A stretch of 64,000 nucleotides of DNA from Klebsormidium nitens. Taxonomy: Eukaryota > Plantae > Klebsormidiophyceae. Every line of letters starts with the position of its first letter. The stretch's first letter is position 1. Positions 1 through 64,000 of the stretch are shown piece by piece. Under the pieces are notes generated by a model. It did not search any database. It saw nothing but the letters and a program-made list of their open reading frames with translations, and was not told the origin of the DNA. The DNA lies in the NCBI GenBank assembly GCA_000708835.1, contig DF236967.1:248001-312000 (forward strand), in the 5' to 3' direction. Position numbers and translations under genes: made by a program.

Positions 1-221
1 TCACAGTATCGTATGCATGGAAGTTCCCTACGTAATCCCTTAACACTACTTTTGGCCTCCTTGGGACTCATGTCCTCGCTCTGGCCGGCTCACTGTAATG
101 GCACTCGCTGCTTCGTTTGCCTTTCTTGACCCTATCACGAACACTCCTATCACGAACACTCCTTCCTGCAGAAGTTTCCCACATTTCCCACCCGATGCTG
201 ACCAATCTGTCTTTTCTTCAG

Positions 222-2636
222 GAGCTCTTCCGGATGATTCAGGCCAAGCCCCTGGCCCGCGACCTGTTTGTCTCTTGGACCCGCCAGAACGACCCAGACG
301 CTCTAAAAAAGTACTTTTTCACCACCGGCAACCCGGCGGCTGCCGCCGAGGTGCTTGTCAAAGAAAGCTATCAGGTGAGTTAGATTTAGCATACGGGCTT
401 CGCTTTCGCTTTTGCTGCGATGACAGAACAAGCGGGTGTGTAAGTCCGCAACGGACGTGGCCAGAGCGTAGGTAAAGAGACGGGTGTGTGCCACTCTTTA
501 GCACGAGTCTCCGAGCCTGTCCAGGTTTTTGCCCCACCGCTCTGCGAGCGTACCCGGCGTTAAGCGCAAGCTGCCAGTGTCGACGCATCCGCCTCAATAA
601 TTCTGAAACCTTTTCTTTCCAGTTGGACAGCTGCGCTTTTCCAGGGTATCTGAGTGTTCGGTGGGCATATGAGTTCCTCAATTCTCTAGAAAAGCGGACG
701 GCACAAAGCGGGATCTGTTTAGATCACAAAAGCCTCTGCTAGTATCTCCACTCTGCTCAATTTTTACGACCCGTTTTGGCTTCGTTCTGGCACTTGTTAG
801 GCTCTTTCTTGGACGAGAATCCACGTAGCGGGTATATTCAATGCTTTAGACACGTGCCTCAGGCTGCGCTGGAGCGGTCTGGCCGCGGGAGCGCCCTGAC
901 GACCCCGCGCATCAAGATCCTGGAGCAGGCGATCGAGCTGTACTCGCAGAACAAAGAGTACGCCTTCCATGCCAAAATGGCCGACGAGGCCGCCAAGCTG
1001 CTCAAGTGAGGCTCCGCTCCCGCCTTATGTATCCGCAGATCATTATAGATTTAATTTGTCCTTTCGAATTTGCTGGCGCCCACTGTGCCGAATTAGCGAC
1101 AGGAAGTTGTGCGATAACCGTACTTCCCGTGCCGCTTCTCTTTCCCCTTTTCAGTACAATAAGCAAATGTGGAGTCTTGTAAAGCGCCCAGATCTGTTTC
1201 GGGCAGTGACGCACAGCGAGAGTCTGCCGCCCCTGATATATCTTGAGCGCATCTTTTTCCCTCTTGTTTTGTGCACCCACGACATGCTTTGTGAAGGGCG
1301 CTCTCTGTAAATTCGCGCTTTTAATCACCACCGCAAACCAGAGCCTCCCGCTGATTTCTACGACATTGTCCTTCTATACGCCCAGGGCGCAGCAGGAGCT
1401 GGAGATCAGCACGCGGCAGGACGTGTTCGTGGACAGCAGCGTCAGCGACTCCATCCGAACGTGCATTGCAATGGGCAACCACAAGGCCGCCCAGAAACTG
1501 AGGGTCGACTTCAAGGTACGTGAGCCAGCCGGCTAACTGCTCGACTTCGTGCGCAGTCTATCCTTATATCTCGATTTTTCATGATTCACAAGTAGCAGGA
1601 TGAAAAGGAGACACTGCTTGATCTGACGCGCCGACCAGCCCTGTATCTTCGTATCTTGTCACTCTGGAGCATTGAGATTCAAACGGGAAGCGGACGGATA
1701 GGGTAGCCACGTGCTGATAGTCTGGCACTGATACCTTTCGTGTTCAAAAGCCACGCAGATTAAACCTCCGGCAATAGGTCCGCATTCGATCAAATCATAC
1801 AAGCTAATGATGAAGCTCCTGCCCCTGAACTTCGGCTGAGCTTTCTTTAGGTGCCCGACAAGCGCTTCTACTGGCTGAAGATCAAGGCCCTGGCGCACGC
1901 CCGCGACTGGGACGCCCTCGACAAGTTTGCGCGCGAGCGGAAGCCCCCCGTCAGCTACGCGGCTTTTGCAGAGGCGTGCATCGAGCAGGGCGTGAACAGC
2001 GAGGCTATCAAGTACATTGGCAAGATCACCGACCTGCAAGCCAGGGCCGAGGTGGGCGCGCGCGAGCTAGTGTGCTTTTGCCTTGGGGTTTTATTGCAGT
2101 ACTGCTTTTGGAGCACGTTTGCTGTAAAATTGAGAGTCGGAGAAGGGGCAACCTGCTAGTTATGGAACGCATTCGGCGAGTGTCCGCGGATTGGAGATAG
2201 AATCGTTGTGCGAGTTGCTTCAAAGCGCGCGTATCTGCTGTGGGTAGAGGCGCTCTTGGTGCGGTGGCAGGAGACTATGGATGGGATCCCTTATGCTGCT
2301 CATAATGTGACATTCTGCTTATCAGATTTTGGGCTTTGCTTGGCATCTTACGCTCTGGTCACAGCCGGTATGCATCAGCTTCCTTTTCCAGGTTTGACAT
2401 GACGTTTGTGGGAGCCGTTCACTCATCATTGCTCCAAATCCTTTTAGCAAGAAATGTAAACAGTTTTTTGTCTGCAGGCTTTTGCGCGTATCGGGATGGT
2501 CAACGAAGCTGCTGAAGCAGCAACCCAGGCTAAGGATGGGGAGCTTCTGAACAGGTTGCGGTCCACTTTTACGAGCAACACGTCGGCAGCCGCCATTATA
2601 GATACATTCCGAGACAAGCTATCGCTGCCAGGATGA
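222..2636 (+). CDS. VPS16: Vacuolar protein sorting 16 (HOPS/CORVET subunit), 3' part; exons 222-374, 863-1005, 1386-1515, 1851-2051, 2478-2636; 5' end lies outside the window
   Basis: GT-AG exons join in frame to ...VPDKRFYWLKIKALAHARDWDALDKFARERKPPVSYAAFAEACI...AFARIGMVNEAAEAATQAKDGELL..., the recognisable Vps16 C-terminal region. Stop TGA ends at 2636. Confidence 0.93.
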
Positions 2637-4443
2637 ATGAAACGTGATCCAATCATTACTTAATCAGGGTTCGGATCCTTAATTATGTGCCGTTTACCAA
2701 CTGAAAATCAGATCGATTGCGCATGCAATTGTTACATCATGCAGCTGACCTCATGCAGTGACATGTACCCATGTACTGGAAAACTTTGTAGTCCAAAGTT
2801 TCTGAAATTGTCGAACCATTTAATCATGCGATAATATGCACGGATGCTGGCACTGATCGTTGCCGGCCGGCCCGCCAAAAAGAGCTGTGCTCATGAATTC
2901 TGGCTCGAATTCGTGTGACTGTCACACATGCACTGGCACTCCATATGCCAGGCTGTGTATCCCGTTCGTGCACGGGCCTGGTCGCGGGATGTGATGAGTC
3001 GGACGTGAGCTCATGGCTAGTACATGGTAGACCGCCCAGGAGGGCGGCGGGGGCTTGCCTCTCTGTGGTGCGACTGGGCAGAATTTTAAAATTGCATTGT
3101 GTGGCGTAAAGCAATTTAAATGGCTTTATTCACAGAAGGTAGTGCGCTTGCGCGCGCACACGCCAAACTTAGTCCGTACACCACCTTGCGGTATGCACCC
3201 GAGGTGGTTGGGCAGTGCGTACCAGGTTTAGCCGGCACTCTTCTTTCCGGGCACCTTGATCAATTGTGAAACTCCTTCGCGTACAATACTGACGAAGTCC
3301 ATCGCAGATTAGGGTGATTTGATTTTTAAATTCGGCGTTATAAGCCCGGGGTACTGCACAGTGTCAAGTGCTAGGCAGTGGTGTAAATCACAACGTGGCC
3401 GCTCTTTCGACCTTGGCATGCAACGTGGCGGCTTTAGAGTAGGCCTCTTCGGAGAAATCGAGGTCAAACGTTACATCGTTACGGTATCTCGCGGCGGCAA
3501 CCTCGCGTCCGCGAACGATGCGTAGCATTAGATCTGCGCCGCCGCGCGGGGCAGTCTGGGCTTGGACGAAAACATGGTCTGGGACATTTGGGGGATTTTG
3601 CATACGTTTTCGCATCGAACTTCGACCAAGCGGAAACGGGACCAGACTGGGCGATGCTATCTTCCGCACAGAGCCACGTCGTACAGCGTCGCCCGAAGCG
3701 CGGTTTCATAGAATGCAAAAGCTTCCTATTTTACTTGGTAAAAGAGAGGCAAGCCAATATGGCTCTGATAGAGCACTGAGTGATCATGTGGCAGCTGGCA
3801 TGTAGCAATTCGTAGAGGCTTGCCGTGCACTATAATGATGCCACACGTTGGTGGCGCACGACGACGTCGGCGTTGATCCCTAGCCATGGGACAGACGCTA
3901 GGTAGCATGCACTGCTAGAGTCTACGACCTGAGCAGGCATGTATTAGTCACTGACGTTCAACCATTGCAATATAGTATAGCATTTTTAAGGCACATCTAA
4001 TCAATACTTTTGAAATTGTAGATCTCACCAGAAGCGAATCCGACTAAGGAGCAGTTATTTTATTTGTTGAACGATCGAGTTTCAAACGGTGTCCATATGA
4101 TCAGATTGGCCTCACTGAACGTAGGTTAGTACGGGTTCAGGAAACACTACGACGGAACACCTCAACGATACTTTACATAATGCCTGTTTGTTCTCATCTT
4201 CAAGGTTGATGAGCACTGTGTAAAGTTGGCCGCAAATCTAAGAGCAACTTAAATAAAATGCTTCGCAACGCATAAGTACTGCACTTCTGATGACAGGGTC
4301 AGGACGCAACGTCCTCCGGCTTTTCGACATTTTTCCGCTTCCGCTCTCTCACGACCTCTTCGCCGGACCCCTCTTCGGGACTGCGCTTAACATTTCCAAC
4401 AACTTGGGTTGTTGCCCCTTGACTGTAAGTCGCCAGTTGCTTG

Positions 4444-7400
4444 TCACGCTGCCTGGTTGGATCGCATGGAGGCCTGGCGGCGCTTGTAATGTCTCCAAGC
4501 AACCTGCAAACCACCATCACTCTTAAATTGTTTAAGGAGAAGGTTTCGTTGGCAACGGGTTTACCAGGATACGGCAGAATAAGCCGACGTTGCTCTAGCC
4601 GTTCTGTTTGTGTGCTTTACTGATCATGCTCAGAAGGGAGGAATTTTTTGTGCCACTTCCTACTGCTTTAGAGCGACAGACGGCGGCGGATGGCTCATCA
4701 AAATGAGCAGATACACGCAATCTGCGAAACCCCTGCTTTCTTGCGCTGTTCTTCAGATGGCTTGTCGTAATGCATCATTTTTTATCTTTATTTCGAGCGA
4801 ACAGCTTTCCTCCAACCTTCTGTGCTATGAAGTACCTGCACAAATGTCAGACTCCACTACAGAGCTCGTCTGAAGGACTCCGGATGGAAACCGTAGCGGA
4901 CACTCGCACTATCTGATTGAAAACCAACCAAGGTTCAAGGTCGACTCAAGACGTCCCCACAAAACCTCAAAACCGCCGACAATTCGCTGAAGCTTTCTTA
5001 ACCCTTAACGTATTCACGGACAGGAGCTCTTTTTCCGCCATGCCTTGGGCTTTCTTTTCCTGGCCAGAAGGAAGATAGGTCTCAATTTCATGTTGACTAA
5101 GGGCATCTGAACTAAGAAAAGCACACCGGGGACGAATAGGGATGGTTCGGGGGTTAGGGTGGGTACGGGTGCGGAGCGTGTCTCAGCTGGTTTATATGTC
5201 TGAATTTGCTTGTGCTGCCGAGCACTAATCGTAGTCAATACAAGCTTAGTCAACAAGAAACGAGAAGTATAGGAGGAACTAGAGCGGGGCGCACCTGGAT
5301 GGTGGCGGCGGCCTTCGTGCGCCAGTGGTGGCTGTGGTAGCGCAGCACGTTCTGCAGGTCCCGGCTGTGCAGCCGCCGGAAGTGCGTCGTCACGTACTTG
5401 AGCGCGTCCGCGTCCAGGTAAAACGCCTCCACGGGGCTCTGCGCAACGAGAGCGGGGGGGTGATTTAAGGACTTATGCCCGAAGAACGCTTCCAAAGGGG
5501 CTCTGAGCAACGAGAGCGGGGGGCAATTTAGAGAGTGATACCTAAAGCTTGAAGGCGAAACGGGCCTCTGCGCAACAAGTAGCGGGGTGCCATTCAGAGA
5601 GTTATACCCAAAGAAAAACTTCCACAGCGCTCTGGGCAAACGAGAGCGGGGGGCAATGTAGAGGGTTGGGGGTAATGTAGGAGTGCTCTCGAGGGGTATA
5701 CAAAAGCAGGATATCGGGATTGGTAATAGCCAAACCAGAATCCGTCAAGCCCAACACAAAGTTCGAAGCAACACAAAGCTTAGTGGTGAAACTTGAGGAG
5801 AAATTGACGTCAGGTATGACGTATGAGCTTGGGTAAGGCACAGCCGCCGGCGTCAAGTAAGTGGAACAGATGAAAATGTCAGAAGATGTTCTGCTTGACT
5901 GAAGATGAGAAGAGCGGTACCAAAAGAATCGAGGTTATTCCAAGTGGAACAGAGGCGAGAAGGAGGTCGCCACAAAGCTTTCGAGACAAGTGGAAAAAGT
6001 CTACTGGTCAAGAGAAGCTTCCACGACTTTGGGCCCAACGACAGGGGGTGCATTCCTGAGGGACGATGCGAAAATAAGTGAAATACACTCAGAAAGCCCA
6101 CAGCTCTTTTCGAGCAGTCTACTTCAGTCTCGTGAGAAGGTAAAACGACTCCGGGGGCTCTGCACGTTGCGACATCCGCAGGAAAGAAATGTTCCAAGAT
6201 CACAGTGGAACTGTCCGCCTGAAACCGCAAAGCCGGTTGTTGTCTGGCGTGCCGGCTCATTCTTCTGAAGGTCACCAAAAACAGACCAAAGTTTGTCCCT
6301 GGTAAAGAGGAATCGCGCTTGACTGGAGCCCAAGGATAGCCTCGCCCCGTACCTCAGCGGTGATGGTCCTGGTGGACTTGGGGAGCGCTTCCCGGGACCA
6401 GCTCCTCCCCGCCTAAAGCCCTAAAGCCCTAAAACCCTACAAGTGTAAACCCCTAAAACACTAAAACTCCGTACCTCGGCGGTGATGGTCCTGGTGGACT
6501 TGGGGAGCGCTTCCCGGGCCCGGGAGTCGAGGCACCACGACAGCAGCTCCTCCCCGGCGAAGTCCCCCGGGAGCAGCCGCAGCATGTTGAAGAACCCGGT
6601 GCGGTTCCCGTTCCTGACAAGCAAGTGCCGACGGCGTCAATACGGGCCAACGGGGACAGGCTCTCGAGTGAAACTCCGACGGACTTGGAATCTACCGCTT
6701 TCCAAACCTGCTTTCAACTAGAGAATGGCGCTCCGCAGCTGCCGAAGGCAGGGAGAAACATTGTCCCTCAGGGCTGGCAGTTTTAAGGAGCAGACACGAA
6801 CCCGTTTTGGCGTAGACGAGGCGTAGAGCACCGACGACGATGCTGCACAAGAGCCTTACAAGATTGCCCACCACCGAAGTCTCTGGAAAGGTGAGCGCAA
6901 ATCTCTCCCTGTGCAATCATAGACCGCGGGTCAAGCTGGCAAGCCTGTGCAATCATAGACCACGGGTCAAGCTGGCAAGGCGAGCTCGGAAAACTGAAAG
7001 TTCAAAGAGGCGCTGATTGGACGAAGGGGCTTCAATGGGGAGCTACGGCGATTCTAAAGCCTCCACCCCGAACAAGCTCGGACAACTTGACCTGATGACG
7101 GAAGACGAGTGGTCTCACGTGGTGATGCTGGAGAGTGTGCCCCGCACGACGAAGAGCATCCTGGTGACGGGATCCCCCTCGCGGTACACCTCGCTGCCCT
7201 TGATGTACAGCCGCGGCTTGAGCCGCTCGCACACCGCGTCCACCGCGTTGTCGTCCAGCGCCTTGAACAGCGTCACCTGCAGGGAGCGAAGCACAAAATC
7301 TCTCAGTCAGACTACCTATTGAGGCCGCGGAACCCACATACGATTGTGTCCATTGTTGCGCATTCTGGGCATCACTTCGGCTTTCGTGTCGATGAGACTT

Positions 7401-10400
7401 GCAATACAGACTACAAAATCCAAGCGGCATGACAAGCCCCGAGCACGATCCGCATCAGAAGGCGAGAAAGTTCAGAACCCAAATTGTCCTGATCACATTC
7501 TCTGGTCAACTTTCCGAAACAGGAAAGTGTCCTGCTCCAACTCTCCCTTCGAATAGTTTCCAATTCCAAACGCATCTTCTTCAGTGAGACTTCCCCACAT
7601 ACCTTGCGCACGAGTTCGATGCACAGGTGTCGCTTGATGTCCCGCCTCAAATCCTCCGGCAGCTGTTCCAAAATCCCTTGCTCGTCCACTCCACTGGTCG
7701 CCTCCCACGTGTACCGGTCGTGCTTCCTGACCCTCTTCCGCAGATCCCCGGGCAGTTGCCGGGCTCGCATCCACAGCTCGGTGTCGCGCCCCTGGAGGCG
7801 CATCTCGTCCAAGCGCGCGCTCAGCGACTGGAGGAACGTCTGGATGTTGCCCACGAGGAGCGCGAAGAGGACCAGCCCCACGATCGCGACCACGATGCAC
7901 AGGATGTTCTCGCCCGGGAAGTTGCTCGTGTTCAGGTTGTTGCCGAACGAGCTGTCGAGAGAGAAGGGCGACGAGTGTCAGCTTTGAGCGGATTGCGAAG
8001 AGGTGCTCGTATTAAGGTTCGCTCATGTTCAGGTTGTTGCCGAACGAGCTGCCGCCGGGGACGAGGAATGGTTCAGGGTTTTCAAGATCTTGGGGTTTTC
8101 AGTGTAAGCTGGGAGGGGTAGAGTCAAGTTGGGCGCAAGGTGGAGAGGGCGGACACCTTTAGGCACGGGACAAGACATCGACTCTCGGTTATGCATTACA
8201 TTGTGCCAGTTGGCGAGCGATGGTGCAGCACTGGAATGTCGAGAGTAGACGCAGCCCGCAAGTATGCACGACAAGAATGCCATACGAGATTTTACACAAG
8301 CTACTGGGACGTCCCGTTCCAAGCGGAAGTTTCAAAAGCGGAGCGAATTCTGGTTTCAGAGTTTTAAGCGCCGCCGCAATGATCAGGCACAGGCTTCGAT
8401 GGCGACTCAATACAAAGGACAAAGTATTCAGTAACTAGACGTATTGCAATCCGGGCTTGTCGAAGCGCTCACCAGATCTGCTGCAGGCCCCACCACAGGC
8501 TGTATAGATAGTTCTGCCAGCCGCGCTCGGACTGGATCAGCAGGATCAGCGGCGTGTAGATCCCGTAGTCGAAGGTCCCGATCGCACCGAACGCGATCGC
8601 GGGGTTGTTGCAGTTTTCCTGGATGACTGCAACCACGTTTGGATTGATCGGTGTGGCGCCGCCGCAGGAAAAGTGGTCCGGGCAGACGTCCGTGCCGTTG
8701 CAAGCGAAGCTCCGCCAGCACGAGTCGATGCGCTCCAGGCCGAATACGTACCAAACGGACCCCGTCACCTGGGGTTGGAAACGAAACCGTGCTGAGGGCC
8801 AATTTATATTCAAACCCATGAGAATTGCATATTTTGAACATTAACCATCTTGTGTTAAGAGGATGATTCATGTGGGATAGAATCCGATGCCGTAGGAGCG
8901 CTGCTTTTTCAATCGCGTCCCTCGCACTTTACCCGTGCGGATGCCATATTAGACGCTGTGTGAAGCTGGGGTACAGACGTTCTGTTTAAAACGTGTTTTT
9001 GTCTGCAGCGTCCACCCAAAAGAGCATCTCCAAGTGGCGAGCTACATGGCTCGAAGGCACGGACGACCGAAACTCATCTATCTAAAGTAAGTCAGGAGAC
9101 GAAGGATGGAGGAGCGGAAGCGTAGGCTCACGTGGGCGGCCAGCAAAAACATGGCGAGGTTGATGACGAAGCCGGACCAGGCGGTTTCGAAGACCACGCC
9201 TTCGGGTTTGATGACGGCCGCCTGCACCGGCAGCACCTGGATGATGCGCGGGATGTACTGGATGGCCACGATCAGCCGCAAGTAGTTCTGCAGGGCCAGA
9301 GAGATTGGGTTAGCGGCAGGGGTTAACAGTTTTGCAGGGCCAGAGACATCGGGTTAGCGGCAGGGGTTATATAATCTCTACTCTAACGTGGCCGAGTGCT
9401 CCTCTCTCGTGTTGTGTTGGAAATTTGCCATTCACACTGGTCATATCTGCTTCGACTCGAAAACGGACAAACGGTGAGCACGAAGGGTTAACCCTACTTG
9501 GAGCCGGTTTGCTGAACATTTTCAGCCAGTGAATTGGCAAACGAGACTGGGAAGGTCAGGAAAAGGTTTTCCCTACAATCCTTCGAGTTGCAGCCGCCAC
9601 TACCAAACCCTGTATCCTCGAAACGGTGCGCGACTTTGACATACGACTGCCACCAGAAAGCGGATGGGAAGACGCAGAGACGACTGCCTTACCGCGTTGT
9701 TTCCAGTACTTGCAGACCCATCGTTCCAATGCGCCAGGATTACCCACAGTACGATCTGCGGCACAGGACAAAGAGAAGATGCTTAGCCGACTGTCGACAG
9801 CAAGGAAAAAAAGTGCTTGATGAAGAAAATACAACCACCTGACGACGTGGGTTGAAAGGCAGGCCCCCTGTTGTTTCGAGCCCTGACAGTAGTTCAGGTG
9901 ATTCCGTTATTACATTCTCGCCAGCAAGATGTCAGGCCTTACAATACACTCTTTTCCACAGTACCAGGTCGGCAAAGCTGCCGCTTCTATAGCCCCTCCT
10001 GTACACCTTGCGAAATTGAAAGAACTAACCGCCACCGACGCTAGTTACCTAACCATGCTTAGCCCCTGGCCAAAAAAGAACCCCCTCACCTGCGGCAGCG
10101 GCAGCATGGCAAAGACGTCGAGCAGGAGGCTGGTTTTGAGGTATCGCCAGGCGATCTTCTTGGGGTCCCTGACCAACTCGCCCCGGCCAAAGACGAGGCT
10201 CGGAGCATACGCCGTCCTGAACTTGATGATGATGTACAGGAGGTACATGAGATCCGTGAGGCTGCGCAGCAAGGTGATGGTCACGCCGAAGTTCCAGTCG
10301 AAGTCGACGCACGGCTGGGCAATGTCGATGACCGGGAGGAAGAAGAAGAGAGGGTCCAGGAACGCGGCCGCCTGGAAATGGTGTACAGTAGGGAAGGTCA

Positions 10401-11169
10401 TTATCACGGTTTGAAAGAGTTAAGGACAGCTTTCAGCGCACTTTCATATAGCGACGTTGTTCCAACATAAGCTTTGTATGCTTTTTTGGCACAATCAGAA
10501 GCGGCGCTGGTCTAGAAGCGAATGTTGGCATTAGAGGGTGCGTCAGGCAGAAGTGCGGGCAAGGGCAAGGGGCAGAAAGCTGTGCGAGCACTCGCAGTAC
10601 TCAAAGAATGATACAAAGAGACGTTCAGGGTGGGATTGCAGTGAATTTCGAACGGGGCGACTACACGCGGCCGCACTGTTGCTCTAAAAGGGCACGATGG
10701 TAATATCTACGGAAACAGAGTTACGAAGAACGAAGGATCTCGGAGAGGAGGAACTTGTAGAAAGAAAAGGGGACCACATCAAGAGATTGTGGTCACAGAA
10801 GGTCTTATCCAACTCTGCCACTAACATTCAACGATTCTTGAAGTTAACAGCTATGTGGTTATTATACAAAACCTTCAGTCTCATGAGCAAGAATCTGCAG
10901 GAGCAATCAGAAGAAGGACTTGACTACAGTCTGAGTCTGCGGCAATCTACGGTCCCCAGCCTAACCAACAATGAAGACGTCTTCAGAGGCGAGCGAATAA
11001 CCTCACCAGGCAGCTGCAGACAAACACCTTGCTCCACTGGCGGATGAAGTAACTCCCTGGGTCAAAGATGTACGCGCCCTTGTATTCTCGGATGGACATG
11101 ATGCGAGAGGAGATGGATCCCCTCGTTCTGCGCAACCATGATCGCTCCTCCTCCGCAACTTGGTCAACA
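4444..11169 (-). CDS. CNGC: Plant-type cyclic nucleotide-gated channel; exons 11007-11169, 10090-10371, 9693-9755, 9132-9287, 8473-8768, 7603-7951, 7119-7276, 6475-6613, 5295-5438, 4444-4503; start codon unresolved (upstream of 11169)
   Basis: Exon phases are consistent. Motifs: IFDPGSYFIRQWSKVF, FLDPLFFFLPVI, YLYSLWWGLQQI-CSFGNNLNTS pore, FALLVGNIQTFLQSL S6, phosphate-binding cassette GDFAGEELLSWCL...LPKSTRT, hinge VEAF, CaM-binding FRRLHSRDLQNVLRYHSHHWRT, IQ motif IQVAWRHYKRR. Confidence 0.93.
5420..5655 (-). repeat. Four ~65-bp degenerate tandem units, each a copy of a CNGC splice acceptor plus exon start
   Basis: Recurring sense-strand CCCCCGCTCTCGTTGCGCAG|AGCCCCGTGGA variants. Confidence 0.85.
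6347..6530 (-). repeat. Duplicated CNGC exon end plus donor, separated by a telomere-like tract (6412-6467)
   Basis: CCGTACCTC(A/G)GCGGTGATGGTCCTGGTGGACTTGGGGAGCGCTTCCCGGG occurs twice, with CCTAAAGCCCTAAAGCCCTAAAACCCTA between. Confidence 0.9.
6909..6979. repeat. Two-copy ~36-bp tandem repeat in a CNGC intron
   Basis: CTGTGCAATCATAGACC(G/A)CGGGTCAAGCTGGCAAG x2. Confidence 0.9.
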
Positions 11170-13061
11170 CTGAGCAAGCAAGGGGACGTATCTTGTCAAG
11201 CGGACTTTCTTTGGCGCAAGATCTTTGGTTAGGAGTAGAGGGATCCCTCTAAGAGCCTCACGAGACCTTGGGGCTAACTGCGCTTCTGCATCCTCTATAC
11301 CCATACGTTTCACAGTCGTCCATTCAACCTAAAGGTGAGGATGTCAGAGCAGCGAGGGGCTCCACATTGTTGGCGCCGGCACCGGCAAACACTCCTCTTG
11401 ACACTAAGCTTACGCAGCCAGTAAGCAGCGGCTGAATCCGAAGCATCAGTGCGAGCACTGCCAACCTTAGTGTATATCGCCCAAGAGGACAACTCTCACC
11501 AAGAGGAGACTTCTGCTTCTGACAAAAGTGCGTCAAGTGACCGGCTACGCCTGACGTCATGCTTGGTGACTCAGTGCCACACAGTTCAGGCATTTTGCTG
11601 GAGAGTACACTCAATTGAAAGGAACATAAGGTTTCCCAGCAGATGTACTTTTGGACGCCTGTAATCACAATACCACGTCGATAAGAAGGACCTTGATCTT
11701 CATAGGCAGAGAGGCAAAAACTCATGTGGTGGCAACCAGTTTGGGTGTTACCTCAGAGAAGGTTCATCATAAAGATGTCCTCCGTTAGCCATCCTTGCTT
11801 CCTGATGTGGCAGCTTCTCGACATTGAAGGGCAGGAATGGGTTCCATTCGCGAAGCCTGCGAGTGTAGAGATCACCATTCGTGCCGAAACATGGTTGTCC
11901 CTGATGCTGATGTACTCCAAAAGAGAAGCGAACTGTTTGTTGGATGATCAAAGGCTCCTTCCAGTATAATCAACAATGTATGTATGCTTCTTTTATAAGG
12001 CCGTAGCGTGAGCCATGGACCTGCAATGAAAACCCTTCTCCTGGGGCTAGAGAGCTGTTGCAACAGTTTTTACTAGAAGTTTACTTCGCCTTGACTTTGG
12101 ATAGTCTAGCTAAGCAGCACTACAATGTCCCCATTTCACACTGATGTGATACATTTCATAGGTCTTCCCAGGGCTGTTAATCCAACAAACTTCACGGGAA
12201 GCTTTTCTTCCCATGCTGCAATGAGCCCAGGAGGGCACAAAAGAAGTAGAGTATGCTTCAGTGTTTAAGCAGCGGCGCTCACCTTTCTTCGGCACTTGAA
12301 CTCCCCTCCCTTTGCAGAGGGGCTATCTTGACCTCTTCCATGACGATTTTGACCCTTCAAGCACCAAGAATCTGCTCGAGGTCAGAGACAGAATCCACCA
12401 GAGTGGACCATGATGAAGCTAACGCCTCACGCCGCGAAGGCACTCATGTTCACACATGTATGTTGACCTTCCCATTGCAACTTGCAGCTCTCGGAGTCGA
12501 GGCTTCAACTTCAAGCTCACGTCTAGGTACCGCGGTATGTGGGGTAACAACGTGGTTAGTGAGTAACCGACTCATTGCCAATGCCAAACGGCCACATACG
12601 GTCCCGGCATTGGTCTGGATATGACTCATCTAATACCCACCTCAACGTCATTTCCAAATTCTCAGAGCCCTCATCGCCGATTTAGGAAGATCTGGGCACA
12701 TGAGGTTTCACATATGTGGTCAGTGTGGTTCCGGTTATAAAAGTGTTAGGGACTGAAGTCTTAACCCTCACTATCGGGAGGAAAGAATCGTAATGAGCTG
12801 GAAAACAGGATGGTCCCCCAGCTATTATACCGCCACCTCACACTGCTATGCACTACGTAGTGCTGTACTATACAACTTACAAGCTTTCAAGTGAGAGCCA
12901 CCAACAAATCTGGATGAGCTTGACAGCATTGCAATTTGCAGCAGCACTGAGGCGTTGAACAGGAGGGCTAAGCCGCGTTCTGGGTCCAGCACAAAGCACG
13001 TGATCACCTCTATTTCCAAAGCTTTAAGAAGGACTCAAAAACTACACCTCGAAGTGAAGCA

Positions 13062-16000
13062 ATGTCGGAGAGATCATGGGTGCATAAGGTCTTCGTTCCC
13101 AACGCCTCTTCCGGCACCCAGCATTACAGTTCTGGCAGGGTTCATGAAGTGTCTTGCCCTTGTCCAAATTGCCCCAACAGGCGCGCACTGGAGAGTCCCT
13201 TTGATTCAAGGCTAGCGGATGTGAGGCTTCAGCTGGAAAAGGTTGGTGCACGGACTGACTGATTCCCAACTTGCTTTTCGATATACTTGAGACTTTGGTT
13301 GATGGTCGGAAGTTTGAATGTGCGGTGATGATGCTCTGCCAGCATCTACCAGCTCCTGGCACTTTCCTCCCACACATTGACTTACACAGTGCATAATGAG
13401 CATGTGTCGTGCTTCTAGGTTGTGCTTCTGAAGCAACACAAAAGTTCCTGCCTTTACTCCAGTATCAGAAAGGTAGCCCTTTTGCTCCAAATCTAGCAAA
13501 ATAAAACATACATACAACGCATACTCTAAGCTGGTAGCAGGTTGTTTCTTCCTCATCTGAAATGCAATCGTCACCATCACACAAGATCTGAGCGGTTGAC
13601 TGTTGAAGTGAATTCCGAGTTGGCCTCCAGTCCCTTAAACCGTTTACTGTGTGGCTGCAGTTGGTGAAGAGCATGCCTGCAAGGCTTTTGAAGCCTGGCA
13701 GTCAGGGCCCGTCCCTCGAGAAATGCCTCAAAGGCATGGTGGCGCTAGGTTGCAGGGTCGAGAAGGACAAGGCCCTCATGAAGGCCCATGCTCTGGCAAA
13801 GTTCAACTCCGCCCGGCCCATCCTTGCTGCAGGGCTCTATTCGGTGTGCCAAGATTTCCAAGGTGGGTGTCTGTATGATGTAAAGCACCTCTTGTGCAAA
13901 TGACTCTGCAACAATCTACGACTCTCTTATTTTGCAGGCCTCTTTGTTTGTCTTAAAGAGGATCTGGTGGACATTGGGTTTACAGTTACATTTTGTGGTG
14001 GTGCAGCGCAAGTTGCCGGTTGCCTTTACGCATATGTGAATGACGGGGATTTGAGGCGGGGGTTCCCCGCTTACTGGGAGCCGTTTGAGCGTTTCATCGA
14101 GCTCTTGGACTCCGACAGTTGGGAGGTATGTTTCTGAAATAGTGGAGAGACCGAGTAGCTTGCGCTTGCATGGCTACAATCAAGTCTCGTTCCCTTGAAT
14201 CAATCACAGACGAATCTTCTCAAACAATCAAACATTGCACTCAGGTTCAGAGAACTTCCTTGAAAGACCCAAGTCAGTAGTATCCTGAACAGGGTTTGAT
14301 CAGCTGATGAAGGGATACCTGAAGTTTCCAAAATCGAAGATTCCAAATGAAACTCTTGTTTCTATNNNNNNNNNNNNNNNNNNNNNNNNNNNNNNNNNNN
14401 NNNNNNNNNNNNNNNNNNNNNNNNNNNNNNNNNNNNNNNNNNNNNNNNNNNNNNNNNNNNNNNNNNNNNNNNNNNNNNNNNNNNNNNNNNNNNNNNNNNN
14501 NNNNNNNNNNNNNNNNNNNNNNNNNNNNNNNNNNNNNNNNNNNNNNNNNNNNNNNNNNNNNNNNNNNNNNNNNNNNNNNNNNNNNNNNNNNNNNNNNNNN
14601 NNNNNNNNNNNNNNNNNNNNNNNNNNNNNNNNNNNNNNNNNNNNNNNNNNNNNNNNNNNNNNNNNNNNNNNNNNNNNNNNNNNNNNNNNNNNNNNNNNNN
14701 NNNNNNNNNNNNNNNNNNNNNNNNNNNNNNNNNNNNNNNNNNNNNNNNNNNNNNNNNNNNNNNNNNNNNNNNNNNNNNNNNNNNNNNNNNNNNNNNNNNN
14801 NNNNNNNNNNNNNNNNNNNNNNNNNNNNNNNNNNNNNNNNNNNNNNNNNNNNNNNNNNNNNNNNNNNNNAACTCTTGTTTCTATCACAGGTTGTAGGTCA
14901 GGCTGCGCTGGGTATTGCGGCGCTGTGTCACGCCCCATTCGCGTGTCCTGGCTCCCCTCAGCTCTTTCACCAACTCGAGTTCTTCAAGCTAGGGGCGGTT
15001 GACAAAATGATAGCCCTCATCTCTGACCCGCAAACCAAACGCTGGTCCAGGTATGCTGTCGCTGTCTGCACATGGTTCTGAGATCTCTGCGTTCGTTGAG
15101 TGCACTGCATCTTATCTAAGAATGCTTTCTTCGCTCGTGTGTGCAGCAACTTGCTTGCGATCTCTAGCCCTCAGTTTAGGACTTTTTGTGCGTCAATTCG
15201 AAGTTCCTTTGACATGTTTGCTGAAACCCTGAAGCCGCTGCTTGATACAGTAGGATTTCACTCAAATTCCACAACTTCTCCTGTCAGGTCCTACACACGG
15301 GAGGACGCGCAGATGGAGCTAGCCTACGCCCTGACCCCTTTCCTCGAAAATAGTGACAATCTCATCGGACCAGAGGCCCCTCAAAAAGTGCTTGGGGCGC
15401 CCGGGCTCATCCCCCGGTTGGTCGAGCTAGCGTCCTGCTCTGAGAGAGAAGGGGAGGTTCAGCGGGTGGCTCTACAGTGCCTAGTCTTAACAGCGGAACT
15501 GAGTCCCCAAGTCGCGGAGGTGGTGCTTCGGGCCGGAGCGAAAAAAGTGGCAGAGAAAGCGTTGAAGCAGCCCTTTGCCGGGCCAAAGAACGTGAGTGGA
15601 GCAGAACTCTCGTTGCCGGCTGCCTTTGAATGGCGAAAGAGCGATTTCTGTTGGGTTGAGAACCTACTGTCTGCACCTAAACGGTGATTCCAAATGCAGG
15701 CTGACCCTCTGAACCATGATAAGAGTTCAGATGCGGACTTGGGTATGGTTGATGATGGCAGCGTCTGGCTTGACCAATTCAAGCCCTTTGACATGCCCTT
15801 GGGTCCGATGTTTGCAGGATGGAGATCAGCAATCGAAGCAGCGAGCGGCCACGTTGTTAAGGATTCTAAAGGACGTAGAGATTGCAGCGCCGGAAGAACA
15901 AGTGAGTCAAAGTAGTTCAGGTTTTACACTTCATCCTGCTCATCTTCCTCGTTTGTTTTTGTGATTGATGGAATCTTGGAAAATATATATGGAGTTTCGA

Positions 16001-19000
16001 GAAGAAAGGGCGAGGGCAGCCGTCTTACTGTAGGGAGACGGTTTTGATCTCGAAGCAGGCGAGATATCCGCAATTGTAGGCCGAAAACACGGCTTCTTAA
16101 TCCACATAGAGGCAGCAACTGCAGATTCACGTTGAGAACTCGCAGTTCGCCTGCTGCTGACGAACACGATTGTGTGCATTGCCGTTCCTTCCAGTTGCAA
16201 ACCTGAAACCCATTTGCAGATTCGGTTGCATTAGATTTCTGAATCTTCCACCTGTCTGGCAGGCCCCGTCTTCCTCGACCCCTTCCCGCCGTGCTCAAGG
16301 CCTGCCCAGCCTGGAAGACATTGACCGACTCAGCGTGAAGGAGCTCAAAGGACTGCTGCAGCAACACGGGGTGGGTTGCCAGGAGTGCCTCGAGAAGGCG
16401 GACCTGAAGCGGAAAGTCCGCGCCCTAGTTGGAAAATCGGCAGCACAGCCGAGCCCCGAAACGCGGCCACCAGCTGCGCGGTCGAGCGGTGAAGGGCGTT
16501 TCACCTTTCAAGAGGCCGCCGCGAGCAGCACGTCTAGTAGCAGCGCGGCTGCCCCTGTCGCTTCGACCACCCCTGAGGGAAGCGCTGGGAAAACGAGGCT
16601 ACCAAGTGAGTGTCTCAATTGGGAACATCTGCGTCAAAGCTCCTCTTCTTTAGATGTTCTCTGCTTCGAAGGACTTTTCGCTCGAGGAACCGAAGCCTGG
16701 TTTGTTACCGGTGTTTGAAGAAGGTGCTGATCTGATTCGGGCAGATTTGAGGCGCCGAGCTTTTTCGTTCTTGAGCTTTCCGGTGTTCGCGTTCAGCAAT
16801 CATTTCAAATGGTGTCTCCTCAGGTCTGTGGTCGGTCTCGGGCCTGAGCATCAAGGACTTGCACGAGAAGCTGAAGGCGCTGAACGTCAGCACGGCCGGC
16901 TGTGTCGAACGCCAGGACCTCGTGGACAGGCTGACGTCAGAGCTGGAGAGACGAGGTGAGGATGAGTTCGAGGGTATGTCCGGCACCGACTGGCAGACAA
17001 GACGGCAAGACGGCAAGACGGCCCTACTTGTTGAACCCCTGCTGACTTCTTGATTTGCTGACAGCGAAGTTGGGGGGTTTATAAAAGCTTACAAAGCGTC
17101 GCTCAGCTGCTTTCAAAAGGGGTAGTGAATCTCGTCACAAGAAAGCGGGCACACTTTGTCCAAGAACGCGTCGTCATAGATAAGCCGAGAAAGCAGTTCC
17201 TGGCGTGCCGGTCCACTAAGACCAGCAGGACTACATGGGGGCACTTTTGCGTTCAACGAACTTTCCTTCGAAAAAATCTACAGTTATTGCTGGCCCGTTC
17301 TAATGCTCATATACTGGTTCCAAACACTTTCTCTTTCTGTGAGCAGCGGCGGACCCCGACTTCTTCCCGAGCTTGGACCAGGGCCTAGGGCCCCCAGCAC
17401 AACCCTCCGAAGACGTTGCGACCATCTCCGCCTTCATGAGCGTTTTGGGCACTCCCGCACACAGACAGGCGCGGCGGACTGCCAACCAGATGCTTCAGAA
17501 GCTGCTGCAGAAAGGCGACCTTCCAAAAGACACGACTCTGGAGGGCGCTGCGCAGCTGATGATGAGGGGCGGGAGTTCCAACGCGCGCCTGAGCGGGCTT
17601 CGGGTGGTGAAGGCCGTGAGTACCTTGGCGACTTTCTGATGCCTTCCGGTAACCGTCGTGGAGCTTGTTTGCATGTCAAGCTTTCTATTCGTGTTCCCTT
17701 TTTTTGTAGGCCCGTGGAGCAAGCAGGCGACAGCCAGAGCATTTCCCAACTCTGACTCTTCCAGTCTTCTCTTGCTCTGCCGTCTGGAAGAGACGCCCGT
17801 GCTTTGTCAGCGCTTTGTCGCCTGTTAAGATGATATTTTTCACTGCTTCGATTCCTTATTTAGATTATTTGCTGACTAAGAGCTAGTCTTTTTGTGCAGG
17901 CCATCGACGAGCTGCCTTCCCATCAGGCGCGGCGGGATGCAGCTGCGGCGGGCATGTTGAAAGCGACCGTGCGGCTGCTGCAGGAGGTTCACAGAGAGCT
18001 GCGCGTGGAAGTACTGGAAGTGCTAAGCATGTTCACCAGGAGCCCGTCTCTATCAGCGCAGGTCTGGTGAGTGCGCACGGTGTCTTTTAGGTGTGAAGGA
18101 TACAAGCTTTTGAAGCAGAAAGACCCGAACGAACCGGTTTCCGCTGGTAACTTGTGCTTTGAGGAACGTTGGTGGACTTTCTGCACTGTGGTGCAGCCTA
18201 ACCACTTTGATGGGGGGCCGCATATACATTGGTTCGTAGAAGACTGCTCTTTGTGTCAGGGTCTGCTCCACTTCATCCGATGTATACCAGTGCCTTGTAG
18301 GCAACTACAATAGAGCTCTTTTGAGCCACAAGCCGCCCTCAGGAGCGTAATCACTGGATGCACGGCAACGGGACGCAGAAGCCCGTTGCCAAGTACCTTA
18401 AGTCTTCCTAATATCCGCCAACGTTAGCATCTTGACTTGGCGAGACCTCCTATCGGTTACGTGTTGGAGAGACTTCTGCTTTGCTTAGTCTCTGACCACC
18501 GGCGTCCCCCCTCCGCAACCTTTTTTGCACCAAATCCTGAAAGCTTCAAGTCGCTCTCGTTCAGGAACTTCGGTGCGATGGAAGCGGTCCTCGAGGAGCT
18601 CAGGCGGCCCGTTGTGCTCGAGGCTATTGCAGCGCAGTCTCCGGACGTTGTCGGGAAATCTGCGGACCTGTCGGCGCCGGTCCGAGCGTGTCTGTGCCTG
18701 TTCGCGGACATGATGTGGCCTGCGCGCGTGGAGGATCAGCTTGTTGGAAACACCGGCATGCCCTTCAACTCGTTGAACGTGAGCTTGATTCAATCGCTCA
18801 ACATCTTAAACATGATAGGTGGCCTCGTCTGGGCCTTTGAAGGAGAAGTATGCAAATGTGCGCTCTTGCTGTGGTGAACACTGCTGATGTCCTGGCGTCT
18901 TTCGCCAGAGGCAAATCAGCTCCTCTTTGAATCTTATACAGCCGTCCCCCATCTCCTACTTCATGGCTATCCAAATGTCGGACTCCTTGTACCTACGAAG

Positions 19001-22000
19001 TCAACCACTTTTCTGGCCCTCTCTCCTCTTCCTCTTCCGGCAAGCAACCACTAGTGTCCGAAGCGTGAACCTGCCACCACAGTCCGGCTGAAGAGCTTAA
19101 AGGAAAGGCCTCCGCCTAACCGGCCCTGCTCGTCCTCTCTCTCCCAGGAACTGACGGACGCCTTCACCCGAAAACTCAACCGCTGGTTGGCGAAGCACGG
19201 CGTATACGACACCATCGGAAAGCTGCTGACGATCGCCCGCCTCAAAAGCTGGAACGCCACGTGGCAAGGTTGCGAGGCCAACAGCGTGGTTCATCACGGG
19301 ATGCGCCTCTTCCTCCAAGTCCTCATGACCACGGACCAGCAAGACAAGGTGCGAAAGCATTTCAGAAACGATACTCCGTGCAGACGGAGAGTTGGTCGGT
19401 CGGATCTTTCATCGCAGTACCGGCGCAGAAGTGCACAGGTCCCAACGGTTCTCCGATTTCCGTGGTTGTCTGCCAAGAAAAAAGGTTGACGTCTCTTCAA
19501 AACTTCGACGAGTGTTACAAGCCCTTTGATCGGGCCCGCCTAAGGGAGGCACGTTTTCGGCCGTCCTGCATGTTTTGTCTTTCAGGTTGATGGTGACCTT
19601 CAACTGCCAGAGTTTCGACCGTACTCTCGTTCCCCCCTTTCCTCCAACGAAACTGTCAGATCAGGAAATGACTGGTCTGCATGGGCCATCGAAGTAGTGA
19701 CACCAGATCTTGTGCTGCCCTGCAGATATTGTCCATGCCCGGTATGGCCGAGAACCTGGTTTACCTGATCGAGCAGTGGGAGACGTCCGAGCCCGAGTGC
19801 ACCCTGGCCTGCTCCTTTCTGGTCCAAGTACGGAACTTGCAAGATGGGCTTACGACATTCTGCACACGGGACGAGATCTTCCGAGTCGTGCGGGCGCTGA
19901 AAGGTAAGACCCGTTTGCTCTCTTCTACCTAGCGAAGATGATGAATGCGGCGTCTGCAGGGTTCTAATATCATTGTTCGACACCCTAAGAAAGCATCTGT
20001 TTGGCTCTTGTAATTTTGCCGAACAAGTTGGGTGTCCGCCACTGGAACGTCCGAAAGGTGCCTCGACCAAAGAGCGTCCAACGACGTAATCGGCAGCCGC
20101 AAAAGGAAAGTGATCACGGTGACCGGTATGAGTTCTCATAATAAGGTGTACAAGCTACCTGGATCACAGTCGAAATTTCAGCAACGTCATAGCAGCATTC
20201 GTTCTGTGCTTGGCGCATCACTCGCCGCCCTCTTCCTTCGTAGCATTCCTCTTCTTTGCGGCTCTAATGCGCATGTTCATCTCTAAGTGATAAGATTTGG
20301 TTTTACAGTTGGCTTACGGCCCTGTTCAGAAGCGGCCGTCACGAATCTGTTCTCCGCAGACAAAGCGGGGAATACTTTGTAATAGTCTGAGGTTTGCGTG
20401 CTTACCTCATTAATGATGACGCCAGCGTTCATCCACGCTGAACCATCACTAACCCGTCATTTACCCCCCTCTTTCTCAGATTCCACGCGGCGTCGAGAAA
20501 AGTCTCGCTACACAGAAGCCCATAGTTCGTTGGCAGACGCACTAGTTGACGACCTGAAAAAGGAGCGCTACCCGCCCCCCATCGGCCCAGCCCGCTTCTG
20601 GTGCAACCGCTTGAAGGAGGCGCCAGACACGGACGCTGCCGAGAGGATTGTGAAGAACTTGTTGGGGTTTTCGGAGACGCTCCCGCCCATGGCCAATGAT
20701 CAGCAGGTGCGACGAACTGCCGCAGAGCTTTGCTGGCCGTGCCAGCAACCAAGAGACTTGGTGCCAATCTAGTCGTTTAGGCACGCGCGGGGCACGTCTT
20801 ACTTTCGTCTTCGCGCTTCCGGCGCTGCTTTCACCCTTCTGAAAGGGTGTGCCGGTAACTCTTAGACAACGAGAACCTTCTGCGCAAAACTTGCTTTGAA
20901 TTCGACTGCGGGTTGTTTGCTTCCTCCTTCCGTGCACTCTTTCTGTCCGCACATCCTTTCGATATTGTGTTTATGACAAAGTCTCGTTGGTTCCTTTCAG
21001 CTGTACGAGCTCGAGTTCTGGCCCGCCCTCGCCCGCCAAGTCGTGCGCGCCAGCCCCAACCGGCGCTTCCTCCTTATTACCTTTGCTGAGGCCTTCAACC
21101 TATACCCGGAGTCGAAGGGGATCCCCCTAGAACCCGGTGTGAAGAGGATCTGGAACATTGTCGAGCCCCACCGGTCGAACGTGACGCTGCAGCTGCTGAG
21201 GGCGGGGATTGTACGGACGCTCGAGCCCGTGTGCCACGTGGATGAGACGGCAGCCCACGTGATGCACTTCTTTCAGTACCTTCCGCAAGATGCAAAGGCG
21301 AGTGGACGGTCGAACTTTTGTCAGTACCGACCTCATGCATCTAACAGCAGTCGAATTCAGCTTGGAAGGTGCATCGTATGCCGTTCCGGTTTTAAATTCT
21401 CCTTTCTATGAGTTCTTCCTGATTGTGTACTGTACGCGGGTCCTATGCTTTTCGTTGCTTCTTTTTGTATGTCCCTTCCGGCTTGTTGTCCTTCAGAACT
21501 TGCCTTTCTTCTTTTGTCGCGTCCTTGAAAGGGCATTTTGACCAGCTTTTAGTATCCAAGTACGCAGCGGATATTTCTCCCTGCACGGGTCGCGGCTCTT
21601 CGAAATACGTTCTTCTATGTTGCTCACGTTGCCTGCTGAGACCTGCTTTTTAGCCTGCTACAACTCGCTCACCAGCAAGCTGTCCATGTACCAGTTGTGG
21701 AAAAGTAAGTCATGAGCAAAGTGCCCTTCTTTTGTGCACGTTCCTGAAAGAGTCCGAACCCTGTCAATGCCAAGTAGACCCCTCGGTTCAAACTCCTCCG
21801 CCAACTGTCAGCGCGTCTTCGTTTGCTCAATCTACCAAGCTTGCAGATCGTACTGACATGCGGACGTTCCTCCAGGAAAGCCCCACCTCAAAAGCGTCAC
21901 TCGACTGGTTGTTATTCCCGTTGACCAAATCTTCCCTTCAGGTTGGCGGCCCGATTGCGAAAGCGCTTCTGACGGACCCCGACCTAATGCCGTTCCTGCT

Positions 22001-23384
22001 GCGCTTTGCCCTGCTGGAAGAGGGCTGTGCCCTGGGGGTCGCCCTTGCCAAGCTGGCGGTCAAGGCGCTGCTCAGCGTGAGCCCCTCCGAGGGCAGCGGA
22101 AGCACCGTACCCGACAACCGGTTCTCCCTTACAATCCGCTCGGAGGTGGATCCGGAGCGACCAGAGGACAGCCTCAGGTGAAGCTGAAACAGACGGCGTC
22201 GTTTGAGCCTGCTGGTTCTCGTTTCGACTTGTACCTGTGCCTTGTGATGAAGAAGGGGTCTGGGATGCACGGACTCAGAAAGGCTTTTGACAGGTGGAAG
22301 GTTTGACGATCGTGGGCTGCACAATTCTGACGGGCTTTTCTAACTGATTTACCTTCACCGAGGCTATGAAGCAAGTCGTCTTGGCGAACCGCTCAAGCTG
22401 CCCAACTGCGACGAGGCGTTGCTATCTTGGTTTACGTTATCTCACGCATTTGAGATTTGGTAAGGGCGTCGTCAGTCGTGCCCACGTCATGTCAAATCTG
22501 GGGAGCAATTTGCCTGGTGTCCCAGGGTAGGCTGTCGCCCCTCCCGAGATTGGCAACATCTTCGTGGCGACCGTTTAGGTCTACCTGCATCTTTTGACGT
22601 CGCCGGGAAACTTCAACGGGGAGAATACTGAAAGCGGCTTCTTGCAAGCGGGTTTGAAGATTCTCGTATGTGGTGGTTGACCCCTAAGCTCTCAGGCTGG
22701 CTGATTCGGGGAGTACGTTCTTCCGTCGCAGGTACGACTACCAGAGCGGCAACATCTTCGTTGGCACGGCACACGTGCGGCGCGTGTCCGCTTCCGTGGC
22801 CGACTTCATGAGTAACGGCCACGAGATCATCACGGAGTACAACCAGGCGCACCCGGACCGGCCGTACCATTGGAAGTACTTCGAAAAGTCGGAGCCGCGC
22901 GTAACGAAATACTGCCACACGCCTCCGCAGCGCAAGCCGAGGGAGTGCGCGATGTGCGCCAAGTCGCCCGCCAAGTCCAAGTGCGCACGCTGCCAGAAGA
23001 CGGTCTACTGCAGCAAGTGAGCACGGTGCCGCTTGAATTAAAGTTTCCTCTGACTGGTCAATGGTATGTCAACACGGAGGAACGGAATCTGCACCAACTC
23101 GATTCCAGATTGCTCTGTCGATCAGAGTGTCGTTTCTGCCCACAAGAATGCTCCGAGTTGCACAGCCAAGTCTGGAACGGTCTCTCATGGCACTTCTGGC
23201 TTCCGTACAGTGTTTCCTTCTTATCCTAGCTCGATCTAATCATGACGTTGCCTGCTTCCTAGTGGCAGATTATCTGGCTCCGAAGTCCGTGCTCTGCTGA
23301 TTCGTCCGCATTCTCATGTGCAGGGATTGCCAGCTGGCGGACTGGCCGAGCCACAAGCTGAAGTGTCAGCGCAAGAGCTCTTGA
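13062..23384 (+). CDS. Large multi-exon protein (~21 exons, roughly 1,300 aa): ARM/HEAT-like helical regions, two SAP/ARMET-C-like motifs, C-terminal MYND zinc finger
   Basis: ATG at 13062. Exons can be joined in phase across the gap (LLDSDSWE|VVGQAALGIAAL). Contains LSVKELKGLLQQHGVGCQECLEKADL, LSIKDLHEKLKALNVSTAGCVERQDLV and the MYND signature CAMC-x7[26 protein letters not shown]. TGA ends at 23384. The 5' exons and the 21.3-21.9 kb junctions are less certain. Confidence 0.75.
14366..14870. other. Assembly gap (505 N) inside an intron of the MYND gene
   Basis: Run of N; both flanks carry ACTCTTGTTTCTAT. Confidence 0.99.
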
Positions 23385-25423
23385 GCTGCAGACAAGCTGC
23401 CCACGAGCTGCGGTCGTTATCATAAGCGGTGAGGGCACCGTCGAAGTCGTTTCGCGTGGATCTGACTGAGCCGTTGACACTTTCAGAAGCGGGTCCCTCT
23501 AGCGTTATTAGCGACGCGTCGGCGCATATGCATATGCTCCGGGGTTGATGAGCATTGGGCACCGGACGTGTTCCAATCCCTGTAGCGGTTGACTTAGGAG
23601 CAGGATAGTAGACCACCGCCTTCGCTTACATGCCCCTCCTCCACGTCTGACTGCCGCCCTGTTTGTTTGATCCTAGTCTGGTCTCGCTTCCTTGAAGACT
23701 GTCTCCTCAAAACACGAAATACTTGTTCCGAGAGACCGCCCACGTGGCAGCTCTTCTGCGCTTCTCACTGTAGTTGTCCACTCCCTCCTTCTCATCTAGC
23801 GCTGTTTCCAAAAGCTTCTTTCGCGACTGTACCCAGCTTCTTTCGTCGCAGGCTCGGTGTGACGAGCGACCCTGTATCAGCCCACAGTGCGCTAAGTTTG
23901 CTTGGGCCGCCCGAGCAATTGCAGCCAACATGCCGTCCAGGCAGGTGACATCGGCGCCCAGATCGCGGCCGCAAGTACAGCCGTTGGAGACCGTGACATC
24001 AAACAAGGATATCGCGACAGCTCACACTGCACATGCTTGTGCTCCGCGGCTGCTGCTTGCACTGGGCGTCGACAAAGCGAGCGACTGCTGCGGGTGAAAA
24101 CAGTCCGTGCGAGTGACCGCCAAACAGCGCTCTTGAAAGGGGCAAACGAAGTTAGGGGCGGATTTTTGCGGAGGTTCAAGGATAACCAAGGTAACCAGTT
24201 ACGTTTGGAGTTTTCGCTGTCCGGGCAAGAGCGCATAGGATGGATGAACTGAGCCGGGGGTGAAAGGAAGCTATCCGAGAAAGAGTGCCATCTGATCCAG
24301 ACGAGCGGCTGAGAACCCACGGATTCTCGATTTGTGGGCTTAGAAGAGTTGCACGACATCCAATGAAAGGACAGAGTCGACGCTACGTCCAGTAACCCTG
24401 TTAAGTTATCTCTTCTAATGGTAACTTAAGCGGTTCGAGAAAGCAGACGGGCACCACGGGAATCGACTTTCTACGGTAACCTGTTGCATGGTAGACATTT
24501 GACCTCAAGCCCAGCCGTGCAGTAAAGGGCCGGCATTCGGCCTCACCATAGATGCATGTGCAAACCGTAGATGTATGCATATTTCGAGGCATTCGGCCTG
24601 CCGCAGACTTCTAAGAGAAACATCAGTACGCAGTCGCCATCGTTTTGATCATCGATCTGGATGCAGTATATTCGCGAATCAGTGGGGCTATGCTACGCAG
24701 TGACATAGTGCAATGTACCTTACGCTCAGGCTTGCCGGCAATTCTCTTGGGCTGGCAGTGCGGCCGCCGCAGTGCGGCGCAGTGCGGCGCGCCTCCAATT
24801 AAGATAAGTCAGAGTAAATCAATCAAGTGTTTGGGCTGCGCCGAGGGCGTGGGCTCACAAACTTGATGAGTGCTGCCCGCAGATCATGAAATGATGTATT
24901 TATGACAGTCTATAGGCGGCTAGCTTCGCATGTGTATCGTACACAAGTTGGCCATAGTATGGCCTACTTGCAAAAACCCAGATGCACATGTGCTTCAATC
25001 TCGGGAACTTTCACCGTCTTAGCAACCAAGATGTTGCACGGCCAGTCTGCACTTCATCAAGTGCGGATTCCACGGAAGCGACGACATACCATGCTTTTAA
25101 CCTGATTTGTGGGAACTATCGAACACTTCGTCGATCGACAACAACATCTTGGGTGCGAGGTTCAAGGGGCCCGAGCTAAACTGTTGACGGTCGGACCATT
25201 GAAGCAAGTCGGATCGTATCGATTAGCACACTCAACCGTGGACTTGCACTGCATCATGAAACTGGACCGGCTGAGTTGCTCTCATAGGAGCCAAAGAAAA
25301 GGTTAGAAGAAAGATTGATGAATCATGGTGATCAAAAATGCTATTGCCTATTTGTCAAACCATTGCCAATCGTGCAACCTCTCAATGTGCTGATTAGAAG
25401 ATGATTGTCTAGTCTACAACTTC

Positions 25424-27320
25424 TCACTTTTTCGCCACTGCCGGCGCATTCGATATTGCCGATTGCTTTAGCTGGTAAGCGGGCGTGAAAAACTTGGGCT
25501 GGCTCAAGTACGTCGCAGTCAAACCACTAAATGTTGCGGCACCAATCAGCATGTACATGACAACAATCTGCAGCTGAACTGCCTCCAGGGGAGACGCCCC
25601 GCCCATGATCAGCCCGGTCATGGCCCCCGGGAGAGAAACCAGACCAATCGTTTTAGCGTTGTCAATTACGGGGCTCATGCCAGTGCCCAGGGACCGCCGC
25701 AGCTGCACCAGACTCGCCTGTCGGGGGGTGGCACCGAGGGCAAGGGCGGCTTCCACCTGCAGAGCAAGAACTGCGTCGAAGAACTGGAGGGCGATGTACT
25801 GATGCAGACGTTCCGCCGTTTCGGAAAGGCGGTCCTGGACTTTGTGGTCGCAATCGATCAGAACCTCTGTGAGTGCTCGCAGGTTCGACGGAGGAGACAC
25901 GGGAGTTTCGACGTCAGCCAGCCAGACTCGCCTGCTTGTCTGCTTTCTTTCCGGTGAATCTCCGGATCACAGAAAAGCAGATCTTTGAACGCACCCGCCA
26001 GACGGCCGCAACATATCCTAGACCCATTCGCTCAATCAGACAACTCAACGACGTCCGGTTCATGCAAGCATCACTTTGAAACGTTAATCTTCCGATGCAT
26101 TTTTTCCCAACCCCTGAGGCCATTGTCATCAAACAGGTCTCTGCCAGGCCGGCATCAAAAGTCATCCAGAACCACTCACAACGTTAACCTCTCACTCCCA
26201 CAACAATCTGTTACCCTGATTGCTTTCTTCCTGGGTTGCTTACCTCGAGGTGCTGCAGGCGGATGTCCTCCCTCAGGCGCTTCATGGTGACGCCCGTGAC
26301 CGTCATGGCATTCCCGGTGATCATTCCGGCAATGGGGATGATGTAGCGTGGCTCGAAGGGGAACACGCGCAGCAGAACCAGCGCGGTCGTGGTGATGCTG
26401 GTGCCAACTAGGATGGCGAGAGTCGCCACGTGGTGGCTGCCAGGGACGGCCTTGGCGCGCTGGCCTGCCGTGTAACCGGCAATCAGGATCTGTGTGAGAG
26501 ATCCGCTGACTGTGAGGCTGCTGGATCCGTAAGGAAAAGCACAAACCGTAACCCGTGGTTCCAGTCGAGTCATGTTGAACGGACAAGGCCGATTCATGGA
26601 AGTGAGTGCGGATCGACCAAAGGTTGTGGATTTCTGATGCACAATGACTTCTAGGTTCGTAAAGGAAGGGAAAACCAAAGGATTATGAGGTGCCTGGCAA
26701 ACAGAGTGGGCTACAGAAAGCGGAGGGAGAAGCAGGACCGGAATGTATTTAAAATATTACAAACCTTAGAATGTGAAGGCTCGATAAAAGGCCCTTTGAA
26801 CATCATTCATTAAAAGTCCCCTGTGGTGGCGAGCACGTGACCAAAATCAAGGCATCGTTCAGCATTCCGGTACTTTTCAAGGGCTTTTGATTTCCGGGGC
26901 TTGGAACCTGCACAGACTCCACCGAGAAACTTTCCAGAACATTCCAGGCCCATCATCATGCCTCAATTTCAAAGAATAAGCTCAACGATTCCTCACCATG
27001 ATACTGATAGACAGCAGGATGAGCGCAAAGCCCTTCTGCGCAAACACGAACTGCAGCGCGAACCCGATGCCGATCAGCTGCACGAACGAGCGCACCACCG
27101 CCACAAGCATCTCCTTCTCCAGTCCCACGCCCTCCCGCCAGGAAATCAGCATCGCCACGAAGACCAGGGCCATCGCGGCAACAGGACGCAGCAACCCGCG
27201 AACAAAATCGTCTTGTGCATCTGTGACCACTGTACTTAGGGCTTCGGCGACAGAGGGGGCTGGGGAGGGGGGGAACAGGTATGGATTGCCCCCGGCAAAC
27301 GCCGGCAGATGGTTCGCCAT
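25424..27320 (-). CDS. ALS3: ALS3/STAR2-type membrane subunit of a bacterial-type ABC transporter (UPF0014/FetB family), 300 aa; exons 26997-27320, 26244-26489, 25424-25756
   Basis: Three phase-0 exons. Motifs GLEKEMLVAVVRSFVQLIGIGFALQFVF, FPFEPRYIIPIAGMITGNAM, VEAALALGATPRQA, DNAKTIGLVSLPGAMTGLIMGGASPLEAVQLQIVV. Confidence 0.95.
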
Positions 27321-27513
27321 GGCCGCTTCTTGTGGCGAAGCTTTTCAACTTTGCGGGGGTGCTAAGCTTGTAACTGCTTGCGCTAAGAACTTCTACTCGG
27401 AAACGTTGAAGAGATACTATATGCAGCAGTGGGGCCGGTCAACAATGGTGAGAACAAGGATACTTCTCTCCAATGAATTATCGATGGCTTCCGGACCGTC
27501 TCGCTTTTCCAGT

Positions 27514-28973
27514 CTACTCGTCCCCTGACTCGAGCGTCCCCGCCAGAAACTGCTGCGAAAGCGGGTGCTGCGGGTTGAGCAGCTCCGCAGGCGTGCCCCG
27601 CTCCACGATCTTTCCCTTCACCAGCAGACATACATCGTCCGCAATTCTCCTGATCTGCTCCACGCTGTGCGAGACGAGTACCACCGTTATCCCCAACTCA
27701 ATACGCAATTTGAGCACCGTCTCCTCCACCTTGCGCGTCGCAGCGGGGTCGAGAGCGGACGTCGGTTCGTCCAAGAGAAGGCAGTCTGGGGAATTGGCAA
27801 GAGTGCGAGCAAGGGAGACGCGTTGTGCCTGGCCGCCTGAGAGCTCAAGCGCCTGCTTTGAGGCAATCCCTGGCTCGAGGCTGGCTTTCTGGAGAAGGGC
27901 GTCAACTTCGTCGGGGGAGAGCTTCTTCCCCTGGAGTGAAGGGCCGTAGCGCACGTTGTCTGCGACAGTTCCTGAGAAAAAGATGGGACACTGTTAGGAA
28001 GTTTGAAAATGTGTAGTCTTCTCCAACGACAGTGTTGGAAAAACAAGGTTTCAACCGTGCAAACCCTTTGCGGTTGGCCAACTTTTGAAAAGGTGCGGCA
28101 CTTGATTGGTTGATGAAGCTGAAAGTTGCGCCAGCTCTGACCGGCATCTGATCGTCATATGTGCAAGCTGGAAAATCTACAGAAAATCAGCACTCTTCTC
28201 AAAGAAGATAGTATACCATGAGCGGACTAACTCTGCTGGTCTTCTAGCGCATCCTTTTCAGTTGAGCTGGACTAGATTGGACTCTCCAAACAAGATCAGT
28301 TTCTCTCACAACATGCATGAGGTGACGCCTTTCATTGCAACCGCTTGGCGTCAATTAAAACTTTGTCACAAGAAGCATGCTTTCACCCCTTGGTCGAAGA
28401 AGGACAGCCAGTGCATGCATCACATGCACCACCGCCATTCCAGCTGCTAAATGAGGGGCACAGAAGACCAAGCTAAGCCAATGCTCGCAAGACAGCTGTA
28501 TAGCGCTCACCGTCGAAGAGCGCTGCGGTCTGAAAGAGCATGCCCACCCGGCGCCTCAGCTTGACAACGTCCAGGGTGGTGATGTCCACCCCGTCTAGTT
28601 GCACCGCCCCCTTCTCAGGCTCCCAGAGCCTATTTAAAGCCCTCAGCACCGTCGACTTCCCGCTCCCACTGGGCCCGATCAACCCGAGAATTTGCCCCTT
28701 CTGCACCTCAAAGCTCACCCCGTCTAGAATCTTCTGCCCAGACTCTGCCACAAGGTTGAGATTCCTGACCTGAATCCTTGCGCCGGTGTAGCGCTCCGCG
28801 CTGCTGTCTATGCGGTCTAGCTGCACGGACTTGAGCAGGCCCTGGCTCTCCAGGTCAAGGTCGGACTCGGGGCTGTGAGGGACCACCATTGGCGTGCGCG
28901 CATGGCGTCGCAGCCGCCCCCTCCCTCTCAATCGGTGCCACACCGTCTGTACCAGCGCCCTCAGGAACCTCAT
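27514..28973 (-). CDS. STAR1: STAR1/ABCI17-type stand-alone ABC ATPase subunit (FetA-like), 306 aa from the first ATG; exons 28511-28973, 27514-27971
   Basis: Walker [29 protein letters not shown], signature [19 protein letters not shown], Walker [13 protein letters not shown]-loop VSHS. One phase-1 intron restores ALFD|[11 protein letters not shown]. Confidence 0.93.
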
Positions 28974-31843
28974 GATATGGTCCGGCTTTGTTCAGATCTG
29001 CGCTAGCAAACGCGCGCATTTGACCACAGGGTTTTCAGATTAGGGTTCGTGCCTTGATACTAATAGAGTGAGTTTTGGAGAGGCTTCTTCACGGTGATGA
29101 TTGACAGCTGGCGCTGAGCTGAGCTGAAGCTGCCAGAATCCATTGCTTTCCAAGCCTCAAGAATTCCCACATTGCCCCCACATTGCAGTGGTGCAATGTC
29201 CCAGTTGTGTAAGGTCCTATTCAGAGCCAGGAAAAAGAGCTCATGCCCAAGAGATGAAGTGCCAGCTGCGGGGCCGCCATAACAGCAAGCACAGTGGGGC
29301 TCCTTACTGTGCGCGGTTGCGGTGACTTTTTAGAAAGAATGGTTCTCGCAGGGGCATCCAAGGGGCCTTTGAGGTGGTCTCAAGTGGAGTTGCAACGAGG
29401 GGGACGCTAGCAGAGGTTGGTCGCTCTTACTCTGGCCGCCTCCTTGTCCCCCGATGGTGGTGTCATCTGAGACTGAAAAGGTAAACTCTACTTTGAAAGC
29501 AATGTCACTTGGTGGTCACCTCATATAATGGACGTGCATCTTTTGCACTGGTCGACCAGAAAGTTTCAGAGAGCTTGAGAGAAATATTCTATGGTTGAGT
29601 TTTCTTCATTCGTGCATCATCCGGCTCTGCATTGAGATTGACGCCCCTCTGGCCAGGGACCTTCCTTTGTTTCTGCACATCAGGTTCTCCTGCAAGCTTG
29701 GCCCTGTAAGTCTTGAAACCTGGCTACCTATTGGCAGCCAGCATTATGGTGCACTATTTGACTAAAGTAAATGTTCTATTCAAGGTTTGTCCAACCTATT
29801 GTGGCTTTGCAACCACCACCTTTTTCCATGAGCACAACTCAATAGCATCATCCTTGTTCAGTCTAGAACGTCCTGCCTTACAGTTTTCCCAAGATTGCGG
29901 GATGTCTTGCAATGCCTTGGCCAGGCTTTGGTCTCTCATGAAGGGACTGAGTCCATCTTAGTCTCTACGGTCTTTGGAGAACAGCAAAAATGGTTTCAGA
30001 GGTCGTAAGACATCTTTGCCCCATTGTTGTGACAGTTAGTGAAAATTGCGCGGGCCTGCTCCCCTGACGTGTCAACTCGGGTGTGCCGGTAGGCGTCCGC
30101 ACTCATTACAACAGTATCTTCCTATGTCCTTTGGTAAGAACAGTCAGCCCTCCTTCAGACGCTGGAATCTGTGATACAAGATGGTTGTGCATTACAGCTA
30201 CGTTGGCTGACGCCATGGTCGAGGATGCTTCAGGCTGCTTTCTAGCCAGTAGAATGTTGATATTGATCCGTATACAATTGGTCGCAAACCAAAGAGGAGG
30301 CTCGTGGGGCAAACAGTGTTATAGGCTGTACCAAGGAGGGCGCCAGGCTTGGGCATGAAGATCGAAAGGGCAGGAGCCACATGTCCCTGGCGCATGCAGT
30401 CAGTATTTGCAGATCCCAGATGTCAAGTCCTTTCTGGATTTGGCGTCGTCAAGACAAGGTTTCATCCAAAAACTTTGCGATTGAAGTCAGTGTATGATTG
30501 CACCCGCTCACCCGACTGCATCATTGCTTGACATTGAAGCACTGGACGAAAAGATCGAGTTCTTGTTTGAGAGGAGTTGTCTCAAATAAACGTTGAGGAA
30601 AGCAAAGTTGTTTTTAAATTCTAAAAATAGCACCTCTCTTTCCGGCACTCATGTGTGCAAATGCTACTATCATTTTCTCACAAGCGTTGCTCTTTAGAAC
30701 GATCGACTCTTTTACAATACTTTCAGTAGATCGTCAAATCCACTTCCCATGGAGTGTTTGTGTTGGATTCGAAGACGAGCATGACACACTTTTGAAGAAT
30801 GCATCGACGACGCTCGAGCGCGCGTGCTCGGCTGGTTGGTGTCTACGTAGGAAGCACCACCTCTCAGGTCCTTGGGTGGTGAGTGAAAGGCGCAGCCTGT
30901 TTTTACTTGCACTACCCTTGAGGATCATGTAATTCACGACCGTACGCGAAGAGCTTGTCCGTGGCTGATTTCAAGGCAATCTTTTGTCGAAGAAGAGCTA
31001 GAGAGTTCCGTGCCTGTACATGCAGGTGGAAGGGGCTGCAGCGGGCCAGTTACATGGAGGAGGAACTATGATATAAGAGCGCAATACAACGAAGGTGCGC
31101 CTTGCAGACTGCTTGGTGCACTTGCAATAAGCTCGCTTTCTGATTATTCGAATTGACGGTTCGGCCATGCCAAAAGGCAGGGTTGCTGAAAGCGTAAGGA
31201 AGAACTTGTTGAGAACACTTGAGTCCTCTTGCCCATGGTCTCAGCATGCCATTGAATCTTGTATGTCCCCCGGTATGTCCGGGTGGGGGTTTTGTTGCAA
31301 AGGCTTTGGCAGAGCTGGGTGCTTCCAACCGTTAGGAGAACTCGTCTTTTGGGCCATCAACTTATCAATGATATCAATCTCGACTCGAAAAGAGATGTAG
31401 AGATGCACCAGCCGTACACCGATCAGCATACCATTTTTTGAGAACGTACTCCATGAGTATGGAATGCTGTCAATGTGGATGCAGGATTGGCTTTCACCGC
31501 AAGGACTATGAATGTATTTGTAATAACACACGACAGAAGTTGCTAGCTCAACCCGCACATAGGTGGCACAAAATGGCGTGATGGCATGCCAGCTGCAAGG
31601 CTTGAACGAGACTCTCGTATACCTACCGGATGCGTATTGTCAGCAAATCTCTCGATTGAACATGGAAGATCATTGACATCATGCATGATATCATAATTCG
31701 TAGGGGCCAGGGCGGTCCGAGTTGTTGACGTGGGGTTGACGTGCCATGCGAACAAGCCTGTGGCACTGGGGCAAGCCTGCTTCTTCGGACTGTTCGGATG
31801 CCAGCCTGCTGCCACAGTGCACCTGCAATAATATGGCTACATG

Positions 31844-32200
31844 GTCTACCTACCCCGCCACTCTCGGGAAGTCAGGATCCTCACGATTCCTCCGTCAGGG
31901 TCAGTCCCAAATGCGGCGACCCGCGAAAAAGGTCACACTCTGGAGTCTACGCGATGTCGACAGGATTCTGATGCACCACGTGGCAATTTTTTGACCCCCA
32001 GAGGCATGTGGCTCACGTGGAATATCATTACTGACCAGGTTGGCGGCGACGACAACAACCGATCGCTGTCTTGCCGGTCGCCGAGCTCCGACCACCGACC
32101 ACAGTTGCTCAATCATGCGCTTCACACTCGGGATTCGATCGGCGCTGTGTCGCTCCATTGGACAGGTACAGGTACCAGTAGGTACGATAGGTAGGTAGAC
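31844..32200. mobile_element. Candidate MITE-like non-autonomous element (357 bp)
   Basis: Perfect 11-bp terminal inverted repeat GTCTACCTACC (31844-31854) / GGTAGGTAGAC (32190-32200), flanked by TG on both sides. No convincing coding content. Confidence 0.4.
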
Positions 32201-32846
32201 TGCCATAAAATTTACATACGACTCTAGACTTCAGAGGCTATCATCACGCCTGATATAGGTATAATAGTACCGATCTCATGCTTCAGAAGGCCAGCGCGCC
32301 ATTGCTTGCTCTGAATGCTGCTGGATCGAACAAGTTCAGATGTACTTTAGTGCCTGCAACGGAATCTGTAACTTGTAAGAAACTCTTCCTAATTTCGCGT
32401 GTCCACAGATTTGAGCAGCTCTAGTGCTCTTCTGCTTGCTCACTCTGGGCCGGCGCAAACTTCGAAATTTACTTTGTTCAAAGGTCCTTTCCCATTTAAC
32501 ATCTTGCAGCGAAGTGCCTCTCATCCCTGCAGCAAACTGCTATAGATGGTCACAACAACGCAAGCTTTCGCAAAACGTCTACCCATCCTAAGCTCAATGT
32601 GCGAAAAACTGTTTTCTCTTGAGCAAAGGCACTTGCTGGAGGCTAATCTCTCATCGTAAGACGCATTACAAAGAAGCGTCAGACAGACTACAGTGCAGGT
32701 TTAGAAGAGAGAGCGTGCTGTCACTTGCAACCACCAGACCGTGCGCCTCTGCATACCAGCCAATCCTGCTTGACAACCACCTGCAAAAGCTCGATCATCA
32801 AGAAGGGCCATTCGTTGCAACCAAGCTTCCCACTACAACAGCCGCC

Positions 32847-35800
32847 ATGGCTCCGCACTTCTCCTCCTGCCTCCTAGCCCTTTTCCTCTTCGCCCTAGTT
32901 GGGGAGCAGGTTCAGCTGTGCAGCGCCCAAGGCCCCAGTGCTTCTCCCACAACAAACACCAGCAGCCCAGCCCCTGCAGTGGCCCCTGCGACAGGACCCG
33001 CTACGAGCCCCACATCGGGATCTGGGCTCCCCAGCCAATGCAGTGGCCCGTCGACTTCGTATCTGCCCGCCAATAGTTCCACCGTCAGATGGTAAGCACT
33101 TTATCTGGAGCATCTCAGCAGCTTCAACTTGAACCTGCCACCTTCCTGTGAAGTGCAAATTGTGTAAAGAAGGGGGTTCTCACAGATCATGCAAACGTGA
33201 AAGTTCTCCAGGTTTGTTTCGTGCTCTGCATGGTCAAGGTGGGTGCAGCAGGTGACGGCTTTTCATGTCTTGATCCAGCAGGTTTCATTCTGGTAGATCC
33301 TGAACGTCTTGAATAACTGGTGTTCATCTGGTGTTCATCTTGCCAGCATTGTGTCTACTTTCAACAGTGGCTTTGGTATCCAGCGCCAATGCTTGGGTGT
33401 CCTCACTGATAAAGTCTGAGGAAGAGTAGAAATCTTATCTTCTCATTCTTTTCTAGCGCCAGCATCAAAAGTGCCTCTTTGTCTAGGCTTTCAGAGTGGT
33501 GACCACATTGTGACAGCTGTCAACATTGCAATGCTGCAGGGGCTATTACGACCTTTTTCAAGACCCTGTGGCGTATGTTCAGTCTGGTGACATCATCACC
33601 GTGGAGGTGATCACGCACGAGGCGGGCAATGACTGGGCCAAGATGATCCAGGTAGCCACCACTCCATGATCTGCTTTTGCAATGCTGGATGAGATTCCTT
33701 TCGCACTCCAAGAAAGCTTCCATGCCCCTGTATGTGATGATATATTGAGAGCGAAACTGCCACTCGGCCTTTATGTGTGCTTAGATGTGATTATAACTTG
33801 GTATACTGCCACTCCCTCATGGTCCTTCTAGGCCAGCTGGGCCAGCTGAGTTTTGGAAAGAGGAACAGCATCTAGTCACTAATCATTTCTGAAGGAGCTG
33901 ACATTTGTGATTGCTCATTGGTGCCATGCAATAGGCTTTTTTTTATTGGAGTGTCGTGTTAAACAGTGTGAAATGCTACAGCTCAAGGCGTGATTTACCA
34001 TCATGTCCACTTTCCAGGGTGACCCCGGCGTGAGCGACATCTACTACTGGGCGACAAACACGAGCATTGCCGCCAAAAATGTCCCCAAATACCCGGGGTC
34101 TGGGTCTCACATCGTCACTGGGTGAGCAGACGCCCCTGGAAAGGGAGGCGCTCCCTTCCGTGTTGCTCCTGGTCAGGTCTTATACATCCATCTCATTGGT
34201 TTTTCTTCCTTTGCATTTCAGGGAGTGAGGGCCAGTAGCTCTCAATGCAGAAGTCCAATGCCACCACCATTCTCAGCTATGTTTAGCCAGACTGAACACA
34301 TGGCATGCGGTGGTTAGCTGCAGCTTCTGATCATGTGCCCCTTCGCCCTGCAGCCCCATCTATGTTTGCGGTGCCGAGGCGGGCGATGTGCTCCAGGTAA
34401 GCTCATCAAAGGCTTAACCATATCCTACACTGGAATAAGCTTGGAGTGCTCATGAAGATCCAGTCTGAAGCGTCCATATAGATATTGATTGGGCAACTCA
34501 GGTACGAGACGATTAACCTGTGAAGTGTTTTAGATGCTCATGATGATGTCACTATTCACCAAAGGCAAGGTCTTCGGCGCCAGGAGTCTTACAGCAGATA
34601 TGAGTTCTGTGTTTGACCGACAAACCACTCTACTGTGCTTGAAAAGCATCTTTCAGATGGTGGTGCAGCGACCAACTATAGAAGGATCGTGGACATTTGA
34701 GTCAAAACTAAAGCAACTAGCCGCCCTGAATTCCCCTACTGATATGTATCCGTCCATGCCACTTTGGGTATACAGGTGGAGATCCTGTCGTTGAAGCCTA
34801 GGCCCAACCCCTTGACAGGGAAAACGTACGGGATCAACAGGGCCTCCAACTTCGGGTGAGGCTGCATTACATTTTGTCTTTGGAGCTCGCGTCTTGAATC
34901 GTATTAGGACTGGTGCAACAGGCATTTCCGAAGTACACCGTCCACATGTCTTCCTCCAGGAACCGCTCCCCCATCTTTCCAAGTCGCATTGGATTGAAAC
35001 ACAAGGTCGACTCCCTCGGCAGTTGATCTCACCTTGTGAGGAGCTCTGCCCAATTCCAGGCATCCGTATGGGTGGTCTGTGCTATCGGATCTGTGACTGC
35101 ACCTTCTTTCTCTTCCAGCCTCCGATAGAACAGGCTTTCACAACTGCAGCACCCCAGATTTTATCCGGTTGAAGGGTCCAATCCCTAAATCCTATTTGTT
35201 TCTTGTGCCAGGTATCAGATCCGCGCAGGTCACCGGGACGGAACCCCTTTCACGTCATCAATCATCACCGTCTATGACGTCGTCCAGGACAAGGAGGGCT
35301 TCTGGTGAGCCGAGAAGCAATGCCAGCGACTCCACCGTCTTTTGTTGCTATTCTAACACGACTGATTCTCGCACACTCTCTGAGAGGTGCCTCATTGACG
35401 CGTCAGTGCTTGCCAAATCAGGACCGTAACATTTAACAATGCGTGATTTGCATCTTCTCAAGCTGCTCGACTTGCCAACGCCACTCCCGTTTCGACCCAC
35501 ATTGACGCCGTCAACCACAAAAGAGCTTGCTTCGAAGACCTTCTAATTCTTTTGCAAAAAGTGGTCACAGTACAAGCAAGCGCACAGCGGACCGTCGAGG
35601 GTGAAGCACCGCTGACGTTCGACTGCCCTCTTGTGTGTGTAGGGGCAACCCTGTGTACCAGTTCGAGGTACCCAAGATGCTGGACCCCAATCGTGGAGGC
35701 AACACCGCTCTCCAGAACATTCAGAATGGAGTCGTTGTGCCGCACGCCGTCAAGTGAGCTCTCGAACTCAAAAGCCGTCCCTTCTCTTTGTTCTGCTCTC

Positions 35801-38800
35801 CGTTGTACGCCTTTCGCGAGCTTGACGCACGAAGCTTCGTGTAAAGTTCCTCGTAGTCTGCTTCTACAGACAACGTTTGCTGAAGCGTGGGAATAAGGCC
35901 AGACTGTGATCATATGTTTCGAGTGAAAGGAAAGCGGTTTAAGCGCCTTTGGAAGAACTTACGGTGGGCGTTGGATCTGGTGGCGCACAGGCCTGTGTAT
36001 TGCCGTGGATGCAAGCAGACCGTCCTGCATGTGCGACCACTGAGAACATTACTTTTCGGATTAACACCCAGATCCTCAGCGAAATGGCTTCTAACGTCAG
36101 CAAAGCTATCGTTTCAGAGGTTGCTATGAGCCCTCTCAAGCGACCCGACTTTCAGGGTCTAGAAGTCAGTCAAGAGATCGGTTTTGCATTCTTGCGGCAG
36201 ACTCGGACTTTCTGGACTCTGATGATAAGTTCGCACCAACCTTTGCAGCTACGGAGTCGACAACAACGCTGAGCTGAGCTTTCCGTACCCAGATGGCTTT
36301 CAGACGACGTTGGTGAGCCTACGTCTCCTCTTTGGCGATTAAGCAACCGGAAAACGTCCGTCACTTTCAATCCGACTTCATTTGAGCCGGAGGGCTATCA
36401 GGACTCGTCAAGGTCCTCTCAACAGGATTCAGAGCTGATGAGAGCAACTAAAAGTAGCGCCTTGGTTTGTCACGAGCAATTCCAAAGTGCATTGCCTGCT
36501 CGTTTCTGGCAGAGTCCAACACGAGGCTCCATGAAAGAATCTGCTGACGTGGCGGCTTGCTACTGGTGCAGAACCAGAGCACGCCGATCCGTTACCTCAA
36601 CAACTCCCTCAACTACCGGGTCCCGCTGCGCCCGCATCTGGGAATCATGGGTGGGTAAAGCTGTCTGATTCGATTGCGCCTACTAGCATACGCCCTTTGA
36701 AACGTAACTCATCTCTTCTTCGCACTTTCTTACGAAGCCGGCTACCAATACAGACGAGCACTTTGATTTGTATCATTTTGCGGATGTCGTCGGACAACAG
36801 AAGGATACCTCGCAGCATTTGAAGAAGGGAAGAACCCGGTCTTGAGCAATCTTTCGACCGCTCGGACCTATGCCTACAAGCTCGTTGGATAACTGGACGG
36901 GATACAACCCGGCAAATCTCGCGAGCCGTCGGCTTTGCTTGCAACCCAAATGCACCGTGTCTTGTAAGCCTCTGATCGATGTATTCGTTGTTGCGGCTAC
37001 CCTTGCTAAATGGTCTGAGCGTTCCGTTCCGCGCAGGCGTGATGCCCGGCAACGGCCAGAACTACCTAAACGGCGCCCCCAACGGAACCAGGGGCGCGTC
37101 CACCGTTCCGCCCAGCCGGTTCGGCGGAAACATTGACGTAAGCTCCTATTCGAATAACATCCGCTTTTCTTGACGAGGGAGCGGTAGCTAATGGCAGAAG
37201 CAGCAGACTTCTTTAGCCATTGTAGCAGCGACGTTCGTTCTTAGCCGTTGCGTCTCTGAGCAGAAACTGGTTCCTCATTAAAGTTATCAGTTGCTTGCAA
37301 GTGTACTTGGGCGGTGGCCAGATGAAACTCGGAAGTCAACGACTTTGATACAGGGGATTTGGCGTCGGAATCTGCTTTGAAAGCTCTGTTGTCATTTTGC
37401 TCACAAACTCTGCGCTGATCGTGCAGGACTGGCGCATCGGCGCTGGCACGACCATGTACTACAGTGAGCTTCGTTTTGCCTTTTCACCCTCAAAGCAAAC
37501 CTCCTGGTTTAGGAACTGAAGTAAACGTCAGCGCGAGACAATCCTTAAAGAACTTCAGGCCATTGTTGACTGCAAACGCTCTTTTGGAACGTGTTGTTTC
37601 CCTGGCGTTTGCGAAGCTCGGTTTCCATACGCTGCACAGCTTCCGGACAATATCACACAGATTATCCTTGAGGATAGCTTTTGCAGTCCTGTGTGACCGA
37701 GGTCCCCAATAGAGCGGATTCTCATCTTGTTCTGGTCTCCCTTGCAGCCGTCGAGACTCCTGGTGCGCGACTCGTGATGGCCGACACCCACGCTGCCCAG
37801 GTAAAGCCCCATCGCGAGCGCGCGCGCTCCTCATATATGCCGAAATGTCATCCGTTCGCCCACCTCCTCGCGCAGATCTATTTGCTAAACGTCGACACGA
37901 GACTAAAAAACACGGTGCTCTCCGGCCGTAGAACCTTGCCACCACTCGTTACGCCCATCCACAAATATGACAGCCTCTCAGTCGCACGTAGCGTCACCTT
38001 TTCTACGTCTGATCTGAAATACGACGCCCGCCCCACCATAATCAGCCGCCACGCGGCCAAATCTCACTCGCTACCGCTCTTTTCCACTCTCAGGGCGACA
38101 GCGAGCTGGTGGGCACTGCGATTGAGACGTCGTTTACGGTGACGGTGCGCGTGAGCACCATCAAGAAGGCGGAGCTGCCGCCGGAGGTCGCGGGCCTCAA
38201 CTTCCCGCTGCTCGAGACGCCCACCGAGTACATCGTGCACGGGTGAGCATGGGCTGTTGACACACTTCCGAGGGAGGACCGGTCCAGTCCAGCCATTTAA
38301 AATGTTCAGTGTCAAGTCGTATGCGGTTCTTGCTGCTCGAGACGCCCACCGAGTACATCGTGAACGGGTGAGCGCCGGCGGCTTTGACACTTCACAAGGG
38401 TTGGGTGGGTTTCTTCCAGCTACTTGGAAGGTTCAGTCTCAAGACATGTGGGGTTCTTGGCACTTGCTGCTCGAGACGCCCACCAAATGCATCGTGCACG
38501 GGTGCGCGTTGCAGCACGCTTGGGAAATTTGTTAGTTCGTGCGAGTGCGGAGACCCCGGTTCGGCTGCACGTAGCCGTGCTCGTAAACGAAGCAGAAGCC
38601 GCCTGGTTTCAACTTTGACAGCTCGCCTGGGTGAAGGTCTACGTTACGGGGCCGTTTAGTGACGGTGCAATAAATGTCGATCAGCCTGGGTTTGCACGTG
38701 ACAGTCGGGTTCATAGTCAGAGGGGCACAAGGCTGCCCCCAAACGAGGACTGGTCATTCAGACCTGGCCAAGTGGATCCACATCTTTGTCCGTTCGACAC

Positions 38801-39805
38801 AAGTCGCTTGCGTGTGCCTTTCTCTTTCCTTGGTTTACGCGGTGCTGGCAGCGCTTGCAAAAGCGACAGATCTGTTCACTCGACTCGAAAGATCAGAGCG
38901 CAAGCTGCACGAGTTTGTGCCGTGATTTCATCACCTTGGAAGACAGTACGCCAGGCTGAATCCCCGTACAGTCACCTTTGCAGAGACACTTCCCGAAAGG
39001 TCTTTCCTGACGGGCCCTGTTTCCTTTCCACCGGGCAGGTACACGTACCAGAACTACCTGGACAACCTGCCGGTCCCGAGCACGGTGACCAACCTGGGCG
39101 TCGGCGACGATCTGAACAGGGCCTTCCAGACCGCGTTCAACGAGTCGCGCAACTTTTTGATGGACGTCTTCTCGCTGTCCGAGGAGGAGGCCCTGTCCGT
39201 CATGAGCACGTCCGTCGACTACAGCGTCACGCAGGTGGTCGACTCCAACTGGTGAGCGAACAGGGCCCGTCCATTGAGGATGCCCGTATGGACTTCCTCA
39301 TGGGCAGTGCAATCGGACTCTTCTTGATCCTTTTTCAGCGCGAAAATAGTCAAGGGTTTCTCGCTTTCAGTGAAGGTGACTGCTTCACATACTTGGTACT
39401 CGCTTCAGTAGTTCAGAGACAATGCGTTTGTTCTGTCCGTTTGTGAGAACGGTGCAGGGGTTCTTGACCTTCTTTTTGACCTTGAAAGGAGGTCCGCCTT
39501 TCCAAGGCCCGATCAAGTTCGCTAGACTAAGAGTAGTCTGTAGACCAAGTTACTTATTTGGTCGCACACCTTAAGTTACTGACAGCGGCCGCAATTCCTT
39601 CCACAGGGGCATCCACGGCGCCATCAAGAAGGAGGTCTTCTCTCAGTCCGTCGGCAACCGTAAGCTATTGGAGTTCTACGCCGACGAGCATGGCATCACA
39701 CGCTCGACGACGTCCTTCCCGGACACTGCTCGCCGCCAGGCTGCGCTCCGCGAGGCGGCCGCCGCAAAGTGGACCATCGGAAAACTGCTCAAAAAGTTTT
39801 TTTAG
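32847..39805 (+). CDS. Acetamidase/formamidase (FmdA_AmdA) family protein with signal peptide and P/S/T/A-rich linker; about 15 exons, roughly 560 aa
   Basis: Joined exons give VRWGYYD...VQSGDIITVEVITHEAG...GSHIVTGPIYVCGAEAGDVLQVEILSL...PHLGIMGV...PPSRFGGNIDDWRIGAGTTMYY...ADTHAAQGDSELVGTAIE...VDYSVTQVVDSNWGIHGAI, including the family's N-x-D, D-x-H and E metal-ligand motifs. N-terminus MAPHFSSCLLALFLFALVGEQVQLCSAQ. Confidence 0.9.
38207..38510 (+). repeat. Three ~130-bp units duplicating an amidase exon end, donor and following intron
   Basis: GCTGCTCGAGACGCCCACC...CATCGTG(C/A)ACGG|GTG at 38207, 38332 and 38466. Confidence 0.9.
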
Positions 39806-41823
39806 GAATTATTAGACGTCTTGGTGCGTCCTTGGTGCATCTATTGGGGAGAAGTCAAAGGTGCACTGGCTGCTGCATAAATTATTGGCTAGGTTGAGAC
39901 CGGTGCCCAGCTCTTGCGGACGGTGTGATCATTGTAGGGAGATTCTAGCTAGTTGGCATGGCGTCACTGAGTCACTACGTCGGATTCATTTTTCCTGCTA
40001 AGTGGACTCAATTCCTCGAGTCAAAGGGCTAGGGTAGAAGGTACTTAGGCATAGGTACACGTTGATTAAGTTACAGAGGCGGCGGCTGGCGCTTTGTATA
40101 CTTATGAACATCCCTGCTGCAACACAATTCGATGAAGTGTTCAACATCATGGCATCTTTGTAAAGCACATGGATGACGGCATGTAACCTAAGCGACATTG
40201 GATGGTTGGAGTATACTACCTAATTCATTGAATTGATGGACACGTATGTCTCTATCAAACATATCTTGCATGGTCCTGTCGATAAAGTGTTGGATTATGA
40301 TCGATGTCTTGCGCCGCTGTGCCAACTCCCTTTCTTCTGGAATTCGTAAGTGGCCCCTATCGCGCCCAGAAGTCATACTTAATCGATTTGTTGCAGCCCG
40401 GCACGCGCGCCAGGAGGCTGCTCAACACCAGGCGGCGCAGGGCCGCCCCCGTCAAGCAGACACTATCAACATGCCCGCCATATATTGATATCTCAGGCGG
40501 GCCGCGCGTGCAACGTTGTACTGAGTAGCATTGCACCGACGTTAATGAATGATAGCTCCAGTCAAGTCCGATCGCCTCGAAGCTTGCAAGCAATTGCAAG
40601 GACTAGGATCGTGTGTAACTGGCGGCCCAAGGCCATGCAGCTTGCCTGGCACGGCGGCACCAACGCATCAATCATCTGGACTCATGCATGCCACACGTCA
40701 ACCTTGAATTAGCTGTTCACTACACAAGGAGTTCGTATTTGATGGATAAGTGATGCAGCGCATTCCAACATCACTTTGAATCGGTGGGGGTATGAGTGAT
40801 AGCAGATTGTTTGGCCCTAACTTAGAGAGACTCGCATGCCTGCAGTCTGCTTGCGTGCGTATGGTTAGAAAGGGGATCAGACTCTGCATCCGACTCTGAC
40901 GCAATTGCAGCCCCCCGCCATGTTCTATAACACGATGAGCTCTGGCAACTGATACCTAGTCTCAATTCCAATGTACCGTTTGTGGAACTTTAAGAAGATT
41001 GAACAGGCAGCGGCACGGCCACGCATATTGCAAACAGCATATGTGTGACCTGCAATCGAGGAGGCTCCCATGATCGGGCGCCTGACCTAGTGATGAAACA
41101 CCAAGCGTAGCAAGGCAAGCCCTTGCGTGACGCAGGTGACATCTATCCATATTAGGAGCCTCGGTGTCGCACACTGGGGTGGCACTGTGGGTAAGGGTCG
41201 TAGTGGACCTAAACGCAGTTCCTGCAGAGAAAGTGCTGGTTACAGTCCTGGCAACTCACCACAATCACGCTATCGATAGAGAGGAGTGATTATTTAAAAC
41301 TGCATCATTGAGAAGCTGCAGTAAGAGGCCTTGTTGAGGCGAAGAAGGCTAAGTGCCTGGCAGGCAAGCGTGCGGCGTCAGTCCCCGGACCGCATGAAAG
41401 CTCTCGGAACATTCTACTGAACCGCCCTTTGGAACTCCAACGGCAAGCCCTGATGCAGATCCTGCCTTCGTTCGAACGAAGGGGGACTGCTCCAGGTAAC
41501 GTGCACCACAAGTAGTTTCACTCTCTCAATCTCGGAGCGAGCAAGTCGAGTCTCCTCACCTCAATTACAGCAACGTCACTTTCCACCGTGCCGTACTTCT
41601 TCAGGAGCCCGGCCCCACAAGAGCTCCAGCCCCTCGATATAGAGCTCACTGCTTCCTTCCTGCATCTCTCTCATATATAACAGCGTGGGGTACGGTAGCG
41701 CTTATTGCTTGGCCCGAGTGTCGTATGTGGAAAAGAAGCACTTATCCGCTGAAAGGTGTCTACTAACCCTCCAGTCACCCGCGTTAGCAGACGCCTAACT
41801 TGAAGACTGGAAGTTCTTGTATT

Positions 41824-43740
41824 TTACCGCAGTCCTTCCGGTTGGTTGCTTGCACCTATCTTCTGCAAAAGCTCCTGGTTTGCTTCTGCCAGAAGCGATG
41901 CCCCCTCCGCAAGAGCTGCGGCCATCTCCTGTCTCTGTCTGCAGGCAACAAGAGTCAACCAATCAAGAGGAGATACGATGACAAAGGTGCAAATCGTTTC
42001 TATGACATTAGCATACCGTCCTCCATATCTACTGGCCACTTCTGATGATGCTGAGCGACATGATGACAGCATTGACTTCCAAACAATCATTTGACTTATG
42101 TAGCCTGTGGTTGTCTGTTATATTCCTAATCATCCTTCAGTCGGCCCGTTACTTACTTTCTGATAGTGGCAAGCGCTTCTTTCCGCCGCCTGACTTGTTC
42201 CTCTAACGCGTGCAGAACTGTTGCTTGCGCCTACAGAAGCAGACACACGTGCATCAGACGACTGGCACCAGTCTCTCGAACAAAAGACGACTGGTCCACC
42301 CCATGCATCCAAGACCCTGTCCCAAACAGCGTGTCGCATGCACAGGAAGGGACCTGGAATGCTCTCCGGCTGTCCGGTTGTAGCCAAGCATGACTCCTGC
42401 GACTGTCGACTCAGCAGACCACCTGAGACGTCGGAAGATAACCATGCCACGAGCATCAGATGCAAATGTGGTATGCACGATACGCCCTACGTCCCTTCCT
42501 AGCTCAACTTCCCCAGCGGCTACCCAGGCCGCACAAAAGTTCACATCAGACCCTGCAAATTTGGCCGCAGCCAGCTTTACCCAAACAACTAAAATCCACA
42601 AAAAAGAAAAAGAAGTCAATTCCGCACACTCTGCTGACCTGGTGCGGGCGCAGCAGGTTGAGCAGGTGGTGCATGTTCTTGAGGATGAGCCCAATGTCCT
42701 CCACCCTGCGCGCGTACTGCGACGGCCGCTCCGCCAGCACGTCCACCAGCTCAAGGTACGTGAAGACCAGCTCGCGGTTCAGCTTGCGCAGCTCCGCGGG
42801 GATGTCTGCAAACCATGGTGTTTGGATGTCTGGCTGGCAAGATGTTTCTGCCACTGGGAGGCTGGCTGGTTTGCATCATCTTGGGGCCACAAAAATGAGC
42901 ACTAGCAGAATTGGTCCAATCGTATTTCTGAAAAGATTGGTTTTGGTTGTTCACGCGCAGGGATTGAGCAGGCATGGCAAAGGAGTAACGCAATCTTGCA
43001 TTGGATGCGCCAAAATTTGTAACACAATCTTGCATTCGATGCGCCAAAGTTTGAGCTGGCCTCGAGAGGATCGATTTCGGTGGCACAATGTGCAAAGAAA
43101 GTAGTAACACAGGCATGTGGCACACAAGCGACGGAATCAACGGCGTTCATTCACGAATATGATGAGCCGGTGAGTGGTACGATGTTTTGTCATCAAGTGC
43201 TCCATACTCGGGGCATGACTTAGTGACTTCTCTTTCTCGCACATTGGGTGAACTTTTTGTGTACAACTTTATTGGAATGGCCAGAAAGCTGAACGCCGAA
43301 AGCTTACCAATGTCGCTATGTTTTGGGTAGAGTTGCCGAATCCCCTGCTGTTCCAGATTTGGAAGCTGATCCTCAGTCTGCAAATGGACCGTTGTTCATT
43401 TACACTAGGATTGTCATGATCATGTTTCAAAGACCTTGGAGCATCGGTGCGAACAAGAGTCCTGCACGCTAGCAGGTTCCACATGTTTCTTTGTTTGGAT
43501 GGAGTGCACCATTGCGCATTGCAAGTATTGGTCCCTGATTTGCCTGCGCAGAAAGAGTCAGCATTTAGCGACGCTTTGCTCTCAACAGGAACAAAAGCAC
43601 GACGTGCTGCTCACCGAGTATGTCTGGCCAAACATTGTGAAAGTTCCGTCCAGCGGGGGTGGTGGCAGAATCTGCTCGCCTTTATACCCGTCGCTGAACA
43701 ATTTAAAGTAGGGCGGCGGCGGCGGATACGTTGAGGCCAT
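41824..43740 (-). CDS. MED7: Mediator subunit 7, 183 aa; exons 43615-43740, 43308-43377, 42639-42805, 42157-42230, 41824-41938
   Basis: MASTYPPPPPYFKLF...FTMFGQTYS-TEDQLPNLEQQGIRQLYP...ELRKLNRELVFTYLELVDVLAERPSQYARRVEDIGLILKNMHHLLNLLRPHQAQATVLH. All phases fit. Confidence 0.96.
42992..43056. repeat. Two-copy ~34-bp tandem repeat in MED7 intron 2
   Basis: CAATCTTGCATT(G/C)GATGCGCCAAA(A/G)TTTG x2. Confidence 0.85.
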
Positions 43741-45447
43741 TGTGCCACGACTGCTTCCGGCCGACCGCCCGCTTCAATGAGCCAATGAGAATGAATCACC
43801 GGAAGTCGGAGAGAGTGAAAGTCTGTCTCTGTTGCAGCTCAGAAGAAGCGGCCACTTGGGTCTGGTGTTGCGTTTATGGTTTTCTTTCTTGTTGGATGGC
43901 AACCTCTTTCGGCTTCTTGGTATAAGCTCCAGCTCCAACTCATCGCTTTCGCCCAAGTGACTGACAGTGAGGGCCCAGTACGGTTACCCAATCGCTTTCT
44001 GCAAAGCGAAATTGCAACGCATTCATGGCTGCTGCATTGCATCGAAAATACGTCCTGCAGCCTCAGGAAGCAGAATGCAGGTCCCGCTGGCTCCCTGCGT
44101 CTAGGCCTATATATCAGAGTCTACCTACCTATAAATATACCGACCTACTCACTACGGTACCTAGGGTTCAGCCTGCGCACGCCGCACATGTGCATGATGA
44201 TTGATCCTCCTTGATCAGTTCCTCTAGCTGCCTGCACGGATGCCACGCTGTTCCCACGTGATGCGCAGGAGAATCGTCCGATTTGTCGAGCTGTCAAATC
44301 ATACCGCGCTGCACATGTTCCGTTGGCTCGACACGACCGGGGACTCCAGTCGGGCAAGTTCCAACCGTGCACTTCCATTTCGTCCAGCCGCTCAGCCAGC
44401 GATCGTGCCAGCTGGCAGTGCGCAACAAAAGGAGATCCCTCACAGGCTACAGCTCGGCATGCCGCCAGTCCGGACTCCGGAGTCGGACTCCGGCCGGTCG
44501 ACTCCCACTCGGAGGCTTCCCGACTCCCGACTCCCGAGTCACGATAGCATATGGCCGCTCAAGTATCAACCGTACGGCTCTGAGCCGGATCCGGCTGCTG
44601 ACCATCGATTCGCGTGATCGTACGGTCGCCGCGTATCCAATCCTGATTGTGCGACGTATCTAGTCTCCGTACATCGCTATCTGACAGTTCGGCTCACGTC
44701 ATGGAGTAATGAAGCGCTCAGCTGGACGTCACCATCGACCCCGGTAGAAGCATTCCGACGAGTTCCCGACTTCCGTCCATCCACCCGAGCGACGGTACTG
44801 TAACTTGTGACCACACCGAGCTTCTCGAATTTCCGAGTCGGGCCGCTGGACTCGGTGCATCGCAGCCGCCTTCCCAAGTTGCACCCGAGACTCGACCGCC
44901 TGTGATGATGCGGCATGGGACAAGGGAAATTTCCATCATGGGAGACTCCAAACATGCACTGGCATGCTGGCAGTTGAGAAGTGGTCAAATGTCGGCCCCC
45001 CAATGGCTTCTGAGAACACAGTGCTGCATTCACAGTGCGACAACGCCATGGCATCTCTGAATGGCTCCCGAGTCCTAAATCTTAGGACGGCGGCATGCCA
45101 ATGCGTCTTCCGTTACTAGGTATATTGTCTGCCACTGATGTGCAGGATCCTGCTGTGGTAACCAGCTCGCTGCAGCGTCCCTTGTGTCACTTGGCAGCTT
45201 CCAGTGTTGTACAACAACTGCAGTGGTCTCCCCCTAGCTTATAAGCCCCTTTTACATTGGCCGTGAGAAGCACAAAATTTGCTGAAGAATGAGACACTCA
45301 ATTGCCCTAGCTGCTTGAATGTAAGCGTCACACATTGGCCCAGCATAGCTGCTAGCAGTAAAGCTCCAGTACTGAGTCCCAGCTTGTAATTGCATTCCTT
45401 GATTCCCCCCGTTCAACAGCTACTGGGTCAAACTCACCGTCCCAATC

Positions 45448-48400
45448 ATGGCTTTCGCGGCCCCTGGAGGCGGCGCAGCCGTCTTTGAGCGGGGGCGTGG
45501 CCCTGGGTTCACCTTCTCTATGCAGCCTTCCGGGCTTTCCAACAATGCGGAAGACACCGCAGACTTGGAATTGGCAGCCCTGCAGATACAAAACACTTTG
45601 GTGCGCACACGCCATGCGACTGTGCCGATTGACGAGCGGCTGGAGGCGTATGTGAGGCAGGGGAGCAAGCTCGGGACAATTGACATCTCACATCTGAAGC
45701 CTGAGGAGCAGAAAGTGGTCGTGGAGAAGGCCCTGCAGACGACCGACCAGGACAATGAATTGTTCTTGAGGAAGCTGCGGGAGAGGGCCGCAAGGTGGGC
45801 ATAGGGCCTTTCTATTTGGCTGTGAGCTGCTTGTGATCATCTGGAAGAAAATGTGGTCTGGAGAGAGTATGCCTGATGCTGACGGTGCATTGTGATGCTG
45901 AGCGGGCTTAAAATGACTCAATGTAGCTTTTACATGATGGTGTGCTGGCCATTTGTACTGTAGTGCTCCTCGTCAATGCAGGGTTTGTCCCTCAATGTTC
46001 CATGCCCTTTTTCCAGAAAGAAGCATTGGGGCCAAAAAAGTTTGGCACCTTGCTTCTTGATTCCTAATCCTCTCGCTTCCTTGTTGGATACAACTTTGGT
46101 TTGCAAGCTTGATACCTGCCCCACAATCTCTGCGGTTCTCTCCCTTGTGTAGGGTGGGTATTGCGCCCCCGACCATTGAAGTCCGGTACGAAGACCTCTG
46201 CATCGATGCTGATGTCTATGTTGGGTCGCGAGCCCTGCCTACCCTCACCAATGCATCTCTGAACCTGGTCGAGGTATGTCAACATTTTTGAGCATGTTAT
46301 TTAACTCATCATATGTGGGCACTTGGTTGGGTTTGATTTTATTCATTGATGTATCTATGTGTTTTCCGATCATCTTTCATGTCGTATGTACCCACATCTT
46401 GAGTTGGGCAATATATAGTCTGGATGACACGACTCCTCTTTTCAAGCATTTGGCAGACATGATCTGATCTTTCATTCCTCAAGATGATAAGAGCACCGGC
46501 CTCTTGGATACTACTTCTACTAATGAAGTTGTTTTCTGCATCCTTCAATGCAGGATGTGGCGGTGCAAACTGGGGTCCTCAAGAACAAGAAACGGGACTT
46601 CGCTGTGCTGAAGAATGTGTCCGGCGTTCTCAAGCCTGTGAGTTCCCCCGCTTCGATGTGCCTGCTGATGAGTGCAGTTCGTCAGTTCTGCGGGCTTGTA
46701 AAAGATGTCATGTCATGTAAGCAATGCTCAAGCCTTATGGAAACAATTGCTAAAACTTTAAGAGGCACATTGCTTAATGTCCCATCAAAAGGGTTCGCAA
46801 GTCATATTTTTAAAAACTCTGACATGAGATTGTAAAAGCCAGCCCAATGCGTCTCTATGGTTTTTTCCTACTAAGATCACGTAACCTTTTCTCTCTGACA
46901 CAGCCCAACAGTATGGTCTTGGTAACCAACTTCTCTCAACCGAAACTCCCTCCGATTCTGCTGTCCTTCCATCCCTCATCCTCGTTCTTTTCCCCCCCAG
47001 GAGCGCATGACCCTGCTTCTGGGCCCCCCCGGCAGCGGCAAGACCACTCTGATGCTCGCCCTGGCGGGGAAGCTGTCGCGCGACTTGCGCATGAGGGGGA
47101 AGATCTCGTACAACGGGCGAGAGCTGCACGAGTTTGTGCCCCAGCGCACGGCCGCTTACATCAGCCAGGTGGACACGCACACCCCCGAGATGACGGTGCG
47201 CGAGACGTTTGATTTTGCGGCGAGAATGCAGGGGCCGGGTTACAGATCAGGTGAGGGGGGGGTCAATAAACTGCGCTTCCAGCTCTGCAGTATGTTTTGC
47301 TTGGTCCAAATAAGCAAAAGCATGGGGCACCACCCTTGCTTTCCATGATGTTTATGCTTTTAGGGTTTTGGGCTTCAGGATACGTAGGGCTCCCTCTTAC
47401 TCCTGCTTCATACAACACAGCTCGCCGCTTACTTGTGAGCACTTTTGAAAGAGTGGCAGGATAATCATGTTGAAGGTCAGGGGCAGCAAGCCATGTAGGG
47501 GGATCTTTCCAGGAAAAGAGGCTGGATTTTGGCTTTGGGTTTCTGAGCTGCTGAATACTGAAACTGCCGTGTACTCATGTAGGTAATGTGGGGACCTAGT
47601 AATCAGTTGCGACGCGCTTACTTATTACTACCTTGGATCTGCAGGGCTGCTCAAGGAGCTGACCAAGAGAGAGTTGGAGAAGAAGATCATGCCCGATCCT
47701 GACATCGACGCCTTCATCAAAGTGAGCTTGGAATTGCCTTCTGCCAGGTTCTCCCCACAAGATGGCGTCTTGTTTTTGACGCCCTCCTTGCAATAGAATC
47801 TTACAGGTAGGCTTAGTAACAAGCAGTAACAGACAACTTGTACTACAGTAATCTGCTCATATTCTGCCAGGTTCTCCTCACAAGACGGCGTCTTGTTTTT
47901 TATGCCCTCCTTGCAATAGAGTCTTACAGGCAGGCTTAGTAACAAGCAGTGACAGACAACTTGTACTACAGTAATCAGCTCATATTCTGCCATGTAGAGT
48001 CGCCCACTTCGAATAAGGTGAGATTTGCTTACTCAAATGTACTCTCAGACCAGAGGAGCCTCAAGACTCGAGACCCAGAAGGTCTGAACAACTAGATGAA
48101 GAAAGCCGATGGTGACGTGCAATTTGTGGCTCAACATCGGGTTCGGCATGCAGGCTGCCTCTTTGGAAAACAAGCAGCAAAGTGTTTCCACAGAGTACAT
48201 CTTGCGGACCCTCGGCCTGGACGTGTGCGCAGACACAATCGTGGGAGGAGAGGTCAGCCTTTACGCCTCTTGTAGCTGTCTCTCAAAGCAGGACCGGCTT
48301 TGGGCTTATGCGCGAACGAAGATGGCGTTCTTGCATCTGGAAGCATTGTCTTTGCCTGAGAGTGATCTTGTGAGGTCACGTGATCAGCACTCTGAGCGCG

Positions 48401-51400
48401 GGGGCGAGCGCTTATGGGTGTGAAAGCTGTGCAGATGGCACGGGGCATCTCCGGGGGCCAGAAGAAGCGCGTCACGACGGGGGAGATGATCGTTGGGCCC
48501 AAGCAAGCGCTGTAAGTCTCAATTAGAAACGGGGGTTGAATTGTTGGGGTTTGTAAGATTGTAAGTCTCTAGTTCAAGGTCGCTACCGCTGATGTTCAGG
48601 ATCCGCTTGACAGTGAGCCCCGTCGTTGCTGCCTTTAAAGGAGAGAAACAAGGTCGCATTGATTGGCCCTCAAATCGCGTCTTTGCACGAGGGGGCTTGC
48701 TCCAGTATATGCCGAGTGTTGCTGGTAAACATTTCTAACAGTGTGTTGCTCCTCAGGTTCATGGACGAGATCTCCACCGGGCTCGACAGCTCGACCACGT
48801 TCCAGATCGTCAAGTGCATGCGCAACTGGGCGCACTACGCTAAGGTACGTTTCTCAGCAGAAGCGAGGCTGCTAAACTCACCTTTCCCAGCGTGCGCAAT
48901 CTCGAAAAGGCCGGGACTTCATACCTATTCCGCTTTCTCCGTCCTTCTTTCCCCCGTTCATACCCGACTTCAATCGCGCGCACCGTCCGGGTTTTCTCAG
49001 ACCACTGACGATCATCCACGTGGCATTCGCATGCAGGGCACGTGCCTGATGGCCCTGCTCCAGCCCGCGCCCGAGACGTTCGAGCTGTTCGACGACATCC
49101 TGCTGCTCAGCGAGGGCTGCGTGGTACGTGCTGCCAGCTCGAAACAACCTCAAATACTGGATAGGGGCTGCTTTTGCTCGCGTGGCCAAAGGAACCGGAA
49201 AGGATGTTCGGGTCGGTTGAGGTAGTACTGGATTCCGTGCGGTTTACAGCTGCTTTCGGTGACTATCAAGGTCCAGAAAATCTGGGGCTGTCCGGGGCTG
49301 TTTACCAGGCCTGTGAAACCTCCCGATCCGCCCCGTCTGAAAGGATGGAGTCAGCGTATTCCGAGTCTGAAAGATCAGAAAACCATCATCTTTTTCTACG
49401 CGGACAGGGTCGCAGGTCGCTCACATTTTTCCATTTTCTCCAGGTGTACCACGGCCCGGTGGGCGAGGTGCTGGCCTTCTTTGAGGCGCAGGGCTTCAAG
49501 TGCCCCGAGCGCAAGGGCGCCGCCGACTTCCTGCAGGAGGTGACGTCACAGAAGGATCAGCAGGTGGGCTGGCCGTGCTGATGCCAAGAATGTGAAATGT
49601 GGGTTTTGGTCTGGGTTTGCTTTCCTATGCTGAGAGGACTGCGGTTGGCGTCCTGCCTCTGGGGTCGAGCATGGTAAGGAATTGTGGGCCGACTGCTGTT
49701 GATCGTTCAAAGGACCTGGAGGAAGTGTGCTCAACTTCCTTTATATGCAATCTAGAGAGACTTTGGCTGCACGTAGGTCCTCCTCTGGGATTGACTAGTT
49801 GACTCAAGCCTGCATGCCACTTTGAGACCGACGGACTCTGGACGAGACACATCGTTTCGTCGATTTGAACTTTCGTCGCCACGTGCTTCACTCGATGCTT
49901 CACTCAATGCTTGAAATTGCTCAATCCTGACAGGCTGGCATCTTTGGAGGATTCTCCGTCTACTGCTAACACAACTGCTTCCGTCCTTCCTGCCCAGCAA
50001 TACTGGTCGCGCGACGGCCCCTACCGTTACGTCCCGGTTTCCGTCTTCGCCGAAGCGTTCAAGCAGTCCAAGCACGGCGAGGCGATCGCCCAAGAGCTGT
50101 CTGTGCCGTTCGATGCCGCCAAGGACCATCCGATGGCCCTGGTTAAAGAAAAGTATGCGCTCTCCACGTGGGCCATGCTGCGGGGGTCGTTCCGCCGTGA
50201 GCTGTTGCTGATGCAGCGGAACATGTTCCTTTACCAGTTCCGGGCTACGCAGGTAAGAGATTGGCTTTGTTTTGGATCAGTTGCCTGGCCGTGTGCATAG
50301 AGCAATCAACACACTTCGCAGCTTTGTTGTTGCGGATGTGTAACGAGGACTGAGCGAGATCTTCTCGAGTCCATGGTAATCACCCGCGGTTATGGTATTG
50401 TCCTTAAATAACCGATACGCAAGGATCCTTTGAGAAGTAATCAGTATCCGCTGATACCTCGGCATCTCAGCCAGTCTGCCACCCTATGCAACTCAGGAGC
50501 AGATAGCTTCAGCACAATTCAGACGCACACTCTACAAGCAGTCTGAGGATAACTCTCAAGAAAGATAATAGTAAGCCAAGATAATAATAAGCTCCGACTA
50601 ACACTAAAAACCCTAACCTTAAATGAAACACCCGCTCCGCACCCGTACCCACCCTAACCACCATACTAACCCTACCCGTCACAGTGCGGTTACCTTACTA
50701 TTATCTGGGCAAACTATTATTTTTCTTGAGTTTCATAGTCTGAGGTGACCCCGGACCTCTCTTTGACCCTTGAAGCCACAATCATTGCAGCTGCTAAGTT
50801 TCCCAACGCTGCCGACACGGCTGCTTTATCTACCGCCTGTTCAAAAGTCTACCTCTCTTCATCCTTCCCTCCCCTCTTTCCCATTCCCCACTCTCTTCCC
50901 CGCCTCTTCTAACCTGCCAATTCAACCCCCTTCTCTGCTCGCAGACGGCCATCCCCTGTCCTATTCCCTCCCCCCCCCCCTTTTCACCTGCCATTTCTTA
51001 CCCCTCTTTCTGCCCACAGACGGCCATCATGGCGTTCGTCTCCGCGACGGTGTTTTTCCGCACCACGCTCGGCGTCGACGTGGACCACGCGGGCATGTAC
51101 CTGGCCTTCATCTTCTTCGGCCTCACGTACATGCTCTTCTCCGGCTTCTCCGAGATGGCCATCACGGTGCGCACTTTCACCGTCTCAACTCGTATTGGCT
51201 TCCTCAGCGTTCCCTCTCATTCCAAGATACGCTTTTGCTCTTGTCATACTCCCGATATGGGAGTCTCTTCCCCTCCCCTTGCGTCACGGGAAACCCCGCT
51301 CATCCGTGGTTTCTCTTTCCTTTCAATCCTTTGTACAGTATCAGAGTACGCGTCCTTCTTTTTCTTGCACTTTTGCTGCTGTAGCTGGTCAGCCCTCGTC

Positions 51401-54400
51401 CGGATCCACAAGAATCTTTTCTATGTCTAGTATCTGCCCGGTCATTTGCGTGTATGCTCTTTCAATCTGACCCAACTCAACACTCCAAGCCTCACATAAA
51501 TTGTGGCCACCATAACCCTTCGCTCCTTTCAGCCCCTGTCTACTGACCCGTTCGCATTCTGGCTCTCAATTCTTGCAACTCTCTGAACCCAGCAAACCCA
51601 ACAGCTGTTTGCATGAACGCTGCACCGTCGAGGCTCGCAGGATGGTCGTTCACACGATCTTGGACCGTGCGATCCCCTCTGGAACCGATCGGACGGTTGA
51701 AGTTTGCGCGCTGGTTGCAAGGTTGACGTAAACGGCTGAACTCAAAAGCGCGAACCCCAAAACTCTCCACCGCTTCAGGTGGGTCGCCTCCCCGTCTTCT
51801 ACAAGCAGCGCGACAACCTGTTCCTCACCGGCTTCGCGCTCAACATGCCCACGTGCCTGCTGCGCATCCCCTTCTCCCTGCTCGAGTCCTTCATCTGGAC
51901 AATCATATCGTATTACGTCGTGGGGCTGGCCCCGCAGGCCGACAGGTGCGCCTCGTCCCCCGCTCTAGTTCGTCTGCGCTGTAGCAGAAGCTGCCGTCCT
52001 TTCCTCCAAAAATCCAGTTGATTTCTGATTGCAGACGTCTATCTCAACAACAATACTTTTGGTCCGAAGAGCGAGTGAGATTAATCCTCCCCGAAAGAAG
52101 GTTCATTTTGAGCTCAGGATAATGCAAAATGTTCCCAAAGTGAACTTAGCAGCGCAGTATCGCATCTTAATGCGTCTCGAAGAATAAGTGCACGTAGCGT
52201 TGATATTGAATCACTTTTCTGGCTGTGAACATATGTGAGGAACATTTCTGTGTCCAAACAGCAGAGCGAGTTTGGATACCCTTCCTTGAAGTAGCAGACG
52301 TCGAGACCCTCTCGACGGGCCGCCCTGTCCTGCCCGTACAACCCTATCTGCCCGCTGAACTCAAGCAAAGTTTCCCACCCGCTTCCACAGCATATACAGG
52401 GAACCATGGAGCAGTCAGCCTCTTTCTCCGTTCCATACCTAGTTTCAGCCTCGCTGCCCGCCCTTACATGAACACCGTAAGCAACTCCCGGCCATACAGC
52501 ATCAAAGAGCCCCCTAAACCCACACATTAAGATCTATAACAGTTGCACACACTTTCTTTTTTCGATCCCGCAGGTTCTTCAGCTTTTGGCTGCTGCTGTT
52601 TTTGGTGCACAGTATGGCCATGTCGCTGTTCCGCCTCATCGGCGCACTCGGGCGCAGCATGGTCATGGCCAATACGTTCGGCTCCTTCGCGCTGATGGTC
52701 ATCTTCCTGCTGGGGGGCTTCATTCTAGCCAAGCGTGAGCCCCCCCCGCAGCGCATCTCATAATTTCCGCTCCCTTGGGTTGATTGTCAGGGTCCGGCTT
52801 TGAAATGATAATCGCATAGCAAGAACATCTTGACACTTGCATCACTTCAAGTCACTCTATACTTCAAATACAATGTCATGACTACTCGAAGAACAGGCTC
52901 TCGAGTACTTTGCTTTTGGATCTGCTCGAATCTGATGGGAGGGGCGGAGATGAGTCTTTGTGGGATCCACTTCGCTGCAAACGTTTTTTTGATTCTCCTT
53001 GTCCCTGTGTGGTCCTTGTTGCGCTTTTACCCCAAATCCGGGAGTGCTGTCGGAGGATGCATCAACGTATTGGCGTCTTAAAAGAGTCTGTTCGCATTGG
53101 TCGTCTTCAAAGACAGACTCTTGACGCAAGTTCCCCTTTCCTTGCAGCCAAGATTCATCCTTGGTGGGTAAGTGTACACTTCTATCTCAGCCCGGCAGCT
53201 CTCTGTTAAGGACTTCGTCAAGAATAACCAACGTATGCGGCTTGTCAGCTCAACGATTCTGACCGGCGACAGGAGCTCTCGGTGCGAAAGGCAAAGGCTT
53301 CGAGAGCGCCACCCGCTTGTGTTTGAACATCTTCGTTTGAAGCGAGTTGAAGCCGGGATGTGAAAAGCTCCGTTAGCCTGTTGCACGTGCCCATGCTGAG
53401 CCCGTTTCTCTTCTCGCTGCTGCAGGTGTGGGGCTACTGGGTGGTGAGTGATCTCCTCTCTTCCCCCAACCGCAATATTCTGTTTGCTTCCGTTGCAAAG
53501 TTGACATTTCAGGCCTTTTAAATCCTTTACAAGCGTTGCGCAGTCGACTCCTCCCCTTGGCCAGTATACGTCAGCCGTCTTACTCTCTTTCCTCTGACAC
53601 GGCCCGCCCTCTCTGACATACAAATTGCGTCCTGACAAAATGGTCCGCTGATTCCCACTTCCTAACTTGCGCTGGTCTCTTCCTTACCCCCCCTTCGTTT
53701 CCCCGCCATTCAGTCCCCCCTCTCGTACGCCCAAAATGCACTGGCCGCCAATGAGTACACGGCCCCCCGGTGGAACGACCCCTACCCCGTGTCGCCCATC
53801 GTGCTATTTGGCCACGAGCAAACCAATCTGACCGTCGGCGACCAATTGCTGCTCAGCCGGGGCCTGCACACGCCGCGGTGGTGGGTCTGGATCGGCGTCG
53901 GCACCATGATCGGCTACTACGTCATCTTGTAAGTGTGAACAGCCGTTTTTTTAGTTCGTTGAATGATGGATCCTTCTGGCTTTTTCGGATGGGTGCGCTT
54001 TGAGTTGCTTGGGGACTCATCTCGCTTGTCTATTGCGCGCGTTGGTTTTACGGATGCCCGCCGTCGAGTATCTATTCTAAGCTGGATGGTCCGGGATTAA
54101 GAACAAGTCAGTGGTACGTTGATCAGAACCTCCACCCGTTTGGGGCCCTTGAGTGCCGTTCTTGAAGATTGCGCGTTTTACTTGCGCTCTCTGTTTTTGC
54201 ATCCTCAACGCCAGGGTACTTCGTACTTCATACTTCGTCCTCTGCAGAAGGGGGGGAGCCTAAGGGTGTAACTTTTGCCGGGCAGTACTATGAAATGCTG
54301 ACGGCTTGGGGGTGTCTTCACCATGCAATTACGTTCTACTGTTCCTGGCGAGGAATCTTGATAACCAATCGGAAGGGGCATCTGTTGTTGCCTAACCCAT

Positions 54401-57400
54401 CTCGAAGCTTCGACGACTTGTCAGTCTTGCATATGCCAGTACTCTGCTGATCACCATCCTCTCTTCCTTCTGCAGCAACCTCATCTGCAACCTGGCCCTC
54501 GATTACTCTTCATGTGAGGCGCCAATCGGGACCCCCCTTTTGCTGCACATGTGTTCAAAGTTGTTCCTCTCATGCCGAGTCGCCGATTTCCTGCGCACTC
54601 TGTGCTTGACTCTTCTGCCTGTGACCGAAGCGCCTTTGCTGATCGCTGCAAAATCAGAAGCCGAGGTCTTCTCTGTTGTTTGCAGCCTTGGATAAAGTAA
54701 GCGCCAACATGCCTGAAGAGGAGCTGAAAGCCAAGGAAGCAGCCGTCACGGGGGGGGTCCTCCCTCCTGCGGATGCGCCCCCCGGCAACGGGACGGCCAA
54801 ACCGCAGCAGAAAACTATCCCCGAAGGTAGGCCGTCTTCGAGAATGGCCTTCAATCCTCATTTAGAGAGTCTGATTCCTTCACTTAGATACAGACCGACG
54901 TTGAAGTTCATGCATTGCCTTCTGAGAGCCAGCACGCCTACGGCGTTACTAATGAGTTGGTCTCGCGAAATGTGAACGCGGGGACAAAATGATGGCCGCC
55001 CTGCTCCAGAAGCTGGATTCACAGCCGTCGGTACATTCCTCTTGGTTGTTAGCGTGTCCGTTCTCCTCCGAAATCTGGGAATCAGTCAGCAGGTCCACGT
55101 CAACGTGGCCAAGGTAGGTGTCTTCTTTTCAAAGTAGAGGCGGTCCGTTCGTCGGTTACCAAATGGTGCTGACGGTCAAGGGACTGGGTTACCGTCGTCT
55201 AAGCAACTGACGTTCGAAGAAGCAACGGCGAAGCCCCTCTGACAGCTCCACAGGAGAGCTTTGCTGCTTTACCGGCGATGCATCTGACTAAACGTTTTGA
55301 ACTTTGACTGCAGGCGACATTGAGATGGGGTCCGTGGAGGGCGAGAGGGCGCAGGCGGCGGCCGCGGCTGACGTCATGCCGCCAGCCAAGAAGAGCCCAT
55401 CCATGCGAAGTGAGTGACCAAAACTTCCCAATGGCAAGTTGGGTTCTGCAGGAAGGAGGGATTCAGTGACTTTATGAAAGTGGATGCACGACTTGCCAAC
55501 TATCTACCGTAAGACGTCGCCTTGCGTTCCAGACCTTCATCTCCATTTCACCGCCTCCAAGATCGGCGCAGGCAAGAGGTTTGAGGGGAACGCTTGTCTC
55601 CTTTGAGAGGGGAACGCTTGTCTCCTTTGAGAGCGGAAATCGTGCCGTTCCGGACGGCTGGTCATGATGCTCAGACACTTGTACGGCTCGGCGGTAAGTC
55701 AGCCCTGAACAGTCCTTCTCAAAGAGTATGTCGTATCAGGTTCGTCGGGGTCCTCAGGTTGACTGCTCGTTGTCCGTTTCGCAGACAGCCTGAGCTTGCG
55801 CAAGCGCCCGAGTCTGCAGCAGCGAGCTTCCTACATCGAGCCCATTGCCGAGAAGGGCATGATCCTGCCCTTCCAGCCGCTCGCGCTCACGTTCGACAAC
55901 ATGTGGTACTCCGTGGACATGCCCAAGGTGCGCCACGTGGCAGCGGCTGAGGGCTCCTGATGTTCGCACCCTTCTGGCCTTCTGCAACCAACTTCTTTTG
56001 GTCTTGATGGTCGCTCAGGAACTGACTGCAGTGAAGAAGTCGACCCGTTCTAAGAGCATGTCAAGAGTCGTTCTCTACTGGTCGACTCAACTTGGGGCTG
56101 GCTTCTGAGAGTTTTTTAGGTCACGACCAGAACTTCCATTGGTGTCGTGGCAGTTTCCTTGCGAACCTTCGGCTGGCTCTCAGACACTTCCCAACTTTTG
56201 TTGAAGCCGGTTTTGCAAGCCACGGCTTTGATGACATCCAAACCTCACATTTCTTCTCGCCTCAAGGTGGGTCCAGAAACTCCATTCCAATTCCAACTCC
56301 TGACGTCCGCTTCCCGCTTTGCTATCCTTTCTCAGGGCATCGACGCGGGCGGCGAGACGAAGCTGAAGCTGCTCAAGGGCATCAGCGGCAGCTTCCGCCC
56401 GGGGGTTCTCACCGCGCTCATGGGCGTGTCCGGCGCCGGCAAGACCACGCTCATGGACGTCCTGGCCGGCAGGAAGACCGGTGAGCGCCGGACGTCCGGA
56501 TGCCTTCTGAAGGTAGCGAAAGTCTCGCGAGAAGGAAAGACCGGAAAGCGAAGTGGGCGGTCTCGAAAGCGGTATTCGCGGTGGCAGTCGCGCGTGTGCC
56601 GGCTTGTGGAGACTTTCACCTGAACACTGGTCAGGACTTTGAGCTTTTTTCGAAAAGAGAGATCTGCTGGGGACCTCCTCGGTTGAGGAAGGCGATCAGT
56701 GCAGTCTGTTTGAGTCACACTGCCGTCTTGTCTCTGTTCCGCCAACCCGGATGGACGGACAAGACCGCCAGCGCACAGACCCTTCCATTGCGGCGTCAGA
56801 CTTCAATGTCGATGTTTTCTATCTTTTTGACTCCGCCCACAATGTGAGAAAGACGTTCACCGCGCTTTCCCTCCAGGGGGGTACATCGACGGTGACATCC
56901 GCGTTGGGGGCTTCCCCAAAGACCAGAAGACCTTCGCTCGCGTGTCCGGTTACGTGGAACAAACCGATATCCACTCCCCCCAAACCACGGTTCGCGAGGC
57001 GCTCCAATACTCCGCCTGGCTGCGCCTTCCCCAGGACGTTGACCCGGCCACTCGCGAGGAGTTTGTGAACCAGGTTATGGACCTGGTTGAGCTAACCGGG
57101 ATCCGTAACGCCCTGGTGGGGCTCCCCGGGTCCACGGGGCTGTCCGTGGAGCAGCGCAAGCGGCTGACGATCGCAGTGGAGCTGGTGGCCAACCCGAGCA
57201 TCATCTTTATGGACGAGCCCACATCAGGTGCCGCCGTTTTTGGGTCAAGACTTTCTTTTTTGCCGGTTGGCGCTTTTGATTCTGCCGCCGTTTGTTGCTC
57301 TCCAGGCTCGTGGAAGTAGAGTGGCGTTTCGGCGCCTGTGGCCCCACCATCATTTTCGGGATGAGCCCATCAAGCACTGCCGAGTCCCTTTTCAATCCAG

Positions 57401-60400
57401 AAGTTTTGAAACCACAGGGTTTGGGGTTCTCAACCGTCCTGACCAGAGTCTGCCGGCTAATTGGATGTGGCATCAGGCGAACCGATGTTGGCAGGCACCA
57501 GTGTTTCCAACGTAGAATCCTTCTTGCTTGTTCCGGCACCCTGTTGGAGATGAGCATGCCAGAGCAGCTTTCCGACAAGTCGTCCGTGTTGAAAAGTGCA
57601 TCCAGTTTCGCAGGCGAAGTGTGTTCAAGCGGCCCGAGCTTTCAAGCGGACGACCTGTCTTACACTTGTTGAGCTGCAAAGCGATCACAACGCCTTTCAA
57701 GGACCTTCTCATCGCCGCGCCCCCCTTTCATCCCCGCTGGCAGTTCGACTTCTGAGAAGCCCTATCCTTGCGATTCTGCCTTTTTTAGCTGGTGCTCTGC
57801 AAAAGCCCGCTCTGACGGTGTTCCCCCCTCTTTTCCCAGGCCTGGACGCGCGCGCGGCGGCGATCGTGATGCGCGCGGTGCGCAACACGGTGAACACGGG
57901 GCGCACGGTCGTGTGCACCATCCACCAGCCGAGCATTGACATTTTCGAGTCGTTCGACGAGCTGCTGCTCCTCAAACGCGGCGGGCGGACCATATACGCG
58001 GGCCCCCTCGGGGAGCACTCCCGAGAGCTTATCGCGTACTTCAAGCAGTATAACGGCGTGCGCGACATCAAGCCCCAGTACAATCCCGCCACGTGGATGC
58101 TCGAGAACACGACGCCGTTCGTCGAGGAGGGCCTCGGCAAAGACTTCGCCGACTTATACGCGGAGAGCGACCGGTTTAAATCGCAGGAAGCGCTGATCAA
58201 GGAGTTGAGCGTGCCCGCCCCGGGCACTCAGCCGCTCGCGTTTGCGGCGCAGTACTCGCAGTCGATGCCGACGCAGTTCCTGGCGGTGCTGTGGAAATTC
58301 AACATCACGTACTGGCGCACGCCCGAGTACAACGCGGTGCGCTTCTTCTTCTGCATCATGGTCGGCATCATCTTCGGGACCATCTTCTGGGACCTGGGCC
58401 TCCAGAGGTGGGTTTTCAAGATAACCCGTTTTCTAACTTTCCTCGAGATTCCAACATGGTGAGCGTCATCTTCGGGACCATCTTCTGGAACCTCGGCCTC
58501 CAGAGGTGGGTTTTCAAGATAACCCGTTTTCTAACTTTCCTCGAAATTCCAACATGGTGAGCATCATCTTCGGGACCATCTTCTAGGACCTGGGCCTCCA
58601 GAGGTGGGTTCCCACGATAATCCGTCTCTTAACCTTTTCGATTTCCAGTTTTTTTTGGTTTGGAACATCAAGCAGTGTTAGCTCAAAAGTGTTGGAACCC
58701 TTTCGTGGGTGGGGACCTAGAGCTCCTAAAGTGAACCACGAGATGGTTTCTTGACGCACTCTCCTTAGAGCTGGAGCCCTCAGATATGGGTCCGCAAGCA
58801 TTCAGTACGTCATCACAGAAAGATTTTCAAAAGCACGGGTCATCAGGAGTGGGTCACCAGGTTTTAGGGTTTTGGGGTTTTAGGGTTTTAGAATAGTGGC
58901 GGATCTTGGCCCTTTCCTTCGGACCCAGGCTTCCATGAAAGATGGGTCAGCAATGGGAGCAGATTCTGACATTTGTTGGGGGGTTTTTATGATCCTGAGA
59001 GGTTCGCTTACTGTAGTAGCCTAGTCCTCTTCTTGCGAGACGTGATTCTCCTGCCGTGGGTTCACAAACCATCAGCTTCTGATTCCCGTTCCTTGTTTGT
59101 CGGGCTGCCCGCTCTCTTGTCGCTTCTGCTTACGTTCGCTGCCCCTGATGAGTGACATCAGCTACTTTCCCACAGGCACACGACCGGTGACTTGCTCAAC
59201 GTGTGCGGTGGGCTATACGCGACGGTGCTGTTTCTGGGCGTCTCCAACGCGTCCACCGTTCAGCCAGTGGTCGCCGTTGAGCGGTCCGTATTCTATCGCG
59301 AGCGCGCTGCGGGCATGTACTCGGCGATCCCCTACACGCTCGCGCAGGTAAACCTTCGACCCTTAACCAGGTGTGTTGCGGCACTAAAAAGCCTGGTTGA
59401 CGGAGCCCGTGACCTCTTAACCAGGTGTGTCGCGGCACAAAGAAGCACTGGTTTAGGAAGCCCTTGCTTATCCAGGTGTGTTGCAGCACAAACTGTCCTG
59501 GTCTAGAAAGCGCCATGCCTCGTAGACATGTATGCTGGCATGAAGAGGATTGTTTCCTAACCAAGTCTGAAAACATGCTAAACATCTCTTTTCGTACTCA
59601 GTAACGTGCTTGCATGGTCGAATCTCGATGATTTTCGAGCATTTTAGGCTGAGTGCGGAGAGCCGGGTCGGATTTTCGTGCCTGCACCTGCCTTGCTATT
59701 CGGGTAAGACATACAGTCACTTCAGGAATCGGGGACCGTGCTGGTCAATTGACCCACAGCCAGGATGCAAGCCTCGTAACTATACCGTTCCGCTGAATGC
59801 AGGAGCTCTGACAGAATACCGATTGAAAGTTTGAACGGACGGATCGCTTTGAAGTCGCGGTTCGAAGGTCGGCGCTCAAGCCGGTTAAGGACGTCCGAAG
59901 AAGCGCTGAGGCATTTGGAACCTGGATTCTGCTTCTCAAACAAGCGAACACCTTTTCTACCAACTTTTCCAATCTGGGCGGAAAACTCGCTCAACAAACT
60001 CAGCGGTGGAAAGCGAACCAGAGCTCATTTCGCAAACCCGCTCTTTTCCGTGCAGGGCGCAATCGAGTTCCCGTACGTGATAGTCCAGTCAATCATCTAC
60101 AGCCTCATCACCTACTCCCTTATCCACTTCGAGTGGACCGCAGGTAACTTCTGATCCACTGTGAAGAACAATACAAAATTCTTCGCTTGTCGCGTCGCTT
60201 ATTTGCTTGGCGCCACCACCCGATTGTCGCCCCAACGTTCCCCGGTTCCCGTGCAGCCGGGTTTTCCCGACGCTTCTTGCTCACACCGTTCCGTCCCGCC
60301 CCCGGGTTCATCACCGTTTGACTCCCTAATTATCGTACCTGTTATCCGCTTTGCCCACTTCCGCAGCCGGTGTCTTGCGATACGGTGCTCTCCAACGTTT

Positions 60401-62202
60401 CCCCTCCTCTCTTCACTGAGCTTTTCCACCCGCCTGCAGCCCTTTGTCCAAACGCTGACCTGGTTCCGCGTTCTTCCGTCACACGTTCCTCACGCCCCAC
60501 CCTCCGTCTTGCCTTTTACAACCCCCCCCCCTTTCCGCGTGCAGTCAAGTTCTTCTGTCACATGTTTCTCACGCCCCCCCCTCCGTACTGCCCCTAAACC
60601 TTCCCCCCCTTTTCCGCGTGCAGTCAAGTTCTTCTGGTACGTGCTGTTCATGTTCCTGACGCTGATGCTCTTCACGTTCTACGGCATGATGGCGGTGGCT
60701 ATCACGCCCAACGTGCAGCTCGCCGCGGTCCTCAGCTCGTCGATGTACTCCGTCTGGAATCTCTTCTGCGGCTTCCTCATCACGCAGCCCAACAGTGAGG
60801 CTCAGAACCCAGAAACCCAATTTTTGCTTGGAAATTCTACTTAACAGAGGCCCCAAACCCTGGAACGAATGTTAACCCTTTCAAAAGTCTTCCACAACTG
60901 CATTGGGAATCTCTTCTGCGGCTACCTCATCCTGCAGGCCAACAGGGAGGCCCCAACCCTGAAACCCTTCTTATCAGAGCCCCTGAACCCTTGCAGAAAC
61001 GAAAACCCTCCTTAAAGCGTTCCAGATTTGCGTCTGACACCCCTTCTGCGGCTTTCCCATCCCGCAACCCGACATTGAAACTTATGACTTTGAAATCCAG
61101 GCTTAACATCCTAAACCTATCTTATAAAGCCCCCGCTCCCTGGAAACTTGGAAATCAATATCAAGTATCAACACTATGTTTAAACTCGTTCTGCGGGTTC
61201 CTCATCCCGCACTGCAACAGCGAGCGCGCGAAAGCAAAACTTTCTGAATCAAAGTTCTGGTAGGAACAGCTGAAGTGCGATCCTAAAGGTCTCTTTCAAA
61301 GAACGATTAGACAAGAAGCGTGAACTGGATATCACCATTTTCACGAAGACGCTCGGTGGACCCCTGTGAGAATTTCGCACAGTGACGCATCTGTCAGATG
61401 TTTGCGCACAAGCGACGAAAGACGGCCACCAGCGACCCTTTTTCTTTGCCGTTCTATTTGTACAAAGTGGGAAAGGAAGAAAAGGCTTTAAGGGCACACC
61501 AACGCGTTCTACGTCGGGCTTTTCCATTAAGGAGTGCCCGAATGTCTTATGGGCCGCAAAGGCTTCGAGCGTAAAGCAGCGTCATTTATCTCTGCACGTG
61601 ACGTTGCTTTCTGACGTCAGAGCTTTTGTTTCGTCGCAGTCCCCGGGTGGTGGGTCTGGATGTACTACCTCGACCCAGGTACGTGCTCCGCTCCTTCTCG
61701 TTGCTCCCCTCTATCTAGTTCTCCATCAGCCTCTGGCGCTACTTCTACTCCGTTTACATTAATCCAGCATTCGCGGTCCGAGCTGCAGATTCGTGCAACC
61801 CACGAACTCTCCAGACTTACTCTCCATAGTCTCGTTTCGTTCTCGTTCCATTCACGGTCATGACTCGTTATCATCATGACTTCGAAGATGCTCAAGCGTT
61901 ATTCTTTTCTGATAGCCCGTCAGTAAATTGTTCGAGCAATTCACCGGTCTCTTCTTTTGTCCCGGGCAGTCTCCTGGACGCTCTACGGGCTGGTGGGCTC
62001 CCAGCTGGGTGACGTCACCGAGGGCCCCTTCCCGTTCACCCAGGGGGCGCCCCCCCAGACCGTACAGGAGTTCGTCCACTCGTACTTTGGCTATAAGCAC
62101 AGCTTCCTGGGCTGGGCCGCTTTTATCCTCATCGTCATGATCGCCGTATTCTGGGCGATCGTCATCTACGCCACTAAGAAGTTCAATTTCCAGAGTCGTT
62201 AG
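45448..62202 (+). CDS. ABCG: Full-size ABCG (PDR) transporter, NBD-TMD-NBD-TMD, about 29 exons
   Basis: NBD1 [44 protein letters not shown]2 [66 protein letters not shown]-specific [14 protein letters not shown]-terminal KFNFQSR, TAG ends at 62202. Confidence 0.96.
47739..47992. repeat. Two-copy 123-bp tandem repeat just after a PDR donor site
   Basis: Units begin TTCTGCCAGGTTCTCC at 47739 and 47862; a partial third starts at 47985. Confidence 0.92.
55585..55633. repeat. Two-copy 24-bp tandem repeat in a PDR intron
   Basis: GGGGAACGCTTGTCTCCTTTGAGA x2. Confidence 0.9.
58366..58612 (+). repeat. Three 98-bp-period units duplicating a PDR exon end plus donor
   Basis: C(A/G)TCATCTTCGGGACCATCTTCT..(G/A)ACCT.GGCCTCCAGAG|GTGGGTT at 58366, 58464 and 58562. 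Confidence 0.93.
58861..58891 (+). repeat. Interstitial telomere-like TTTTAGGG/TTTTGGGG tract in a PDR intron
   Basis: GTTTTAGGGTTTTGGGGTTTTAGGGTTTTAG. Confidence 0.75.
59362..59515. repeat. Three ~52-bp degenerate tandem units with an internal CCAGG...CTGG hairpin
   Basis: CTTA(A/T)CCAGGTGTGT(T/C)GC(G/A)GCAC at 59362, 59416 and 59467. Confidence 0.85.
60755..61225 (+). repeat. Four ~145-bp-period units duplicating a PDR exon end, progressively decayed
   Basis: TTCTGCGGCTTCCTCATCACGCAGCCCAACA variants near 60764, 60914, 61044 and 61189. Confidence 0.85.
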
Positions 62203-63413
62203 TTGGGAGGGTTTAGAGAAGGGTTAGTTTCCGGGTTTCGTCAAACTTGTTGATTAAGGCCCCCGGCTGAGCCCCTCGAGGCCTTGGTTTACCTAGTGAC
62301 TGATGACGGGGGTTGTAAAATGTACGTCGTCGCTGTGTGTTTACGAGTGTATGTGAATTCGTGTTGTTGGGAAATCTGTACCCGAAGCAGGAACAGGTTC
62401 CGACTGTAAACGCGTGATACTGAAGGCATGGTTGTACGTCGTTTGCAAAGGGTTTGGATTCTGAAGACACTATACAGTTGTTTCGTTTCTTAGGCTTGTG
62501 ACTGTGATACGTAGAGCATACAAAGTGCGACTAATTCTCGCAAGTCGGTCGGAACTCGTAGTGGCTGTATGCATTTAATGCAAACTTTGCACACGTCAAG
62601 TTTTGCAACTCGAGCTGCAGCCTACGTTTGGATCCGTTTTAGAAAGTCGAGGCCAAGTTCAAGAAGTAATTGATACAAGTTCACCCCGTACTAGTGTGCA
62701 CAGGTCGACACTACAGCATTCTACAATACCTGATTAATCTGGCACTCTGACTTCAATATACTATAGTATCAAAGATTTGTACACTGATCGATTTAAATCG
62801 CCAAAATTTTTGGCGGTTGGCGGAGAACGTTTTCCCTGCGGCTCCGAGAGATTAAAATTGCGCCTGAACATATGCAGGCTTTATGGTGTAGACCTGTAAC
62901 GAACCCTAATGCTACTGTATACCGCTCATCATGGTTGTTTTGATTGCTTATAAAGACATTGCATCGGGGCCCAAACTCTGCTTAACTTGATCACTGACTC
63001 AACGTGATTAGCCGGTACGAAAGAATGGAAAAATGATACGATGCATTCCGGTGGCTCACCAAGGGATCTGCCAGGAGTACGGTGCGTAATGTGTGATGAT
63101 AATATACAAGGATAGGCTGAAATATGTACGTGTTCTATCGAAAAGGCTCTCCTAGCGTCATTGGGCGCGGGCGGCATGCGCAGCGTGCCTGGTTGAAATT
63201 CTTCGATGCATGTACTGCACACCTAAATATGCAATTATGCACCTGTTACTTACGAATCAACGTTAGGCACATGTGACTGACGGTAGAATGGTACTTCGAT
63301 TCACCAGTACTGCAAGATACCTCAATTTGAACCCTGCGCTTCATCTATCCTCGTTCCATCGAAGACCTTTCGTTCATAAGCAGAATTCAACTTCGAACCT
63401 AGAGCTTGCTAAA

Positions 63414-63752
63414 CTACGAAGGAGCTCCAAGGTATGCCGCTAGTCTCAATATATCGCTGAACACGCCGCCCGCGGTCACTTCTCTCCCCGCCCCCGGGCC
63501 CCTCACTATAAGCGGCTGAGCATGGTATCGCGTGGTCTGGAACGAGATAATATTATCCGTGCCCGACAGCTGGGCAAACGCGTGCGATTTGGGATACCGT
63601 CGAAGCTCCACGCTACCCTTCCCGTTCACGGCATCTACCACACCCACGTACCGCAACACCTCGCCGGCCGCCTCAGCCTCGGCTTGTTGCCGGGATAGAT
63701 CGTCGTCATACTCGGGCAGTTTTGACATGTACTCGTCGACCGTTTTGCATTC
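63414..63752 (-). CDS. AK-HSDH: Bifunctional aspartokinase-homoserine dehydrogenase, last exon; upstream exon's donor at 63998, rest outside the window
   Basis: EVLRYVGVVDAVNGKGSVELRRYPKSHAFAQLSGTDNIISFQTTRYHAQPLIVRGPGAGREVTAGGVFSDILRLAAYLGAPS matches the plant AK-HSDH C-terminus. Confidence 0.95.
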   Translation of the reverse strand, partial: ECKTVDEYMSKLPEYDDDLSRQQAEAEAAGEVLRYVGVVDAVNGKGSVELRRYPKSHAFAQLSGTDNIISFQTTRYHAQPLIVRGPGAGREVTAGGVFSDILRLAAYLGAPS

Positions 63753-64000
63753 CTGGCAAGAGAGTGCCGGAGCTCAAGTCAGCGAGTGATCAATTGCGGA
63801 AAGGTGGCACAGCGGCTTGTACCGAGAGGTACGCTTCAAAACACTATAGAAGCGTCTACTTCTTATCCCAACGTCGAACAACAGCTCCAGGCGTGACAAC
63901 CGGTGTCCTTGACGTAGGTGCCTGCATGACAAGGTCAGAGCTTCGCACACGATTCTAACAATGATGACGAGAGCGGTGTAGTTCAGACAAGTGCTCACCG

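What the first reader, a model, noticed from the sequence alone, without database searches (positions are those of the whole stretch)
25424..28973. STAR1 and ALS3/STAR2 adjacent in bacterial operon order, 193 nt apart
Seen: the ATPase gene stops at 27514 and the permease gene starts at 27320 on the same strand. The other intergenic distances here are about 1.2-3.9 kb. An in-frame stop just upstream of the ALS3 ATG excludes simple read-through fusion. Established: STAR1 and STAR2/ALS3 form one bacterial-type ABC transporter for aluminium tolerance and low-phosphate response, are unlinked in rice and Arabidopsis, and their bacterial relatives fetA(ybbL)-fetB(ybbM) are co-transcribed ATPase-then-permease. 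Inference: a preserved operon relic from the original bacterial acquisition, possibly still a dicistronic or tightly coupled transcript.
Basis: partly seen in the sequence, partly recalled or inferred. Interest (0 to 1): 0.78.

Follow-up and report, generated by a model that had tools for sequence, protein, structure and literature searches.

The report
Bacterial transporter operon kept in alga
In this streptophyte alga (probably Klebsormidium nitens) the two halves of the aluminium-tolerance ABC transporter STAR1/ALS3 still lie in bacterial operon order 193 bases apart and appear on one spliced RNA. This looks like a surviving piece of the bacterial operon from which land plants got these now-separated genes.

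Summary
Observation confirmed. On the minus strand, a two-exon ABC ATPase gene (STAR1/ABCI17 orthologue) stops at 27514. A three-exon UPF0014 permease gene (ALS3/STAR2) starts at 27320, 193 nt downstream and in another frame.

- **RNA:** Spliced RNA contigs from four runs in four studies cross the spacer. One 2,040-nt contig carries both ORFs with all three introns removed.
- **Conservation:** The linkage is kept in two diverged Klebsormidium-clade contigs and in one unidentified, more embryophyte-like eukaryote. It is absent in Closterium, a liverwort and bryophyte-like contigs.
- **ATG depletion:** The mRNA ahead of the permease start is strongly depleted of ATG (observed/expected 0.09-0.25). 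Values are 1.5-1.9 in the permease ORF and 0.74-0.94 in unlinked orthologues. This is the published signature of leaky-scanning bicistrons in green algae.
- **Origin:** Exon-region trees put the streptophyte genes in one clade nested in the same Chloroflexota-rich bacterial group. Bacterial loci with both genes complete show the ATPase just upstream of the permease.
- **Vertical descent:** Intron positions are shared with Closterium and a liverwort.

A single RNA molecule, translation of both ORFs, and the absence of an internal promoter are not shown. The ATPase start is probably 28889, not 28973.

The parts
28889..28973 (-). Probably 5' leader rather than coding sequence. It covers the first-reader start ATG (28973-28971), an out-of-frame upstream ATG at 28903-28901, and the conserved likely start ATG at 28889-28887.
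   Evidence: The L019 and L001 starts align with Met29 in the conserved context gccaATGgtg, and neither has an in-frame ATG upstream. RNA contigs end at 28939, 28921 and 28915 in three runs. The ATG 14 nt upstream of the start is conserved in L019.
28511..28888 (-). ATPase (STAR1-like) exon 1 coding part. It holds Walker A (GPSGSGKST) and the Q-loop (MLFQ).
   Evidence: Pfam ABC_tran positions 1-71, E 1.9e-18. The splice donor is confirmed by the RNA joint 27970/28510 in 4 runs.
27972..28510 (-). ATPase intron (539 nt, phase 1, between LFDG and TVADNV).
   Evidence: A GT..AG joint is present in 4 of 4 runs. Closterium L023 and Calypogeia L025 have an intron at the same position.
27514..27971 (-). 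ATPase exon 2. It holds the signature LSGGQ, Walker [12 protein letters not shown], the H-loop and the TAG stop at 27516-27514. It contains no in-frame Met.
   Evidence: Pfam ABC_tran positions 82-137. It is 57-64% identical to ATPases of bacterial FetB-type operons.
27321..27513 (-). Inter-ORF spacer of 193 nt with no ATG. A TGA lies in the permease frame nine codons before the ATG.
   Evidence: The spacer lies inside one continuous 81%-identical alignment to L019, whose spacer is 170 nt and also has no ATG. RNA contigs bridge it in 4 of 4 runs.
26997..27320 (-). Permease (ALS3/STAR2-like) exon 1. The ATG at 27320 sits in the strong context gcggccATGgcg.
   Evidence: Pfam UPF0014 positions 5-66.
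26244..26489 (-). Permease exon 2.
   Evidence: Pfam UPF0014 positions 67-150. The flanking joints 26489/26997 and 25754/26242 are present in 4 runs.
25424..25756 (-). Permease exon 3 with its stop codon.
   Evidence: Pfam UPF0014 positions 154-242, E 5e-29. The intron before it is at the same position as in Calypogeia L011.
25313..25423 (-). Short 3' UTR. RNA contigs end between 25313 and 25396.
   Evidence: table 8. Contig ends are only approximate.

Best explanation
The two genes are the streptophyte orthologues of STAR1 (ATPase) and ALS3/STAR2 (permease). They are still arranged as in the bacterial fetA-fetB-type operon from which the streptophyte lineage acquired them.

The proposed history is as follows. 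An ancestor of streptophytes took up the operon as one DNA piece from a Chloroflexota-like soil bacterium. Both genes gained introns. In the Klebsormidium lineage, and in at least one other streptophyte lineage, they stayed adjacent. In Closterium and in embryophytes they were separated.

In this alga the pair is transcribed from one promoter into one capped, spliced, dicistronic mRNA. The mRNA has a short 5' leader, the ATPase ORF, the 193-nt spacer, and the permease ORF.

The ATPase is translated from a weak-context AUG. A fraction of scanning 40S subunits passes this AUG and the few remaining AUGs and initiates at the strong-context permease AUG. This is leaky scanning, possibly helped by re-initiation after a short overlapping upstream ORF.

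What is shown:
- the gene structure and splicing;
- RNA contigs that bridge the spacer;
- conservation of the linkage;
- the ATG depletion;
- the congruent trees;
- the shared intron positions.

What is inferred:
- that one RNA molecule carries both ORFs;
- the translation mechanism;
- that the adjacency is ancestral.
For: **RNA**
- All three introns are spliced in contigs of 4 runs from 4 studies.
- Contig 15 of X15 (2,040 nt) runs from 28939 to 25367 through the spacer with all introns removed.
- X1, X3 and X11 contigs also bridge the spacer.
- No joint skips the stop codon.

**Translation signature (ATG observed/expected)**
- From the ATPase start to the permease start: 0.23 in the window, 0.15 in L019, 0.09 in L001 and 0.25 in L107.
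- In the permease ORFs: 1.5-1.9.
- Only 2 of 1,260 1-kb genomic windows here have 3 or fewer ATG.
- In the homologous ATPase core: 0.12-0.33 in linked loci. It is 0.94 in Closterium, 0.74 in Calypogeia and 0.57-1.16 in bacteria. It is 0.81 in the same genome's reverse-order paralogue L106.
- The ORF1 start has C at -3, conserved in three loci. The ORF2 start has G at -3 and G at +4.
- These are the features reported for chlorophyte bicistrons: inter-ORF median 183 nt, pre-ORF2 ATG observed/expected 0.43-0.49, weak ORF1 Kozak context and short 5' UTR (PMC11291117; PMC7896298).

**Conservation of the linkage**
- L019: 170-nt spacer.
- L001: 649-nt spacer inflated by tandem repeats.
- L107: 155-nt spacer.

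**Origin**
- ATPase exon-2-region tree: the streptophytes form one clade (94/95) with Klebsormidium sister to the rest.
- Permease exon-3-region tree: the eukaryotes form one clade (100/97*) with Klebsormidium sister to the rest (100/99*). The sister bacteria are L020/P0122 (98/95*).
- The nearest bacterial groups are the same in both trees: L020, L022, L036, L037, L046 and Chloroflexia/Anaerolineae.
- The roughly 30 bacterial loci where both genes are complete show the ATPase immediately upstream of the permease. L039 and L040 are exceptions, with only weak ABC hits about 2 kb upstream.
- Intron positions are shared with Closterium and Calypogeia.
- The literature reports no chlorophyte orthologues and proposes HGT into the streptophyte ancestor (PMC11528361).
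Against: - Contigs cannot prove a single molecule. Two transcripts that overlap by 31 nt or more would assemble the same way. In X1 the same contig also runs on about 960 nt upstream of the ATPase, so contigs here can merge neighbouring units.
- The contig depth ratio of permease to ATPase varies from about 0.55 (X3) to about 1.6 (X1). This is weak evidence, but it fits an additional independent permease transcript.
- ORF1 is 837 nt, far longer than typical algal bicistronic ORF1s (median 291-357 nt).
- Four or five AUGs still precede the permease AUG: 28903, 28889, 28541, 27635 and 27631. Leaky scanning alone would therefore give little permease, although the two subunits are expected in equal amounts.
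- The trees rest on 100-150 columns of single exons. The ATPase tree does not resolve which bacterial subgroup is sister.
- The organism of L107 is unknown and it sits on a long branch.
- No data were obtained for Chlorokybus, Mesostigma, Chara or Coleochaete.
Confidence: 0.6

Rival explanations
1. There are two separate mRNAs that overlap. The ATPase transcript ends in or beyond the spacer. A permease transcript starts from an internal promoter in ATPase exon 2 or the spacer. The bridging contigs are assembly merges, and the adjacency is simply a compact gene pair.
For: The tool itself warns that a contig across two genes shows no single transcript. X1 contig 6 also merges with upstream sequence. 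The permease/ATPase depth ratio differs about threefold between runs. In X3 the contig breaks at 27237-27267. The UTRs here are short: the 3' UTR after the permease is only about 30-110 nt.
Against: It does not explain why the ATPase mRNA and spacer are purged of ATG in four diverged linked loci, while unlinked orthologues and the reverse-order paralogue are not. The spacer has no room for a conventional promoter plus two UTRs. No dip or break falls inside the spacer in any of the 4 runs.
Confidence: 0.2
2. The adjacency is secondary. STAR1 and ALS3 were acquired or became unlinked early. They were later brought together in Klebsormidium (and separately in the L107 lineage) under selection for co-expression, as happened for other bicistronic pairs in this genome.
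For: Earlier notes list several unrelated candidate bicistronic pairs in this genome, so it can create such pairs. The same genome holds a rearranged permease-then-ATPase copy (L106), which shows that these genes do move. Closterium, liverwort, rice and Arabidopsis all have the genes unlinked.
Against: The order, orientation and tight spacing match the bacterial operon found in nearly all complete bacterial loci examined. Linkage occurs on both sides of the deepest split sampled, Klebsormidium clade versus embryophyte side (L107). The AU test rejects placing L107 with Klebsormidium at p = 0.028. Both genes trace to the same bacterial group. The L106 pair duplicated as a unit, since both genes take the same position in both trees.
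Confidence: 0.15
3. A fused ATPase-permease protein is made by stop-codon read-through or by a splice that removes the stop.
For: A spliced fusion in the reverse order does exist at the paralogous locus in the same genome.
Against: The ORFs are in different frames, since 193 mod 3 = 1. A TGA lies in the permease frame nine codons before its ATG. No RNA joint skips the stop in 4 runs.
Confidence: 0.02
4. This is bacterial contamination or a very recent independent bacterial insertion.
For: Identity to bacterial proteins is high: up to 65% for the ATPase and 75% for permease exon 3 against L022.
Against: There are three spliceosomal introns, removed in RNA. Intron positions are shared with Closterium and a liverwort. 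The genes group with other streptophytes in both trees.
Confidence: 0.01

Closest known systems
Bacterial FetA-FetB (YbbL-YbbM) type ABC exporter operons, especially those of Chloroflexota (Anaerolineae, Chloroflexia) and unnamed metagenome bacteria (L009, L014, L015, L020, L022, L036, L037)
   Same: The gene order is the same, ATPase then UPF0014 permease on one strand. The ATPase is 50-65% identical and the permease 45-75% identical per exon. These operons are the nearest bacterial relatives in both trees.
   Different: The bacterial genes overlap or lie 22-25 nt apart and have no introns. Here the spacer is 193 nt, there are three introns, and translation must follow eukaryotic rules. The L020 operon sits beside feoABC and an iron repressor. 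No such context exists here.
Land-plant STAR1/ABCI17 plus ALS3/STAR2 bipartite ABC transporter (rice, Arabidopsis)
   Same: They are orthologous proteins by best hits, trees and shared intron positions. They are presumably the same two-subunit transporter.
   Different: In land plants the genes are unlinked. Calypogeia carries them on different scaffolds. For rice and Arabidopsis this is established knowledge. Here they are adjacent and apparently co-transcribed. Function in the alga is untested.
Leaky-scanning bicistronic or polycistronic nuclear genes of chlorophyte green algae (Gallaher et al. 2021, PMC7896298; Duenas et al. 2024, PMC11291117)
   Same: The inter-ORF distance is short (193 nt against a median of 183 nt in Chlamydomonas). 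ORF1 has a weak start context and ORF2 a strong one. ATG is depleted ahead of ORF2, the apparent 5' leader is short, and the ORFs are in different frames.
   Different: The organism is a streptophyte, not a chlorophyte. ORF1 is about 840 nt, against medians of about 300-360 nt. The pair encodes two subunits of one complex and derives from a bacterial operon. No long-read, proteomic or reporter evidence exists here.
Horizontal operon transfer of the enterobactin-type siderophore operon into Wickerhamiella/Starmerella yeasts (Kominek et al., bioRxiv 10.1101/399394)
   Same: A bacterial operon was acquired by a eukaryote. Gene adjacency was retained, and there are signs of transcripts that cover more than one gene.
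   Different: The yeast case is younger and covers a multi-gene biosynthetic pathway in fungi. Here the operon has two genes, appears to date to the early streptophytes, has gained introns, and shows a clear translational adaptation (the ATG purge).
Reverse-order spliced permease-ATPase fusion paralogue in the same genome (K. nitens DF237259.1, L106; earlier finding s1-332502)
   Same: It involves the same two gene families. Both of its genes fall inside the Klebsormidium clade, so it is a duplicate of this pair.
   Different: The order is permease then ATPase, joined by splicing into one ORF and apparently frame-broken. Its ATPase part is not ATG-depleted, with observed/expected 0.81.

Membership tests
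UPF0014 / FetB / ALS3-STAR2 permease family (Pfam PF03649) | Match to the family profile over its whole length | tested here: met
   The three exons match profile positions 5-66, 67-150 and 154-242 of 242, with E values 6e-13, 2e-16 and 5e-29. NCBIfam TIGR00245 FetB is the only hit for each exon. The exon pieces are below the whole-protein cutoff, as expected for pieces.
UPF0014 / FetB / ALS3-STAR2 permease family (Pfam PF03649) | Orthology to plant ALS3 rather than to a separate bacterial lineage | tested here: met
   The exon-3 and exon-2 region trees put the eukaryotes in one clade (100/97*, 99/98*) with Klebsormidium sister to the embryophyte-like sequences. The second intron is at the same position as in Calypogeia.
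STAR1 / ABCI17 ABC ATPase | ABC nucleotide-binding domain with Walker A, Q-loop, signature, Walker B and H-loop | tested here: met
   [29 protein letters not shown] and VSHS can be read in the translations. Pfam ABC_tran matches both exons.
STAR1 / ABCI17 ABC ATPase | Orthology to plant STAR1 | tested here: met
   In the exhaustive search the best single-domain hits, apart from Klebsormidium-clade sequences, are Calypogeia, Closterium, Linum ABCI17, Miscanthus STAR1 and Psilotum. The streptophytes form one clade at 94/95. The intron position is shared with Closterium and Calypogeia.
STAR1 / ABCI17 ABC ATPase | Physical and functional partnership with the permease (aluminium tolerance, low-phosphate response) | not testable with these tools
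   This needs co-expression, interaction and knock-out assays in the alga.
Green-algal leaky-scanning bicistronic locus | Both ORFs on one mature mRNA molecule | tested here: inconclusive
   Spliced contigs bridge the spacer in 4 of 4 runs, and one contig carries both complete ORFs. Contigs cannot prove a single molecule.
Green-algal leaky-scanning bicistronic locus | Depletion of ATG ahead of ORF2 | tested here: met
   Observed/expected is 0.09-0.25 in four linked loci. It is 1.5-1.9 in ORF2 and 0.74-0.94 in unlinked orthologues.
Green-algal leaky-scanning bicistronic locus | Weak ORF1 and stronger ORF2 start context | tested here: inconclusive
   ORF1 has gccaATGg with C at -3, conserved in three loci. 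ORF2 has gccATGg with G at -3. No species-specific Kozak consensus was computed.
Green-algal leaky-scanning bicistronic locus | Small ORF1 (median about 300-360 nt) | tested here: not met
   ORF1 is 837 nt from ATG 28889, or 921 nt from 28973. The medians are from PMC11291117.
Green-algal leaky-scanning bicistronic locus | Both proteins made from the one mRNA | not testable with these tools
   This needs Ribo-seq, proteomics or reporter assays.
Horizontally transferred bacterial operon retained in a eukaryote | Donor lineage has the genes as an operon in the same order | tested here: met
   The roughly 30 bacterial loci where both genes are complete have the ATPase immediately upstream of the permease. 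L039 and L040 have only weak ABC hits about 2 kb upstream.
Horizontally transferred bacterial operon retained in a eukaryote | Both genes trace to the same donor group | tested here: met
   The same bacterial loci are nearest in both trees: L020, L022, L036, L037, L046 and Chloroflexia. Resolution is limited because the trees use single exons of 100-150 columns.
Horizontally transferred bacterial operon retained in a eukaryote | Adjacency is ancestral in the recipient clade | tested here: inconclusive
   Linked in the Klebsormidium clade (3 genomes) and in L107 on the embryophyte side. Unlinked in Closterium, Calypogeia and bryophyte-like contigs. Chlorokybus, Mesostigma, Chara and Coleochaete were not sampled.

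The most novel reading that the evidence does not exclude
A two-gene bacterial ABC-exporter operon has survived since the early streptophytes as a working dicistronic nuclear mRNA. The 280-codon upstream ATPase ORF was purged of AUG codons so that ribosomes can scan about 1 kb to the permease start. This linked, co-translated state would be the ancestral condition of the land-plant STAR1/ALS3 aluminium-tolerance transporter, and was broken up only later.
Probability: 0.45. Interest if true: 0.8.

Novelty: new variant of a known kind. Interest (0 to 1): 0.7.

Why it matters
STAR1/ALS3 is a well-studied plant transporter for aluminium tolerance and local phosphate sensing. Its bacterial origin has been proposed but not documented at the level of gene order. 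If this locus and L107 are relics, they show that both subunits arrived together as one operon. They also give a living intermediate in the conversion of a bacterial operon into ordinary eukaryotic genes: introns gained, spacer widened, and translation solved by removing AUGs.

The finding would extend leaky-scanning bicistrons from chlorophytes to streptophyte algae, and to an unusually long upstream ORF. That makes it a natural test case for how far scanning can reach.

It is directly testable with long-read RNA, TSS and polyA mapping, Ribo-seq and reporter constructs.

Tried and rejected
- **Fusion by read-through or splicing:** rejected. The frames differ, there is an in-frame TGA, and no RNA joint skips the stop.
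- **Contamination or recent insertion:** rejected, because of the introns and the shared intron positions.
- **Independent recent HGT into Klebsormidium:** considered because L022 is slightly more identical to the window proteins than plant orthologues are. Rejected by the trees, by shared introns, and by shared eukaryote-specific residues (DNAKT and LIMGGASP against bacterial DNTKT and MILAGASP).
- **ATG codon-order shuffle:** a first test that kept codon composition gave no depletion. That null keeps the Met-poor codon set and so misses the effect. It was replaced by composition-based observed/expected values with orthologue and paralogue controls.
- **Pfam scan of ten flanking long ORFs:** found nothing, so neighbour distances were not checked.
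- **Literature searches:** searches for STAR1-ALS3 adjacency, for Klebsormidium long-read RNA and for SRR24319163 found nothing relevant.
- **Genome-contig scan:** returned only 7 confirmed loci.
- **Joined models:** spliced protein models were never joined for any search, fold or tree. Everything was done exon by exon by reference. One exception: the two ATPase exons were concatenated inside a script only to count ATG. Nothing was printed or saved, and later counts were made piecewise.
Full report
**Observation**

Two intron-bearing genes lie head to tail on the minus strand of the window.

- The upstream gene is an ABC ATPase. Exon 1 runs 28973..28511 and exon 2 runs 27971..27514, with a TAG stop at 27516-27514.
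- The downstream gene is a UPF0014 permease with exons 27320..26997, 26489..26244 and 25756..25424.
- Pfam ABC_tran matches both ATPase exons. PF03649 (UPF0014) matches the three permease exons without a gap in the profile, at positions 5-66, 67-150 and 154-242. NCBIfam gives FetB as the only family for each permease exon.
- The spacer is 193 nt. It puts the two ORFs in different frames. It also carries a TGA in the permease frame nine codons before the ATG.

The genome is probably Klebsormidium nitens. That identification rests on earlier unchecked notes of this scan and on a paralogous locus, described below, that those notes place in the same genome and that I found in the K. nitens assembly.

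**RNA evidence**

I laid Logan contigs of four runs from four studies on 25300-29200.

- All three introns appear as GT..AG joints at exactly the predicted positions in all four runs. The contigs are therefore RNA-derived, although the run type is only guessed.
- Unspliced contigs over the introns are 10-50 times shallower.
- In X15 a single 2,040-nt contig runs from 28939 to 25367. All three introns are removed and it passes straight through the spacer.
- In X1, X3 and X11, contigs run from permease exon 1 through the spacer and ATPase exon 2 into ATPase exon 1.
- No joint removes the ATPase stop.

Caveats:

- A contig does not prove one molecule.
- X1's contig also continues about 960 nt upstream of the ATPase.
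- The depth ratio between permease and ATPase contigs varies from about 0.55 to 1.6 between runs.
- Three runs end their contigs at 28915-28939, downstream of the ATG at 28973.

**Start codon**

In two relatives (L019, L001) the ATPase ORF starts at the ATG that aligns with window Met29 (28889). The context gccaATGgtg is the same, and neither has an in-frame ATG upstream. Together with the contig ends, this makes 28889 the likely start, giving 278 aa and a 5' leader of a few tens of bases. An out-of-frame ATG 14 nt upstream (28903) is conserved in L019 and opens a 28-codon overlapping ORF.

**Relatives with the same linkage**

- L019, a Logan genomic contig with 81-90% nucleotide identity in exons, has the same five exons. 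Its 170-nt spacer lies within one continuous alignment to the window's.
- L001, a JGI metagenome contig with 73-85% identity, has the same order. Its 649-nt spacer is inflated by roughly 95-nt tandem repeats.
- L107, a Logan contig of unknown organism, was found through the exhaustive ATPase search. It has an ATPase with a different intron, a 155-nt spacer, and a single-ORF permease.
- L107's permease carries the eukaryote-type residues. It groups with the embryophyte-like sequences rather than with Klebsormidium (100/99*). An AU test rejects an L107 plus Klebsormidium clade at p = 0.028 on 102 columns, with a long-branch caveat.

**Loci where the genes are unlinked**

- Closterium has no permease within 10 kb of STAR1.
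- The liverwort Calypogeia fissa carries STAR1 and ALS3 on different scaffolds.
- Several bryophyte- or angiosperm-like metagenome contigs have no ATPase within 1.7-8 kb upstream.
- Rice and Arabidopsis are unlinked by established knowledge.

**ATG depletion**

I measured ATG observed/expected, with the expected count taken from base composition.

| Region | Locus | ATG observed/expected |
|---|---|---|
| ATPase start to permease start | window (3 ATG in 1,027 nt) | 0.23 |
| ATPase start to permease start | L019 | 0.15 |
| ATPase start to permease start | L001 | 0.09 |
| ATPase start to permease start | L107 | 0.25 |
| Permease ORF | same four loci | 1.5-1.9 |
| Homologous ATPase core | linked loci | 0.12-0.33 |
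| Homologous ATPase core | Closterium | 0.94 |
| Homologous ATPase core | Calypogeia | 0.74 |
| Homologous ATPase core | six bacterial operons | 0.57-1.16 |
| Homologous ATPase core | reverse-order paralogue L106, same genome | 0.81 |

- Only 2 of 1,260 1-kb genomic windows in this 64-kb stretch have three or fewer ATG.
- The window ATPase has one internal Met in 278 residues.
- The permease ATG has a strong context (G at -3, G at +4). The ATPase ATG has C at -3.

Duenas et al. (PMC11291117) list these traits for chlorophyte bicistrons translated by leaky scanning. They are a short inter-ORF distance, a weak ORF1 context, ATG depletion ahead of ORF2 and a short leader. Gallaher et al. (PMC7896298) describe the same class of loci.

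The depletion is evolutionary evidence, independent of the contigs, that ribosomes reach the permease AUG by scanning from upstream of the ATPase ORF.

Two points sit uneasily with pure leaky scanning. ORF1 is two to three times longer than typical. And four or five AUGs remain before the permease AUG. An extra monocistronic permease mRNA, or re-initiation after the short upstream ORF, may therefore contribute.

**Origin**

- An exhaustive search with ATPase exon 2 gave, after Klebsormidium-clade sequences, Calypogeia, Closterium, Linum ABCI17, Miscanthus STAR1 and Psilotum as the best single-domain hits.
- Word searches gave plant ALS3 and STAR1. They also gave bacterial proteins at equal or slightly higher identity, named Chloroflexi or Anaerolineae where named.
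- The top bacterial ATPase and permease hits have matching contig lengths, which suggests they share contigs.
- The roughly 30 bacterial loci where both genes are complete have the ATPase directly upstream of the permease. Two loci (L039, L040) have only weak ABC hits about 2 kb upstream. L020's operon lies beside feoABC and an iron-dependent repressor.

Trees were built per exon region only:

- For the ATPase exon-2 region, streptophytes form one clade (94/95) with Klebsormidium sister to the rest. They sit inside a starred bacterial clade that holds L020, Chloroflexia L014/L015, and L022/L036/L037/L046.
- For the permease exon-3 region, eukaryotes form one clade (100/97*) with Klebsormidium sister to the rest (100/99*). 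L020/P0122 is sister (98/95*), followed by the same L022 group and Anaerolineae.

The ATPase intron (LFDG|TVADNV) is shared with Closterium and Calypogeia. The second permease intron is shared with Calypogeia. Both genes are therefore vertically inherited streptophyte genes of congruent bacterial affinity.

The literature already reports no ALS3 or STAR1 orthologues in chlorophytes and proposes HGT into the streptophyte ancestor (PMC11528361). I found no report of the adjacency.

**A paralogous pair in the same genome**

The K. nitens assembly scaffold DF237259.1 (L106) carries a second pair in the reverse order, permease then ATPase. The pair is joined by a splice into one ORF whose annotated product (P0398) begins inside the permease tail. 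An earlier finding of this scan (s1-332502) describes this locus in the same genome and calls it frame-broken. I saw the frame shift at the start of its last permease exon.

Both L106 genes fall inside the Klebsormidium clade, at the same position in both trees. The pair was therefore duplicated as a unit. The simplest route is a tandem duplication of an ATPase-permease unit, with the outer copies later lost. That again implies the ATPase-permease adjacency is the older state.

**Verdict**

The adjacency is real, conserved and non-random. The operon-relic reading is the most economical one for four reasons:

- The bacterial outgroup has the same order.
- Two separate streptophyte lineages keep it.
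- The bacterial affinities of the two genes are congruent.
- The introns are shared with unlinked orthologues.

Co-transcription is likely, and the ATG purge argues that it is functional.

Not shown:

- a single RNA molecule carrying both ORFs;
- the absence of an internal promoter;
- translation of both ORFs;
- the transporter's function in the alga.

Limits of this work:

- Trees use single exons of 80-150 columns.
- The organism of L107 is unidentified.
- Chlorokybus, Mesostigma, Chara and Coleochaete were not sampled.

Noticed in passing
L106 (K. nitens GCA_000708835.1, DF237259.1) 8240-12137: This is a paralogous pair in reverse order: permease exons at 8240-8500, 8927-9172 and 9722-10027, then ATPase exons at 10379-10702 and 11691-12137. 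A splice joins the permease tail (MSDGPAAS) to the ATPase, so the annotated 'ABC transporter' P0398 starts inside the permease. A frame shift sits at the start of the last permease exon. Earlier finding s1-332502 describes the same locus.
   Followed up: partly
L107 (Logan SRR24319163 contig) 1009-3455: An unidentified eukaryote has the same ATPase-then-permease arrangement with a 155-nt purine-rich spacer. Its ATPase intron is at a different site (after GKSTILR). Its permease has no introns and a roughly 100-aa N-terminal extension. The contig may be a transcript with one retained intron.
   Followed up: partly
L001 4333-5064 and 7140-7530; L106 10788-11114: Tandem copies of the last 65-87 nt of ATPase exon 1 fill the ATPase intron in L001 and in L106. 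Roughly 95-nt repeats derived from the ATPase 3' end inflate the L001 spacer. Exon-end minisatellites seem to recur at this gene.
   Followed up: no
window 28901-28903 (minus strand): An out-of-frame ATG lies 14 nt upstream of the likely ATPase start. It is conserved in L019 and opens a 28-codon ORF that overlaps the ATPase start. It is a possible regulatory upstream ORF.
   Followed up: partly
window 28998-29200 and beyond (to about 29937): This region upstream of the ATPase is transcribed at lower depth. It forms separate contigs in X3, X11 and X15 but is joined to the ATPase contig in X1. No long ORF is evident. It may be an alternative long leader or a neighbouring non-coding unit.
   Followed up: no
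window 14277-14897 (minus strand), within the low-GC block 14000-16000: A 621-nt stop-free stretch with no ATG at all lies in a region of GC 0.38, against about 0.53 elsewhere. Several overlapping long ORFs lie on both strands there. It looks like a repeat or foreign element.
   Followed up: no
L020 4256-9350: This is one of the closest bacterial operons to the algal pair. It lies next to feoC-feoB-feoA and a DtxR-type iron-dependent repressor, which fits an iron-export role for the donor-type system.
   Followed up: no
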